This document shows, in pieces, positions 1-64,000 of a DNA stretch of 64,000 nt; position 1 is the stretch's first letter; every line of letters starts with the position of its first letter. The DNA lies in contig OZ253462.1 in the NCBI GenBank assembly GCA_965261395.1, positions 3,872,001 through 3,936,000 of the forward strand, given 5' to 3'. This DNA is from Candidatus Latescibacterota bacterium. Its GTDB lineage: Bacteria > Latescibacterota > UBA2968 > UBA8231. The translations under genes were made by a program, and so were the position numbers. The notes beneath the pieces are model-generated. The model ran no database searches, was not told where the DNA came from, and saw nothing but the letters and a program-made list of their open reading frames with translations.

Positions 1-81
1 ATGCCGCCGCATGTGTACGAAAATGCAAACCCCCGGTTGAAACGGCTGCTCGGCTTCCTCGATCACGGCGCGTACGGTTAA
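1..81 (+). CDS. 3' end of a CDS entering from the left edge (possibly a PhyH-like dioxygenase C-terminus)
   Basis: Frame open from base 1 to TAA at 79-81 (..VYENANPRLKRLLGFLDHGAYG*); the 'RLLG' tail resembles PhyH C-termini in this window. Confidence 0.4.
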   Translation: MPPHVYENANPRLKRLLGFLDHGAYG

Positions 82-136
82 TGCGAGAACTATTGCTGGC
101 GTTGAGTCGAATAGGAATAGGAAAGGAGAAAACCTC

Positions 137-2200
137 ATGAGGAATACATACGGTAGCATCCTAATTGCTGTACTCATAGCGTCGAGCGCTTGTCTGGCCA
201 GCACGCAGAGCCAGCCATCGGTTGCGACCATCACCGGCGAAATCCGGGACCCAACTTCGCGGGAAATCACATTTAGCTACGAATCGCCGTCGGCGCTGGA
301 AAACTCCGAGCAGCGCGTCGTTCTCGACAGTCTGAATCGCTTCTCCTTCGAACTGCCTGTCGTCCGAGGGACCCTCGTCAGGGCCTATTACAATGAAGCA
401 CGGTCGATCTTCTTCGTCGAACCCGGCGACAGTCTGCATGTCGTCGTGGAGGAGGGCTTTTCCGATTCCTCCCACTCGTTTAGCGGTCCAGGAGCCGACA
501 ATAACCGCTTCGTGGTTGAGTGGATGGCGGAATTTGGTACTCCCAGTCTGGATTACGAGGGTCTGGAGGTCGAGGATTTCAAGCGTCAAGTAGATCAGCG
601 GCGTCGAGATCAGTCCGAGTTTCTGGCCGCAAGGCGAGAGCAATACGCGCTCTCGCCAGGGTTCATCGACTATGCGACGGCTCAATTCAACTACGAGTGG
701 GCCAGACTCATGATTTCCTACCCGACGAATTACTACTTTGCCAACGGCCACGGGAACATAGATCTCCCCCCGAAGTACTACGACTTCCTACAGGAAATTC
801 CCCTAGTCGATGAGAAGGCTATCGGCACGATGGACTATCACACGTTTCTGGTGCGGACCTTGGACTGGGAGTCGCGGGAACGGAGAGATGAGGCCGGACC
901 CTTCGGGCGGCCAAGTAGAGCTATTGGCCGGCTGCCTAGAGATCGCGGGGAGTTAGACAAGATGCCCAACCCATTTAGGCGGCCCAACCTGTCCGAGATG
1001 TACGATCTAGCGGATCTGGAACTGTCGGAGGAGACCTTGGCCCAACTCGACTCGATGTACGAAGCGGACAGACTACCCAGCCTGTCGCAGATGGTCGATT
1101 TGTCGGCGGTTGGTTTGTTGTCGGCCGCTCAGGTCCGGCTCGACTCAATGTACAAAAGAAAGAGACTTCCCAAGCTCTCCCAGAGTTTTGATTTGTCGGT
1201 GTTTGGTCTTTCGGGGGCTGACCAAGCCCGAATCGACTCCTTACATGAAAAGTCCAAATCCTATAGCTTCTCCACTTCAAATAATGTAGAGGAAGCTAGA
1301 GTGGATACGACGGATGGAGTGTTGGCGTTCTACTTGCCGCTAGAAATAAAGATGGATTCTCTGAAAAAAGAGCCACCCAAGCTATCCGAGAAACTCGACC
1401 TATCGTGGCTGTCGGAAGCCGCCCGTGCCCAACTCGATTCGATGTACGAACATCGCCAGCCGCTCAAGCTCTCCGAGAGGATCGATTTATCGAGCCTTGG
1501 TCTGTCGGGGGCGGTGCAGGCCCAGCTTGATTCGATGACTACGGGGAACCGTACTCTGAAGACGTGGAATAGTTCTTCGGCAAGATACGATCTGGCCGAG
1601 GAAAAACTGGAGGGGCGAGTTCTCTACTGGTTTTTGGCCGGAGAGGTGATCCGTGGCTTCAAGCGCGACAGCGCAGCCTTTGAGTTCGCCCAGCGCAAGT
1701 GGGAAGAGTTCCAAGAGATCAACCCACACTCGGAATACACCGAGGTCGTCCAAGCGGCTCTATATAAGGCTCTGAAGCTACAACCAGGGCAACCCGCACC
1801 GGACTTCACCCTCCACGACCTCGACGGGCAGCCCGTATCGCTGAGCCAGTTCAAGGGGCAGGTGGTTCTGCTCGATTTCTGGGCGAGTTGGTGCGGGCCG
1901 TGTATCGGCGACCTGCCCGATCTCCGTGCAATCAAGGAAAAGGCGGCGGATCAACCCTTGGTCTTCCTCAATCTGTCGCTAGACACGGACGAGGCTGCTT
2001 GGCGAGAGGCGGTTGATAAACACGAGATCGAAGGAGTCCACGTGCGGGCGGACGGCTGGGGCGCGGACGTGGCCAAGTCCTACCAAGTAAACTCCTTGCC
2101 TTCGTATTACTTGGTGGACTCGCAAGGATTGATCGTAGAGCGTCTTAGGATGATAAGACGTACAGACGAGATTGTGGCGACGATCGAGAAGAGCTTGTAG
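137..2200 (+). CDS. Exported TlpA/ResA-family thiol-disulfide oxidoreductase with internal ~31-aa repeats
   Basis: RBS aaggag; N-terminal signal peptide; C-terminal GQPAPDFTL..VLLDFWASWCGPC redoxin domain. Confidence 0.85.
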   Translation: MRNTYGSILIAVLIASSACLASTQSQPSVATITGEIRDPTSREITFSYESPSALENSEQRVVLDSLNRFSFELPVVRGTLVRAYYNEARSIFFVEPGDSLHVVVEEGFSDSSHSFSGPGADNNRFVVEWMAEFGTPSLDYEGLEVEDFKRQVDQRRRDQSEFLAARREQYALSPGFIDYATAQFNYEWARLMISYPTNYYFANGHGNIDLPPKYYDFLQEIPLVDEKAIGTMDYHTFLVRTLDWESRERRDEAGPFGRPSRAIGRLPRDRGELDKMPNPFRRPNLSEMYDLADLELSEETLAQLDSMYEADRLPSLSQMVDLSAVGLLSAAQVRLDSMYKRKRLPKLSQSFDLSVFGLSGADQARIDSLHEKSKSYSFSTSNNVEEARVDTTDGVLAFYLPLEIKMDSLKKEPPKLSEKLDLSWLSEAARAQLDSMYEHRQPLKLSERIDLSSLGLSGAVQAQLDSMTTGNRTLKTWNSSSARYDLAEEKLEGRVLYWFLAGEVIRGFKRDSAAFEFAQRKWEEFQEINPHSEYTEVVQAALYKALKLQPGQPAPDFTLHDLDGQPVSLSQFKGQVVLLDFWASWCGPCIGDLPDLRAIKEKAADQPLVFLNLSLDTDEAAWREAVDKHEIEGVHVRADGWGADVAKSYQVNSLPSYYLVDSQGLIVERLRMIRRTDEIVATIEKSL
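983..1540 (+). repeat. Five imperfect ~31-aa coding repeats (P/KLSExxDLSxxGLSxxxQAQLDSMYE)
   Basis: Three tandem copies at ~983-1250, a spacer, then two more at ~1375-1540. Confidence 0.8.
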
Positions 2201-2319
2201 GCGTCCCTTGAGTCGAATCCGTGCGTTCTAAATTCAAAAAGCCCACTCTCCCGCGTGTTGCAGAGCCAAGCTAGCGTGATTAGGTTGCGGATGGTAGTGC
2301 CTCCCAAGGAGAAAAGCCC

Positions 2320-2730
2320 ATGAAAGCGCTCGTCGTGCTCGCCGCGTTAGCATGGACGGGGACGTCTTGTTCCGGTCCGACCACGAGCACGGATATGGTA
2401 TTCGACTCTGCCACCGAAGGGCCGGCGACCTTTGCGCAGGTGCAAGAGACGATATTCGATGTTTCCTGCGCTTTGAGCGGCTGCCACGGCGACAGCGCTT
2501 GGCCCAACCTGTCCGCCGGGCAAGCATACGACAATATCGTTGATGTGGAGAGCAGCCGTGGCATAGCGCTGGTCGAGCCGGGCGATCCCGACAACAGCTA
2601 CCTGTATCGCAAACTCCTGGCAGACGCCGATGTCGATGGAGTCCGCATGCCCCTGGGTGGGCCGTACCTGACCCCGGACGCGCTTGAAACGGTGCGCGCT
2701 TGGATAGAAAAGGGAGCACCCAACGACTAA
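2320..2730 (+). CDS. Lipoprotein c-type cytochrome (CX4CH heme motif)
   Basis: RBS aaggag; lipobox-like ..GTSC; SCALSGCH; PGDPDNSYL..RMP..WIEKGA typical of small monoheme cytochrome c domains. Confidence 0.75.
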   Translation: MKALVVLAALAWTGTSCSGPTTSTDMVFDSATEGPATFAQVQETIFDVSCALSGCHGDSAWPNLSAGQAYDNIVDVESSRGIALVEPGDPDNSYLYRKLLADADVDGVRMPLGGPYLTPDALETVRAWIEKGAPND

Positions 2731-2749
2731 TTCGCGCCGGGCAACGTGT

Positions 2750-3322
2750 ATGCGTTGGCTCATCCCGTTTCTGATCTGTTCACCGCTGGCCGTCCACGGC
2801 GGCGAATGGCACGTCGATAAAAAGGCCGAGGGCAACCAAGTCGCGTTCACTTCCAAAGTGGTGGCCTTCACTTTTATCGGCACGACCGATAAAATCGACG
2901 GCTTTATCTATTGGGAAGGCGAGTCGCTTTTTGCGGCCAAGGACCAACTGCATTTTGAAGTGGACTTAGCCAGCTTCGATACGGGCATTGGCAAGCGGGA
3001 CCGCGATATGCGCCAAGTGCTGGACGCGGACCAGTGGCCCAAAGCCATGTACAAAGGGGAGATCGCCGAACACACCGCAGTCGATTCCACCGTGGTCGCC
3101 TATCGCGTCAAGACCAAGGGGATCCTGTCGCTACACGGGGTGGATCGGGCCGTAGAAGTGCCCGGTACCGTAGTGGTGGAAGAGGGGCGCTCCAAGGTCG
3201 AGGCGGCTTTCACCATTAAGCTGGCCGATTACAAGATCGAAGCACCCTCTTTGGCGGCCTTTGTCAAGGTGAACGAGGAAATTGCCGTCGAGGTCTCGTT
3301 CTACTTAAAACACGTACAATAG
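2750..3322 (+). CDS. YceI-family lipid/polyisoprenoid-binding protein
   Basis: Signal peptide; VDLASFDTGIGKRD, G.LSLHGV.R.V, F.IKLADYKI motifs. Confidence 0.85.
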   Translation: MRWLIPFLICSPLAVHGGEWHVDKKAEGNQVAFTSKVVAFTFIGTTDKIDGFIYWEGESLFAAKDQLHFEVDLASFDTGIGKRDRDMRQVLDADQWPKAMYKGEIAEHTAVDSTVVAYRVKTKGILSLHGVDRAVEVPGTVVVEEGRSKVEAAFTIKLADYKIEAPSLAAFVKVNEEIAVEVSFYLKHVQ

Positions 3323-3339
3323 GGCAGGAGGGATTGATC

Positions 3340-4200
3340 GTGAACATGCGCGTCTTGTGGTTGGTAGCGCTGTTGCCAGCTTTGGCTGGAGCTCAGCCGT
3401 CGTGGCAGGAGAGTATGCCGACTGAGGTCCGGCTGGAGCTGTTCAGCGCTATTAAGACGGCCAATTACCCCACCACTGAAACGCTGTATCAAGGCGATTT
3501 CCACTACGAGATTTCGCACCGCTTTTCCCCGCCGATTGACGAGGGGTACAAGGCCAACTTCGGTTTTGATGGGCCGGCCAATATCCGCACCTCGCTGAGT
3601 TACGGCCTTAGCGACCGGCTGATGGCGACCTTGGGGCGAAGTAATGTGCTGGACAATTTGGATCTACAGTTGCAATACCATTGGCTGCAATTTTCCCACG
3701 AGCACTTGCCGGCGGTCGTGGCCCTAAACGTCGGCATGGCTTGGAATACGGAGATGCCGGCGATTGTCGAGCGCAATGCTGCTGCTGCTGACAATTTTCA
3801 GTACTATGGGCAATTGATTGTCAATGCGCTGCTGGACGAAAGGTTGGGCATAGGATTGGTGCCTTCCTATCTGTACAACAGCGCTATTTTCAGCGTCGAT
3901 AGGCAGTACACCTTTACGCTGGGGACCTATGTCCAGTATTACTTCGACGATACGTGGGGCGTGTGGTTGGAGTACAGTCCGACCCTGACCGGGTACCAGG
4001 GCATTTTATTGCCGGGCGAAGTGGGCCGCTCGCACAATTCGCTGGCTTGGGGCCTGTCTATAGATACGGGGGGACATACCTTTTACATTTTCGCCACCAA
4101 CAATACGCGCCTTAGTCCAGCCCAGTATTTGGTGGGGGCACCCGACGAAGCGGCCCCTAGCAACTGGCGCATGGGCTTTGGAATTACGCGCTTTTTGTAA
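3340..4200 (+). CDS. DUF5777-family outer-membrane beta-barrel protein
   Basis: RBS aggagg; signal peptide; ISHRF, FGFDG.ANIR, DTGGHTF.IF.TN motifs; C-terminal GFGITRF. Confidence 0.75.
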   Translation: MNMRVLWLVALLPALAGAQPSWQESMPTEVRLELFSAIKTANYPTTETLYQGDFHYEISHRFSPPIDEGYKANFGFDGPANIRTSLSYGLSDRLMATLGRSNVLDNLDLQLQYHWLQFSHEHLPAVVALNVGMAWNTEMPAIVERNAAAADNFQYYGQLIVNALLDERLGIGLVPSYLYNSAIFSVDRQYTFTLGTYVQYYFDDTWGVWLEYSPTLTGYQGILLPGEVGRSHNSLAWGLSIDTGGHTFYIFATNNTRLSPAQYLVGAPDEAAPSNWRMGFGITRFL

Positions 4201-4213
4201 GGCCCTGCGCATC

Positions 4214-5452
4214 GTGCTCGACGACCGCTTCATCCGCCCCCGCTATAACGGCCACTGTTTTGCCGACCTGCCGGCCACCATCAAATACGTTCTGACGGGC
4301 CAAGGATCGCCCAGCCTCGACCCGGCGCTCTTGACGGCTGTGCAAGGCCCCTGCGACACTGTGGTGCTCTTTTTTATTGACGCCTTTGGCTGGCGCTTTT
4401 TCGAGCGCTACCAGGACCGCTATCCCTTCCTCAGCGATATTAGCCGTGGGGGGTCGGTGGCCCGCCTCACCTCCCAGTTTCCATCTACCACCGCCGCTCA
4501 CATCACCTGCATTCACACGGGCCAGCCAGCCGGGCACAGCGGCGTCTTTGAATGGCAGTACTACGAGCCAAGCCTCGACGCTATTATCACCCCGCTGCCC
4601 TTTGCCCGAGCCGACAGCAACCGGCCCAATTCGCTGCCACAGGAAGCGGCTCGGACCGTCTTCCCTCAGGGCACGTTGTACCAAGAGTTGGGGCAGTTAG
4701 GGGTCGAGAGTTGCGTTTTCCAAAGCCGCGCCTTTACTCCCTCGACCTGCTCTGACACGTATTTGCAAGGTGCCCAAGTCTATCCCTGCTACACTCTTTC
4801 CGAGGCCCTGACCAATCTGGCATCTCTGCTGCAAAAACCGCGTTCAGGGCCGGCCTATTTCCTGTTCTACTTCGACCAAATCGACCTTATAGGCCACTGC
4901 TACGGTCCGGACTCGCCGCAGTTTCAAGTCGAAATCGACACCTTTCTGACCGCGGTTGAGCGGCTCTTTTGGCGTCCGCTAGCCGGCCGTTTGCAGCGCA
5001 CTCTGTTCGCCCTCATCGCCGATCACGGTCAGGCTGCGGTCAACCCGGAAACCACCGTGTACATCAATGACGAGACTCGCTTTCCCGGCTTGGTTCCGAT
5101 GCTGCGCACTGATCGCGCCGGTCGCCCTCTAGTGCCAGCCGGCGCGTGCCGCGATTTCTTTCTCTACGTCGAGGACGACCGGCTCGACGAAGCCCACGCC
5201 TTGTTGGCCCGCCAACTCGAAGGCTGTGCCCAAGTCTGCCGCACCGCGGATCTGATCGAAGCTGGCCTCTTTGGACCACTGCCGCTGTCTCAGCGCTTTC
5301 TCGACCGGGTGGGCAACTTGGTCGTCCTGCCCTTTGCCGGCGAGTCGGTCTGGTGGTACGAAAAAGACAAATTTGAGATGAAAAAGCACGGTGCCCACGG
5401 GGGCCTGACCCCGGCCGAAGTAGAAATCCCGCTGCTGCTGTTCTATTTTTGA
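4214..5452 (+). CDS. Alkaline-phosphatase-superfamily nucleotide pyrophosphatase/phosphodiesterase
   Basis: IDAFG, FPSTT nucleophile, D..GH.YGP, ADHG, HGGL.P.E motifs; start uncertain (TTG 4178 or GTG 4214). Confidence 0.85.
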   Translation: MLDDRFIRPRYNGHCFADLPATIKYVLTGQGSPSLDPALLTAVQGPCDTVVLFFIDAFGWRFFERYQDRYPFLSDISRGGSVARLTSQFPSTTAAHITCIHTGQPAGHSGVFEWQYYEPSLDAIITPLPFARADSNRPNSLPQEAARTVFPQGTLYQELGQLGVESCVFQSRAFTPSTCSDTYLQGAQVYPCYTLSEALTNLASLLQKPRSGPAYFLFYFDQIDLIGHCYGPDSPQFQVEIDTFLTAVERLFWRPLAGRLQRTLFALIADHGQAAVNPETTVYINDETRFPGLVPMLRTDRAGRPLVPAGACRDFFLYVEDDRLDEAHALLARQLEGCAQVCRTADLIEAGLFGPLPLSQRFLDRVGNLVVLPFAGESVWWYEKDKFEMKKHGAHGGLTPAEVEIPLLLFYF

Positions 5453-7224
5453 CCCTTGGCCAGAAAAACCATTCGCCTGACCACCTCGTGAACTTCATCC
5501 GCCAGTTCTATCGCCTCGTCCGTCCCCAACGTACCCTCCTGGCCCTGACCATCGGCTGCGGATTCCTCTTTGTTGCCACCAACCTGCTGCCGCCCTTGGT
5601 CATCCGCCGCCTCATCCAATGGCTCACCGAAGGGGGTGGCTCCTCGGCCGGTCTGCTGAAGCTATCCCTCTTGCTGCTGGGCACCTACCTGATCCGGGGC
5701 TTGGTGCGCTACGGCTATGGCCTGTACTCGCACATGGCCGCCTATCAAGTCATGCACCGGCTTATGACCAGGGTGTACCGCCATTTGCAACGGATGCCGC
5801 ACCGCTTTTTCCACCAGCGCCGCACCGGCGAACTCATGGCTCGTTCCATCAACGACGTGGAGACTGTGGAGGACTTTATCGCCCACGGCATTCCCGAGAC
5901 CTTTATCGCCTTGGTCATTCCCGGTGCCATGTTGACCGTGCTGTTCATCCTCGACGCCCGCCTCGCCCTCATCGCGCTGCTGCCCATCCCCCTGACCGCC
6001 TTCCTCGTCTTTCGCTACGTCTCGCGGGTGCGGGGCATGTGGGCCGGAGTGCGGGGCGGCTTGGGCGATTTGGTGGCCCAAGTGCAGGACTACCTCTCCG
6101 GCGTCTCCGTCATTAAATCGTTCGTCCAGGAAGAGCGCTGCGCCCGCAGCATCGAGGCCCGCAGCCAGACCTTCCGCGACCGCATGATCGCCGCCAACAA
6201 GCTCTCGATTATCCCCTCCGGCCTAATCGAAGGAGCCGGTGGGGTAGGGGTGGTGCTGGTGATCTGGGCGGGGGGCACTGATGCGCTCCAAGGCGGCATT
6301 TCCGTGGCCGATCTGTTTGTCTTCGTCGCCTATATGGCCCATATCTACGAGCCTTTTCTGCGCTTGGCCGCCATCAACGACGTGCTGCAGAAAGCGGCCT
6401 CCAGCACCGAGCGGGTCTTCGCCTTGCTGGCGCAAAAACCTACTATCGTTGACGCGCCCAACGCCGTGGCTCCAGCCCATTTGGACTGGTCCTTGCGCTT
6501 CGATCACCTCACCTTTGGCTACGAGCCGGACCAGTTCGTGCTGCACGATATTGATTTCCAGGTAGAAGCCGGACAGGTGGTGGCCTTGGTCGGCCCCACG
6601 GGCGCTGGCAAGAGCACCATTGCCGCCCTAGTGCCGCGCTACTACGACCCGCAAGGGGGCCGAGTCGAACTGGGAGGGCGCGATGTGCGGAGCCTGCCCT
6701 TGGACTATCTGCGCGGCCACATCGCCTCCGTCCCCCAAGACGTCTTTCTCTTTCACGGCACCGTGCGCGACAACATCCTCTTTGGCCGACCCGAAGCCAG
6801 CCAGGCCGACATGGAGGAAGCAGCCCGGGCGGCCAATGCCGAGGAATTCATCTGCGATTTGCCCGAAGGCTACGACACTTTGATCGGCGAGCGCGGCGTG
6901 CGTCTGTCGGGCGGCCAAAAGCAGCGTCTATCCATTGCCCGCGCCTTGCTCAAAAACGTCCCGGTCCTACTCCTCGACGAGGCCACTTCCTCGGTGGACA
7001 CCGCAACCGAGGCCCTCATCCAAGAGGCCGTCCAGCGCCTCATCCACAACCGCACCACCTTGGTCATTGCCCACCGCCTGTCCACCGTGCGCCGGGCCGA
7101 TTTGATCCTAGTGCTGGACCGAGGCCGCATTGTCGAGCGCGGCACGCACGAATCCTTACTCGCCGGGGGCGGTCTCTACACCCACATGGTTCAGGCCCAG
7201 GAATTGACCGACGCGCTGGTCTAA
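5449..7224 (+). CDS. ABC exporter, fused permease + ATPase (MsbA/MdlB-like)
   Basis: TM region then GPTGAGKS, LSGGQKQR, LLLDEATS, IAHRLST. Confidence 0.92.
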   Translation: MTLGQKNHSPDHLVNFIRQFYRLVRPQRTLLALTIGCGFLFVATNLLPPLVIRRLIQWLTEGGGSSAGLLKLSLLLLGTYLIRGLVRYGYGLYSHMAAYQVMHRLMTRVYRHLQRMPHRFFHQRRTGELMARSINDVETVEDFIAHGIPETFIALVIPGAMLTVLFILDARLALIALLPIPLTAFLVFRYVSRVRGMWAGVRGGLGDLVAQVQDYLSGVSVIKSFVQEERCARSIEARSQTFRDRMIAANKLSIIPSGLIEGAGGVGVVLVIWAGGTDALQGGISVADLFVFVAYMAHIYEPFLRLAAINDVLQKAASSTERVFALLAQKPTIVDAPNAVAPAHLDWSLRFDHLTFGYEPDQFVLHDIDFQVEAGQVVALVGPTGAGKSTIAALVPRYYDPQGGRVELGGRDVRSLPLDYLRGHIASVPQDVFLFHGTVRDNILFGRPEASQADMEEAARAANAEEFICDLPEGYDTLIGERGVRLSGGQKQRLSIARALLKNVPVLLLDEATSSVDTATEALIQEAVQRLIHNRTTLVIAHRLSTVRRADLILVLDRGRIVERGTHESLLAGGGLYTHMVQAQELTDALV

Positions 7225-7255
7225 AACCGCCTAAAGGCTCAAAGGTAAGGTCAGG

Positions 7256-9604
7256 TCAATAGGCGACGGCGACGGTGCGCAGGGTAGTGTCTACGCCCGC
7301 GTCAGCACCTAGGTCTATGCGGTAGAGATAGGCACCCGGCCGCACAAGGTTCCCAGCCGCATCGCGACCGGTCCAGCTAAAGACGTAGGTTGCGCCTTGT
7401 ACGGTTGGTGGTGGGAGTTCGGATACTGGGCGTCCGGCTAGATCATAGATCAGCACTCGAGGTGTCTGATCCGTCACCTTGAAGGCGACGAAGCGGATCA
7501 GGACCTCATCGTTGGTACCATCGCCGTTGGGGGTCAGCACCGGGGAGGAGAGCGAAAGCTCGTCAATGAGCTTGGTGGCGTCTGCGAGAGCGGGCAACAT
7601 GACTATATTGGCGCGGCGAGTTTCCGCCTCGACCGATTGCCACAAGTCGGGCCGTTCGCTCGAACCCAGATCTAGGCCGAAGAGCGTGGCGTTTTGCACT
7701 ACACGGGTGGTGAAACTGACCTCAACTGAGTCGGCTGTAACGGCGGAGGGCAGGTCAATGTGCAGGGAGTCGGCGCGGATGTCGACAAAGGACGGCTCGA
7801 CGGCCACACCACCTATTTGCACATCGATGCCTGATGCCGCAGCAGACAGATCAAAGCGCATCAGGTCGAATCCCGAGTCCTCGGGGTCGCTTGTGGGCAA
7901 GACCGAATAGGTGAAGCGGGTGTCCTCGTTGGGCTGGGCGGTTCTGGGCTCGATGCGGCCTAGTGCGCCCTGCAAGAGCGCGTCCTCATACTCAATGGAC
8001 AGTGCGGAGACTTTGGGCGCTACTTGCGGATCGTCTGTCGAGAGGATCATCTCCAGCTGCATAAAGCGGCGCGGGCTCTGCGATTTGAAGGCTTCGCCGG
8101 AAAAGGTGTACTCCTCGCTCCACTCGTTCCAGTCCTCGCTCACTACGACGGTTGTGTCGACCGCCCCTCTGAGCACTTTCGGTGAACTGAGCCATTTTTC
8201 TTCTGTAACAATCTCACCAATCTTGTTGTGAAAAGTATAGACTTCGCCTTGGGTATTGCCCGAGCGCGAACGCAGCTCGATGCGCGTTCCGGAGGGAAGA
8301 TCAGCGTCCCATGAAAGGTTGCTGATGACTTTCGGGCGTCCATCGCCAGCGGCTTCTCCAAGGTTGATGAAGGCTGAGCGCAGAACGACTTGGGCGGGAT
8401 GCCCTGGAGAAAATAGCATCATCTCGGACCAACGCGAGCTCCAGCCCTGGGTCGTATGGGGGTGCCAGAACAGATAGCGGATTGGGCGCGGTCTGAAAGC
8501 ATAGCGCAGGTAGCGCAGGGTCGAGAGGTCGGGTTGTTCGATGAGGGGGGTGAAGTCGAAGGCTTCGGGAGTGGGTAGCTCTGAGCTGATTAGCCGCGTG
8601 CCATCCGAATGCAAGAAGCTGAATCCCCGAGGCGCGCTGGCCAGACTACCGACAGTACCCTCACGGGGGCTGAGCGTGTAGAGGAAGAGGCCGTCGAGCC
8701 AGAACGTGGCACCGAGGTCGATGTAAAACCAAGTGCCCTGTTCCTGCCAGGAGCGGACCCTCCCCTCATAGGCGACGGGAATGATGGCGTTGCCGGTATT
8801 CATGTCCGCGTCGAGGATACCTTCATTGCCACGGGCGGTGAGCCCGTCTATGACGGTGCCTCGGCGCAGCGTACCTAGGCTTATATTGTCGCCGACGGCG
8901 ACGACCTCGATCTCCGCTAGGGCACCCTCATGATCGATGGCTTCGACATTGAAGTTGATATACTGGACGAGACGGGACTGGGCTATGTCAGCGGGTTCGA
9001 TGTCGAGGTTGGGGTCGACGACCTGAGCGCTGTCTTGCAGGTCGAATGACAGAGGGATGACGATGGAAGTGTCTTGGTTGGGCTGGGTAGTGAGATAGAC
9101 TGGCCGGTAGAGGAATACGTCTTTCAGTGGGTCAGAGGTTATGCCGGTGGCGGTGAAAACCGTGAATTGGTGGAAAGGTCTAGCACCATCTTGGTCGGGA
9201 AATTCGAGGCGGATCTCCTTGGCGAGTACGGCGCGGCCGAGGTCTATTTGCACAGACCATTCGTCGAGGGCATCGCTGGGGGAGGCCTGCCAAAAGGTTG
9301 CGGAATCGCCGTCGATGATCCGTCCGGCGGCATCCGGGTTGCTGCCGGCTTTCCAGATGCCACCCGCTACGTTGTCGCCCCGCGAGCGGGTAGCATGGGT
9401 AAAAAGATGAGCATTAGCAGTCGCGTTGATGTCCTGGCGAAATTTGACCAGTTGCAGTTGGCCTGCGTCGCCGAACTCGACTAAACCGTAGGGCATTTCC
9501 CAAGTCGATCACGCGGCGGCGTTGTCAAAACGGAGGACCTCGGCACCGATGGCTGCGGTAGAACAGAGGATACAAATTAGTAGAGACCGCACAGGTTGTT
9601 CCAT
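7256..9604 (-). pseudogene. Secreted FlgD-Ig-tail protein interrupted by an in-frame TGA at codon 32 (9509-9511); the long ORF resumes at 9496
   Basis: ATG at 9604 overlaps the upstream TAA and encodes a signal peptide, MEQPVRSLLICILCSTAAIGAEVLRFDNAAA*STWEMP; the paralog at 52695 has RFDTAREWQSW; C-terminal TPNGDG..IYDLAGR..W.GRD..G.Y. Confidence 0.75.
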
Positions 9605-11709
9605 TAGTAGGCGATGCCCAGCGTCAGCAGTTGTTTTGTCTGGGCAATTTCGGTTAGCAGCGAGACGGAGAGCAGGTAGAAGCCCGGTGACAATAGTTGG
9701 CCCGTTTGATCTCGACCGTCCCAGCCGAGTTGGTGGGATCCGGACCTCTGCATGCCTTGCTCGATGTAAGCGACTCGACGGCCGTCGAGCGCATAAACTT
9801 CTAGCGCTACGGGTGCTGGGGCGGTGAGGCGGAACAAGGAATAGCTGATATCCAACTGGTCGTGGATGCCATCTCCGTTGGGGGTCAGCACTGGAGTGGA
9901 GAGGGTAAGCGACTGGATGAAATCGGGCGACTTACTCGCGGCAGCCAGCACCTGTAGACTGCTTGTCGAGATCGCCTCGCTAGCATCGCCGGGCGCGATC
10001 GGTTGGGGCAGGCTTTCGCTACTCGCGTTAAATATGTCACCAGCAAAAGTAGCGGCGAGTTCGAAAACTTCGCTGGCGAATACTACGCGTATGGGGGCAT
10101 TGTTGGTGTGGGATATTTTTTCGCTCAGGTGAAGGATCAGGCTGTCTTCTCCTTCTATTACTTGGGCCGGATCGACTGTAGCGGGCGGTGAACCCATTGC
10201 TAGGCTGCGGAAGATGGCTTTGCTGCCTGTGTGGATCCGCAGTGCGTCGAAGCCCGGTGTGGTCCCATCGTCGAATTCGGCGCGAACTTCGTAAACGAAT
10301 TCAGTCTGTTGACCCAATTCCACTTCGGTGATGCCCCGCGTTGGTTGCAGATCGTCAAGCTTAGCCACTTCGGCGTAAACTTCATCGGCCAAGAGCGGGG
10401 CCGTCTCGATCCACAGTGAGTCGAGACGTATCCATGCGTTGAAGTCCCTGCTCTCCAATGCAAGATTGAGTTGTAGATGCGATCCACTTCTGAGTCGGAG
10501 ATTGCCTCCAGATTTGGTAAAAGGTACCGACCAGAAGGACCAATTTTCACTATCGTAGCCGACCGAGGCGCGTAGGCCGGGTTGGGGTTCGCGGTTGAAC
10601 AGCGGCGTGAGCGCCTCATAGGCTGCGCGCGATACTTCTCTTTCGCGGCCGAGATCGGTGAATTCGTTGTAGGTCACGGGATTGCCGTCGCGGCCGACGC
10701 GGACTTCGGCCCTGAGCCAGACCGCAGCGTCGGGAGCCTCCACTGCCACTCCGTTTTCTAGGCGCAGCGCTGTGGCCGACCAATGCAGGCGGCCGAAGTT
10801 GACGGCTTCGCCGAGATCGATGGTCTGGCTGAGGTAGACGGCCCTTTGCGGCACGCCTTGGGCGAATATTTCAAAGCCGCCGATGGAGCCCTTTAGCGCC
10901 TGAGCTTGCACCCCCTCGCTGCCGCAGTCTTGGCAGGTGCTGACCGCGTCCTCATCAACCACCGAGAGTTGCCGCCGCCAGCGGAAGTAACGCACGTATT
11001 GCCGTGGGAAATCGACGTGGACGGTGGGATCGAGGTTTTCGGCCACGTTGGCTATCATTTGCTGGAAGGGTTCATAGCCGGCAGATTGCCAAGATTCTGG
11101 GCAGTTGTCCGGTAGCCAGATCCCGACGTTGTTGATGCAGAAATCCTCGCCACCAAACTTGCTGGCAGGCCCGACTATGGCCGGCTCCGCTTCGTCGCCA
11201 ATGGAGATGTCGAAAGCCGGGGTGGCATCGGTGTTCAGCGGTGTACCATCGGAGCGAAAGCCCTGGGAGGGCGTAAAGAATCCGAACTGCAAAGCGGGGA
11301 TCGGCACGGCGGTGTCGAAGGTGTAGAACAGGTCCTTTATTCCTTCCGAGCGGGGTGCGTTGTAAGTGGTAGAGTCCGCGTCGATCAGGAAGACGCCACT
11401 CTGAGTCGGGTCGCCGCCCCTGCCATTCCACCGCTTCCAAACGCGCGGCATATAGCCATCGACATAGCTGAGATTTCTTACGCCGGGAACTCGCCAGAGT
11501 TGCCAGTTTTCCAGCAGGGGAAGGAGGTTTTGGTCCGGCTGCAGATAGCGCGGTTGGATAGAACCGGGGGCGTTGTCAAAATCGACTAAAACCTGCAGGG
11601 AATCGCCTTGGTCCCAAGCTAGGCCGCTGCCACCGATCTGCCACTTTCCAATCTGGGCGTGGCTAACCGTAGCCGCGAGGACCAGGACCAAGAGCCAAGT
11701 ACCGCGCAT
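9604..11709 (-). CDS. Secreted protein with C-terminal FlgD Ig-like domain
   Basis: Signal peptide MRGTWLLVLVLAATVSHA; LTPNGDG..WDGRD..G.Y tail. Confidence 0.8.
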   Translation of the reverse strand: MRGTWLLVLVLAATVSHAQIGKWQIGGSGLAWDQGDSLQVLVDFDNAPGSIQPRYLQPDQNLLPLLENWQLWRVPGVRNLSYVDGYMPRVWKRWNGRGGDPTQSGVFLIDADSTTYNAPRSEGIKDLFYTFDTAVPIPALQFGFFTPSQGFRSDGTPLNTDATPAFDISIGDEAEPAIVGPASKFGGEDFCINNVGIWLPDNCPESWQSAGYEPFQQMIANVAENLDPTVHVDFPRQYVRYFRWRRQLSVVDEDAVSTCQDCGSEGVQAQALKGSIGGFEIFAQGVPQRAVYLSQTIDLGEAVNFGRLHWSATALRLENGVAVEAPDAAVWLRAEVRVGRDGNPVTYNEFTDLGREREVSRAAYEALTPLFNREPQPGLRASVGYDSENWSFWSVPFTKSGGNLRLRSGSHLQLNLALESRDFNAWIRLDSLWIETAPLLADEVYAEVAKLDDLQPTRGITEVELGQQTEFVYEVRAEFDDGTTPGFDALRIHTGSKAIFRSLAMGSPPATVDPAQVIEGEDSLILHLSEKISHTNNAPIRVVFASEVFELAATFAGDIFNASSESLPQPIAPGDASEAISTSSLQVLAAASKSPDFIQSLTLSTPVLTPNGDGIHDQLDISYSLFRLTAPAPVALEVYALDGRRVAYIEQGMQRSGSHQLGWDGRDQTGQLLSPGFYLLSVSLLTEIAQTKQLLTLGIAY

Positions 11710-11831
11710 TGGACTGTACCTTCGCTAGGAGTAACACGAACGGGAAGATAACGAATAATATGGAGAGGGAGAAAGTCAGCACAAAGCACTAGCTGAGCAG
11801 TCAACAGTCCCATCCTGAGAGGTGCCTGCTG

Positions 11832-13094
11832 CTATGGCAGCGAGCCGTTCGGTTCGCCCGCATGATTGTCTCGATGCCTAAAACAAAGCCAAAAAATCGC
11901 CGCGCCAGAGGCAGTTAAGCAGCCTGCCATAAGAAATAGAGCGCGATATCCCACCGCTTCAATCATATAACCCCCACCTAGCGATACGCCGGCATAACCA
12001 AAGCCGGTCATGGTGGCCGCCGCCCCGGCCATCGCTGTCCGCCAGCGCAGTGGCATCATTTCCTGTTGGAACACGGTAAAGGCCGGTCGGCGGATCCCCG
12101 CCAGGCACATCGTGCCCATAAGGCATAAACCAGCGATGCCCCAATGGGGAATTAAAGCGAGGGGGACCAATATCAGGGCCGAGCACAAAACTGCTCCATT
12201 GAACGTGCGGGTGCTCCCAAAACGTCGCACTAGAAAGGGCATCATTAGGGCGGCGGGAATGGCGAGTAATTGTCCTGAGGCGGCCAGCGTGCCAATGAGG
12301 GCGGTACTCGCATTTAATGCGTCATCTAGATAGACGTTTAAAAAAGTGCGGACTGCACCTTCACCGGCGGTATAAAGAAACGCAATAAAAGAGAGTAGCA
12401 GGATGAGCTTCAGCGGCAAAGGGGAGGCATCCGTTGGCGTGTCCTCATGGCGTTCGCGGGTCTGTTGACCCGTTGCCACAAGGACAAACACGCCTGGGGT
12501 GAGTAGCAGGGAAGCAACGAGCAATGTATGCCGATAGGGGGTGGGATGGTCGAGGGAAAGTTGTAAGAGGCCGGCAAAGCCGCCCGGCAGGAAACCCCCG
12601 ACCAAACTGCCCGCGAAACCCGCCAGGGGAAAGAGCGCGGCTTGGAGCGAGAATACGTGGTGGCGCTGGGCGGCGCTGGAGACCTCCATTAGGTAGGGAT
12701 AGCCGTTGACGATATACAGCGAGATGCCGAGTAATCCGAGGGAGTTCGTGCTGAGAATAAAGCTTTGCTGGTGGATCTTAGGGACGAACTCAGCTTGGGA
12801 AAGCAACGCATGGCCGACGATGGCCAAGCTAAGGCCGAGGATCATGGTGCGGCGATTGCCCCAACGGCTGCCGAGGAAACTGCTCGGTAGGCTGGATAGG
12901 GCAAAGGCTAGGCCGCCGACGGCGTTGACTTGGCCGACAAATGCGGGACCGTAGCCCAGCCGCAGCAGATATAAATTGAACAATAGCGAGTAAATGCCGC
13001 TGAATAGGCAAAATCCAACCAACCCAGAAGCAAACAGATACAGGCGAATGTCGCGATTGAAATGGCGAATTGTGCGCAGATATTGGGCTGGCAT
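11832..13094 (-). CDS. MFS transporter
   Basis: ~12 hydrophobic segments; loop motif G(S)RWGNRR. Confidence 0.85.
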   Translation of the reverse strand: MPAQYLRTIRHFNRDIRLYLFASGLVGFCLFSGIYSLLFNLYLLRLGYGPAFVGQVNAVGGLAFALSSLPSSFLGSRWGNRRTMILGLSLAIVGHALLSQAEFVPKIHQQSFILSTNSLGLLGISLYIVNGYPYLMEVSSAAQRHHVFSLQAALFPLAGFAGSLVGGFLPGGFAGLLQLSLDHPTPYRHTLLVASLLLTPGVFVLVATGQQTRERHEDTPTDASPLPLKLILLLSFIAFLYTAGEGAVRTFLNVYLDDALNASTALIGTLAASGQLLAIPAALMMPFLVRRFGSTRTFNGAVLCSALILVPLALIPHWGIAGLCLMGTMCLAGIRRPAFTVFQQEMMPLRWRTAMAGAAATMTGFGYAGVSLGGGYMIEAVGYRALFLMAGCLTASGAAIFWLCFRHRDNHAGEPNGSLP

Positions 13095-13135
13095 ACTGCG
13101 GGCTTATGGATCGGGGGCGATGGGACGAACTAGAT

Positions 13136-14671
13136 CTAGACTATCTTCCTTTTTTTGTGCCGATCCTTCTTTCCGTTCGGCGTCCTGCCTTTGGCGCTAA
13201 CGGTAAGCCTCTTTTTTTTCGTACCGGCCTTAAGAGGAAAGGGAGCGGCTTTACTACGGCGGGGATGCCCATTCGGTGATTTTGTTGCTGGCTGTGCCTT
13301 CTCGTGCTGGTCAGCACTCCGTTCATGGTGCGTTCGCCGCTCCGCGTTCGCCGCAAGGAGTAGCGGTTCGTCGCCTTGGACCATCTTCGCTAGGGCTGAA
13401 GCCACATCCAGCGCCGTTATATTGTGCTCCTGTTGATATTGCTCGACGATCGTGCGGAACAGACCTAGGTCCTCAGTCGCAAGCACATTGGTAATCATCT
13501 GCTTAAAGCGGGCGATGCGCTGATCGTTGATTGCCGCGGTCGAAGGAAGCTGCAAAAGCGGGATCTTCTGTTGAGTGGACCGCTCTATGGCGTAGAGCAA
13601 GCGGCGCTCGCGTGGCGCGACAAAGAGAATCGCTTCGCCGGCACGTCCCGCTCGGCCGGTGCGTCCGATGCGGTGGATATAGGCTTCGACATCGGAGGGG
13701 ATATCGAAGTTGATGACGTGGCTGATGCGGTCGATGTCCAAGCCGCGCGCGGCGATATCTGTGGCCACGAGGATATCGAGTTGGCCCTTCTTCAGTTGTG
13801 CTACCGTTTCTTCGCGTCGTTTTTGCGCCATATCGCCGCTCAGGGCCGCACAGGCGTAGCCGCGGGCTTCCAGTTTTTCGGCTAATTCAACCGTTGCCGT
13901 CCGCGTGCGGACAAAGATCAAGATACCGTCGAAAGGTTCAGCTTCCAAGATGCGGGTCAGCGCATCGAGCTTGTGGTCTTTGCCGCTGACCATCCAATGG
14001 CGCTGGCGGATCTTATCGGCAGCAGACGTGCGCTCTTTAATGGCGATATGGGCTGGATCGCGTAGATGCTGCTCGGCGATGCGGCGGATCGGCGCTGGCA
14101 TCGTCGCGGAGAACAGGGCCGTCTGGTGGGTGTCCGGCGTTTGCTCTAAAATCCACTCGACATCTTCGATAAAGCCCATCCGCAGCATTTCGTCCGCCTC
14201 GTCCAGCACCAAGCAACTCAGGCTGTCCAGACGCAGGGTCTTGCGGCGCATATGGTCCATCACCCGGCCCGGCGTGCCGACCACTACATGCACGCCGCGC
14301 TTAAGCGAGCGCAATTGGCCGTCGTAGGCTTGGCCCCCATAGATGGGTAAGACGTGAAAACCCGGGATATGCGCGGCATAGCGCTGGAACGCCTCGGCGA
14401 CTTGGATGGCCAACTCGCGAGTGGGGGTTAAAACCAGCGTTTGCACTTCCCGGCGCCTAAAGTCGATCCGCGAGAGCAATGGTAGGGCAAAGGCCGCGGT
14501 TTTACCCGTGCCGGTTTGCGCCTGGCCGACTACATCGCGTCCGGCCAGCACCAACGGGATGGTCTGTTCTTGGATCGGCGTTGGAACCTCGTAGCCGACT
14601 TCGGTCAGTGATTTGAGTACGGGCCCAGCTAACGCAAGGTCTTGAAATTTCGTGCCGGATACTGCGGACAT
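13136..14671 (-). CDS. deaD: DEAD-box RNA helicase, DeaD/CsdA-like, with a basic tail instead of the DbpA domain
   Basis: Q motif, AQTGTGKT, PTRELA, LDEADEML.MGF, SAT, HRIGRTGRAGR. Confidence 0.88.
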   Translation of the reverse strand: MSAVSGTKFQDLALAGPVLKSLTEVGYEVPTPIQEQTIPLVLAGRDVVGQAQTGTGKTAAFALPLLSRIDFRRREVQTLVLTPTRELAIQVAEAFQRYAAHIPGFHVLPIYGGQAYDGQLRSLKRGVHVVVGTPGRVMDHMRRKTLRLDSLSCLVLDEADEMLRMGFIEDVEWILEQTPDTHQTALFSATMPAPIRRIAEQHLRDPAHIAIKERTSAADKIRQRHWMVSGKDHKLDALTRILEAEPFDGILIFVRTRTATVELAEKLEARGYACAALSGDMAQKRREETVAQLKKGQLDILVATDIAARGLDIDRISHVINFDIPSDVEAYIHRIGRTGRAGRAGEAILFVAPRERRLLYAIERSTQQKIPLLQLPSTAAINDQRIARFKQMITNVLATEDLGLFRTIVEQYQQEHNITALDVASALAKMVQGDEPLLLAANAERRTHHERSADQHEKAQPATKSPNGHPRRSKAAPFPLKAGTKKKRLTVSAKGRTPNGKKDRHKKRKIV

Positions 14672-14675
14672 GGGT

Positions 14676-16544
14676 CTATTCTTCTTTCTTGGCGTTTTTT
14701 TCGGCGCGGTAGCGCAGGCTGTGTTGCAGCTCTCTCTTGCGCATGCGCAGGGCCTTGGGCGTCACTTCCAAGAGCTCGTCGTTGTTCAGATATCCAATCG
14801 CCTCGTCAAGCGTTAGGATGCGCGCCGGTGAGAGTGAGTCCAATATGGTCTTGGGCGCAGCGCGGTGCCCCGTCAGGTGTTTGGTGCGGCAGACATTGAT
14901 GACCAAGTCTTCGTTGCGGATAGTCTCGCCGACGACTTGACCGGCATAGACTTCCTCGCCAGGGCGAATAAAAAAAGTGCCGCGCTGCTGTAGATGCTCC
15001 AGCGCATAAGCACTGGCGGTGCCGCGCTCGTGCGAGATAAGCGAGCCGTGTTCTTGCACGTCGATCTCCCCAGCCACCGGCTCGTAGTCGTGGAAGAGCG
15101 TGTTAAAGGTGCCCGTACCGCGCGTGGTATTTAAGTAGGGCTGGCGAAACCCGAGCATCCCGCGGGTGGGAACGAAGAATTCGGCATAGACTACGCCGTC
15201 ATCGCCGTGGCGGATGTCCTGTAGCCGCCCGCGCCTTTTGCCGAGAATTTCGCTAACGAGCCCTAAATACTCGGCAAGCACCTCGATAAAGACTCGCTCG
15301 ACGGGTTCGAGAAGGCCTCGCGTACTCGGGCGAAAGATGACCTCGGGATTGCTCACCGCTAGCTCGTAGCCCTCGCGTCGCATTGTTTCGATCAGGATGG
15401 CCAAGTGCAACTCGCCGCGTCCAGACACGACAAACTCGCCCGAACGCTCCAAGTCCTCCACGCGCAGCGCGACATTGCTTTCCAACTCATCGAAGAGCCG
15501 TTTGCGGAGTTCGCGGCTGGTCACGAAGCGGCCCTCGCGCCCGGAGAAGGGGCTGTCGTTGACCTTGAAGAGCATGCGTACTGTCGGCTCTTCGACTTTG
15601 ATCGGCGGTAGCGCCACGGGTCGGGCCGGGCAGGTCAGCGTATCGCCGATACCGACGTCGGGCACGCCGGCGACGGCGACGATATTGCCGGCGTGGACTT
15701 GCTCGACCGGCTCGCGCTTGAGGTTGCGGAAGACGAAAACCTGTCCGATCGTGGCCGGCTGCATCTCGCCTTCGGCGTTGATGTGGACAATTGCCTGACC
15801 GGCGGCCAGCGAACCGCTGCTCAAACGGCCGACGGCGATCTTGCCGACATACGAGCTGTGCTCCAAGGTCGTAACCAATAACTGCGGCGGACCGTCTATT
15901 GCGATCTGCGGCGGGGGGAGGTGGTCGACGATCGCATCGAATAAGGGGACTAGATTTTCGGCTATCTGATCAGGTGCAAGTCCGGCGCGGCCCTCTAAGG
16001 CCCGGGTGTAAACCACGGGGAAGTCGGCCTGTTCGTCGTTGGCCCCGAGGTCGATAAAAAGATCAAAGGTGGCGTCGATCACTGCGTCGGGGCGGGCGGC
16101 GGGCCGGTCTATTTTGTTGACGACGACGATGGCCTTGTGCCCGCGCTCCAGCGCTTGCTTGAGGACGAAGCGCGTCTGCGGCATCGGCCCCTCGACGGCG
16201 TCAATGAGCAACACCACGCCATCGACCATATTCATAATGCGCTCGACTTCACCGCCGAAGTCGGTGTGGCCGGGGGTATCGACGATATTGATGGTAGTGC
16301 CGTCGTAGATAATGCCCGTGTTCTTGGCCAAGATTGTGATGCCGCGCTCGCGCTCGAGGTCGTTGGAGTCGAGGATGCGTTCGGCGACTTGCTGGTGCGC
16401 CTCGAAGACATTGCTCTGTTTGAGCATGCCGTCGACTAGGGTGGTTTTACCATGGTCAACGTGGGCGATGATGGCCACATTGCGGATATCGGTGCGGGGT
16501 ACCGTTTGCACTGCGTCTTGCGTTACGGATTCGGGTTGGGTCAT
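14676..16544 (-). CDS. typA: Translational GTPase TypA/BipA
   Basis: [57 protein letters not shown]. Confidence 0.95.
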
Positions 16545-16564
16545 GGATCCTCTAGGATTGGGCC

Positions 16565-16612
16565 AATAAAAGGAAAGGGGGCCGCGCTGTGGCTTTCTGC
16601 GCGGCCCCCTTT
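16565..16612 (-). terminator. Intrinsic terminator hairpin in the typA leader (probable attenuator)
   Basis: 14-bp stem aaagggggccgcgc/gcgcggcccccttt with U-rich tail on the minus strand, ending ~20 nt before the typA ATG. Confidence 0.75.
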
Positions 16613-16851
16613 TATGGTCGCCGCACGAGCTAACTCTACGCGGCGGATTCGCTGAGCGTTTCGTCTAATCGATTTGGAAGCTGTCTAATTTTTTATAAGA
16701 CAATGCCTTAGAGTAAATTAGGGTGCTTTTGAATATTGGGCAAATAAATGGCCCTCGCGCCGCGCATCCGACGCAGCAAACGCATCCTCTCCCGGACGCC
16801 GTAGCAGTATTTTGCTGACCAACGAATGGTATCTCGAGACTCGTTCGGGCC

Positions 16852-18000
16852 TCAAACTTCACTGGCGAGGATGCGGTCGATCACGGCCTTGGCATTGCCG
16901 CACCAGCGCAGGACAATGACCAGCTCGCGCTCAGGCTCGACGAAGACGATGTTGCCGCCGGCTCCGCGCGCCGCAAAGCTGTCGAGGCAGGCCAGATCGG
17001 ACATGTCGTGCTGGTGGTTGAGCCACCACAGGAAGCCGTATTCGGGCTTGATGGGGCAGGGGGTGAGGGAGTGGTCAATCCACTGTTCGGAGAGGATTTG
17101 GCGGCCGTTCCAGCGCCCTCGCTGCTGGAAGAGCAGGCCAAAGCGGGCGTGGCCGTAGGTGGTGATCCACAGGCCGCCGCCCCAGTGCGTGCCGCCGGAG
17201 ACGGATTGGGCCCTTTGGCCGCCTTCCTCGACCCAAGAGGTTTCGTACCCGTGCCATTCCCAAGTGGGAGAGGCCCCAATGGGGTCCATGATGGTCTCTT
17301 TGAGCACTGGAGGTAAGGGGCCACGGAAAAGGCGCAACAGGCTGAGGGCGGTGCGGTTGACGCGGACGTCGTTGTACTCCCAGAAGGTGCCGGGCGGTTC
17401 CAGAGACCGGTAATCGTCGGCGCTGGAGGCCGCGCCGCCCACCGTGGCTTCGGCGGCACCTTGGCCTAGTTGGCGGCCGCGGTCAATCCAGTCGGGCAGC
17501 CCGAAGAGTTCGCCTTCCCACTCGCTGGTCTGTTGCAGCAAATGCCGCCAAGTGATGGGGGCGTTGTGGGCGCTGTCAAAGCCGCCGTCGGCGACCGTGC
17601 GGCCGACGGGTTCGTCCAGATCGCGGATTAGCCCTTGGTCGAAGGCCACCCCGGCCAGCGCTGAGATATAGCTCTTGGCGCAACTGAACGTGACTTCGAC
17701 GCTAGCGACCGGGCCGAAGGAGGCGACCAGATATCCTTGCCGCACGATCAGGCCGGCTGTGGCTCCCCGTTTTTGTTTTTTGAGTGGGCCTAACGGACGG
17801 TCGTTGGGGTGGCGGTCGCCCTTGGGCAGCATGGCGGCCAAATTGGTGGGGGCTTGGATCTCTTGGGTCTGGGCGAAGGCCAACGCCGCGGCTAGTTTGT
17901 CGGCGTCGAAGCCGGCCTGGGTGGGGCTGCGGCGCAGCCAATCGTAGGGGGTGGGGCAGTAGTTGGGCATGGTTTTTGGTCCGGTGTGGGTGATCTTCAT
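16852..18000 (-). CDS. Serine hydrolase, beta-lactamase/AmpC-like family
   Basis: S-x-x-K (FSCAKS), IT.RHLL.QTS, PG..W.YN, ARFGLL, YGFLWW. Confidence 0.88.
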   Translation of the reverse strand: MKITHTGPKTMPNYCPTPYDWLRRSPTQAGFDADKLAAALAFAQTQEIQAPTNLAAMLPKGDRHPNDRPLGPLKKQKRGATAGLIVRQGYLVASFGPVASVEVTFSCAKSYISALAGVAFDQGLIRDLDEPVGRTVADGGFDSAHNAPITWRHLLQQTSEWEGELFGLPDWIDRGRQLGQGAAEATVGGAASSADDYRSLEPPGTFWEYNDVRVNRTALSLLRLFRGPLPPVLKETIMDPIGASPTWEWHGYETSWVEEGGQRAQSVSGGTHWGGGLWITTYGHARFGLLFQQRGRWNGRQILSEQWIDHSLTPCPIKPEYGFLWWLNHQHDMSDLACLDSFAARGAGGNIVFVEPERELVIVLRWCGNAKAVIDRILASEV

Positions 18001-18051
18001 CTGTTCTCCTCTGAGGACGTTTACAGCTCGGGCACCGGACGCCGCTGGCGC

Positions 18052-19299
18052 TTATTTGCCGAAGAGGACGCCGCGCCGCTCGATCTCGCTGTAGAACTCG
18101 GCGAATTCGCTGCTGTCGTCGTCGGCGATGACCTCGAGCGTCGAGCCGGCCTCGAAAAGGGGCAGTCCGGCTTGCCGGTAGCGCCCGTGGAAAGCGCTCC
18201 TGTTGCCGGCGATGTGCGCGCTCTCGCCGCCGGAGCGGACATAGCGATAAAAGTGGCGAACCTCGTGTACCGTCGAGTAGTCCACCGCGTATTTCTGCAC
18301 CGCCGCCTCATCGATCTCGATACCTAGACCGGGCTCTTCGGGAACCGGGTAGTAGCCGCCCTGCACCTCGATCGGTCTCTTCAGCAGTTGACTCTGGTAG
18401 ATGTTCATGCAGGTGATGGCCGGCCACCGGGCCTCGGGGCAGACCGCCCCCACGTGAGCCGCCCACGCTGTGGTGATGCCGGTACCGACCAGCTGCAGCC
18501 AGAACGGCTTGTTGGCGGCCGCGACTACGGCCTGCTGTTGCATCAGTTGCGAGGCACCGCCCCCGATAATCAGGCCGTCCGCGATGTCGTCGCGCAGCAC
18601 CGTCATGATCGGAGGCCTGTCCACGTGCATGGCGATGGGCCGGTTGATCCGCGACCGAACCTGGAGGTTGCCGGCGATATCCTCCTGCGGTATCGGGGTC
18701 TCGATCATCGCCAGTTGCTCGTACTGTTCGAGCGATTTTAGCAGCGGGACCGCATTGGCGGCATTCACCAGGTGGCCGTTGAAATCGAGGTCGAGTCTAA
18801 ATTGCGGCGGAATTACGCGCAGCACCGCCTGCAGGCAGGCGTGCAGGTCCTGCCACGGCCTCGTCTTGAGCTTGGCCGACATGTACCCCCGCGCAACCGC
18901 CATCTCGCACTGTCGAGCCCAATCCTCCGGGCCCATGTCGCAGGTCCACCAGGAGATCGGACACCCGTTGCGTACCCGCGGCCCAAGCAGATCGCAGATC
19001 GGGACGTTTTCGTTTTTCGCCACGGCATCGAACAGGGCGATCTGCACGCCGGCGCCGAGCCCGTCGCGCCATAATAGAGCAGCTGCCTCTTCGCCGACGA
19101 TGCGCTCTGCGATGTCGTCAGGTACCTGGGAATGGGTGGCATTCGGGATGGTCTCGCCCCAACCGACGCCGCCGTTGTCCAGCGTCAGCTTGCATACCTG
19201 AACGATCCGCCACGGCGCAATCCAGTACTGCAGGTGCTGGCCAGCATACTTCTCGAATGGCACGTCGAGGTTGGTGAGTTCGACACTAGCCACCTTCAC
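18052..19299 (-). CDS. Mandelate racemase/muconate lactonizing enzyme (enolase superfamily)
   Basis: G.GE, KLK, LDFN, IETP, PGLGIEID motifs; RBS aaggag. Confidence 0.85.
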   Translation of the reverse strand: MKVASVELTNLDVPFEKYAGQHLQYWIAPWRIVQVCKLTLDNGGVGWGETIPNATHSQVPDDIAERIVGEEAAALLWRDGLGAGVQIALFDAVAKNENVPICDLLGPRVRNGCPISWWTCDMGPEDWARQCEMAVARGYMSAKLKTRPWQDLHACLQAVLRVIPPQFRLDLDFNGHLVNAANAVPLLKSLEQYEQLAMIETPIPQEDIAGNLQVRSRINRPIAMHVDRPPIMTVLRDDIADGLIIGGGASQLMQQQAVVAAANKPFWLQLVGTGITTAWAAHVGAVCPEARWPAITCMNIYQSQLLKRPIEVQGGYYPVPEEPGLGIEIDEAAVQKYAVDYSTVHEVRHFYRYVRSGGESAHIAGNRSAFHGRYRQAGLPLFEAGSTLEVIADDDSSEFAEFYSEIERRGVLFGK

Positions 19300-19800
19300 G
19301 TCGGATCTCCTTGGTGACTGGCGAGCCCGTCGCGACGGCTGCCCTGGCGTACGAGGACTTTCACGGTGAATCTCCGGTATTGGGGGTCGCGTCAGCAGCC
19401 TTCACAGAGTGTTTAAAGTATTGAAAAATGCTATGGCGAACAATCCGCTTACTGCTCCGGGAGACGGTCGAGCTGGTTTTGCTGGAGACCTATTTCGATC
19501 TCAACGATGCGTGGATGATCCCGTTTCAGCTTCAGGCCGCTGATGATGAACTTGGGTCAAGAGGACGCCAAAGGCGTCAAAGCGCGGTTGCGCAGTCCGG
19601 GAGCGGAGGGCGAAGTCTGGGCCAGCGGACAGGCAGACATCCCGGCCCGGTCCGTCGTGGTCGCCCTGTTGGCCATACTGCCGGGCAAGCAATACAATGG
19701 CTGGACTGGCACCGAGATTTTGGAGGTTGAAGCGCCGGGATCCGCGGTGTTTAATTTCACGGATTCTCGTTTCCACGGGAGATAGAGTGACGACTCTGAT

Positions 19801-22029
19801 TCAGCGACACCGCGCTCCTGCCGACGCCACCAATTCGATCCGATATTGCGGATGGCGGTGCATCTCTAGGGCGGCGTGGGCGAAAAAGGGATACACACTC
19901 CACTCGACGCAGGCCAAGAGATCGGGCTTGCCGTCGCCATTGAGATCTCCGGCCCAGGCGTTGGGGCCGTGGATGGTACAGGCAATGGGAGTGCCGTAGC
20001 ACTTGAATTGCCGGGGGGCCGCAAAGACGGGCTCTTGCGGTGAGCCGACATTGTGCAAGAGGTAGATCTCGCCCGTGCCGGCGAGATTGTAAATGAGATC
20101 AATCAAGCCATCGCCGTCCCAGTCACAGGCGCGGAAGGATTCGGTCCAGTGTTTTTGTCGGCCGACAATGCTATCGTCAATGGGGCGGCCGTCCTCCAAT
20201 AGCACCGGGCCGGCCGCTCTGACCCGCGGCTGGCCATCGCCGTGCACGTACTGAATAAAGAGCGTGGCCTGACGCTGATAGTTGTGGGTGATAAAATCCA
20301 TTAGGCCGTCGCCGTTCCAGTCGGCAAAAGCAGCGCCCGTGCGCCAGAAGAAAGGCGAGCGGGGATCGGTCGGGTAGGGGTGATTGGGCAAGTTGGGGTC
20401 GGCGCTCAAAAGGCCCGATTCGGCTCGGGTCTGGGGCGAGTCGGCGAAGCCTTCCACTTCGATGAATTGGCGCGGTCCAAAATAAGGGACTTTGTCAGTA
20501 CCTATATTTCGATGCCAGATAATGCGGTTGGTCTCGTTGGGCAGCATCAGGTCGAGCAGGCCGTCGCCATCCCAATCGACCAGCACGGGATAGGGGTAGC
20601 CCATATTGTGCCAGTGATCACCGCCCAGCAAATCGCCGCGCAGTACCCGGATGGGGCCGTCGGCGGAGAGGATCAACTGCGGCTCGTCAAAGGCGGGACG
20701 CTGGTTATCGCCCCGGTTGTGGACTAGGCGCGGCCAGCCGTATCCGCCGCCAATGACCAAATCCCAAACGCCGTCATTGTCCCAGTCCGCAGCGCAGGGC
20801 CAGGCTTGGTCGCTCCAAGAGACCGGGGGCGATGGGGCTTGGAGGAGGCCGCGCCTCACTAGCTGGCCGGGACCGGTCAATTCATAAAAGACTAGATGCT
20901 GATAGGTGTTGCACTGCAACAGGAGGCCGGGGCACGGCTCCTGGCTGGCGGCCAGTTGGGCGCAGTCCGCGGCGTCGGGTACGTCGGGCAGGGCTTGGGG
21001 CGGACCGTACTGGATAGGATCGGCGCTGGTGAGACAACGCCAGCAGAGCGCGCACGGCTGGTCCGGGGGCGGATAGGAGGAAGCCCCTCCTTCTAGGCCA
21101 ATCAGTTCCAAACGGCCGTCGCCATCTAGGTCGAGAAAGGCGATGTGCGGGCCGCTGCCCAAGTCTTGGGGTGGGCCGGGCCGGAAGGGAGCGCCGGTTG
21201 CCGCGAGATTGGCAATGAGGTGGCCGTTGACCACCAAATCGACCGCGCCGTTGCCGGTTATATCTTGCAGAATCAAGTGCTCAATGGTAGCAAAAGGGGT
21301 CTCAATAGAGCCATAGGGGGCGAAGAGCGGTAGGTTGCCCTCGTCGCGCTGTCCAGTGTTGCGAAAGAAGGTGACCTGACTGCGGCTGCGGTCGGCAAAG
21401 GCCAAGTCGACCAGCCCGTCGCCATCTATATCGGCAAAGGCGACCCGCACGTACACACCGGGAAAGTGCTTTAATTCGCCGTCCTCGACATAGCGCAGGC
21501 GCGCCATATCGCCAAAGAGCAAGTCTTCCGCGGTGCCAATGCGCGGACAGCAGACCAAGCCGCTTATGGGCGCGCCGGGACGGTGGTAGTAATTCCAGCA
21601 GCCCGCTAGGTCGGCCCGACCGTCGCCGGTCAGGTCGATCAGATGCAGGGAATTGCTCAGGACCAAGGGGCGCGGGCTAGGGGCGTTGTAGCGCAGCAGG
21701 TCGCCGTTGCCCACCAAGGGGACATAGGACTGCGGCACTAGTGCCGGTCGGCAGTCGGCCGTGGCAAAGCGGATCTCGTATTCAATGTGGTCGGGCTCGT
21801 CTATGGTCCACTCAATGCGGCCCCGATCGCCGTAGGCCAGGTCCTCGCTGCGGGCAAAAGCGACGGGTGTGCCGCTGGCGAGATCGACTACGACAATGGA
21901 ATTGGGGTCGAGCACGCCTTGGGCCCCGGCCTGGGCAATGAGACGGCCAAAGTCGACGACGGGCGAAAAGGGAATGCGGCCCCAATCGCTGGGCAGGGGC
22001 GAAGTAACGGTGAGTCGGCAGCGGATCAC
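19801..22029 (-). CDS. FG-GAP/VCBS repeat beta-propeller protein
   Basis: Many D(W/L)DGDG.(L)DL repeats. Confidence 0.85.
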   Translation of the reverse strand: MIRCRLTVTSPLPSDWGRIPFSPVVDFGRLIAQAGAQGVLDPNSIVVVDLASGTPVAFARSEDLAYGDRGRIEWTIDEPDHIEYEIRFATADCRPALVPQSYVPLVGNGDLLRYNAPSPRPLVLSNSLHLIDLTGDGRADLAGCWNYYHRPGAPISGLVCCPRIGTAEDLLFGDMARLRYVEDGELKHFPGVYVRVAFADIDGDGLVDLAFADRSRSQVTFFRNTGQRDEGNLPLFAPYGSIETPFATIEHLILQDITGNGAVDLVVNGHLIANLAATGAPFRPGPPQDLGSGPHIAFLDLDGDGRLELIGLEGGASSYPPPDQPCALCWRCLTSADPIQYGPPQALPDVPDAADCAQLAASQEPCPGLLLQCNTYQHLVFYELTGPGQLVRRGLLQAPSPPVSWSDQAWPCAADWDNDGVWDLVIGGGYGWPRLVHNRGDNQRPAFDEPQLILSADGPIRVLRGDLLGGDHWHNMGYPYPVLVDWDGDGLLDLMLPNETNRIIWHRNIGTDKVPYFGPRQFIEVEGFADSPQTRAESGLLSADPNLPNHPYPTDPRSPFFWRTGAAFADWNGDGLMDFITHNYQRQATLFIQYVHGDGQPRVRAAGPVLLEDGRPIDDSIVGRQKHWTESFRACDWDGDGLIDLIYNLAGTGEIYLLHNVGSPQEPVFAAPRQFKCYGTPIACTIHGPNAWAGDLNGDGKPDLLACVEWSVYPFFAHAALEMHRHPQYRIELVASAGARCR

Positions 22030-22043
22030 GGCTAGCTAGACTC

Positions 22044-23369
22044 TCACCTTTGCAGGGCCTGCCCTATAGCGCGCTGCACCGCGGCCACGTACTGATCCGT
22101 GGTACAGCCCCGCACGCGGGTCTCAAAGCCGTGGGTGCCAAAACCGGGGACAATCTCTTCGCGGATGCGCTTCTCTGGGTCGTTGAAGTAATAGGGCTGG
22201 GTGCGGCGCATGAACTCGGGCAGGTCCGCCCCCTCGGTGCGATACAGAGCGGGATTGGCCAAAATGACCTGGGGCTCGTCGCCGGGTGTGGCCGGCCGCC
22301 GGGGGACGGCCAGATCGCCCATGAGCACTTCCTCTTTCAGCTCGGGGGTCCAGTGACTGATGGCGTAGGTCGGACCGGGTTCTATCCACGGGCCAATGCG
22401 CCGCCGCACGACGACAAACTCGTACCACTTTTCCAACTCGTCCAGCAAGTGGGGCGGCAGGCCGCTCTTATCCTGGTACTGGCTGGGGTCGCCCTGGGCG
22501 CGGAGGTGGTTGAAGACCATGAACCAATTGACCAGGTCTCGGATGCCGCGGGGGACTTTGGTATAGCGCTCAGTGCCCCGGGGACTGCACACGTCCACCA
22601 GCACCACGTGGGGCATGTGGGTGCTCAAGTGGCGCATGAACTCGGGAGCAAAGCCATTGCGCTGAAAGCGCTCGGTATAGTGGGGCACGGTCAGGCGCAT
22701 GGAGAGGTGCGAGGGGGTGCGCTCGTAGCGCACGGCAAAGTCGCCGGCCAAATGCGGCTCCAGGGGCTCGACGACAAAGTGGCGGCCGTAGCGTTCGTTG
22801 CCGACCACGACTATAGACCTTTGGGTGTAGGCGCGGAAATGGCGCAGGAAATCGAGCAGGCCGCGCGCCTCCCAGGCCGCCCGCTGGGCTTCAAGGCGGT
22901 CCTGGTCGGTCAGGATGCAATCCTCCTCCTGCTGGGGCGGGAGGGTCTCTAGGGCATCAAAGGCGCAACGCCGTCCGTCCTCGTCTTGGGGCCAGGTCGG
23001 CTGGCGTTTTGCCTCGGACGCGTAGCGCCGGTACTCCAGTTCCCGCTGCAAAAGGTCGCTCGGGTCGAATTGGCCCAGACTGGTCGCCCGGCGGCGCTGG
23101 TCCAAATCGGCGATGCGAGCTTGGATATCGCCGCTGGACAGGTGGTCCACTAGGGCCGGGGTCAAGGTCACGCCGTCGTGGTTCTGGGTGTTTATTCCGG
23201 CCATCCAGGCGGCCAGGGTTTCGAGGCGTTCTAGGGCTTGGGCACCGGTGCGGCCGGCGAAAAAAGGGGTCAAGTCCTGGGTGGGCAGTCCCAGGACTTG
23301 GGCTGTGGCTGGAGGGATGGGCCTCGTTTTCGGGTGGGACAAAGCGACTAGCTCCTGTGGCCTAGACAC
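22044..23369 (-). CDS. Hypothetical protein (true start may be ATG 23415 across a G6 frameshift)
   Basis: 441-aa ORF with host-like codon usage; no motif recognised. Confidence 0.7.
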   Translation of the reverse strand: MSRPQELVALSHPKTRPIPPATAQVLGLPTQDLTPFFAGRTGAQALERLETLAAWMAGINTQNHDGVTLTPALVDHLSSGDIQARIADLDQRRRATSLGQFDPSDLLQRELEYRRYASEAKRQPTWPQDEDGRRCAFDALETLPPQQEEDCILTDQDRLEAQRAAWEARGLLDFLRHFRAYTQRSIVVVGNERYGRHFVVEPLEPHLAGDFAVRYERTPSHLSMRLTVPHYTERFQRNGFAPEFMRHLSTHMPHVVLVDVCSPRGTERYTKVPRGIRDLVNWFMVFNHLRAQGDPSQYQDKSGLPPHLLDELEKWYEFVVVRRRIGPWIEPGPTYAISHWTPELKEEVLMGDLAVPRRPATPGDEPQVILANPALYRTEGADLPEFMRRTQPYYFNDPEKRIREEIVPGFGTHGFETRVRGCTTDQYVAAVQRAIGQALQR

Positions 23370-23438
23370 TGGGGGGTGGTGCAGCTACGGGATTCCCGTA
23401 CGTTAGCTCTATCATATCTGCCCGGAGAGCGACGCGCC

Positions 23439-23522
23439 ATGAGCGAAGGAAATATCGCGAAATTCAAGCTGGATAAAAAGAATCCACCGCGTCTGAGCAA
23501 GACCCTCAAGAAAGCGAAATAG
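23439..23522 (+). CDS. 27-aa small ORF or truncated antitoxin-like stub
   Basis: ggagag RBS; MSEGNIAKFKLDKKNPPRLSKTLKKAK*; stop overlaps the RBS of the next gene. Confidence 0.4.
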   Translation: MSEGNIAKFKLDKKNPPRLSKTLKKAK

Positions 23523-23531
23523 GAGTGCGTC

Positions 23532-23867
23532 GTGATCTATAAAGTCGAGAAGGACCAGAGAAATTTAGCCGCTTTTGACGTGCCCGGTGCCACGGTGCAG
23601 GTTTCCGATCCCATTATTGGCGTCGGTGACAAACTGTCGGCCGGTTTTACCGAGTATCTAGAGGCCAGCCGGTTGACGTGGACCTTTGATTACGACGAGG
23701 TCTTTTTCATGTTGGAGGGGCACTTGGAGATCCAAGTCGCAGGTCAGGAGCCGGTGCAATACAAGGCAGGTGACTTGGGTTATATTGAGAAGGGTACGCA
23801 GACGATCATCACCGTGCCGGAACGGGCCTATTTGCTGCATGTCACCCACCCAGCGTGGCGGTCCTAG
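23532..23867 (+). CDS. EutQ-like cupin
   Basis: LSAGF.E..WTFDYDE...LEG.L..GD..YI.KG. Confidence 0.8.
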   Translation: MIYKVEKDQRNLAAFDVPGATVQVSDPIIGVGDKLSAGFTEYLEASRLTWTFDYDEVFFMLEGHLEIQVAGQEPVQYKAGDLGYIEKGTQTIITVPERAYLLHVTHPAWRS

Positions 23868-23936
23868 GTGAAGGTGGCCCACCAAGGCCGGAGTCAAGGT
23901 CACGTAGTTTTCGAGCCTAGGAGGGCAAGAGAGCGA

Positions 23937-24728
23937 ATGGAAACGACACTGCGCCAAGCATACGACGAGCAGGGCTTTTGCATTGCCCGCAAGGCCATTG
24001 ACGCGGGGCTGGCGGCCGAGACAGTGGAGCACGTACACTGGTTGGTCAAAAAGCATCCGGGCACGCGGCCCGAGCGCTTGCACCACGAACTGATGGTACA
24101 CGATCCCTTTATGCACCGCTTAGTCACCGACGACCGGCTGGTCGATATTGCGGCGCAATTCCTCGGGCCTAATGTGGCCATGTTCGCGGCGCACTATATC
24201 GCCAAAAAACCCAGCACTGGCCAAGCAGTACAGTGGCATCAGGACGGTTCGTACTGGCCCTTGGAGCCGATGGAGGTCACCACGTTGTGGGTGGCCGGCA
24301 CGGACTCGACGGTGGCCAATGGCTGTATGCGGGTTTTGCCGGGAACGCACACCAAGCAATTGCTCAAGCGCAGCGAGATGGTCGATCTCGATACGGACAA
24401 ATACGTCCTCGGTGTCGGGATTCATCCCGACCATATTGACGATGCCGATGCCGTCAATCTGGAGCTGGAGGCGGGGGATATTTCCATCCACCACCCCAGT
24501 ATCATCCACGGGTCCAACGCCAATACTTCGGACCAATGGCGGGTTGGGCTTACCCTGCGCTACATTCCGACCAGCACCAAGGTCACCGTGGATCGCAGCC
24601 CGTGCATTATGTGTCGGGGCGAGGTGGTGCCCGCAGTGGGGAACAAGTACGCGCCGCGGCCGCAGTACGTCGAGGGGGAGCACATGCCCTTTGCCGGGTG
24701 CGAGATTTGGAGTTTGCAGACGGCTTAA
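23937..24728 (+). CDS. Phytanoyl-CoA dioxygenase (PhyH) family protein
   Basis: WHQD, NGCM.VLPGTH, HGS..N.S...R; RBS aggagg before ATG 23937. Confidence 0.9.
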   Translation: METTLRQAYDEQGFCIARKAIDAGLAAETVEHVHWLVKKHPGTRPERLHHELMVHDPFMHRLVTDDRLVDIAAQFLGPNVAMFAAHYIAKKPSTGQAVQWHQDGSYWPLEPMEVTTLWVAGTDSTVANGCMRVLPGTHTKQLLKRSEMVDLDTDKYVLGVGIHPDHIDDADAVNLELEAGDISIHHPSIIHGSNANTSDQWRVGLTLRYIPTSTKVTVDRSPCIMCRGEVVPAVGNKYAPRPQYVEGEHMPFAGCEIWSLQTA

Positions 24729-24796
24729 CAGGCGTTACTCAGGGCCGTACTGACCCATGTACCCGGTCCGCTCCCCCAGAATCGCCTTTGAGAGAT

Positions 24797-25660
24797 TTAC
24801 TTGCCAAGCACGACGTTGCCGTCTGCGTCCACCTGCAAATGCAGCCCCTTGGCTATACTGGAACAGGGGCCGTACATGACGGCGCGTTGCTCGGGTGTCA
24901 TACCCTCTACGATAGCCTCGTCCCAATAAACTTCGGGCGCTGCCAACTCGATGGAGACGCCAGAGCGGGTGGTGGTGCGGCTCGCGTACTTGTAGAGTGC
25001 CGAGCGGCGTGGCGCATCGCCTTTCCAGGGCAGGGTGCCGTGGGTTTGGGCTCCGTCCATAAAGAAAATGACATCGCCGGCCTTGAGTGCGGGCTGGTGG
25101 ACCACGTCCAGCGGCTCGTCGCAGGAGCGCACGCCGGCGGGCATGGGGAATTTGGCTTTGTGGCTGCCTGGCACACAGGCGAAGCCGCCATCGCCGGCCT
25201 TGCAGTCGGCCAACTGATAGGTCACGGTGACGCCAGCGCAGTAGAACTGGCCGTTCTGGTGATGGTAGGCCACATAGGGTCTGTGGGGTTCGCCCGCGCC
25301 GTGTAGGATGAGGCCCTCGGTTCCCTTGGGACTGTAGGAGACCCAGGGGCCGTGGTCGTGGCGGAATCCCTTGCCGCACATCGCGTTGAGGCGGGAGACA
25401 ACTTGGGGATGCACCAGCAGGCGGCGGAAGGGTTCGCAATGGGGGTGGGGCAATTCGAGCAGGTTCGGGAGGGTCTGTTGGCCAGTGCCTTGGAGCACGT
25501 TCGACTCGCCTCGGGCACCGCCATTGTCGGGGGATTGCTGCATCCGCTCCATGCAGTGGTCGATGGCGGCGTTGCATTCGCTTAATTCCTCGGCGGTGAG
25601 GACATTGCGGACGACCAGATAGCCGGTGAGATCCCAGAAGTAGCGTTCGCGCGCATCCAT
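24797..25660 (-). CDS. PhyH-family dioxygenase (tandem paralog 2)
   Basis: GYLVVRNVL, GDGGF..VPGSHK, THGTLPW; ATG 25660 lies 1 nt after the upstream stop. Confidence 0.88.
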   Translation of the reverse strand: MDARERYFWDLTGYLVVRNVLTAEELSECNAAIDHCMERMQQSPDNGGARGESNVLQGTGQQTLPNLLELPHPHCEPFRRLLVHPQVVSRLNAMCGKGFRHDHGPWVSYSPKGTEGLILHGAGEPHRPYVAYHHQNGQFYCAGVTVTYQLADCKAGDGGFACVPGSHKAKFPMPAGVRSCDEPLDVVHQPALKAGDVIFFMDGAQTHGTLPWKGDAPRRSALYKYASRTTTRSGVSIELAAPEVYWDEAIVEGMTPEQRAVMYGPCSSIAKGLHLQVDADGNVVLGK

Positions 25661-25661
25661 T

Positions 25662-26531
25662 TTAGCTCTCCGCAATCCAGGTTTTTTGGCCGTCGGATTC
25701 CAGCAGGGGCAGTTCCTTGTGGTGGACACCCGGCCCGTAGAGGACGGCTTGCTGTTCGGGCGTGAGTTCGTCGATCCAGGCACCGTAGCGCGCCTGGGGA
25801 GTGAAGTATTTGCCCGTAGCTCGGGCCGCGCCCCGGGAAGCGTATTTGTAGAGCACGGAGCGCCGCAGATTTTTGCCCTTCCAAGGCAGAGTGCCGTGAG
25901 TGGCGGTCTCGGCAAAGAAGAGGACGTCGCCGGTGCGCAGGGCGGGTTGGACGACTAATTCCCCATACTCTGCGAGCGAGCGGATCTCGGGCGGGGTTGG
26001 CTCGCAGGTTTTGTGGCTCCCGGGGATTACGGCAAAGCCGCCGTCTCCGGGGTTGCAGTCGGTTAGTTGCCAAGCCACGGTGATGCCCCGGCAGTAGATT
26101 TTGCCGTTTTGCTGGTGATACCAAGTGGCGGGGCTAAAAGGCTCGCCCGAGCCGTGCAGGTAGTGCCCCTCGGTTCCCTCGGTGGCGCTGATGAGCAGGG
26201 GGCCGTGATCGAGGCGAAAGCCCGGACCGCTGAATTCGTTGAGGCGCGAGACGACAGTGGGATGGACCAGCAGGCGGCGAAAGGGTTCGCGGTAGGGGGG
26301 CGGCCAACCGAGCATGCCGGTGAGCTGTTGGCGGCTAGTTGTGCCTTGCAGCGCGCTTGAGTCGCGGGCGAGGGTGCCGGGGTAGGCGGCGATTTGGTCG
26401 GCGAAGTGGTCGATGGCGGCGTTGCATTCGCCTACTTCCTCTGGAGTGAGGGCGTTGCGAACCACTAGGTAGCCGCGCAAATCGAAGTAGTATTTTTCTT
26501 CTTCTGAGACCGTGTAGAGGTATTTGTCCAC
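25662..26531 (-). CDS. PhyH-family dioxygenase (tandem paralog 1)
   Basis: Same motifs; shares nucleotide blocks with the adjacent paralog (e.g. cgatggcggcgttgcattcgc). Confidence 0.88.
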   Translation of the reverse strand: MDKYLYTVSEEEKYYFDLRGYLVVRNALTPEEVGECNAAIDHFADQIAAYPGTLARDSSALQGTTSRQQLTGMLGWPPPYREPFRRLLVHPTVVSRLNEFSGPGFRLDHGPLLISATEGTEGHYLHGSGEPFSPATWYHQQNGKIYCRGITVAWQLTDCNPGDGGFAVIPGSHKTCEPTPPEIRSLAEYGELVVQPALRTGDVLFFAETATHGTLPWKGKNLRRSVLYKYASRGAARATGKYFTPQARYGAWIDELTPEQQAVLYGPGVHHKELPLLESDGQKTWIAES

Positions 26532-26599
26532 GGCTGTGCTCCTTTGGTTTGTCCGAGCTTGGCCAAAGGATGAGTAGTTTTCTCGTCGTTCGGCCGTTT

Positions 26600-26944
26600 T
26601 TAGAGATATCGGATCTGATTTTTCATTTCATCTGCTGTAACCCGATTTAAAATATTCAAGAGCCTTTGCACCATTTCGTACGATGAACGACGGACAGCGA
26701 TAATTATCCCCCAATGCGTTTTATTTTGTTCAAAATATAACTTGGCGAGCGACTCAAAGTGAACGCGATTATGAGTTAGCAATGTCTTCTGCTGCATGGC
26801 TGCGTAAGCTAATTGATCTGCATCACTATTCTGAATTTGGTCTGCATCTCTCGTTGTCAGTGCAGAAAAACCATACGCTTTGAGTAAATCTGCAATCAAG
26901 ACATCAACATCTTCATCGAGATAGAGTTCGACAAATAAACTCAT
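26600..26944 (-). CDS. DUF5615-family PIN-like toxin
   Basis: LYLDEDV, SD.DQL.YA, LLTHN..F, H.GII; AT-rich; ATGA overlap with the upstream gene. Confidence 0.85.
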   Translation of the reverse strand: MSLFVELYLDEDVDVLIADLLKAYGFSALTTRDADQIQNSDADQLAYAAMQQKTLLTHNRVHFESLAKLYFEQNKTHWGIIIAVRRSSYEMVQRLLNILNRVTADEMKNQIRYL

Positions 26945-27225
26945 TGAGTTGGCTGTACAAGTGGGTCAATCAATCTGTGGGGAATGCGATTTTCTTCAAT
27001 GTATTTATGAATTTCCTCTTGGTGGTCGCTGTAGTAACTCAGGGCATCAAAAACCTGTCCCAAAGACAAATGCGGAAGATGGTTTGGAATGTCTTCAGGG
27101 TGTGTACCCAAACGCCAGATTTCGACAATCGCACGAACCGGCGTACGCGTATCTTTGACGATAGGCTCTCCACCTAGAATCTGCTCATCTGTCACGATGT
27201 AGGGATGTTCTGTTGTTTGGGCCAT
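26941..27225 (-). CDS. DUF433-family antitoxin
   Basis: I..D.QILGGEP.VK.TR.PV..I..L....V.DALSYY. Confidence 0.88.
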   Translation of the reverse strand: MAQTTEHPYIVTDEQILGGEPIVKDTRTPVRAIVEIWRLGTHPEDIPNHLPHLSLGQVFDALSYYSDHQEEIHKYIEENRIPHRLIDPLVQPTQ

Positions 27226-27445
27226 GAAACACCTTTTTGTTTTTGGGTTCAAGAATCACGTACATCCCGTGAGCGTTAGCAATCCCACCACCTGCCAGTT
27301 CGTCCCCCGACGGGCGGCGCGGGCGGCTCCATCAGAAAACATAAGGGAGGGGTAAAGGCGTTGGCAATAGAGCATTTAGCGCTGTACGTAAGCCGCCGTT
27401 GGTCGGGGCCGCGATGGTGTTCTCAAGCATGAGCGTGATGATGAG

Positions 27446-27564
27446 TCGCGCCAAGAGGCCGAGTCCTGGTGCCAACCCTGCGCCGTGCTACCGGTGCCCA
27501 ACTCGCCCAAAAGCTGCCGCCGCACTAGGTCGCATCCTGCCAAGACGTCCGGGGCTTGGTGCTC
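27446..27564 (-). repeat. Chimeric duplicate of two PhyH gene segments (44568-44608 and 46307-46389)
   Basis: 41 nt with 2 mismatches plus 83 nt with 6 mismatches, joined through a shared gccgt microhomology. Confidence 0.9.
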
Positions 27565-30500
27565 AGGCTGGGGCCTCGGCCCGCACCAGCAGCTTGGCGA
27601 AGTCGTAGTTGACGCTGGTGACGCCAAAGTCGGGTTCGCGTTGGAAGGGTTGGCGCAGATAGCTAACGCGGTGCCTAGCGTTGTCCAAAAACTCGACTAT
27701 GGCGAGAATGAAGTCGTCGGGTTTATTGAGGCTGTAGAGAATTTCGTTTTTGGTCACCGTGATGGTCGCGGCCCCACTTGCGCGGCCCTTGACCTCAATG
27801 AAGCGCAGCCGCCCCGTGCCGTGCATCCGCGACTCGATATCGTAGCCGAGTTTGTCAAACTCCCGGTCCGTCGGCTCATAGCCGAGGCCGCGTTCTACTT
27901 CCATGACAATAGCCCGCGCCCGGGCGGCAACTTTCTGCGTATCCACAGGCGACCGACGCCCCGCCATAGCGTCCGCCAGTCCCTGCGGCACCACCAGCAA
28001 GCCCCCGAGTACCACCGGCGGTAACGGCGAGAGTTGTGCTTCGAGTTTCAATTCCTGTAGCCTCTTGTTCAGCCGAGCCTGCAACGTATCGGCCCGTTTG
28101 CGGGCTTCGTCCGAGTTGAGGCGAGCACCGCTCGCGCCAGCCTTCTCCTGTAGCTTGAGCTGTTCGGCACGGTGATCCCAGTAGGAGATTTCCTTGGTCA
28201 GACGGTCCTTGACCGCGGCCTCGGTCTTGGCGATCAACGCCAGCTTGGGATCGCGGACTTGGGCTAGATGCTCGGGGACGACGTGAGCCACTGCATAGGC
28301 TTGTGCCTTCTGCTCCATTTCTCGGTTGATCCACGCGCATTCCGGCCGCTCCAAGATGGCCTCAACGCTAGGCTCGTCTTGGGCTAGCGGCCGATAGTCC
28401 AAGTAGGGGGCGTAGTGCAGGTGGCGGGCGTTGCCAGCGGCGTCGATTTCGACGTAGAGCATCTGCTTGGAGACAATCCGGCGGTCACCAGCCTGCGTCC
28501 AGCCCGCGTCTTGAATGGCGTGTTCGAGGTAGAAAAGGACTCGCGGTGTCTGCCCTGGATCGCGCTCGTCAATGAGCACTGCTCCGCGCTTGAGCAGATC
28601 GCGGTGCTCCTTCAGCGTCAGGTCGAGAACGGCGTCCAGTAAGGGGTGTCCCGGGCAAACAAAGGCTGCCGTTGGTTGGCCGGGGGGAGTAACCAGCGAC
28701 TTGTCGAAGGCGATCCGTTCGTAGCGGGGCAGCACCGGCCCACTCTGGTTGCGGATCGGTGCGGGGACATGCGTCACTTCGTAGCGGCGCGGCTCACGCT
28801 GCCGGGCCGAGCCACCGATCCGCTGGAACGCCTCTAGAAAAAACGCCTCAATGTAATGTGGTTGTAGGCGGCGCGCCTCGGCCCGCTCCATCTCTTCGCG
28901 AACCCTCTGCAAGCGGCTGGCGTCCATCGCGTCATGGACGAGTTGCCGCTCCTCCAACAGGTCCTGCAGCACGCTCTGGTCGAGCGCCTGATCAACCGCA
29001 GTGTCGAGGCGTGCGCGAACTTCTGGCTGCTCGCCGTAGCGGATGGCTTCGAGCAGGAGGTCGCGCAACGGCCGTCCCTCGAATTCGAGCGTGCCGAGCA
29101 CGTCAAATACCTGACCACCTAGGGCCTGCCGTGCCTGTTCTAGTTTGGTCAGCAGTCGCTGGTACACATCGCCCTCGCGGGTTTGGTCCGCGACCAGATT
29201 CCACAGGTGGCACACCTCCGTCTGGCCGATTCGGTGAATGCGGCCGAAGCGTTGCTCTAGGCGGTTTGGGTTCCAGGGGAGGTCGTAGTTGACCATCAGG
29301 TGCGCCCGCTGGAGGTTGATCCCTTCGCCAGCGGCATCGGTGGCCAGCAGCACCTGTACCGCTGGGTCGTGGCGGAAGGCTTCCTGCGCTTGGTGGCGAT
29401 GCTCGCGGGCTATGCCCCCGTGAATGACGACTACCGACTCCGCACGTCCAAGCAACGTGGTGATGCGGTCTTGCAGATAGCGAAGCGTGTCTCGGTGCTC
29501 GGTGAAGAGTACCAGCTTCTGCGCAGGGGAGGACACTGGACGCGGGATCTCGCCACCGCTGTAGGGAGCTGTCGGTTCTCCGATTCGGCCCGCTATACCA
29601 GACGTCGTAAAGACCTCGCTGAGCAGGCTTGCAAGCTCCCGCCACTTCGCGTCTCCACCGCGGCGACGGACGTCAAGCGCACGACTTTCCAGCATCTTCA
29701 GAGTGTCGATTTCCGCCTTCAACTCGGTGATGGAGCGGGCGGCGGTCGCCTGGTCGAGGATGCGCGTTTCGGCGGCCTCGGCCTCATGCCCTGGTGCGTC
29801 GTCGAGATCCTCGATGTCTTCGGCATCGAGTTCCGGGGCTGTGGCCCAGCCGGGGCGTCGGGATTCCTCCGACTCGCACAGGCGGCCCTCCAAACGCTCG
29901 CGTCGTCGGCGCAGCGACTGGTAGATCGCCTCGGGAGACGAAGCGAGCCGCCGTTGGAGGATCGTCAGGGCGAAGCCGACCGTACCGGCCCGCTTGGCGT
30001 TGGCGAGTGCGTCCGCCCGATTGAACTCCTCCCGCACATAGTCGGTGACCGCCTCGTAGAGCTGGGCTTCCGCCTCTGAGAGCTGGTACGGCACGGTGTA
30101 GGCAATGCGTTCGGGGAACAGCGGCTTGCCGTCGAACTTGAGCAGCCGCTCCTTGACCATGCGCCGCATCAAGTCCGAGACATCAGCCACATGGACGCCA
30201 TCGCGGAAGCGGCCTTCAAAGCGGTCGCTGTCGAGCAGTGCCATGAAGAGTTGGAAGTCCTCTTCCTTGCCGTTGTGCGGCGTCGCCGTCATCAGCAAGA
30301 AGTGGCGCGTCCGTGTCGATAATAACTGTCCCAGTCGATAGCGCTTCGTGTAGTGGATCTCGCCCCCGAAGAAACTGGCCGACATCTTGTGCGCCTCGTC
30401 GCATACTACTAGATCCCAGCCCGTGTCCGGTGCCTGGAGCTTCTGCTGGACCTGTTCGTCGCGCGCTAGCTTGTCGAGGCGTGCGATGACGAGGTTGGCC

Positions 30501-31090
30501 TCCAAAAACCAGTTGCCAGTGCGGGCGGCTTCGAGCTTGTCGTTGGTCATAATCTCAAAGGGCAACTGGAAGCGCTGGTAGAGTTCGTCCTGCCATTGCT
30601 CGGCGAGGCTGCCGGGGCAGACGATCAGGCACCGTTCGAGATCGCCACGGGCGATCAACTCCTTGATGAGTAGGCCCGCCATGATGGTCTTACCAGCACC
30701 CGGATCGTCGGCGAGGAGGAAGCGCAGCGGTTGGCGCGGCAGCATGGATTCGTACACCGCGGTGATCTGATGGGGCAATGGCTCGACGACCGAGGTGTGG
30801 ACCGCCAGCACGGGATCGAACAGATGCGCGAGGCGGATGCGCAGGGCCTCAGACACCAGCCGGAATAGGGCACCATCGCCGTCAAAACTCCACGGCTGCC
30901 CCTGTTCTGCCACTTCGAGCCGCGCCTCGTCAGAGCGGTAGAGCAGCTCATTGGCCACCTTACCGTCCGGGGTTTTGTAGGTCAGTTCCAGGGCCTCGGA
31001 GCCAAACCACTGCACGCTGACGACCACCACGAGGCCATCGGTGAGAATGCCACGCACTGCGGCGTTAGGCTGGAGATCTTCGAGCGTCAC
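27563..31090 (-). CDS. SNF2-family helicase with C-terminal DUF3883 (PD-(D/E)xK) nuclease
   Basis: LLADDPGAGKT, DEAH, TATPH, GEGINLQ, EQRFGRIHRIGQ; C-terminal GYDIES..FIEVKGR. Confidence 0.92.
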   Translation of the reverse strand: MTLEDLQPNAAVRGILTDGLVVVVSVQWFGSEALELTYKTPDGKVANELLYRSDEARLEVAEQGQPWSFDGDGALFRLVSEALRIRLAHLFDPVLAVHTSVVEPLPHQITAVYESMLPRQPLRFLLADDPGAGKTIMAGLLIKELIARGDLERCLIVCPGSLAEQWQDELYQRFQLPFEIMTNDKLEAARTGNWFLEANLVIARLDKLARDEQVQQKLQAPDTGWDLVVCDEAHKMSASFFGGEIHYTKRYRLGQLLSTRTRHFLLMTATPHNGKEEDFQLFMALLDSDRFEGRFRDGVHVADVSDLMRRMVKERLLKFDGKPLFPERIAYTVPYQLSEAEAQLYEAVTDYVREEFNRADALANAKRAGTVGFALTILQRRLASSPEAIYQSLRRRRERLEGRLCESEESRRPGWATAPELDAEDIEDLDDAPGHEAEAAETRILDQATAARSITELKAEIDTLKMLESRALDVRRRGGDAKWRELASLLSEVFTTSGIAGRIGEPTAPYSGGEIPRPVSSPAQKLVLFTEHRDTLRYLQDRITTLLGRAESVVVIHGGIAREHRHQAQEAFRHDPAVQVLLATDAAGEGINLQRAHLMVNYDLPWNPNRLEQRFGRIHRIGQTEVCHLWNLVADQTREGDVYQRLLTKLEQARQALGGQVFDVLGTLEFEGRPLRDLLLEAIRYGEQPEVRARLDTAVDQALDQSVLQDLLEERQLVHDAMDASRLQRVREEMERAEARRLQPHYIEAFFLEAFQRIGGSARQREPRRYEVTHVPAPIRNQSGPVLPRYERIAFDKSLVTPPGQPTAAFVCPGHPLLDAVLDLTLKEHRDLLKRGAVLIDERDPGQTPRVLFYLEHAIQDAGWTQAGDRRIVSKQMLYVEIDAAGNARHLHYAPYLDYRPLAQDEPSVEAILERPECAWINREMEQKAQAYAVAHVVPEHLAQVRDPKLALIAKTEAAVKDRLTKEISYWDHRAEQLKLQEKAGASGARLNSDEARKRADTLQARLNKRLQELKLEAQLSPLPPVVLGGLLVVPQGLADAMAGRRSPVDTQKVAARARAIVMEVERGLGYEPTDREFDKLGYDIESRMHGTGRLRFIEVKGRASGAATITVTKNEILYSLNKPDDFILAIVEFLDNARHRVSYLRQPFQREPDFGVTSVNYDFAKLLVRAEAPA

Positions 31091-31098
31091 TTCCCGAC

Positions 31099-34000
31099 CT
31101 ATTCCCGTTCAAAACCCTGGCTGGAGAACTTGAGCGTGCGGCTGTTCTCGGTGACGGTGCGCACGACGTGATCGGGCGCACCCGAGGGGATTTCGGCTTC
31201 TATCTCCAAGGTCACGGTCACTTTGGCACCTACCAAGCCGGCGAGATGGGCAATGACCTCATCGGCGATCTGGCTCGCGTCGCGACCGACGCGGGTGGCA
31301 TCGAGAGACACGGCCCCGTGAAAGCGCCGCGCTTTCTGCTCGGGTGGGGTAGGGGTTGGCTCTGGATGGGTGCCGGTACCGGCCGATGCGCTGGCGCTCG
31401 GCTCAGCGACGCCGACGCCCGCCCCGGTTGCCGCTGCCGCTGGCTCGGCGTTCTGCTGTGTGATCGCGACTTCGGGCTTGACCAGCAGCCCATCGCTCGC
31501 AGGATCAAGCAGGGGGACCTCACGGCCACAGCGGAGTCCGCGATAGCGGCTCGTGGCTTCATCGAAGGAATCGGCGTAGGCGAACGATTCGTCTGTCCAG
31601 AGGAGGAGCCCCAACCCGTCTTGAATGGCCCTAATTAGGACCTCTGGACCAGCGAGGCGGGGGAGGTACAGGTAGCGGGCGAAGTGGTCTGCCAACTGGC
31701 GGATTTCCACGTGATCGCCGCGCCACAAGGGCACTCGGTCGAGTTCTAGGCGCAAGCGCGTGCCCGCGAGCGCCGGTACCAACAGCTCTTCCGACCGCAG
31801 TTTCTTGCTGGCGCGCACGGCGAGCGGGTCCTGCCCAGTCAGCCGCAGGGCCTGCCACTCGACCGCCGCCTGGGGTGTGGACTGCACTGGCACGAGGAGC
31901 CACTGATAGGCCTCCGGCAGCCGTCCAACCACGGCACCATCCTCCGACTTCAACTGCGCTTCGGCTTGCCGCACCTGATGCGGGTCGAGGTTCAGAGTTT
32001 CTTTGTCTTGGAGGATGGACGACCACGCCAACCAGCGACGAATCGCTTCATCCAGGTCCTGCAGGCGGGTCTGGTCCACGGCAAGGAAGACCAGCGTATT
32101 GCGAAAAAGGCGCGGGGTGTTGCCGCGATTTTCGAGTATGGCGGTGGCTGCGGCCTGCGCCTTGCTGTTCGACCCGCTGCTGTGTGGGTGCTCAGTCCCT
32201 AGCACCACCAGACGGGCCTCCATGTCGTCGGGGATATCAGCGCCGGATTGCGGCACCGTATGGATGCGCTGGAAGTCGCCCGTGGTGCGCAGGTCGGTGC
32301 GCAACCGCTGCTCGATCTCGGCCACCACTGGCGCGGGATCGCGCCTGAATTGATCGGCCCGGTCTTCCGCCAGCTTGGTGACAGTCGGCTGCGTTGAGTA
32401 CCAGTAGCGCGGGCCATCCTGATAGAGGAAGGTCGCCTGCGTGCTCAGGCGACGCAGGGCATCGCCAAAGATCGCTGGTGTTTCACCCGGCATTGCGCAG
32501 CCGAGCTTGATCCGGCGGTCCTCAATGCCGCGATTGGCCACCGAGGTCGTCGGCGCGGAGCCGAGGTACACGGTGCGCGCTACCCGGCGAGTCGCGGAGA
32601 ATTTGCCCAAGTTCGCTACCTCGCCGTCAATGCGCTGCGGCAGTGCATTCGGGCCATCGACATCCGCCTCGATGATCGGCGTCCAGTTGTCGGACAGATA
32701 GCGGGTCAACTCGTTGCGGACGTGCGGGTCGTCGATGGGGATGTGTGCTGGCATGATCAGCGGGTTGCGGTCGCCGCGGTCCCACAGACTGTGGATGACG
32801 GCGGCCATCAGACGCAGGACGCCGCGCGTGCGCTGAAACTTCACTAGCGCGGACCAGTCCGTGTAGAGCCGGTCGAAGACTTCTGGATGGATTGGATAGG
32901 CAGCACGCAGGCGGCGCTCGTAGTCGGCGTCCCGGCATTCGGTAGGGAACTCCTGCTGCTGGGCGCGGTAGAAGTCGGCAAAGGTGCGTGAGACATTGTC
33001 GCGGGCCGTGAAATGCTCGCGCTCGCTCAAGGGTTCAAATAGACGGCGGCGCACGATCTCAAAGCCTTCTTCGGTACTCGCTGGCGTCCAGGAGGATTCG
33101 ACGCGGCCAATGACATTCTTGAGCCGCGACAGCGCCGCCCGGCCGCGGAGGCCACCGACTTCCTCGTCTTCACCTTGGGCATGGGGGGAGGTCGCCGTAT
33201 CCGATGACGGCAAGCTGATCACCAGCAGGCAATGGTTCGCCGCCCGCGCGGATTCGGTCAAGGTCTGGGCAAAGCTGAAGTGGGTTTCGAAACTGCCGGC
33301 TGGCAGGTCGGCGTCGTCGTGCAACTGGCGGGCGTAGGCGACCCATTCGTCGATCAGAATGAGACACGGCCCGTATTCGTTCATCAATTCGCGGAGGGCG
33401 TCGCCTGGGTTGGTGGCGCGCTCGTCGTCCTGCCGCACTTTGTCGAATGCCGCTTTGCCGCCGAGTTGCCAAGCGAGTTCGCCCCACAGTGTCCTGACCA
33501 CGGTGCCATCTTCCTTTGCCGACGGATTGCCGGGCGAGATCTTGTTGCCGACCAGCACGACCCGTTTGACATGGTCGGGCCGTGCGGCGATTTCGGCTGA
33601 TGCTATCAGGTCGTCGATACCCAGCAACTCGCCGGTTGGCATTCCTGAGAATAGATGGTACAGGGCTAGCATGGAGTGGGTCTTGCCGCCGCCGAAGTTG
33701 GTCTGTAGTTCCACCACTGGATCGCCGCCCTGACCGCTCAGCCGCTGCATCGCTCCGCTTAGCAGGCTCTTCAGGCTTTCCGTCAGATAGGTGCGGCGAA
33801 AGAACTCCGCTGGGTTGCGGTACTCGTCGGTTCCTTCACCGATATGGACCTGCCACAGGTCCGCGGCGAACTCGGCCTGCTGGTAGCCGCCGCTGGCCAC
33901 GTCGCGATGCGGGGCTACGACCTCGCGCCAGGGCTTCAGGCTGCCGGTGGCTTGGCTCTCGACGGTGTTGCCAGCGCCGCGCCGGCGTTCACTGCGCGCC

Positions 34001-34437
34001 TGCTCCTCAAAGATCAGACGGCGCAGTTCCATCTTCATGCGATTGACCTCGTCTGCTTGCGGCGCGGAAACGGCTGTCAGCAGGCGGGCGATAGAGTCGA
34101 GGGTGCGGTCGGCGTCGTCGCTGGAGAAGCTGTCTTGGTGCGCCCACTTGTTGCGCTGGTCGCGGATTTCGTTGACGAGGCTGCGCTCGGCACGGCCCAG
34201 TACAGTGCGGAACACGTCATTCCACGTTTCCCACATGAGCTTGAGAAGTGCGGCTACATCCCACTGGTCTATGGGCTTGTCGGTCAGGTGTGGATCATCG
34301 ACAAAGCGCCGGACGGTGTCCATGTGTACGCCACCGGCCTTGATTTTGTCTTGGACCTCGCGCTCGACAAATGGGCCAAGTCCGGCCTTGAGGAGTTCGA
34401 GTGCTTTGCCGACGCGTTCTTGATTGGTAATGGCCAT
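31099..34437 (-). CDS. DUF499 AAA+ ATPase with N-terminal Swt1-like HEPN domain
   Basis: RNKWAH (RxxxxH); LKPWREV..PH.DV, EFAADL, QTNFGGGKTH, LILIDEW, YPIHPE, FQRTRGVLRLMA. Confidence 0.92.
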   Translation of the reverse strand: MAITNQERVGKALELLKAGLGPFVEREVQDKIKAGGVHMDTVRRFVDDPHLTDKPIDQWDVAALLKLMWETWNDVFRTVLGRAERSLVNEIRDQRNKWAHQDSFSSDDADRTLDSIARLLTAVSAPQADEVNRMKMELRRLIFEEQARSERRRGAGNTVESQATGSLKPWREVVAPHRDVASGGYQQAEFAADLWQVHIGEGTDEYRNPAEFFRRTYLTESLKSLLSGAMQRLSGQGGDPVVELQTNFGGGKTHSMLALYHLFSGMPTGELLGIDDLIASAEIAARPDHVKRVVLVGNKISPGNPSAKEDGTVVRTLWGELAWQLGGKAAFDKVRQDDERATNPGDALRELMNEYGPCLILIDEWVAYARQLHDDADLPAGSFETHFSFAQTLTESARAANHCLLVISLPSSDTATSPHAQGEDEEVGGLRGRAALSRLKNVIGRVESSWTPASTEEGFEIVRRRLFEPLSEREHFTARDNVSRTFADFYRAQQQEFPTECRDADYERRLRAAYPIHPEVFDRLYTDWSALVKFQRTRGVLRLMAAVIHSLWDRGDRNPLIMPAHIPIDDPHVRNELTRYLSDNWTPIIEADVDGPNALPQRIDGEVANLGKFSATRRVARTVYLGSAPTTSVANRGIEDRRIKLGCAMPGETPAIFGDALRRLSTQATFLYQDGPRYWYSTQPTVTKLAEDRADQFRRDPAPVVAEIEQRLRTDLRTTGDFQRIHTVPQSGADIPDDMEARLVVLGTEHPHSSGSNSKAQAAATAILENRGNTPRLFRNTLVFLAVDQTRLQDLDEAIRRWLAWSSILQDKETLNLDPHQVRQAEAQLKSEDGAVVGRLPEAYQWLLVPVQSTPQAAVEWQALRLTGQDPLAVRASKKLRSEELLVPALAGTRLRLELDRVPLWRGDHVEIRQLADHFARYLYLPRLAGPEVLIRAIQDGLGLLLWTDESFAYADSFDEATSRYRGLRCGREVPLLDPASDGLLVKPEVAITQQNAEPAAAATGAGVGVAEPSASASAGTGTHPEPTPTPPEQKARRFHGAVSLDATRVGRDASQIADEVIAHLAGLVGAKVTVTLEIEAEIPSGAPDHVVRTVTENSRTLKFSSQGFERE

Positions 34438-34712
34438 GATTTTACTTCCTTATAAATAGCTCTTGGTCGCCGTGCGACTGATTGCACTCGTCCACGGTCC
34501 AATTCGAGTACCTTGGAGCCGAGGACGCAAACGAAGAAGTGAAGCATAGTCAGTATTTGCAAGTCTTGGCAATAGGACTTGATCTTAGAGTCAGAAAGGC
34601 CAGCGCATTCCTCTAGGGCAACGGCCTGTCGAGATGCGATTCGCCAATATCTTACGCCACCCCAGCAGCCATTGTATTTAGACAAGTAAAATCTAGTGTT
34701 TATTTTTGAAGT

Positions 34713-35228
34713 ATGAAGAAGCAAACAGCCGTTTTGGACACCTCATTTTGGGTTTTGGGCCATCGAGCGGATGTACTCGCCTCTCTGTTTCGCTTTTTTG
34801 CGGCCGTTGTCCCATCGGCTGTCCAGACTGAAATACGAGCCCGCGATCCGCGTTATACACAGCGGGTATATGGGTATCAAGAACTGTTTGGCCTGATGAA
34901 GCGGCAGGGAGTATTGGCCATCCGCGATCCTGTTCAGCCGTTGGACCAGTTCCACGCAGGAGAAGTAGCTGCTTTGGGGTTGGCGCTCGACGAGAATCTG
35001 TGGCTGCTGGTGAATGAACTGCGTGCTCTGCGCTTTGCTCGGCAGCGCGGCCTGTCAAGGCGCTGACCGTTCCAGAATTCACCGTATATCTATACGAAAT
35101 AGAAGTGCTGTCTTGGCACAGTGTCCACAGATAAGCTGGATAGGATCGCCGCGAATACTGGAACGGCTTTGATGGATGCGGCCCGCCAAGCCGTGCGGAG
35201 CTTGGCCGAATCCCGAGGAGACCTATAG
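34713..35228 (+). pseudogene. PIN-domain (DUF3368-like) pseudogene with two frameshifts
   Basis: VLDTS, VPSAV..EI, GEVAAL.LA, LLVNE..A...AR..GL; continues in shifted frames (KALTVPEF.., DKLDRIAANTG..) to TAG 35228. Confidence 0.65.
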
Positions 35229-36032
35229 AATGAGTCCTCACAGCAGATGAAAGAGCATAGGGAGTCTAACCGACGACGGTATTCAAGTCGGTCAAGATTT
35301 TATCTACACAGGTTTTACTAAAACCTGTATCGTAATACGTGTAACTATCTTTATTAAAGGGAATAAGAGAGGGAGGCTCTTCATCTTTACATATAACATG
35401 CTTACGGACATCAGGGAGATTGTCGGAAAGGATTTCATTAATATACGGATCACGGAAGGCATACCCGACGAAGATTGCTACATCCGCCCTAAGTGCGGTC
35501 TTCCGTAGATGATCATGGAACATAATAAAAGGTTCTTCTTGGGGCCTTCCTTTAAGTCCTGGATACAAAACTGCTTGTTTTTTTTCATCCCCGGTATAAA
35601 CGGGACTTTGGACAATAGTACCGTCGCTGTTGCGCTGCCAATTCACTGATCCATGCAGCTTGGTCAGCCGCCCGTGACCGTTAATGGATGTGCCGGGACT
35701 ATCCCAAACAGTTGTATCTATGATCGTCTCATAATCATGATGCCTGATACCGTCCTCTATATCTATCCCATACTTTTTGATCGTACTTTCCAATACCAAG
35801 TCATAGTTTGTCGTGAAAATCTCAACAACGGGATCCGAAGATTGGAGATCCTTGAGAAAACGTGCCCAATTGGTTAATTGGTTCTTGTCAGGACGATGTG
35901 TGTATAGATTATGTACTAGGCTATTGATGCTATTTCTTAGATATAAACACTGGTCACTGAAAGATTCTCTATTCCTAATTATAGATTGAGTTTCAGACAC
36001 AGAGGCACCGAATTGAGCGGCCAAGTTATTAA

Positions 36033-36964
36033 GAAGCCGTCTGAAAACCCTTGCTGTAGCCGGTATTTGAATCGGCGTACTCATCGAGCCATATTCAGGT
36101 TTCGCGACAAAATCTGAACAGAAAGGCTCGTATGATGAGTACGCCTAGTAGGCAATATGCCACCGATGTAACCGATGTGCAATGGCGTCGGATCGAACCG
36201 TTGCTGCCGGCTTCGACATGGCAGCCGAACGGTCCGGGTCGGCCACCGCGGGATCGACGCCAGATCGTCAACGGCCTTTTGTATCTGACCAAGACCGGTT
36301 GTCCTTGGGCTTTGTTGCCTTCTTGTTTTGGACCGTGGAAAACGGTGTATGATTACTTTCGTCGCTGGAGTCTACAAGGGGTCTGGCCGCAGGTATTGGA
36401 TCGACTCACCCAGCGGGAACGCCGCCTCAACGGACGGGCTCCAACGCCGTCGGCTGGCGTAGTCGATAGTCAGACGATCAAGACGGCAACCCATGGTAAA
36501 ACAACCGGTTATGACGCCGGAAAAAAGGTCAAGGGGCGCAAGCGTCATCTGTTGGTCGACACCTCGGGCTTGCTTAGACAGGTGGTGGTCACCGCCGCCG
36601 ATGTAGAGGATCGGGACGGCCTCAAGCAGGTGTTGACCCGCTTGGGGGCCTCCGGCGTAGCCCGGTTACGCAAACTGTGGGGCGATGGCGGCTATCGAGG
36701 CGATCCGATCCGAACGTGGGTGGCTAACGTAAAAAAGACGCACAAAATAGACTTGGAAGTCGTCGCCAAACAAGGCCCCGGCTTTGAGGTGTTACCACGC
36801 CGTTGGGTCGTCGAGCGCACGTTTGCGTGGTTGATGAATTTTCGCCGACATGCCCGAGATTATGAGGTGTTGACCCACCATAGCGAAGCCTTGATCCAGA
36901 TTGCTATGATCCACTTGCTGCTCAAACGGATCAAATAGAAAAAATATAGTTTTCAGACGGCTTC
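36033..36964 (+). mobile_element. IS5-family element (IS1031-like)
   Basis: Perfect 16-bp TIR gaagccgtctgaaaac; TNA-type flanks (taa / tca). Confidence 0.92.
36132..36938 (+). CDS. IS5-family DDE transposase
   Basis: YATDVTD.QW, GCPW..LP, DSQTIK, GYDAGKKVKGRKRH, RWVVERTFAW. Confidence 0.95.
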   Translation: MMSTPSRQYATDVTDVQWRRIEPLLPASTWQPNGPGRPPRDRRQIVNGLLYLTKTGCPWALLPSCFGPWKTVYDYFRRWSLQGVWPQVLDRLTQRERRLNGRAPTPSAGVVDSQTIKTATHGKTTGYDAGKKVKGRKRHLLVDTSGLLRQVVVTAADVEDRDGLKQVLTRLGASGVARLRKLWGDGGYRGDPIRTWVANVKKTHKIDLEVVAKQGPGFEVLPRRWVVERTFAWLMNFRRHARDYEVLTHHSEALIQIAMIHLLLKRIK

Positions 36965-37400
36965 TCAGCATATTATTACTCATCATCCACCCCATTATAC
37001 TATCGGGATTAAGTGTGGCATCAAAGGTTCTATTAAAATCATCAATAGTCCACAGAACATCCTCGATGTCAATAAGACTTTCTTTCTTTTGGGCTTTAAG
37101 GAATTCATGGATAAAATTATACAAAGCGTTGTTCTTTACGTCTTCTGGAAGACGTTTGAAGAACTCGATAGTGGTAGGGTAATTTTTGGAATCTACAGAA
37201 GCGGAGCTTCCTGCGCCTGCGAAGACTAGAATCATTCTAATTATCCTTGAATTTGGTGGTTCTGACTAAGACGGTTGACGCAAGCAATTTGCAGCGTGAG
37301 ATCAACGGCGTCAAGAGGGGTGTTACTGCAACTCGGTCCGGCCCAATAGGTTGGACCTTGACATCTCAGACGCGTTTTCTTCAACTTCGTCGGATTCGTA

Positions 37401-37646
37401 TTAACACAACGTAACGAACTCGTCGCCTTCGACTTTACCAATAATTTTATCGAACGAAATATTGCCGTCGTCTGATCGAAAAGCCCAAAGCCGTTCGACA
37501 ATGGCACTGGGATATTCTACAGAAACCATTAATTCCAGCGTTATCTGTCCTTTTTTAGAAATTTCAAGCGTCCCAGAGAGTACATTTTCTTCCTCGCTAG
37601 GCAGCCAAAAATATCCATGCCTTTCAATGGAAGCTGCGAGTCGCAT
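37401..37646 (-). pseudogene. N-terminal stub of an ApeA-type (HEPN-associated) protein
   Basis: GYFWLP....SGTL.I...G.I.LEL and I.G.......VTL match my recollection of the ApeA N-terminal domain; stops after 81 aa. Confidence 0.6.
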
Positions 37647-37652
37647 AATTCA

Positions 37653-37817
37653 TTATCCTAAATTAGCCTGTGAATCGAGATCGACGGTAATGGTAATCAC
37701 TGGGCGATCCAACTTGGACAGCATCGAGGCAGTATGATATATCAAAGAGGTTTTCCCTACGTCTTCCTTGTTATTGAAGAAGGTCAAGACAGGTGTACTC
37801 CTGATCGTATCCGTCAT
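37653..37817 (-). pseudogene. ParA/Soj-family ATPase N-terminal stub (54 aa, not in the ORF track)
   Basis: MTDTIRSTPVLTFFNNKEDVGKTSLIYH..VDLDSQANLG*: degenerate KGGVGKT and DLDPQ.NL motifs; ATGA overlap with the upstream gene. Confidence 0.75.
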
Positions 37818-38707
37818 TCCGTCATCCCCTCGACCAAAAGGAGATGACCGGGCAATCCCTCGGTCGGGGCATCTGATGCTTGCACTTTCCTTGTCTCTAA
37901 CATTATAGAATCCCGCCGTAATTCCTTATGCCGTAATCCCTCATGCCGCAATATCTCATGCCGTAACCTCTCAACATCTTCATCCGATAGCTTTGCGTCA
38001 TCTCGGGACCACAGCCATTCCGGCCAGCCACCGTCAACCGGTTCGAAGTGTACCCAGTCATAGTTTTGCAAGTCATCTACATCTAATGGTAGAAATGACC
38101 CGAGAAATGCGGACAGGCTACGGGAGGAGGCGGGCAGGAAGCGGTGGTCGCGGCCCTGCCGGCAGTCAAAAAGGCAACGCCAAGGCAATGCGGCGCATGA
38201 TGTATGAATCGAGTCAAAGTTCCTAGTTCTAGCCCGGATCGCTTGGCGAATATTCCAGCTTGGCACCAAAGTACAACCTAGTTGCCTTTCGTCGGGACAC
38301 CGACAGCAATGCCAATATGGTTGTATCTTGTGCCGGGCCACGTAGTTGTACAAAAGATAAAGTGGGATGGCGCGTACGCTCCGGGAGTACGTCTCAAGGA
38401 TGTCTATCTGAGATTTCGCTTTGGCGTCGAGACGATAACGCCCCTCGGTTTGATATAGCTTCTTGGCTTGCACTGCAAATGCTGCGGCTCGGTTGCCACC
38501 GGCGTGAATCCGGATTTCCAGATCGGTACCTCGTCTCGATTCCTGACTTTTAGTGCTTTGAAATAGCCTAGTACGACCCTCCATTGAACGTGTGAAATCC
38601 AAAATGAGTAGATCAGTAAGCGTCTCCTCTCCCAACCGGACTTGCACGTCCCATGACTGTTTGAGCCTTCCCCATGTATCCTCTGCGATTTGTTCAGCGG
38701 GGGTCAT
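37814..38707 (-). CDS. DUF6615-like putative PD-(D/E)xK nuclease
   Basis: GEETLTD..E...G.D.E....AVQAKKL..Q...L....P.YLLYN pattern. Confidence 0.6.
   Translation of the reverse strand: MTPAEQIAEDTWGRLKQSWDVQVRLGEETLTDLLILDFTRSMEGRTRLFQSTKSQESRRGTDLEIRIHAGGNRAAAFAVQAKKLYQTEGRYRLDAKAKSQIDILETYSRSVRAIPLYLLYNYVARHKIQPYWHCCRCPDERQLGCTLVPSWNIRQAIRARTRNFDSIHTSCAALPWRCLFDCRQGRDHRFLPASSRSLSAFLGSFLPLDVDDLQNYDWVHFEPVDGGWPEWLWSRDDAKLSDEDVERLRHEILRHEGLRHKELRRDSIMLETRKVQASDAPTEGLPGHLLLVEGMTE
37911..37966 (-). repeat. ~4 x 15-nt coding tandem repeat (LRHEI LRHEG LRHKE LRRD)
   Basis: Plus-strand units tatctcatgccgtaa / tccctcatgccgcaa / ttccttatgccgtaa. Confidence 0.8.
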
Positions 38708-38718
38708 CTTCGATGTGC

Positions 38719-38778
38719 TTAGTTTGTGTGCCGCTCAAGCCAGCGGCGAGCTTCGTCAACGAGTTCAGGGTCGTTCAT
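38719..38778 (-). pseudogene. HEPN toxin N-terminal stub (19 aa)
   Basis: MNDPELVDEARRWL.. overlaps the MNT 3' end, where the HEPN partner normally starts. Confidence 0.55.
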
Positions 38779-39087
38779 AGAGAACCTTTCCTTCGCGGAG
38801 AGCTGAACGCAATGCGGTTCCCACAAGGTGCCCGCGACTAGCGACTTCCTCGGGAGTCGCTACTACTATGTCCTTGCATACTGGCAGATCGCCCAAGGCC
38901 CGACGGATCTCGATAGCCGTGTGCCGCTTGTCGGACACATTGGGCAGAATTACGAGTAGGTCAACGTCGCTTCATTCGGTTGCCGTGCCCCGTGCATGAG
39001 ATCCGAAGAGGACGACCTGCGAAGGCTGGAAGCCTCTCACGATGCGGTCCACCATAGTTGATATAAACGTTTCCGATGCGGCCACAT

Positions 39088-39091
<4 letters not shown>
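38765..39091 (-). pseudogene. Minimal nucleotidyltransferase (MNT antitoxin) with in-frame TGA (38972-38974); not in the ORF track
   Basis: VVLFGSHARGTATE*SDVDLLV..DIVV.TP..LREGKVLYER; ATGA overlap with the methylase stop. Confidence 0.85.
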
Positions 39092-41991
<2,900 letters not shown>

Positions 41992-41995
<4 letters not shown>

Positions 41996-42543
41996 TTGCA
42001 GACGGCCAAGAGGTTCGAGTTTGTAGTCAAAACCTCAATGCCGCCAGACGTGAAATCGCTGTCATTCGTAACCAGCTTCCAGCCATTGCGGCGACATGTT
42101 TCGGCCAGCAAGCCATCGTTGAAGTCAGTCGCTCCCGCTGCAAAATTAGCCAGCACTTGGGTGATATTGGCCGCAGCAAAAGGGTGATCGTGGCAGGCAC
42201 AGAGCTTGAGCATAGAGCGTGCAAAAACCGCTGCACCTTTGCCAACCGCCTTGAAGGCCGCCGATTTGCGGAATGATTTGAATCGAGGATACTGTTTCCG
42301 ATGCCGGACCTTCCATTCAATACGGCAGTAGGTGTTCAGATACTCACTGAGCACCATAGCGTCCATGATCAATTCGGCACCTACAGACTGCATGGATTTT
42401 AACCCGTTGCTATATTGCGCGAAGAATTTGCTCTTGCTTGTGGATGGCGGCGGATACAGGTAGAGCCACACGTTAGCATCGAGCAAGAACGTTTCGCCAC
42501 AGCTAAACGAATAGGCCGCCAGATCGTGCGCCTTATTCTTCAT
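41992..42543 (-). CDS. PIN-domain nuclease (module gene 3)
   Basis: [26 protein letters not shown]; start MKNKAH overlaps the STAS gene end; stop overlaps the methylase ATG. Confidence 0.85.
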
Positions 42544-42907
42544 CGCCCAGTTCCTCCTGCCATGCCCGGTCAAAATCCTCGGGCCTGCTGAAATACGCCT
42601 TGGCGTTATAGACGACGTGCGTGAGCATTTCGTGGTCGTCAGCAGCCAAGTCGCGGAAGAAAAGCAACTCGTCAATGCGATCCTCGGACAGCTCGCCGTA
42701 GAGCTGGCCTACCGCCGCGTTCAGAAATGCAGAGATAAGGATATCCACCCGCTCGAAGGAAAGGACAACCGGCGTCCCCGCCTTTAGGAGCGGAGCGATC
42801 TTGTCGTGCAGATGCTGGCCGTCGCTGGCGGATACGCACAGGGGACCGCCGATAATGTCAAACACTTGCACAGTAATTGGTTCAGTCACGGTTTCACTCT
42901 TTCTCAT
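42533..42907 (-). CDS. STAS-like DUF4325 protein (module gene 2)
   Basis: G..L...I...L..G..V.LSF..V....SAFLNAAVGQLY. Confidence 0.8.
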   Translation of the reverse strand: MRKSETVTEPITVQVFDIIGGPLCVSASDGQHLHDKIAPLLKAGTPVVLSFERVDILISAFLNAAVGQLYGELSEDRIDELLFFRDLAADDHEMLTHVVYNAKAYFSRPEDFDRAWQEELGDEE

Positions 42908-43780
42908 TTAAGACACGTCGTCCGTGTCGATCTCACTCTTCAAGACGTAGACTCCCTCATCGGCCGTATTGATCCCAATCGTTACGGCAGTTCCGGGGAA
43001 GTCTGCCTCCATCTTCGCAAAGCTTTCCTTGTCGCAGTTCAATTCGTAAAACCCGAAGCGAGAGGCGATCTGAATCTTCCCTCCATTAAGGCGGGCGAAT
43101 TTCTGAAGAAACTCAAGGCCTAGCCCACCGGGGTGAGGGCCACGCTTCGTGGTGTTAAGCGGCTTGAGTGCCCATTTAAGAGCCGGGAGGGAACTGATAC
43201 GGGTATCATTGAAGTAACGACGGACGGTCTCGCGGATTCCGATACCGACATCGGCGATAGTAAAGTCGAGACGATGCTGTTGCGGGAAGAATTGGCCACA
43301 GACAAAGACGCCAAGTTCTGATTCGGAATGGACGACGGCATTCTGATAAACCTCAAAGACCTTTTTCTTGAAAACTCGGCTCGCTCCTTCGGACATCCTA
43401 GGAATACCTCTGCCGCTGAGTTGCCGATGGATATATTCCTCGAACTCGCCTTCGTCACTAAGGCGCAGATGGCGAAAGGGCATCGTTATGCGGTCAGAGT
43501 CATCGAGTGATTCATACCAATAATTGGTTAAGAACCGATTTTTCCGAAGTACCTGTTCCACCTTGTCAGGAACAGCAACGATCTTCACGATGTTGAATTT
43601 GTCAGCCACCTGGGCAAGAATCGCCCCTAGGGGTGCAGCCATGTTGGCGTCGAAAAACGAAACCCGCGACATATTGAGTTGCAGTCGGTCGGCAAAGAGA
43701 CCTTCGGCCGCTTTGGCGAGAGCACCGATGCTCTCGAAGCCTTGGCGGTTACTATGCAAGGTTGGTAGGTAATGGATCAC
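42908..43780 (-). CDS. STAS-like + HATPase_c (GHKL, anti-sigma-kinase-like) protein (module gene 1)
   Basis: N-terminal LNMSRVSFFDANM; N-box EVYQNAVVHS; G1 IADVGIGI; TTK..GGLGL; GTAV. Confidence 0.82.
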   Translation of the reverse strand: MIHYLPTLHSNRQGFESIGALAKAAEGLFADRLQLNMSRVSFFDANMAAPLGAILAQVADKFNIVKIVAVPDKVEQVLRKNRFLTNYWYESLDDSDRITMPFRHLRLSDEGEFEEYIHRQLSGRGIPRMSEGASRVFKKKVFEVYQNAVVHSESELGVFVCGQFFPQQHRLDFTIADVGIGIRETVRRYFNDTRISSLPALKWALKPLNTTKRGPHPGGLGLEFLQKFARLNGGKIQIASRFGFYELNCDKESFAKMEADFPGTAVTIGINTADEGVYVLKSEIDTDDVS

Positions 43781-43923
43781 TGCGGCACCGTGGTCGCGAA
43801 GAACTTTGGTCTAGCTGACGGATCGTTGACCATCTGCGCAAAAATCACTGCCGACGCCGACGCCGCGTTGATGGCGTCGAGCGGTAAGGCGACTTCGATA
43901 AGCTTTTTACGGTGCCTAGTCAT
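43777..43923 (-). pseudogene. Diverged, internally deleted 5' stub of a second DUF1156 methylase
   Basis: [37 protein letters not shown]; lacks the 25-aa REKS..WWARRP block; GTGA overlap with the HATPase start. Confidence 0.85.
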
Positions 43924-44147
43924 TTTCGATCTACCATTTTTCAATAATTCACTCTTAGTGCGAGTTCGGGCGTTAGCGCCAGCGTGAAGTATCTGCCAGT
44001 TCTTGCATATGCCGTTCCGTTTTTCCGATCTTCGGCAGCCAGCCCGGCAGGACAATAGACAATATCAGTAGGCACGGCTTGTCGTCAGGTAGCGGGCTAG
44101 CAATCAGTTGCCGCCTATTGCTGCCGGCCCGCTCGCGGGAACCAATA

Positions 44148-44181
44148 ATCTTATTATAAGATATGATGTGATGCTTTAGAA
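44148..44181 (-). promoter_or_regulatory. Putative sigma70 promoter of the island operon with a palindrome over the -10 box
   Basis: Minus strand TTCTAA-17-TATAAT; palindrome atcttat-t-ataagat at 44148-44162. Confidence 0.45.
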
Positions 44182-44194
44182 TGCTCCGCCCACC

Positions 44195-44989
44195 TCAAAC
44201 CCTCCCAGGAAACGACCGTCCCCGCACCTGCTTAAAGGGGGGCATCTTAGGCGCGTCGGTGACCGCCTCGTCGCGCCAAGAAGCCGCGCGCATGTAGTGC
44301 ACGGCATAGCCCCTGCGCCGCGTGCCGGTCCGATTGGCATTGCTCTGGTGCAGCGTCAGGCTGTGGTGGAAGCTGATGCTGCCGGGGCGGAGGGTAGCGG
44401 GCCGGATGGGCCAGCCGTCGCTTTCCAGATCGGCGACAAAAGGAGCCAAGCGCTCGCCCCGCAACATGCCCCAGCGGTGAGTGCCCGGGGCAAAGTTGAG
44501 GCAGCCGTTGTCGAGGGTGGCCGCGTCAATGGCGGTCCAGGCAGAGACCAAATCCATGGGGAAAATATCGCGCCAAGAGGCCGAGTCCTGGTGCCAGCCC
44601 TGAGCCGTACCCGTGCGCGGAGCTTTCATAAAAAGCTGATCGCCATACATCTTGATGTCGTCGGTGCTGAGCAAATCAGCGGCGATGTCGGCGATTTTGG
44701 GGTGGGTGACGTGGGCCCACATCACGTCGTCGTACACTGCTATGTTGTACAATTTGCGCACGGCCAGCACTTGGTCGGTGACCGCTTTTTCGCCGCGACG
44801 GAAGACGGGTTCGAGCTGGATGCTGGTGTCGGGGATGTGGTCTAGCTCGCCGGCGGCAATGCGGTCGGTATGGGCCGCTAAAGCGGCTACCTCGTCGGGG
44901 GTCAGCACATCTTCGACGGTCAGACAGCCGTCGAGTTGGAAGCGCTCTACTTGGTCAGGGGTGAGGTGACGCAGGTTTTGTTGGGTCAC
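44195..44989 (-). CDS. PhyH-family dioxygenase
   Basis: DQLFMK, WHQD, NGCL.F.PGTH, H.S.AN...RR. Confidence 0.9.
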   Translation of the reverse strand: MTQQNLRHLTPDQVERFQLDGCLTVEDVLTPDEVAALAAHTDRIAAGELDHIPDTSIQLEPVFRRGEKAVTDQVLAVRKLYNIAVYDDVMWAHVTHPKIADIAADLLSTDDIKMYGDQLFMKAPRTGTAQGWHQDSASWRDIFPMDLVSAWTAIDAATLDNGCLNFAPGTHRWGMLRGERLAPFVADLESDGWPIRPATLRPGSISFHHSLTLHQSNANRTGTRRRGYAVHYMRAASWRDEAVTDAPKMPPFKQVRGRSFPGRV

Positions 44990-45017
44990 GAGACGGTCTC
45001 CTCCTTCAGTATAGACT

Positions 45018-46202
45018 GGCTTTGGTGCATGAATTGGTGTTTTTTTCGGTTGATCGGTTGAATAAAAACAGGCTCCTCAGTAGATTGAGCACGACTTTCG
45101 CCAAAAAACCCATGCTTTCTCGTCCAAGGAACCTGTCATGGCCAACCTATCGTCTTGCCCCTCTTCCGTCAAGCCTGGTCGCTCGCCTCGCCGTCGCTCC
45201 AACGTCGTGTACCGGGTACGTAATTGGGCCGACTATGAGGCCGGGCTGCAACAGCGCGGTAGTCTGACGGTGTGGTTCACGCCCCAGGCCGTCGAAGCTT
45301 GGTATTATCAAGGGCCGCCTCAGCGGGGGGCGCAATATACCTTTTCGGAGGTCGCCATCCAAACGGCGTTGACGCTGCGTCTTTTGTATCACTTGCCCCT
45401 ACGCCAAACCGAGGGGTTTGTCGCTTCGGTGTTGGCCCTGATGGGCTTGGATCTGCGGGTGCCCGATCACACGACCCTGTCGCGCCGTCAGGCGGGTTTA
45501 GCCGTGGCGTGGCCGCCCCAGCGGGGAGACCAACCGATGCACTTGGTGGTGGATTCGACCGGGCTGAAAGTGTATGGCGAAGGCGAATGGAAGGTGCGTC
45601 AGCACGGCTGGAGCAAGCGGCGCACGTGGCGCAAATTGCACCTCGGGGTTAATGAAGCCACCGGCGAGATCGTCGCGCAGACCTTGACGACGAATAGCCA
45701 CGATGATGCGGGGCAGGTGGAGCCGTTGCTGGCACAGATCGAGGCCCCCGTGGAGGCGTTGGGCGGCGATGGGGCCTATGACAAACGCAAGGTGTTCAAG
45801 GCGTTGGCCGCGCCCGAGCAGGGGGCACCTATTCATCCGATCATTCCGCCGCGCAAGGACGCCAAAATCGAGCAACATGGCAACACCAACGCCGAGCCGT
45901 TGCCCCGCGATGAGACGATTCGAGCCATCCGCAAACGGGGCCGTCGAGGTTGGAAACACGAGAGCGGCTATCATCGACGCTCGGTAGCCGAAACGCAGAT
46001 AGGCCGCTACAAACAGATACTTGGTGACACCTTGCGCACCCGAACCCTAACCAACCAACAGACCGAAGCGCGGTTGGGCTGTGCCTTGCTCAACCGGATG
46101 CGGGCGTTGGCGAAACCTGAGTCCTATCCGCTAACCAAAAAAGCGTAAATCACACGCGAAAGAAGCCAACACGGCCCCGACCGGTTTTCATGCAACAAAG
46201 CC
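45018..46202 (+). mobile_element. IS5-family element (IS903-like), 1185 bp
   Basis: TIR ggctttg(g/t)tgcatgaa; perfect 9-bp TSD gtatagact (45009-45017, 46203-46211). Confidence 0.95.
45138..46148 (+). CDS. IS903-like DDE transposase
   Basis: NWADYEAGL.QRGSLT.W, DSTGLKVYGEGEW, WRKLHL, DGAYD, GYHRRS.AET. Confidence 0.95.
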   Translation: MANLSSCPSSVKPGRSPRRRSNVVYRVRNWADYEAGLQQRGSLTVWFTPQAVEAWYYQGPPQRGAQYTFSEVAIQTALTLRLLYHLPLRQTEGFVASVLALMGLDLRVPDHTTLSRRQAGLAVAWPPQRGDQPMHLVVDSTGLKVYGEGEWKVRQHGWSKRRTWRKLHLGVNEATGEIVAQTLTTNSHDDAGQVEPLLAQIEAPVEALGGDGAYDKRKVFKALAAPEQGAPIHPIIPPRKDAKIEQHGNTNAEPLPRDETIRAIRKRGRRGWKHESGYHRRSVAETQIGRYKQILGDTLRTRTLTNQQTEARLGCALLNRMRALAKPESYPLTKKA

Positions 46203-47085
46203 GTATAGACTGATAGTTCTCCGTCCAAGCTTTGAGCGGGATATCCTCGTCTTGGGGCCGCCAATAACGCGACACCGGCAGCACCAAGGGATCGTCGCCC
46301 GCATAGGCCGTGCTGCCGGTGCCCAACTCGCCCAAAAGCTGACGCCGCACCGGGTCGCACCCTGCCAAGACGTCCGGGGCTTGATGCTCGTAATCCGAGG
46401 GGCGGATCCAGCGGTGCTGATAGCCATAGTACAGGCATTTGCGCGGTTGATCGGACAGATTGGGGGTCAAGCAGTGGTACAGGGCCGTGCGCCATACTAG
46501 CGCGGTACCGGGGGCGACGTTGACTTCGACAATGCGTTTGGGATCGACGCGGCGCGCATCCTCGTCAATCCACGGCGATTGGCGATGGCTGCCGCGCACA
46601 ACGCAAATGGCACCGCTTAAAGGTTGGGTCAGGTCGGTCAAATAATAGCCGACTTTCATCTCCATAAACGGCAGCACCCCATCGACCGCGGGCCAGCCGT
46701 AGTTGGGGCCGTCGGCGTGCCAAGGGAAAAAACTGTCTGGGGCACCTAGCTCGTGCTCGCCGTCGGCGGGATCCTGCGGCGGGCGCACGTCGAGGTGCGA
46801 TGTGCGGAGCTGGATATTGTAGCCCATCAGGTCCACAACCAGCGGCAAAATGGGTGGATAGTCCACCAATTCCTTAAAGAGGGAGTTGGCGGCGATATTG
46901 CGCATTTGAAAGGCTTGGCGGGGACCGATATTGCGCTCTTGGCGGTAGCGGTCGTACAACTCGTCGAGCCGTTGCAACAGCGCGGCGATGTGGTCGGGCG
47001 GCAGGGCGTCTTCGACGAGGAAGAAGCCGTCTTCGTCAAATTGACGCTGCTGTTCGGGGGTGATTTTTAAGGAGGGTTTGCTCAT
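46150..47085 (-). CDS. PhyH-family dioxygenase whose last codons are replaced by IS sequence
   Basis: WHAD, GSH, H.L.PN.S...RK; the pre-insertion end reads QSILKEETVS*. Confidence 0.88.
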   Translation of the reverse strand: MSKPSLKITPEQQRQFDEDGFFLVEDALPPDHIAALLQRLDELYDRYRQERNIGPRQAFQMRNIAANSLFKELVDYPPILPLVVDLMGYNIQLRTSHLDVRPPQDPADGEHELGAPDSFFPWHADGPNYGWPAVDGVLPFMEMKVGYYLTDLTQPLSGAICVVRGSHRQSPWIDEDARRVDPKRIVEVNVAPGTALVWRTALYHCLTPNLSDQPRKCLYYGYQHRWIRPSDYEHQAPDVLAGCDPVRRQLLGELGTGSTAYAGDDPLVLPVSRYWRPQDEDIPLKAWTENYQSIRLCCMKTGRGRVGFFRV

Positions 47086-47104
47086 TGGACGATCCTTTAA
47101 GACG

Positions 47105-47902
47105 CTACTTCCAGATGCAAAAGCCGCCGTCCACCACCAAGTTGTGCCCGGTGATATAGTCGGCGGCGGGCGAGGCCAAAAAGCGCACCGCTCCCTTCAG
47201 GTCCATGCCGTCGCGGCCCATGCGGCCCAAGGCGGTGGCTTCGCTATAGGCGTCTATAAAAGCTTGGGGCTGGCCGCGCTCAAAGCCACCAGGCGAAATG
47301 GCGTTGACCCGCACTCCCATCGGAGCCAAATAGGCGGCCGCGTCCATCGTCAGACCGATGACGCCGGCTTTGGCTGCGGCGTAGTCCACCGGTTGCGGCC
47401 GCAAGCCGCTGCGCTGGTACATGCGGCGATCGCGGCCCACCAGACCGGCGATGGAGGCGATATTGATAATAGACCCCGAGCCTTGGTCGGCCATGATGCG
47501 GCCGAAGATTTGGCAGGAGAACAGGGGGCCGGTCAGATTGGTGTCGATGAGCAGGCGGGCATCTTCGGGCTTGCGCTCGAACAGGTCGGTGGTGCTCAGC
47601 TCCAAGCCGCCGCCGGCGTTGTTGACCACCACATCGACGCGGCCTTGCCACTGGCGCACGTCTTGGGCGAATTGGCTGAGGGCGGCGTGGTCGCAAATGT
47701 CGAGGGCGGCGTGGTACACCTCACAGCCATAGGTCTTTTTGAGATGCTCTGCTGTGGCTTGGGCACTGGCTTCTTGGCGCGAAGTAATGGCCAGATGGCA
47801 ACCGGCGTCGGCTAGGCTTTCGGCCATGTCGCGGCCCAAATCGCGAGCCCCGCCGATTACCACGGCAACTTGGCCGGTCAAGTCGAAAAGTTCTGTGCTC
47901 AT
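47105..47902 (-). CDS. SDR-family oxidoreductase
   Basis: GG...LG, NNAG, YAAAK, VNAISPG, DGG. Confidence 0.9.
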   Translation of the reverse strand: MSTELFDLTGQVAVVIGGARDLGRDMAESLADAGCHLAITSRQEASAQATAEHLKKTYGCEVYHAALDICDHAALSQFAQDVRQWQGRVDVVVNNAGGGLELSTTDLFERKPEDARLLIDTNLTGPLFSCQIFGRIMADQGSGSIINIASIAGLVGRDRRMYQRSGLRPQPVDYAAAKAGVIGLTMDAAAYLAPMGVRVNAISPGGFERGQPQAFIDAYSEATALGRMGRDGMDLKGAVRFLASPAADYITGHNLVVDGGFCIWK

Positions 47903-47949
47903 GGGGATGCTCCTGGCACGGGGCAATATAGGCGTCTAAAGGTGGGGAA

Positions 47950-49404
47950 TCAACCAGATGAAGGCTCCTGAAAGGTCATTGCCGGCCGCTGCTCCCAGCG
48001 GCATTGGTCGGGCGCGTTGGTCTGTTGGGCCCAGTCGCGGATCAAGTCGATATCCGCCAGCCGCTCCTTTAGCCGTGCCGCGACCCGGGCCGGGTCCCAC
48101 CCGTCCAAGACCAAGCTGGTCAACTCGGCCACCAACTCCCGGCACTCCGGGTCTGCGGCCCGGTCCACTCGCTCTTGGGGATCCTCTGCTAGGTTGAACA
48201 ACTGGGGCCGCTCCTGCCAATGGTAGATCAGCTTCCACGGCCCGCGCCGCACCATGCGCTGCACTTGGCCCTCGCGCAGGGCGTATTCCGAAAAGGCCGT
48301 ATCCGACCAATCGCCACGGCCCGTGCGCAGTAACTCCAGCGCTGGTCGCCCCGGCGAGTTGGGTAAGGGCGGGGCACCTAGGGCTTGGAGCATGGTGGCG
48401 TTGATATCCAAGGCGCTCATGACTCGGTCGCAGCGCGTCCCAGCCGGCAAGACGCCGGGCCAGGAGACAATGGCCGGTACTTTGACCGACTCTTCGTAAA
48501 AAGTCCGCTTCATCCACAAGTCGTGCTCGCCGATCGAATCGCCGTGATCCGAGCTGTACACTACCAGCGTGTTGTCGGCCAAGCCATTTTCCCGTAGGGC
48601 CGTTAAAATACGGCCGATCATGCCGTCCATTGCGGCGACCAAGGCCCAATAGGCGGCCCGGGCGTTGAGCACCCATTCCTCGGGCACATCCTGCACCTTG
48701 CCGTGGGCTCGCCACCAGCGGATTGCCGGATGGAGGTGATCGCCAAAAGGCTCGCGCACTGCGGGCGGTTGAATTTTCGCTCGGTAGTAATCGTACAGGG
48801 GTCGCCGCGCCAAATAGGGAGAATGCGGCAGCATAAAGCCGATGCTGAGGCTGAAAGGGCCTTCGGCTTGACCGGCGCGTTTTTGCACACCCAGCCGATT
48901 TAAGAAGTACACGGCCGCTGCGGTTACGTCCTCGTCGTGTACTTGGTATGCGCTCTGGCCCGGCCCGGCCTTCTTCAGATTGTTGCGGCCAATGGCCGGG
49001 GCGACCCCCAAGCCGGGCCAATTAGAGCAGTGGTCGCCCACCGGCCTTGCGGCATAGCCGTGCAACTGGTCGGGACCTATGGAGTGCATGCGGCCGATCA
49101 GCACCGGTCGGTATCCGGCCGCCCCCATGGCGTGGGCCATCGTCGGCACCCCCGAATTGAGGATCTGATTGTTGGTCCACACTTCGATGTCGCTGGGGTA
49201 GCGTCCCGCCAGCATGGCCATGCGCGAGGCCACGCATACCGGCGACGGGCAGTACACCTGAGAGCATTGCACGCCCTCGGCGGCGAGGCGGTCCAAATGC
49301 GGCGTCTCCACCACTGGATCTCCGGCGCAGCCCATGACGTAGGGATTGTGCTGGTCGGAGTGGATGTAGAGTAGATTGGGGCGCGGGTTGGGTGATTGCT
49401 GCAT
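47950..49404 (-). CDS. Sulfatase (choline-sulfatase-like)
   Basis: PNLL.I.SDQH, C(VAS)R formylglycine motif, SDHG, LFNL.EDP.E. Confidence 0.9.
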   Translation of the reverse strand: MQQSPNPRPNLLYIHSDQHNPYVMGCAGDPVVETPHLDRLAAEGVQCSQVYCPSPVCVASRMAMLAGRYPSDIEVWTNNQILNSGVPTMAHAMGAAGYRPVLIGRMHSIGPDQLHGYAARPVGDHCSNWPGLGVAPAIGRNNLKKAGPGQSAYQVHDEDVTAAAVYFLNRLGVQKRAGQAEGPFSLSIGFMLPHSPYLARRPLYDYYRAKIQPPAVREPFGDHLHPAIRWWRAHGKVQDVPEEWVLNARAAYWALVAAMDGMIGRILTALRENGLADNTLVVYSSDHGDSIGEHDLWMKRTFYEESVKVPAIVSWPGVLPAGTRCDRVMSALDINATMLQALGAPPLPNSPGRPALELLRTGRGDWSDTAFSEYALREGQVQRMVRRGPWKLIYHWQERPQLFNLAEDPQERVDRAADPECRELVAELTSLVLDGWDPARVAARLKERLADIDLIRDWAQQTNAPDQCRWEQRPAMTFQEPSSG

Positions 49405-49420
49405 CGAGAAGCGTCCTCCT

Positions 49421-50545
49421 TTATAGAGACAAACGAGCCCAGCACACTTCCATGCAGGCGTCGTCGCCAGCGTAATAGACGACCATGACATCGCCGTCGG
49501 GCAGGGCCGCGGCAAAGGGCAGACCAAAACTCCACAGGCCCATTTCGGCCAGCAGGTCGCCGGTGTCTCCTTGGCCGGCAGCGGTTTGCGAGGATTCGAC
49601 TGTTTGACGGTATAGTTCTACTTCGGTGTCCGCGGCAAAAGGGGCGTCTGCCGCCGGGGCTAGACGGGCGCGGATCGAGTGCGATTGAAAGCGATCGACC
49701 CAAGCCAAGACCACGCGGCCGTCGGGCAAAATGGCTGGATGCGCGGCCTGATCGGGAAAACCGAGATCATCGGGGGCGGACCAAGTGGCCCCTTCGTCCG
49801 TGCTGAGGTGGCGCTGGATATTGAGGTACTGGGTCGTCTGCCGGTCATAGGTCCAGGTGAAGGTGACCACGCGGCCGTCGGGGCAGACGCCAGCGCGCTG
49901 GTCCCAGTTGAAGATGCGGCCGGTGGGGTCCTGGCAGGTGGTGACGGGATCGCCCCAGGTCTGGCCCTTATCTTCTGAATACAAATACACCACCCGTTGC
50001 AGCCACTGGCCCTGGTCCCAATAGGTTTTATTGCTCTCGATGCTCAAGGCCAGCCGGCCGCTGGGCAGGACGAGTACGGGGTTGGTCAGGCTGGGCGGGC
50101 CAACATCCGGGGGGACGGGCACGACGCGCCAGTCGGACCAGGTGAGTCCTAGGTCGTGGGAATCGGCTAGGACGATCTCCATGGGCAAGCAGCCTTCAGT
50201 CTCGTCGTTGAAAAGGGGTTGGCCCGGATAGGTCTGGCGGTCAACCCACAGGGCGGCTAGCAACAAGTGGCCGTTGCCCAAGTCAGTGATATAGCCCACC
50301 CGGAGCGAGCCGTTCAGCCCGTTTAAGGTCGTGGCAAAAGGGGTTGCGGGTGTGCTCCAAGATTGCCCGCCATCGTCCGAGCGCTTCAGTTCGAGCGTGC
50401 CGTTCGCCGAATCCTTGGTGCTGCCGACTCGGTAGGTGGCCAGTAGCGAGCCGTCGGCTAGGGGGGTGAGCGCGGGAAAGGTCGAAAAGGCGCGCGGCGT
50501 ATTGGGCTGACCGCGGTTGATGCTGCCGCGATTGATAATTTTCAT
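49421..50545 (-). CDS. BNR/Asp-box sialidase-like protein
   Basis: Repeated S.D.G.TW Asp-boxes. Confidence 0.82.
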   Translation of the reverse strand: MKIINRGSINRGQPNTPRAFSTFPALTPLADGSLLATYRVGSTKDSANGTLELKRSDDGGQSWSTPATPFATTLNGLNGSLRVGYITDLGNGHLLLAALWVDRQTYPGQPLFNDETEGCLPMEIVLADSHDLGLTWSDWRVVPVPPDVGPPSLTNPVLVLPSGRLALSIESNKTYWDQGQWLQRVVYLYSEDKGQTWGDPVTTCQDPTGRIFNWDQRAGVCPDGRVVTFTWTYDRQTTQYLNIQRHLSTDEGATWSAPDDLGFPDQAAHPAILPDGRVVLAWVDRFQSHSIRARLAPAADAPFAADTEVELYRQTVESSQTAAGQGDTGDLLAEMGLWSFGLPFAAALPDGDVMVVYYAGDDACMEVCWARLSL

Positions 50546-50666
50546 TTTACTACTCCAAGTTAGTCGTTTCTCATTGTGCGGAGCGTGTGTCTTATTATTC
50601 AAAGAGGCCGGGGTATAATAGCGATACTCGGGATGGCTGGACAATGTCCTAAAGAGGAGAACAGCG

Positions 50667-51851
50667 ATGCAGCAACCCCATTACAATAAAGACCTAGACG
50701 TCCGCCAGATAGGACCGGAAGATTTACCTCGTGCCCGCCTAGTGGCCGGACGCGCCTTTATGGAACACGCCGAAGATTGGTACGGGGAGGATGAGACGAC
50801 GCTGGCTGGCTTTGATGGGGAGGGGACTTTGGTGTGCGCCTTGGGCTATCAGCTCGAATCGTTGTGGTGGGGTGCGGCGCAGATTCCGGCTGGGGCTATA
50901 GGTGGGGTGGCCACGGATCCCAAGCATAAGCGGCGCGGTCACGCCGGTGGGCTTATGGTGCGGGCCATTCACATACTGCGGGCACGCGGTTGCTGCATCA
51001 GCCCGCTGTGGCCTTTTTCCTTTAGGTGGTACGGCAAGTTCGGTTGGGCTTGTCCAGCGCCGAGATTGGAACTGAAAGTATGGCCGGATCTGGTGCGCCA
51101 AGCTACGACGGAGGTCGGGACGGTGCGGCGGGCGACCGCGGAGGACACAACCGCCGTGCATCGGCTGCACACCGAAGGGGCGCAATTGCGCAATGGGCAA
51201 TCGGTGCGCTCGGAAGCGTTTTGGCAAAAGGAGGAGATACAGCGCGAGCTTTGGGTGCTGGAGGGGGACGGTGGAAGAGTGGATTGCTCCGCCCTGATCG
51301 AAATAGGGGATTTGGCGCGCGCCGAGGGCAAACGCATTACCGTGCGGGAGCTACATGGGGCCTCTTTCGCCGCCCAATTGAAGCTCGTGCGGTCCTTGGC
51401 CGATATGGATGGGGTAGCCGCCCTGAAGCTTGAACTACCGCCCGATAGCTTGTTGCTCCACGCTTTCCCAGAGCGCTTTGATGTTGTCGTGGAGTACGAC
51501 TTGGCGCTGCGAGTATTGGACGTGGGCCAAGCTCTGGCGCATCTCAAGCCGCCTGAAAATCTGCGGGCGACGGTTGCGTTTGAAGTGGCCGATTGGGTGG
51601 TGAGTGCCGATAAGCCGCTGGCAGTGACAGTCCAAGCTGAAGGGGGTCAAGTGGAGGTCGCGGCCAAGGCAGACAAAGACGCGTTGCGCTGCGATATTAA
51701 AACCTTCACCCAATTGTTTGCCGGCGGCTTGACCGTGGCCCAAGCGCGGGCCATGGGGCGTTTGACCGGCGGTAGTCTAGCGATGGGGACGGCCTGCGAT
51801 GCGTTGCTGCACGGGCGCGTACCGTACCGCTCCGATATCGAGGCAGGGTAG
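50667..51851 (+). CDS. Eis-like GNAT acetyltransferase
   Basis: IGGVAT.P..RRG.A..L, LWPF...Y.KFGW, C-terminal SCP2-like region. Confidence 0.82.
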   Translation: MQQPHYNKDLDVRQIGPEDLPRARLVAGRAFMEHAEDWYGEDETTLAGFDGEGTLVCALGYQLESLWWGAAQIPAGAIGGVATDPKHKRRGHAGGLMVRAIHILRARGCCISPLWPFSFRWYGKFGWACPAPRLELKVWPDLVRQATTEVGTVRRATAEDTTAVHRLHTEGAQLRNGQSVRSEAFWQKEEIQRELWVLEGDGGRVDCSALIEIGDLARAEGKRITVRELHGASFAAQLKLVRSLADMDGVAALKLELPPDSLLLHAFPERFDVVVEYDLALRVLDVGQALAHLKPPENLRATVAFEVADWVVSADKPLAVTVQAEGGQVEVAAKADKDALRCDIKTFTQLFAGGLTVAQARAMGRLTGGSLAMGTACDALLHGRVPYRSDIEAG

Positions 51852-51884
51852 GGCTGAACGCATAACTCACGGGAGGACAAGATT

Positions 51885-52634
51885 ATGATTTTGGCGACAG
51901 AGACGCACCTGCGGCAATACCGCGAAGAAGGCTATTGCCTAGTCGAAGAATTGATTCCAGCCGATTTAATCGAGGCCGCTCGCCAGCGCACCATGGAAAT
52001 AGCCGGAGCCTTACCCGACTGGTCGACAAGGCATTTCCAGGTACTCGATCCAAGTCGTTATAAGGCCGCCGGAGGCAGTCCGCTGCCGGGCGGTATTCAG
52101 CAGCCGGCCAGCCAAGAGGAGGTGTTCGTGCGGGTAGCCGGCCATCCGCGCTTGGCCGCAGTCATGGCGGGTCTGCTGGGAGGGCCAGTGAAACGCTTTA
52201 CCGATCAGATCGGGGTCAAGCACGCCGCAGTCGTCGAAGAGCAGGGAGGGCGCAGTTATTTCCACCAGGATTCGTTCTACTGGAAAATAGCGCCAGAGTT
52301 GGGTTGCAACTGCTGGATTCCCTTGACGGAAGTCGGGATAGAAGCCAGCGCCTTGGCCGTGATGCCGGTCAGCCACCAAGGCTGGCGACTCATCGAGCAC
52401 GAATCGTACTACGACGATCCGCCCATGGGGCACGTGGACGACGATGGCTTCAAGCCTTTCAAGCGCCATCGGGTTCCCCTAGAGCAGGTGGATTTTGCCC
52501 AGGAGAAACTAATCGCCACTAGGCCGGGAGACGGATTGTTCTTCAGCAATTACACTTGGCACCGCAGCGAGCCGAACCGCAGTGGCCGGTCTCAGGCTTT
52601 TTACGCCATTGCGTACCAGCGCCGCGATTCATGA
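51885..52634 (+). CDS. PhyH-family dioxygenase
   Basis: FHQD..YW, P.SH, WHRSEPN.S. Confidence 0.88.
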   Translation: MILATETHLRQYREEGYCLVEELIPADLIEAARQRTMEIAGALPDWSTRHFQVLDPSRYKAAGGSPLPGGIQQPASQEEVFVRVAGHPRLAAVMAGLLGGPVKRFTDQIGVKHAAVVEEQGGRSYFHQDSFYWKIAPELGCNCWIPLTEVGIEASALAVMPVSHQGWRLIEHESYYDDPPMGHVDDDGFKPFKRHRVPLEQVDFAQEKLIATRPGDGLFFSNYTWHRSEPNRSGRSQAFYAIAYQRRDS

Positions 52635-52694
52635 CAGCGCGTCTCTACAGGAAGCCATACCAACGGCGTGGCGGTATTGTTTAGTTGCCTCTTG

Positions 52695-54974
52695 TCAATA
52701 GACGACCGATATCGTCCGACCGACGGTCTCACTGCGCGCATCCCCCTCCAACTCCATCCGCAGGAGGTAGATCCCCGGCGACACTAGTCGGCCTTCTCCA
52801 TCCCGGCCGTCCCAGACAAACCCCTGCGCGCCGGCCATCGCCTCCCGGTCGATTTCCCGCATCAGCCGGCCCGACAGATCGAAAACCCGCAGTTGTAGAG
52901 GCCGGTTTTCCAGCACGTTCACTAGGTCCAGAGCGATTTCGAGTTGGTCGTTGGCGCCGTCGCCATTGGGGGTGAGCACTGTGGGGCCAATAACTAAGTT
53001 GGCCAACAGATCGCGGCTCACTGGCAGGCTCACCACGTTGGTGCTGCTCTCCACCGCGTCCGTGGCATCGCCCGGATCCACCCGCTGCCGCGCCGAAAGA
53101 TTCCCATCTCCGAGGAAGAGGTCAAAACGCGTGGCCTGCAGGAAGACCGCAGCGGCAAATCGCAGTTCCACCAGATCATCGCTGCGGATCGGGTCTGGAA
53201 AAACCGCTCGAAAACCGGAAGGCGTGGCTTCAGTCTCGACCTCCACCAGCTCTCCATTCAGGTATGCCTCCTGGAAGAGCACCTCTGTGGATGCCTCCAT
53301 CTCTACTCGATCAAAGCCGCTGGCGCGCGTCTCTTGGGATTTCAAGTAATAGGTGAAGTCAATCCATTCTCCTGGCTGCACCTCGACCGGATAGATTTCT
53401 CCGGCCGTGGTATTCGCCAGCGGCGCTGAGAAATCCAGCTCCAGCCAGTCCAGCGTAGCTGCCGCCTGCGGCGTGTCGCTGACTAGGCGCATATCTAGCT
53501 CTACATAGCGTCGCAAGGATGGCGAGAGGAACCTTTCCCCGCCTGGCCGATAGACCCGGCTCCACGGACTCCATCCCTCACCGACGGTGAATACCGTGTC
53601 CACGGGTCCTTTGAAACTGGGTATCAGTTTGTTGTATTTCCTCTCCGTGACCACCTTCCCATCCTTGTCGTGGTAGGTGATCTGCGCCTTGAGGTGATTG
53701 CCCGCGCGACTGCGGATCTCGGCCCTAGTTCCGGGTGGCGTATTCGCTGCCCAGCGCACGGCCGACACATTCTTCAGCCCCCCCAAGTCGAGTATAGGAG
53801 AGACCAGAGGCAACTCCCGAGGATACCCCTCGCCAAAGACCTGGATTTCACTCACTCTGCCGCGCGCATTGCACGGCCAGGGATCCCACAGGCCCGACTC
53901 CTTGCCGCACACCGAATCCCAATACCTCCAGAAGACCCGCAAGTAGCGCACCGGACTCAGCGTGAAGTGGTGATCGACAAAAGGAATATTGGCGCGCTCG
54001 CTGTAGGGAAAAGTGCCCGAGTAGTGTTTATTCCATCTGAGGGTGCCGTCCGGTGACAGCGAGCCGTCCGAGGTCATGAACTCGTAGAACTGAAAGTCAA
54101 AGGTATAGGACCCGCCGATCCCCTGTATGCCGACCAGCCGCGTCTGGTCAACCCAGAACGTCGCTCCCAGGTCCAGGGTCATCATAGAGTTGACATCGCT
54201 GGGGCCGCGCTGGTGTCGCGACTGCCTCAGCCCGCTGGCCAGATTGCCATCCACCATGAGCTGAGCATTGCTCACGACTGTCTTGGCGTTTGGATTTGAA
54301 AGGTTCAGGATGACCTCGAGTGCGCCACCGCGCTCCAGCAATCCTAGGACCATGTTGTCCCCCATAGCCTCCACCTGCACCTCCACGAGCCGGGCCTGCG
54401 GCACGTAGTGCAGTACCTCGAAGCGCAGAAACTGCATTAGCTGCGATCTCGCCCGCTCCAACACGAAGTGCACTTCGCGTCGGTCGTTGCCCCTGAAGCG
54501 ATCTCTGGTGCGATACACTAGAGAGCCAGGTATGGGGACGCCAACTTGGTCAACCTCGGGTTCTCCGTCGGACAGGAATACCTCGAACAGATCCATGGGT
54601 GGGGCCGCCTCGTCGAAGATCAGGATCACGCGCCGGGCGGAAATCCCCCTGCCCAGATCCACTTCCAGCCACCAGTCCTCAGCAGGATCGGTCGGGTCCG
54701 GGCCCCAGCCACTTTGGCGATCGCCGTCCAATACCAGAGATGCATCCGGCAAATTGGAGCCGGCTGCTCTGATGCCGCCGCCGAAATCAGCGGCGTTGAG
54801 CGTCGCCTTGATCCCCTTGCGGCTTTCAACCGGTCGCAGCCGTCCGTCCGGGGTGATCTCCACGGCTCCGGTCGGCACCTTCCAGGACTGCCATTCCCGC
54901 GCGGTGTCGAAGCGGACCTGATCGGCTGACAGAGCCCAGGGGATTAGCATTCCCGTACATGCCATCCGAGACAC
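52695..54974 (-). CDS. Secreted FlgD-Ig-tail protein (paralog of 7256-9604); start uncertain
   Basis: RFDT..EW, W..VDLGR, LDLGATFW, TPNGDG..WDGRD..G.Y; the ORF extension to 55139 is a foreign fragment. Confidence 0.75.
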   Translation of the reverse strand: MSRMACTGMLIPWALSADQVRFDTAREWQSWKVPTGAVEITPDGRLRPVESRKGIKATLNAADFGGGIRAAGSNLPDASLVLDGDRQSGWGPDPTDPAEDWWLEVDLGRGISARRVILIFDEAAPPMDLFEVFLSDGEPEVDQVGVPIPGSLVYRTRDRFRGNDRREVHFVLERARSQLMQFLRFEVLHYVPQARLVEVQVEAMGDNMVLGLLERGGALEVILNLSNPNAKTVVSNAQLMVDGNLASGLRQSRHQRGPSDVNSMMTLDLGATFWVDQTRLVGIQGIGGSYTFDFQFYEFMTSDGSLSPDGTLRWNKHYSGTFPYSERANIPFVDHHFTLSPVRYLRVFWRYWDSVCGKESGLWDPWPCNARGRVSEIQVFGEGYPRELPLVSPILDLGGLKNVSAVRWAANTPPGTRAEIRSRAGNHLKAQITYHDKDGKVVTERKYNKLIPSFKGPVDTVFTVGEGWSPWSRVYRPGGERFLSPSLRRYVELDMRLVSDTPQAAATLDWLELDFSAPLANTTAGEIYPVEVQPGEWIDFTYYLKSQETRASGFDRVEMEASTEVLFQEAYLNGELVEVETEATPSGFRAVFPDPIRSDDLVELRFAAAVFLQATRFDLFLGDGNLSARQRVDPGDATDAVESSTNVVSLPVSRDLLANLVIGPTVLTPNGDGANDQLEIALDLVNVLENRPLQLRVFDLSGRLMREIDREAMAGAQGFVWDGRDGEGRLVSPGIYLLRMELEGDARSETVGRTISVVY

Positions 54975-55009
54975 GCGGCGAATCTTTGCGAAGGTCTTGC
55001 CGATGCTGC

Positions 55010-55165
55010 GCTCATCGCTCTTGCATTCGACGGCGAATTCCGGGCAGTCGTCGCGCAGCACGACGAAATCGACTTCGCGACTGTTCATATCGCGGAGGAA
55101 ACGGAGACCCATCGCATACCCCTGAGTGTCTTCGACCAAGTGGTAGTATTTCAGCAGATGCTCGG
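55010..55165 (-). pseudogene. C-terminal DUF4143 fragment of an AAA ATPase, fused in frame to the FlgD gene
   Basis: HLLKYYHLVEDTQG..LRFLRD...REVDFVV......AVECK; compare WRTKSGREVDFVL..IEVK in 55353-56504. Confidence 0.65.
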
Positions 55166-55292
55166 CCCCATGTGCTCAAAGCGAGCTTCGGGAACATCAT
55201 ACTAACGAATGGGATCCCATCCAAATTATTTTTGGTCAAGTAACACATAATTTCATCATGTCAGTGCAAGCCCCATCGGCATAGCAGTTCGC

Positions 55293-55340
55293 TTGACAGA
55301 CAGGCGTTAAGTAACATTATTTGGAAGTAATAATTCCAAA
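55293..55340 (+). promoter_or_regulatory. Putative promoter and inverted repeat upstream of the AAA ATPase
   Basis: TTGACA at 55293; tttggaa-gtaataa-ttccaaa at 55320-55340. Confidence 0.4.
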
Positions 55341-55352
55341 AAAGAAGAAAAA

Positions 55353-56504
55353 ATGGAAATAAAGAGGCGATTTTTCCAGGCATCGGAGACCAGCTTCTTT
55401 CTCTTTGGCCCTCGCGGTACAGGCAAATCGACTTGGCTGCATGCTCATTTGCAGGACGCCTTGCTCGTGGATCTGCTCGCTCCAGAGACGTATCGGCTCT
55501 ACGCGGCCCGTCCCGAACGACTGCGCGAGCTTATCGCCGGCAATCCCGCCAAGGACACCCTCATCATCGACGAGGTGCAGAAGCTCCCCGAGTTGCTCGA
55601 CGTGGTCCACCAGCTCATTGAGCAGCACCGATCGCTCAGGTTCGTCCTCACCGGCTCCAGCGCGAGAAAACTGAAGCGCACCGGAATTGACCTACTGGCT
55701 GGCCGCGCTGTGCTCAAGACCATGCACCCGTTTATGGCTGCTGAACTGGGGGCTGCTTTTGACCTAGAGCGTGCTCTGCGCTTTGGTCTTGTGCCCTTGG
55801 TCGTGGACTCAGCATCTCCTGCAGAGGCGCTCGGCGCGTATGCCGCCCTTTACCTGCGAGAAGAAGTTCAGATGGAGGGTTTGGTCCGCAATGTCGGCAA
55901 CTTCTCGCGCTTTTTAGAAGCCATCAGCTTTTCTCATGGATCAGTGCTGAGTGTTTCCGCGGTCGCTAGGGAGTGCCACGTCGAGCGGAAAACCGTCGAG
56001 GGGTACATCGACATTCTGGAAGATTTGTTGTTGTGTTTTCGGGTACCGGTGTTTGCCAAGCGGGCCAAAAGGCATCTGATCGTCCATCCTAAATTCTACT
56101 TCTTTGATGCTGGCGTCTTCAAATCGCTGCGGCCGTCCGGACCGCTCGATCGCCCCGAAGAAATACACGGCAGCGCCCTAGAGGGGCTGGTGGCTCAGCA
56201 TCTGCGGGCTTGGAACGCGTACGGCGGCGAGCACTATACCCTGTTCTTCTGGCGCACCAAGTCGGGGAGAGAGGTCGATTTTGTCCTCTACGGGCCGGAA
56301 GGCTTTTGGGCCATAGAAGTCAAAAACACCCGCACCATCCGCCCAAGCGATCTCAACAGCCTGCGCGCTTTCAAACAAGACTATCCCGAAGCCGAGGTGC
56401 GTTTGCTGTATAGGGGAGATGAGCGGGTCGAGATACAGAAAATACGCTGCCTGCCCTGCGACGAATTTTTGCAAGAGCTGGTACCGGGCCGACCTTTGCT
56501 ATGA
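55353..56504 (+). CDS. AAA_14 ATPase with DUF4143 domain
   Basis: GPRGTGKST, IIDEVQK, LTGSS, KFYFFD.G, EVDF..IEVK. Confidence 0.9.
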   Translation: MEIKRRFFQASETSFFLFGPRGTGKSTWLHAHLQDALLVDLLAPETYRLYAARPERLRELIAGNPAKDTLIIDEVQKLPELLDVVHQLIEQHRSLRFVLTGSSARKLKRTGIDLLAGRAVLKTMHPFMAAELGAAFDLERALRFGLVPLVVDSASPAEALGAYAALYLREEVQMEGLVRNVGNFSRFLEAISFSHGSVLSVSAVARECHVERKTVEGYIDILEDLLLCFRVPVFAKRAKRHLIVHPKFYFFDAGVFKSLRPSGPLDRPEEIHGSALEGLVAQHLRAWNAYGGEHYTLFFWRTKSGREVDFVLYGPEGFWAIEVKNTRTIRPSDLNSLRAFKQDYPEAEVRLLYRGDERVEIQKIRCLPCDEFLQELVPGRPLL

Positions 56505-56553
56505 GGGGTTTTGCCGACCAACCTATTTAGCCTTTAACGCAGGAGTTTGCACG

Positions 56554-57447
56554 ATGACCGATTCCGCCTACCGCATCGCCCCGTCTGGCTTTACCGACGA
56601 CGAGTGGGAAACCTTCAACCGCGAGGGGATCCTCTTCTTTGAAGATGCCCTCGATCAGGAGGCGCTCGACGAACTCGCCGCCGCCGTCGATCGCGTCTGC
56701 CAATCCAGCCCCAAATACCGGGCGGGGGAGACCTTCGGCTGCGAGAATATCGTCGAGCGCGATCCCGCCTTTGCCGCGCTGATTGATCACCCCCGCCACA
56801 TTGGCTACGCCTACGACCTCTTTGGCGAATTGCTCAAGCTGCATCAGAGCCAGTTTTTTATTCGTCCGCCCGGCGGCGACCGCTACAATATCTGGCATCC
56901 CGACGGTGCCCGCGCTGTGCCGTACGGCACCTTCTCGCCCGATTTGCCGCTGCAAATCAAGATCGGCTTGTGGCTGACCGACCTGCCGCAGGCGAAAATG
57001 GGCAACCTAGTGGTCCTGCCCGGCAGCCACCGCAAGCAATACGTCGATGAGTACGACAGCCACGAGCCGATTCCCGGCGAGAAGGTAGTCTGCCTGCGCA
57101 AGGGCACCATGACCGTCATGCACTCGAGCATTTGGCATCGCGTTGAGCCTAACGAGAGCGACGTGGTGCGCAAGAATATCTTCTACGCCTACTGTCCGGC
57201 TTGGATCACCCCAGCCGATCGCGTCCAGTCCGACCCCGCTTGGCTTGAGACGCTCAACCGCGAGCAGCGCATCATCATGCGTTCCTACACCAACGCTTAT
57301 CACAACGCCAAACCCCCGGCCTCTGACTTCCCGCTCTTCCTCGACCGCGAGACCGGCTTAGACCGCGACCCCGACGCCTACCGCGATGAGGTCGCGTTGC
57401 ACCGCCGCAAGCGTCGCACTTGGGCCGAGCGCAAGCGATCCGCTTAG
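56554..57447 (+). CDS. PhyH-family dioxygenase
   Basis: WHPD, VLPGSH, WHR..PN.S...RK. Confidence 0.88.
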   Translation: MTDSAYRIAPSGFTDDEWETFNREGILFFEDALDQEALDELAAAVDRVCQSSPKYRAGETFGCENIVERDPAFAALIDHPRHIGYAYDLFGELLKLHQSQFFIRPPGGDRYNIWHPDGARAVPYGTFSPDLPLQIKIGLWLTDLPQAKMGNLVVLPGSHRKQYVDEYDSHEPIPGEKVVCLRKGTMTVMHSSIWHRVEPNESDVVRKNIFYAYCPAWITPADRVQSDPAWLETLNREQRIIMRSYTNAYHNAKPPASDFPLFLDRETGLDRDPDAYRDEVALHRRKRRTWAERKRSA

Positions 57448-58250
57448 GCTTCGGCCCGTTTTTCAAACAGCCACATCCCGAACCCCATGGACGCTAGTCC
57501 GACGAGGATTGAGTACGCGGGGAACATGAAACCGATCTCAAAGGACTCCGAGTCCATGTCCACCTGTAAGCCTTGAGCGGTGGATTCAATCCAGAACGGC
57601 ACTTCGTAGGTGCCGAACAGCTCGGGTAGGGAGAGCACCTCGGGCAGCGTGCTGAAATAGCAGTACAGCACGAAGATGGCGAATGCCGCAGACGCGAGGC
57701 CGGCAAAGCGCCGCACTACCAATCTCAGGCCGGCAACACCGCCGGCAATGCCCAGCATCACCGCCATCGCCGACAGGTAGAACGTGCCGCTGAGAACTAG
57801 GATGTCCATTGCGGTGAGTGGGGCAATGCGTATCTCCGCTACGCGGGTTGCGAACTCGCGCAATTCGCCGACAACGATGATGAAACCAGCGCTGCTCAAC
57901 GCGAATAAGACGATGCCGAGCGTCGCCACAGCTGCAGCCTTGGCTGCAAATATCTGCGTGCGCGATACCGGCAGGGAGAGGAGCAGATAATGGGTCTGCC
58001 CTTTCACTTCTTGGGCGAACGAGTGGCTGAGCAAGAAGGGCAGGATCAGCAGCACCCCGTAAGGCACCACGCTCCACAGGAAGTGGGGCGAGAAGTTCTC
58101 CCCCTGCATATCGGACGACCACACGTCGATGCTGGATTCTAGCGACCATACCGCAACGATCTCCAGAAAGGCCGTCATCGCCACCAGCAAGATGAACAGG
58201 GTGCGGTTGTCTTTCAGTTCTTTTATATACAGCGTTTTCCAAGTATTCAC
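57444..58250 (-). CDS. ABC-2 type permease
   Basis: Six hydrophobic segments; LLSLPVSR..I..AK. Confidence 0.8.
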   Translation of the reverse strand: MNTWKTLYIKELKDNRTLFILLVAMTAFLEIVAVWSLESSIDVWSSDMQGENFSPHFLWSVVPYGVLLILPFLLSHSFAQEVKGQTHYLLLSLPVSRTQIFAAKAAAVATLGIVLFALSSAGFIIVVGELREFATRVAEIRIAPLTAMDILVLSGTFYLSAMAVMLGIAGGVAGLRLVVRRFAGLASAAFAIFVLYCYFSTLPEVLSLPELFGTYEVPFWIESTAQGLQVDMDSESFEIGFMFPAYSILVGLASMGFGMWLFEKRAEA

Positions 58251-58936
58251 GTTACCACCTCCTCGAAAATGTCGCTGAGCGACATACCGCGATTTTGCCT
58301 CAATTCTTCGACGTTGCCGCTGACAGCAATCTCGCCGTGGCGCAGAAAGACCACTTCTTCTATCAGCTCTTCCACCTCGCTGACGAGATGGGTCGATAGC
58401 AGAATCGTCTGCTCCCCGGCGCGAAACTCACTGAGCAGGGTCTCCAGGATGCGTCGGCGCGACGGCGGATCGATCCGTCCCAGCGGCTCGTCCATGAGCA
58501 CCAACTCACTTGGCCGCGAAAAGGCGGATACCACCTTCAACCGCGCCCGCTGACCCTCGGACAGGGTGCCAATTTTCCGGTGGCTATCGACGTTCATCAG
58601 GCCGAGCAGTTCGCGGGATTTGTCCATGTCCCAGCCTGGAAAGAACTCGGCTAGGAATTCGAGCTGCTCGCTGACGCCCATCCAGTCGTAAAACGGATTG
58701 ACCTCGGGCAGGTACGAAGTGATGCGGCGCGTTTCTACGCCGACCGGCTGGCCCGAGATACTGGCGCTGCCTTCGCTGGCGTGAGCGACGCCGGCGAGGA
58801 TTTTGAAGAGCGTGCTCTTGCCGCTCCCATTTTCGCCGAGAATGCCCATTACCCGGCCTTTTTCGACGGTTAGGGAGATGCCCCCCAAGGCCGTCACGCC
58901 GGCGTATCGCTTCCACAGGTTCCTTACTTCTATCAT
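58247..58936 (-). CDS. ABC transporter ATP-binding protein (YtrB-like)
   Basis: GENGSGKST, LSEGQ, MDEP, STH. Confidence 0.9.
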   Translation of the reverse strand: MIEVRNLWKRYAGVTALGGISLTVEKGRVMGILGENGSGKSTLFKILAGVAHASEGSASISGQPVGVETRRITSYLPEVNPFYDWMGVSEQLEFLAEFFPGWDMDKSRELLGLMNVDSHRKIGTLSEGQRARLKVVSAFSRPSELVLMDEPLGRIDPPSRRRILETLLSEFRAGEQTILLSTHLVSEVEELIEEVVFLRHGEIAVSGNVEELRQNRGMSLSDIFEEVVT

Positions 58937-59304
58937 AGCTTCACCTCCTCTAAGATTTCGCGCAGCAGGTCGTCGATTTGGTCGGGGGAGAGCGCCAAGT
59001 CGCGGATCTCCACGACAAAGCGGTCGCGCGCAGCCCCGGCTAGGGCGCGGCGCTCGCTGTCGATGCGTTTGGCGCTCTTGGTTATCGACGATCCCTCGCC
59101 GCGTCGCGTGGTTATGAATCCTTCGCGCTCCAGTTCCATATAGGCTCTGGACATGGTATTGGGGTTCACGCCCATCTCCTTGGCCATTTCTCGCACCGAC
59201 GGCAAAGGGCCGCCGGGCTGATAGACCCCTTGGACGGTGCGCTTTTTCACCGCCTCGATGATCTGCAGATAGATGGGGCGGGTGGGATCAAAATCGAGCG
59301 GCAT
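58933..59304 (-). CDS. GntR-family (YtrA-like) regulator
   Basis: PIYLQI, LPSVRE.A....VNPNT..RAY.ELE.EG; RBS aaggag before ATG 59304. Confidence 0.9.
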   Translation of the reverse strand: MPLDFDPTRPIYLQIIEAVKKRTVQGVYQPGGPLPSVREMAKEMGVNPNTMSRAYMELEREGFITTRRGEGSSITKSAKRIDSERRALAGAARDRFVVEIRDLALSPDQIDDLLREILEEVKL

Positions 59305-59354
59305 CTTATTACTCCTTTCTAGTGGTGGGTTCATTTATTGTTCTATTGTATCAG

Positions 59355-59374
59355 TGTTCTATCTACATAGTACA
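59355..59374. promoter_or_regulatory. YtrA-type operator palindrome
   Basis: tgttcta-N6-tagtaca directly upstream of the GntR gene. Confidence 0.6.
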
Positions 59375-59475
59375 ATATTATTGTGGGCAAATCAAGAGTT
59401 TTTTTGCGGCGGCTTCTCCCGCTCGGAGGGGCATTTTATATATTGTTATTTATTATGGACTTGCGGAGATTTTGC

Positions 59476-59509
59476 AGCGTAGGGGCGACCGGCCGGTCGC
59501 CCCTACGCT
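59476..59509. repeat. GTAG-family REP-like perfect palindrome (34 bp)
   Basis: agcgtaggggcgaccgg|ccggtcgcccctacgct; overlaps the stop of the threonine synthase-like gene. Confidence 0.75.
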
Positions 59510-60639
59510 AACAACTCGCCGATGGGTTGGGCCGCCTTCAGACCGTGACCCGAAAGCACGGCCACGATCCGCTGACCCGGCTCCACCAGACCGGCGGCCC
59601 GGGCTTGGCGCAGGCCATCCCAGATCACAGCCGAAGTAGGCTCCACGCAAAAACCGGCCCGGCCCAACTGGCGCAGGCCCCGGACTATGGCCTCTTCGGA
59701 GACGGCGACTACAGTACCTGCTGACTGGCGCAAGGCGTTGATGACTTCGCGGTCTCTAACCGGGCGGGGTAGGGCAATGCCCTCGGCCCGGGTGGGGCGC
59801 GGAGAAGCGGCGGGGGCGACCACTTCCAAGCCGGCGTGAAAGGCCTGGAACAGCGGCGAGACGCGCTCGGCCTGTACGGCAATGAGGCGCGGCAGGTGAT
59901 CGACCAGCCCGGCCCGCTGCAAATCGACAAAGCCGCGGTATAGGCCCAGCAAGATGCTGCCGGCCCCGACCGGACAGACCACTGCGTCGGGCGCGGTCCA
60001 GTCGAGTTGCTCGGCCAGTTCAAAGGCCAGGGTTTTGAGGCCTTCTATAAAGAGGGGGTGCCATAGGTGCGAGGCATACACGGCTCCAGTGCGGTCCATG
60101 TATTCGAGCAGGGCCTCGGTGGCCCGGGGGCGTGGGCCTTCCACTGCAACCAGTTCGGCACCGTACAGGCGGATCTGCACCAGTTTGCCCGCCGAGGCCG
60201 CAGCTGGACAAAAGACTTTGAGGCGCATCTTGGCGCGGGCTGCGTACGCGGCTAGGGCGGCCCCGGCGTTGCCCGAGGAGTCCTCTACTGCTTCCTCTAT
60301 GCCCAAGGCGTGCAAATAGCTCATGAGCAGGGCGGCCCCGCGGTCTTTGTACGAGCCGGTGGGCAGGGTGTGGTCGCATTTGGCCAGGACCGTCATACCC
60401 TCCAGATCAAAGGGGATTAGGGGGGTGCGGGCCTCGCCCAGAGAGACGGGATTGCCCACCGGGGGTAGGGCTTCGCGGAAGCGCCACATATCCGCGGGAC
60501 GGGCGGTGATCTGGTCGCGGGGGAAGGTCGGGGTGGGGTACCGGCATTCGAGGGGTGCGTCGCAGGCGAGGCAGCGGTAGGGAGCCGGGACTTGGGGATA
60601 GGGGGTCTGGCAGGCGGAGCAGTGGAAAGTGAGAGCCAT
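59503..60639 (-). CDS. thrC: Threonine synthase-like PLP enzyme
   Basis: N-terminal CxxC..CxxC; SLGE..TPL; PTGSYKDRG; DSSGNAG; EPTSA; GHGLK. Confidence 0.75.
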   Translation of the reverse strand: MALTFHCSACQTPYPQVPAPYRCLACDAPLECRYPTPTFPRDQITARPADMWRFREALPPVGNPVSLGEARTPLIPFDLEGMTVLAKCDHTLPTGSYKDRGAALLMSYLHALGIEEAVEDSSGNAGAALAAYAARAKMRLKVFCPAAASAGKLVQIRLYGAELVAVEGPRPRATEALLEYMDRTGAVYASHLWHPLFIEGLKTLAFELAEQLDWTAPDAVVCPVGAGSILLGLYRGFVDLQRAGLVDHLPRLIAVQAERVSPLFQAFHAGLEVVAPAASPRPTRAEGIALPRPVRDREVINALRQSAGTVVAVSEEAIVRGLRQLGRAGFCVEPTSAVIWDGLRQARAAGLVEPGQRIVAVLSGHGLKAAQPIGELLA

Positions 60640-60776
60640 GGGTGAATTGGGGATTGGCAGTGTGTGCTGCCGCGACTATCGGTTCTAAGCGGCTAGGATT
60701 ACTTTAAAATTTACGCCTTTTCACAATAATATACCACGTGATGTTTTAGTAGAATTCTTACTTGGAGGACATACCG

Positions 60777-62615
60777 ATGGCCGCCGACGTGCAAGACCTT
60801 GAACCCACTTGGGCCCACCGCACCGACGATGTTGACACCAAGGTCGAGATTCTGCGGCGGGCGCTGCGCACAGGGAACCACGAGCTGGCTCTGGGCGTGG
60901 CCGACTCTATCAAGGACACCATCGCCAATGAGCGCATGCTGCGCGCAGACCCGGGGCCTGTCGACCTACCCGCCACTGGGTGGCACCTGACTGAGCAGCT
61001 ACCCAAGCCCTGGTCCCGATGGGCCGACGGTTGGGAGTTGTGCCAGACCGTGCGGCTTAGCGAGCCCATTGGCCAGGCGCGGCAGTCCGAGCCGCTGGAC
61101 CTCCTCGTGGCGATGCCCGCAGAAAGGGTGACCGCACCGGAACGCGAGCTGCGTGTCGCCCGGCTCGACCGCGGTCGGCCGGGCGAGGTTTGCAGCCAAG
61201 TCTATGGCGGGGTCCGTCGCGGTCCATACTGGTTCGCCCACTTGGTCTTCGAGGCCGATGTCCCCGCTGCTGGTCAGGCCGTGTTTCTCATCTTCTGCGG
61301 CAACCCCGCCGCCGAACTGCCCGACTACCCGAGCCGCCTGAGCATCCGGGGAGAGGGTGTCGGTGTGGAGATCGAGACCCCCCACTACGTGGCCGCCCTC
61401 TCCCGGCAGATGGGCCAACTGGAGTCTCTGACACCCAAGTGGCACCGAGGCGGGCTGCGGTTGTCCACGCACGGGAATGGCCACGGCGAGCCACCCAATA
61501 TCGACTGGGCCCACGACTACACCACGGCCGGTGCCTTTCAGAAAATGCGGGTGACAAACTGGGCCGAGTGTCCCCACTACGAAGTGGTGCGCGGTCCCTT
61601 GTGCGCCCGGGTGCGGCGTTTTGGCTTCCCTCACAGTCCAGTACACCCGCTGTTCACGCCCAGCCGCTTTTTCATGGACCTGACCTATACCTTCTACGCC
61701 GGAGTTCCCTATTTCCTGAAGGATGGCCGCATGGAGGCGACGCGCGACTTCTGTGCGCATGTGGCCCGTGATGACGAGTGGTACTTCGGCGGCCGGCCTT
61801 TCGACGCGTCCCTGTGGATGAACGAAGCCGGTCGCGTCCACGAGGGGCCGGTGCCGCCGGAGCAGATCGACCACGTCTGGGGCGTGGGCTTCTATCATCG
61901 TCAGAGTCGGGATAGCCTATTCGCCATCTATCTGGACCATCACCTCGAAGGATCGCCCACTGCCGGCCCGGGTGCGGCGTCAAAAGCCAAGCTCTATCAG
62001 CACCTCGACGTCACCCTCGACCATGCCATGCTGGGCCAGCCGCCGCACGCGTCGGTCTGGTGCCGGCCCATGCTGCGCGACAACGCTTGGCTCCAGACCG
62101 GCTTGTCTCTTGTGCAGCGCAACGCCTACCTGCTGGCCCCGTACCCCGAGCAGGGCGGTGCCGCTGGGCTGGAAGCGCTGCGCGAGCGACTGTTGTCTCC
62201 TCTGATTGTCGCGGTTGAGGTGCCCGCATTTGCGGACTGGAGCGACGAGGCGTCGGAAGGGGGCCAACCCCTGGCTCGTATCGGCGAGCGCCCCGCTGAC
62301 TGGCCGCGGAAGCGCGCTCTGTGGGAAGCCATGCGGGAGGTCCGCGAGGACCAGTTCAACACCGTGGACGCCAGCTTGGTGGACATGGGCTACATCTACG
62401 ACGTGCGCACGCACGGCAACGACGTTCGTGTGGTGATGACGATGCCGCACCGAGGGCGACCGAAGTACGATTTCCTTGCCCAACCACTGCGGGCGCGGCT
62501 GGAACAGGTGCCGGGCGTCCGTTCTGTCGTTGTTGAATTAACCTGGGAGCCGGCTTGGACGCCGAATCGCCTCACGGACGTCGGCCGCCGGCTGATGGGA
62601 CTGGCCGAAGAGTAA
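60777..62615 (+). CDS. Hypothetical protein with a C-terminal DUF59/SufT-like domain
   Basis: RBS ggagg; C-terminal LVDMGYIYDV..V.V.MTM....P..V.VELTWEPAWTP. Confidence 0.75.
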   Translation: MAADVQDLEPTWAHRTDDVDTKVEILRRALRTGNHELALGVADSIKDTIANERMLRADPGPVDLPATGWHLTEQLPKPWSRWADGWELCQTVRLSEPIGQARQSEPLDLLVAMPAERVTAPERELRVARLDRGRPGEVCSQVYGGVRRGPYWFAHLVFEADVPAAGQAVFLIFCGNPAAELPDYPSRLSIRGEGVGVEIETPHYVAALSRQMGQLESLTPKWHRGGLRLSTHGNGHGEPPNIDWAHDYTTAGAFQKMRVTNWAECPHYEVVRGPLCARVRRFGFPHSPVHPLFTPSRFFMDLTYTFYAGVPYFLKDGRMEATRDFCAHVARDDEWYFGGRPFDASLWMNEAGRVHEGPVPPEQIDHVWGVGFYHRQSRDSLFAIYLDHHLEGSPTAGPGAASKAKLYQHLDVTLDHAMLGQPPHASVWCRPMLRDNAWLQTGLSLVQRNAYLLAPYPEQGGAAGLEALRERLLSPLIVAVEVPAFADWSDEASEGGQPLARIGERPADWPRKRALWEAMREVREDQFNTVDASLVDMGYIYDVRTHGNDVRVVMTMPHRGRPKYDFLAQPLRARLEQVPGVRSVVVELTWEPAWTPNRLTDVGRRLMGLAEE

Positions 62616-62636
62616 GAAAGGGGCGGGTCGAAAACC

Positions 62637-64000
62637 CTAGACGCGATAGGCAAACAGCTTGGCGCCGAGCATGCGCACCCGGATGCCGACCGCCTCGCCG
62701 GCCGCGGAGATGTTGGAGCGACCTTGCCAAGTTACCACTCGGTCTTCGCAATCGCCCGTTAGACGGTCGCAGTCATCAAAGGTGAACCCCGGTAGCGGGT
62801 CGGCATCGGGGAGCATCAACGACGGCAGCTTCTCCAGCAATTCAATCTGAATCCAGCCGCCCGGCTCGCAGCGATAGTTGAGGCGCAGTTCGTCGTGGGC
62901 GCGGAAGAGAGAGGGCAGGGAGAAGCCGCCCTCGGCACTGGCGCGCACCCCGCAGAACCGGTGTGGCCGCCAGCGCGCCCAGCGAATCTGCTGCGGTTGC
63001 CGCGCAGGAAAGAGCTCGGGCACTTTGTCGGCGGGGCAATCGTGAATGACCGAGAAGGCCGCGTATGGACAGGCCCAGTGGCCATCGGGCAGCTCGACGA
63101 GGCCGCTGCGCCAGAAGTGGGCCATGCATTCGTCGCCCTCGCCCTCGGTACCCAGCGGCAGGATCGGTCGGCGCTCGGGACGGGACCAGTAGAGGCCATC
63201 GCGGCTGAAGGCGATCTGCCCGTCGATGGTGCTGGCGATCTGGTGGTACACGGGGATGAGCATGCCGTGCAGGTCGTCGCGGCCCGGGTACGGGAAGTAG
63301 TTGGCACCGTAAAAGCTGATGTCGGGAGGGTCTTCGGTGTCGGGGTGATGGATCAGCTTCGGCGCGGGCCAGTTGGCAAAGTCGTCGGTGCGCGAAAAGC
63401 CGATCGTGCGGATCTGCATGCCCTGTTCGAGCCGGTTGACACCAATGCCTTCGAGCAGTTCGGCGGGGTAGCCCATTAGCTGGATGTAGGCGAAGTAGTT
63501 GCCGCGATGTTCGTCGTAGCGGGCCGATATGCCGCCGTTGACCGGTCGGTACGCCAGCGGTTCTGCGAGGGGAGTCCAGTGGAGGCCGTCGGATGACGTC
63601 CAAGCGAGCATGTGGCCCGTGATTTCGGCTCTGGGACCGGTGTAGTTCTCTTGCTCCTGCTCGGCCTTGATGCGCCGGGACGGCTCCTCTCCAGACAGCT
63701 CTTCACCGCTGTCTGGATCCCACCAGTACATGCGGCCGCCCATCGCCTTGAAGCGCTCCTTGGGAGGCGCGTTGGGGTCTTCGAAGACTCCGGTAGCCCC
63801 TTTGCATGAGTTGGAGAGTAGGTTGTTGTTGGACGAGCCGTTGAATTCGGCCTCGTTGAGGACGGATCGCGTCCAGCTATACGCATCGTCGCTGACCGCG
63901 TAACACTGGCCGCCCTCGCTGTCGTAGAGCAAGTGATAGCGCCCGTCCCGCTGCCAGATGTAGAGCGGCGAGACGTGGGTGCCTTCCCACTCCATTGCCG
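62637..64000 (-). CDS. Glycoside-hydrolase-like beta-propeller protein, 5' end beyond the window
   Basis: S.DG..W repeats, F.D.NAP..ERFK, AKLFAY tail; frame open at the window edge. Confidence 0.65.
   Translation of the reverse strand, partial: AMEWEGTHVSPLYIWQRDGRYHLLYDSEGGQCYAVSDDAYSWTRSVLNEAEFNGSSNNNLLSNSCKGATGVFEDPNAPPKERFKAMGGRMYWWDPDSGEELSGEEPSRRIKAEQEQENYTGPRAEITGHMLAWTSSDGLHWTPLAEPLAYRPVNGGISARYDEHRGNYFAYIQLMGYPAELLEGIGVNRLEQGMQIRTIGFSRTDDFANWPAPKLIHHPDTEDPPDISFYGANYFPYPGRDDLHGMLIPVYHQIASTIDGQIAFSRDGLYWSRPERRPILPLGTEGEGDECMAHFWRSGLVELPDGHWACPYAAFSVIHDCPADKVPELFPARQPQQIRWARWRPHRFCGVRASAEGGFSLPSLFRAHDELRLNYRCEPGGWIQIELLEKLPSLMLPDADPLPGFTFDDCDRLTGDCEDRVVTWQGRSNISAAGEAVGIRVRMLGAKLFAYRV

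Follow-up and report, generated by a model that had tools for sequence, protein, structure and literature searches.

Organization of the triad

The window, which is the whole 64,000-nucleotide stretch of contig OZ253462.1 from a Candidatus Latescibacterota bacterium that was analysed, contains three adjacent minus-strand genes, called here vapK, vapS and vapC after the published system that they resemble (Table 1). The initial annotation described them as tightly packed, intact genes for a kinase, a STAS protein and a PIN nuclease, and the open reading frames, junctions and motifs are all as described. The TGA of an upstream stub overlaps the GTG start codon of vapK in the tetranucleotide GTGA (43777-43780), and the TAA of vapK directly abuts the vapS ATG at 42907. 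The end of vapS overlaps the start of vapC (ATG at 42543) by 11 nt, and the vapC stop codon shares ATGA (41992-41995) with the start of the methylase gene hmaB. An alignment places the vapS start of relatives 6 codons further in than the window ATG, which makes the GTG at 42889 a possible start. The real vapS product may then have 118 aa, and the junction between vapK and vapS would become an 18-nt spacer. The description of junctions without gaps thus holds for the open reading frames as called, but its TAA|ATG part would fail if vapS starts at this GTG.

Table 1. Features of the triad and of the surrounding Hma locus
Feature	Position	Strand	Properties
vapK (STAS + GHKL kinase)	42908-43780	-	290 aa, GTG start; N-terminal STAS, C-terminal GHKL (Bergerat fold)
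vapS (predicted DUF4325 STAS antitoxin)	42533-42907	-	124 aa; candidate phospho-acceptor Ser59; conserved C-terminal region, acidic tail
vapC (predicted PIN-domain toxin, VapC-like RNase)	41992-42543	-	183 aa
Stub (degraded second copy of the 5' end of hmaB)	43777-43923	-	48 codons, 25-codon internal deletion
hmaB 5' repeat segment	41811-41997		80% identical copy at 43814-43925; direct repeats bracket the triad
hmaB (DUF1156 N6-adenine methylase)	39088-41995	-	interrupted by one inserted base near 41717
Cargo between hmaB and hmaC	34438-39087		low G+C, 0.49
57-aa fragment	38765-38938		broken; in cargo between hmaB and hmaC
DUF6615 gene	37814-38707		open; in cargo between hmaB and hmaC
IS transposase	36132-36938	+	open; in cargo between hmaB and hmaC
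SIR2-like gene	35266-36084		open; in cargo between hmaB and hmaC
hmaC (HEPN_Swt1 + DUF499 ATPase)	31099-34437	-	1112 aa, open; PADLOC HmaC E 0
hmaA (SNF2/DEAD helicase, NOV_C)	27563-31090	-	1175 aa, open; PADLOC HmaA E 0

The triad is probably co-transcribed with hmaB. A scan of positions 41800-44300 found no promoter-like and no terminator-like sites (1.3 and 3.0, respectively, in shuffled sequences), a result that is uninformative for a non-model phylum. In the one RNA run, X20, 8 of the 30 bins had coverage; these lie in the conserved 5' part of hmaB (90-99% likeness), and the triad bins were without coverage. The triad is unchanged on one contig of run X1 and carries 3 differences in run X5, which comes from another study.

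The kinase

The C-terminal part of VapK matches Pfam HATPase_c with 22 bits (E 2.4e-4), below the gathering cut-off of 26.4 bits. Among 20 aligned members of the kinase family, HATPase_c is found in all 20 sequences and STAS_2 in 9 (E ≤ 0.01). The family is large, with 506 homologues at E ≤ 1e-3, and among the 120 matches listed most are 289-290 aa long. No HTH family of Pfam matches VapK. Searches of the PDB sequences gave no match at E ≤ 1 with the single sequence and likewise nothing meaningful with a profile. The AF2 model (pLDDT 69.5, pTM 0.74) starts at residue 2 directly with a strand-helix-strand STAS-like unit, and its best Foldseek matches in the PDB are GHKL ATPases, namely Topo VI-B, CheA P4, GRP94 and DesK.

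The N, G1 and G2 boxes that had been read in the HATPase domain are conserved in 40-41 of 41 full-length homologues. Asn147 of the N box, Asp177 of G1 and Gly218, Gly219 and Gly221 of G2 are each present in 41/41, and Gly179 and Gly181 of G1 in 40/41 each. Phe43 (motif FFDANMAAPLG), a candidate counterpart of Phe54 in Escherichia VapK, is present in 20/20 close homologues and falls below 90% in the wider set of 41. This set, from which the kinase tree and the conservation table were made, comprises 41 of the 45 called kinases (44 loci and the window). The kinases of L036, L041, L042 and L045 were left out as too short, L043 has no called kinase, and that of L025, which contains an internal stop, was retained. 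Reading of tblastn alignments through stops had mis-set the starts or lengths of L014 VapS, L025 VapK and VapS, L045 VapS and L040 VapC, and the residue-conservation table holds a few such rows.

Prediction of a VapK-VapS complex gave an ipSAE of 0.35, with 0.00 for the best control. Of 80 solved complexes 58 attain that mark, as do 2 of 110 mismatched pairs, although values up to 0.60 comprise only 7 of the 80 solved complexes but both of the passing mismatches. Agreement in contacts among the three runs was at least 0%, and the partner had a pLDDT of at least 81. The prediction lends weak support to a pairing of the kinase with the STAS protein.

The STAS and PIN proteins

VapS matches Pfam DUF4325 (E 3.5e-13), and its best match in the PDB is chain A of 9z7o, 'Escherichia VapS' (E 7.1e-11, residues 15-113). 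Ser59 of the window protein is aligned with Ser66 of that chain. Because the chain has 134 residues and the native protein 116, the offset would make Ser66 the native Ser48 of Escherichia VapS, a position at which Ser or Thr is described as absolutely conserved (PMC13373217). Ser59 lies in the motif ILISAFLN, the Ser of which had been placed near the phosphorylation site of anti-anti-sigma factors. Ser59 is kept in 42 of 44 homologues, the two exceptions being Thr, and Ser or Thr occupies the position in 24/24 aligned sequences. Towards the end of the protein an A102-K103-x-Y105-F106 block is followed by an acidic tail in the window and in relatives. This region corresponds to the short inhibitory C-terminus that characterizes VapS proteins of VapKSC, its inhibitory role here being putative.

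The best PDB match of VapC, which is recognised by the Pfam PIN family with E 8.2e-8, is chain C of the same entry, 'Escherichia VapC' (E 3e-4, residues 8-180). Asp22 of the window protein stands opposite the catalytic Asp28 of Escherichia VapC. The acidic residues expected of a PIN nuclease are present, Asp22, Glu67, Asp143 and Asp161 each in 41/41 homologues and Asp163 in 40/41. The NCBIfam VapC models match weakly, with 22.1 bits against a cut-off of 73.6 bits.

Relationship to VapKSC

VapKSC was named and characterised by Chambers, Rani, Min, Villa and Corbett (EMBO J 2026, PMC13373217; preprint 10.64898/2026.02.02.703251; PDB 9z7o). According to that paper, VapC of the Escherichia system (Escherichia sp. 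E4736; VapK WP_135559716.1, VapS WP_135559717.1, VapC WP_135559718.1) is toxic and VapS is the antitoxin that rescues from it. Rescue is abolished by deletion of the VapS C-terminus or by the phosphomimetic mutation S48E, which also ends VapC binding. The operon protects when cloned alone, with about 2 logs of protection against one phage, Bas42, and this protection is gone with VapC D28A, VapS S48A and VapK F54A, Phe54 being a putative ssDNA contact. Phosphorylation of VapS by VapK after ssDNA sensing is a proposal of the same authors, and the trigger that they describe is DNA damage or ssDNA, not the loss of a neighbouring gene (PMC13373217). A guarding of the adjacent restriction-like system by the triad, which the initial annotation thought possible, is speculative and finds no parallel in this trigger.

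The window triad is very probably a VapKSC, that is, a kinase-controlled, type II-like toxin-antitoxin and anti-phage module. Both share the gene order K-S-C, a STAS-GHKL kinase without an HTH, a small STAS protein with a short C-terminus and a VapC-like PIN protein, and both adjoin other defence genes (PMC13373217). VapS and VapC are homologous in sequence to the solved Escherichia pair, with the acceptor Ser and the catalytic Asp in matching positions. The window copy differs in that it is distant in sequence, comes from an uncultured lineage and is nested in an Hma operon, where it overlaps hmaB; the main text of PMC13373217 nowhere uses the terms Hma, DUF1156 or DUF499. The similarity to the Escherichia proteins is remote, the VapC match reaching only E 3e-4. 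The kinase is likened to VapK by domain make-up and gene order, and the other two proteins by sequence.

The phosphorylation-gated tripartite toxin-antitoxin or abortive-infection module with a PIN RNase as its output, which the initial annotation had proposed, is the published VapKSC model. The annotation named no characterised system with such a layout, without excluding one, and listed a match to a named one among the findings that would count against it. VapKSC is such a match, and the claim to novelty therefore falls: the kind of system is already known, and the window copy is a further example, within an Hma operon. The triad matches no HEC or PDC candidate-system model in PADLOC 2.0.0. 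In that version the STAS and PIN proteins have no matches, and the sole match of VapK is to the GHKL-bearing DrmA model (E 1.4e-6).

By homology with the Escherichia system, the VapC nuclease would be silenced by assembly into a VapS2-VapC2 complex, the STAS domain of VapS binding VapC and the C-terminal helix of VapS extending toward the VapC active site. DNA damage or phage replication would produce ssDNA and activate VapK, and the active kinase would phosphorylate VapS at Ser59. VapC would then be freed to cleave RNA, and the growth of the infected cell would stop. The toxic action of VapC, its neutralisation, the phosphorylation step, triggering by ssDNA and the role in defence are thus carried over to the window triad from the VapKSC paper by analogy.

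Several other known systems share parts of this design. VapBC type II modules likewise have a VapC-like PIN toxin with the gene of a neutralising protein just upstream and overlapping it. The antitoxin here, however, is a STAS (DUF4325) protein and not a DNA-binding VapB, and the VapC models stay below their cut-off, so the triad is not placed in VapBC. Furthermore, VapS leaves the active-site Mg2+ in place, and release occurs via phosphorylation, not proteolysis (PMC13373217). The PIN.4 group of Matelska et al. 2017 (PMC5499597) has the same pairing of S and C as the window; its published description, on which the comparison is based, names neither a kinase nor a function. MADS, an 8-gene Pseudomonas system with a kinase that was first considered as a possible match, was dropped. 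The STAS passages of Kaur et al. 2020 (eLife) concern Csx3 and not a kinase-STAS-PIN triad.

Distribution of the triad

The three genes co-occur in other genomes, as they should if they form a module. In 45/45 related loci, which were retrieved with the kinase alone, they follow the order K-S-C, a conservation that is more than chance. All three genes are open in 36 of the loci, and vapS overlaps vapC in 42 of the 44 loci in which both are called. The nearest relatives of the triad are in Candidatus Latescibacterota MAGs, and in the closest relative, L002, vapC lacks its 3' half through loss. The triad occurs across phyla. A free-standing copy, annotated as ATP-binding, STAS-like and PIN proteins, is found on plasmid P5 of Deinococcus gobiensis. 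A tblastn search of plasmids with the kinase matched 6 records, of which only the one from Deinococcus had at least 80% query coverage and none was from Escherichia.

The Hma locus

The combination by which Hma is recognised, an HmaA helicase, an HmaB DUF1156 methylase and an HmaC DUF499 ATPase, is present around the triad, with hmaB frameshifted. HmaA matches the Pfam families Helicase_C, SNF2-rel_dom, ResIII and NOV_C, and HmaC matches HEPN_Swt1 (E 1.1e-35) and DUF499 (E 1.2e-30). The two parts of hmaB match PADLOC HmaB at profile positions 7-104 (5' part, E 4.4e-47) and 106-958 (3' part, E 0). Alignment with L002 and L004 reveals one extra G in the window gene; the extra base is kept in contigs of runs X1 and X5 and is absent from part of X7 and X20. 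The stub upstream of vapK matches PADLOC HmaB with E 7.2e-9 and, in BLASTP, the N-terminus of HmaB with 36/73 identities and a 25-residue gap (E 2e-17). L002 and L003 have the same stub upstream of vapK. The repeat search resolved the duplication into two direct repeats, D1 (41927-41997 and 43855-43925) and D2 (41811-41861 and 43814-43864).

The earlier statement that most of the nearby cargo is broken is true of hmaB, the stub and the 57-aa fragment, but hmaA, hmaC and the DUF6615, SIR2-like and IS transposase genes are open. The cargo between hmaB and hmaC also contains unknown ORFs. With its frameshift and stub the Hma host locus is nevertheless damaged, and the triad could therefore be heading for decay.

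Extra genes nested between hmaA, hmaB and hmaC are common. Embedded cassettes were reported in 62.7% of 1,485 Hma systems (Payne, Hughes, Fineran and Jackson 2024 preprint, 10.1101/2024.01.29.577857), and the window has the same arrangement. The nine tested cassettes, HEC-01 to HEC-09, differ in that they lack a kinase-STAS-PIN set, HEC-03 being an ABC ATPase with a PIN protein; the words STAS, HATPase, GHKL and DUF4325 are absent from the main text of the preprint. Several defence cassettes are nested in the Hma locus of the window, and the triad is the one that lies directly 5' of hmaB.

Alternative interpretations

The position of the kinase-STAS pair immediately 5' of hmaB recalls CapK/CapS, in which a STAS-GHKL kinase phosphorylates a STAS protein upon ssDNA and which lies upstream of immune operons, with R-M systems adjacent in 88/443 cases (PMC13373217). 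The pair could accordingly be imagined as a transcriptional switch for hmaB-hmaC that carries the PIN gene along as a passenger. This is highly improbable. CapK begins with an HTH, and CapS, a repressor, ends in a wHTH (PMC13373217), whereas the window kinase opens directly with its STAS domain and has no HTH match, the STAS protein consists only of DUF4325 and a short acidic tail, and a PIN gene, the nuclease output, is invariably present (45/45). The triad is thus not a CapK/CapS system. Even less credence can be given to a partner switch of the RsbW/RsbV or SpoIIAB/SpoIIAA type whose target is a sigma factor from another locus. The two folds are the same, a GHKL serine kinase and a STAS substrate with a conserved phosphorylated Ser, and NCBIfam spIIAB matches VapK faintly (E 0.0071). 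However, that match scores 16.2 bits where the cut-off is 135, the window kinase carries its own STAS domain, and the invariable third gene encodes a PIN nuclease and not a sigma factor. There is no sigma-factor gene in the operon or in the surveyed neighbourhoods (the survey covered K, S, C, Hma, DUF6615 and SIR2), and in the solved complex VapS is bound to VapC (PMC13373217), so membership in this group is likewise rejected. The triad might also serve mainly as an addiction module that stabilises the Hma island and has no real role in phage defence in its host. The toxin and labile-type antitoxin agree with this, the flanking direct repeats could delete the triad, and a rare contig joint from 41890 to 43866 in run X1 skips it, the joint being weak (depth 2 against 55.5, with a shorter side of 21 letters). 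Plain addiction needs no dedicated conserved kinase, however, protection in Escherichia requires VapK Phe54 and VapS Ser48 (PMC13373217), and the island to be stabilised is already damaged, all of which makes such a role improbable.

A more substantial alternative is that the triad is a working part of an Hma subtype and not an independent cassette. HmaA and HmaC would unwind or cleave invading DNA, the resulting ssDNA would switch on VapK, and VapC would provide a second-line abortive response. Membership in VapKSC is compatible with this, the difference lying only in the origin of the trigger. Hma genes directly flank the triad in 21/45 loci, typically in the order hmaA-vapKSC-hmaB-hmaC with 4-nt overlaps, and in 16 of the 45 loci hmaA lies upstream and hmaB downstream. 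Nine loci have an ATGA in which the end of hmaA and the start of vapK overlap, the stop codon of vapC touches or overlaps the hmaB start in 15 (read as ATGA; computed gap -4 in 10 and -1 in 5), and the scan found no terminator-like sites between the triad and hmaB. Hma-linked kinases fall within one clade of 28 rows from 8 phyla, the Hma label requires 4 changes on the tree (0/500 shuffles as low), and the distances of kinases and HmaA are correlated (Mantel r 0.64; 0/2000 permutations as high). The Discussion of PMC13373217 proposes an analogous coordination of R-M systems with CapK/CapS. However, close relatives of the window kinase supplied the patterns with which the 45 loci were retrieved, so the share of 21/45 is biased upward, and the clustering and the Mantel correlation are no proof of co-evolution because related sequences share labels. 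No Hma match lies within 10 kb in 22/45 loci, the Escherichia operon protects when cloned alone, and Hma hosts many unrelated cassettes. In addition, the nearest relatives of the window hmaA are L014 and L015 (79%) and that of vapK is L005 (78%), which indicates shuffling of modules. An Hma-wired triad is unlikely, although it deserves far more weight than the other alternatives.

In its full form, this alternative would mean that in at least eight phyla a whole clade of VapKSC has become a permanent part of an Hma subtype, with translational coupling along hmaA-vapK-vapS-vapC-hmaB-hmaC, and that ssDNA made by the Hma helicase/nuclease on foreign DNA is the physiological trigger of VapK, a proposal that must be called doubtful. 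As a corollary, the conserved 5' end of hmaB would be the recombination site for the entry of cassettes, each leaving a duplicated hmaB 5' stub, a pattern shown by the window, L002, L003 and L005.

Implications

The reading of the triad as an embedded VapKSC cassette extends the range of VapKSC to uncultured Latescibacterota-like genomes and many other phyla. Its mechanism was reached from sequence alone, and experimental characterisation of VapKSC came only in 2026. Triads annotated as 'ATP-binding protein / DUF4325 / PIN', which the PADLOC 2.0.0 models miss, can now be named. The Hma context of the triad is added here, the embedding of cassettes in Hma having been published before (Payne et al. 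2024 preprint). The idea that a kinase couples DNA-targeting defence to effectors was raised for CapK/CapS in PMC13373217, and the triad, which recurs nested between hmaA and hmaB with stop codons that overlap the next start, lends itself to a natural test of whether kinases that sense ssDNA link such defence to abortive effectors. If they do so here, a restriction-like first line and an RNase-based abortive infection would be one wired circuit and not two neighbours.

Organisation of the triad

Three open frames on the minus strand span 41992-43780 of the window and encode a STAS-GHKL kinase (gene vapK, product K), a DUF4325 STAS protein (vapS, S) and a PIN nuclease (vapC, C). A 48-codon stub upstream of vapK is joined to it by GTGA, the TAA of vapK is followed immediately by the ATG of vapS, vapS and vapC overlap by 11 nt, and vapC runs by ATGA into hmaB, the methylase gene of the helicase-methylase-ATPase (Hma) defence system. 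The initial annotation had described the same four junctions, and its kinase-STAS-PIN triad is confirmed by the open frames, the junctions and the domain matches. In Pfam, S matches DUF4325 (E 3.5e-13), C matches PIN (E 8.2e-8) and K matches HATPase_c at E 2.4e-4, which is under the gathering score. GTG 42889 may be the true start of vapS because the homologs of S in related loci begin six codons further in.

The K family comprises 506 proteins at E <= 1e-3, and most of the 120 listed are 289-290 residues long. In an alignment of 20 members HATPase_c is matched by all 20 and STAS_2 by nine. The top PDB structural matches of an AlphaFold2 model of K (pLDDT 69.5, pTM 0.74) are GHKL ATPases: topoisomerase VI-B, CheA P4, GRP94 and DesK.

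Features of the triad and the surrounding island (window positions)
Feature	Position	Strand	Description
PhyH ORF	25662-26531		Pfam PhyH match
DUF5615 gene	26600-26944		114 aa
hmaA	27563-31090	minus	SNF2 helicase with NOV_C
hmaC	31099-34437	minus	HEPN_Swt1 + DUF499
Embedded cargo	34438-39087		hmaB-hmaC interval; G+C 0.49 (low)
Unassigned ORFs	34693-35241, 36792-37235		in cargo
SIR2-like gene	35266-36084		in cargo
IS4/5-family transposase	36132-36938	plus	in cargo
DUF6615 gene	37814-38707		in cargo
57-aa fragment	38765-38938		in cargo
hmaB	overlaps vapC end	minus	DUF1156 methylase, PADLOC HmaB
vapC	41992-42543	minus	183 aa from ATG overlapping vapS end
vapS	42533-42907	minus	124 aa
vapK	42908-43780	minus	290 aa, GTG start
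Stub	43777-43923		upstream of vapK
ORF	44195-44989		similar to PhyH ORF by eye
ORF	45138-46148		336 aa
ORF	46150-47085		similar to PhyH ORF by eye

Relationship to VapKSC

The vapKSC system was named by Chambers et al. (EMBO J 2026; PMC13373217), who found 289 instances, 103 of them no further than 10 kb from another immune gene. As reported there, Escherichia VapC is toxic and its D28A mutant is not. VapS neutralizes VapC in a 2:2 complex, the structure of which was determined at 3.4 Å, and neutralization is abolished by a C-terminal deletion of VapS or by S48E. The Escherichia operon protects against phage Bas42 by about 2 logs, an effect lost with VapC D28A, VapS S48A or VapK F54A. VapK proved insoluble; its kinase activity and activation by ssDNA rest on AlphaFold 3 models and an analogy with CapK.

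The best PDB match of the window S is the 'Escherichia VapS' chain 9z7o_A (E 7.1e-11, residues 15-113), and that of C is the 'Escherichia VapC' chain 9z7o_C (E 3e-4, residues 8-180). Judged by these matches, the triad belongs to the named, experimentally characterized VapKSC system. D22 of C aligns opposite D28 of Escherichia VapC, and S59 of S opposite chain Ser66, which would be native Ser48 after subtraction of the 18 extra residues of the 134-residue chain. F43 of K, invariant in 20 of 20 close homologs, is a candidate equivalent of VapK F54. A prediction of the K-S complex scored 0.35 against 0.00 for the best control. Of 80 solved complexes 58 attain that mark, as do 2 of 110 mismatches, and scores up to 0.60 are wrong more often than right unless the pairing is already likely. 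Contact agreement between runs was at least 0% and partner pLDDT at least 81, and the prediction weakly supports a K-S complex.

The phosphorylation-gated toxin mechanism proposed in the initial annotation agrees with the published VapKSC model. The proposal that the module was new fails, as the triad matches an already named system (PMC13373217). It is a new, distant VapKSC member in an Hma-embedded setting. Hma, DUF1156 and DUF499 are unmentioned in the main text of PMC13373217, the supplementary tables of which may list the combination.

Conservation of the triad

Related loci (45) were drawn from a species-representative genome collection with patterns from the kinase alone. Homologs of S and C lie directly downstream of K, in the same order, in all 45, which bears out the co-occurrence of the triad in other genomes. 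All three frames are full-length and open in 36 loci (K in 39, S in 42, C in 40), and vapS and vapC overlap in 42 of the 44 loci with both genes called. Conserved positions in K include N147 of the N box, D177, G179 and G181 of G1, and G218, G219 and G221 of G2. Ser59 of S is present in 42 of 44 loci, with Ser or Thr there in 24 of 24 rows of a curated alignment; the acidic residues D22, E67, D143 and D161 of C are found in 41 of 41 and D163 in 40 of 41. The grouping is more than chance.

In the closest relative (L002; kinase 93% identical) vapC is shortened to 99 codons (11238-11537): residues 1-93 and a few extra codons precede an ATGA onto hmaB, and D143, D161 and D163 are lost. Its hmaB is in a single frame and its vapC cut, the opposite of the window, a comparison of two cases from which no inference is drawn. 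A free-standing triad on Deinococcus gobiensis plasmid P5 (7465-9817), annotated as ATP-binding, STAS-like and PIN proteins, has a helix-turn-helix regulator gene in front, small phage-like genes around it and no Hma nearby.

Association with Hma

According to a preprint (Payne et al. 2024, 10.1101/2024.01.29.577857), 62.7% of 1,485 Hma systems carry embedded defence cassettes. None of the nine candidates assayed in that work is a kinase-STAS-PIN cassette. Its main text does not use the words STAS, HATPase, GHKL or DUF4325, and its supplementary tables may list the combination.

The association figures are biased, the search patterns coming from near relatives of the window kinase and related rows sharing labels: hmaA lies within 1 kb upstream of the triad in 17 of 45 loci and hmaB within 3 kb downstream in 20, with either gene in 21 and both in 16. 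Two further loci have divergent Hma-like matches elsewhere in the locus, and 22 have no Hma match. With the same bias, the Hma-linked rows of a 41-row kinase tree fall within one 28-row clade that spans eight phyla, 4 changes account for the Hma label on the tree (as low in 0 of 500 shuffles), and kinase distances track those of HmaA (Mantel r 0.64; as high in 0 of 2000 permutations). There is also module shuffling between triad and Hma: the window hmaA is nearest to L014/L015 (79%), its vapK to L005 (78%).

The commonest order is hmaA-vapK-vapS-vapC-hmaB-hmaC. It is altered in the window and in the two relatives nearest to it, where hmaA follows hmaC and a stub stands before vapK. In the same biased set of loci, 9 have an ATGA in which the end of hmaA overlaps the start codon of vapK, and in 15 the stop codon of vapC abuts or overlaps the start of hmaB (gap -4 or -1, read as ATGA). 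Such overlapping, conserved junctions fit a functional wiring of this VapKSC clade to Hma in which ssDNA generated by Hma would act as the trigger, a possible but rather unlikely arrangement.

Putative entry site and edges of the island

The stub is a decayed duplicate of the hmaB 5' end (36/73 identities, 25-residue gap, E 2e-17). In the DNA sequence, the triad is flanked on both sides by direct repeats, one of 71 nt and one of 51 nt, with 80% identity. L002 and L003 carry this stub in front of vapK as well, and the final ~45 nt of it can be made out in L004, L005 and L009. The conserved hmaB 5' end looks like an entry point for cassettes, each entry probably leaving a duplicated piece like the window stub. 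In L005 (11785-20866) and L008 (14566-20860), hmaB occurs as a tandem series of several complete or partial copies, all on one strand, with other cassettes between them, namely an AbiJ_NTD4 protein and a HicA toxin; an AAA_15 ATPase follows the last copy.

One contig of sequencing run X1 joins 41890 to 43866, omitting the entire triad (1,975 nt), at depth 2 versus 55.5 and with a shorter side of only 21 letters. Such a joint would be expected from recombination of the hmaB-5' repeats on either side of the triad; alternatively, the contig may stem from another organism or be a repeat artefact.

The cargo between hmaB and hmaC is possibly disrupted by its insertion sequence. Just past hmaA lie the PhyH ORF and the DUF5615 gene; DUF5615 proteins are PIN-like and frequently occur with a DUF433 antitoxin partner, and this may be a further small toxin-antitoxin gene at the island edge. 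On the other side, the 336-aa ORF separates the two ORFs that resemble the PhyH ORF by eye. The stretch directly ahead of the stub, the 3' end of the nearer of these two (44195-44989), is also present in the relative L004, so the island sits at an equivalent chromosomal position there.

The hmaB lesion

Relative to L002 and L004, hmaB is split at 41717 by one extra G, outside any homopolymer. The triad is on a single contig with no differences in X1 and three in X5. The frameshift looks like a real strain-level lesion and not an assembly slip, because the extra base is kept in contigs of X1 and X5, from two different studies (X1 may be the source sample), and is missing, giving the in-frame form, in part of X7 (depth 46 of 96.2) and in the RNA run X20. 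Both hmaA and hmaC are still open in the window, and one may ask how a restriction-like system persists when its methylase is lost.
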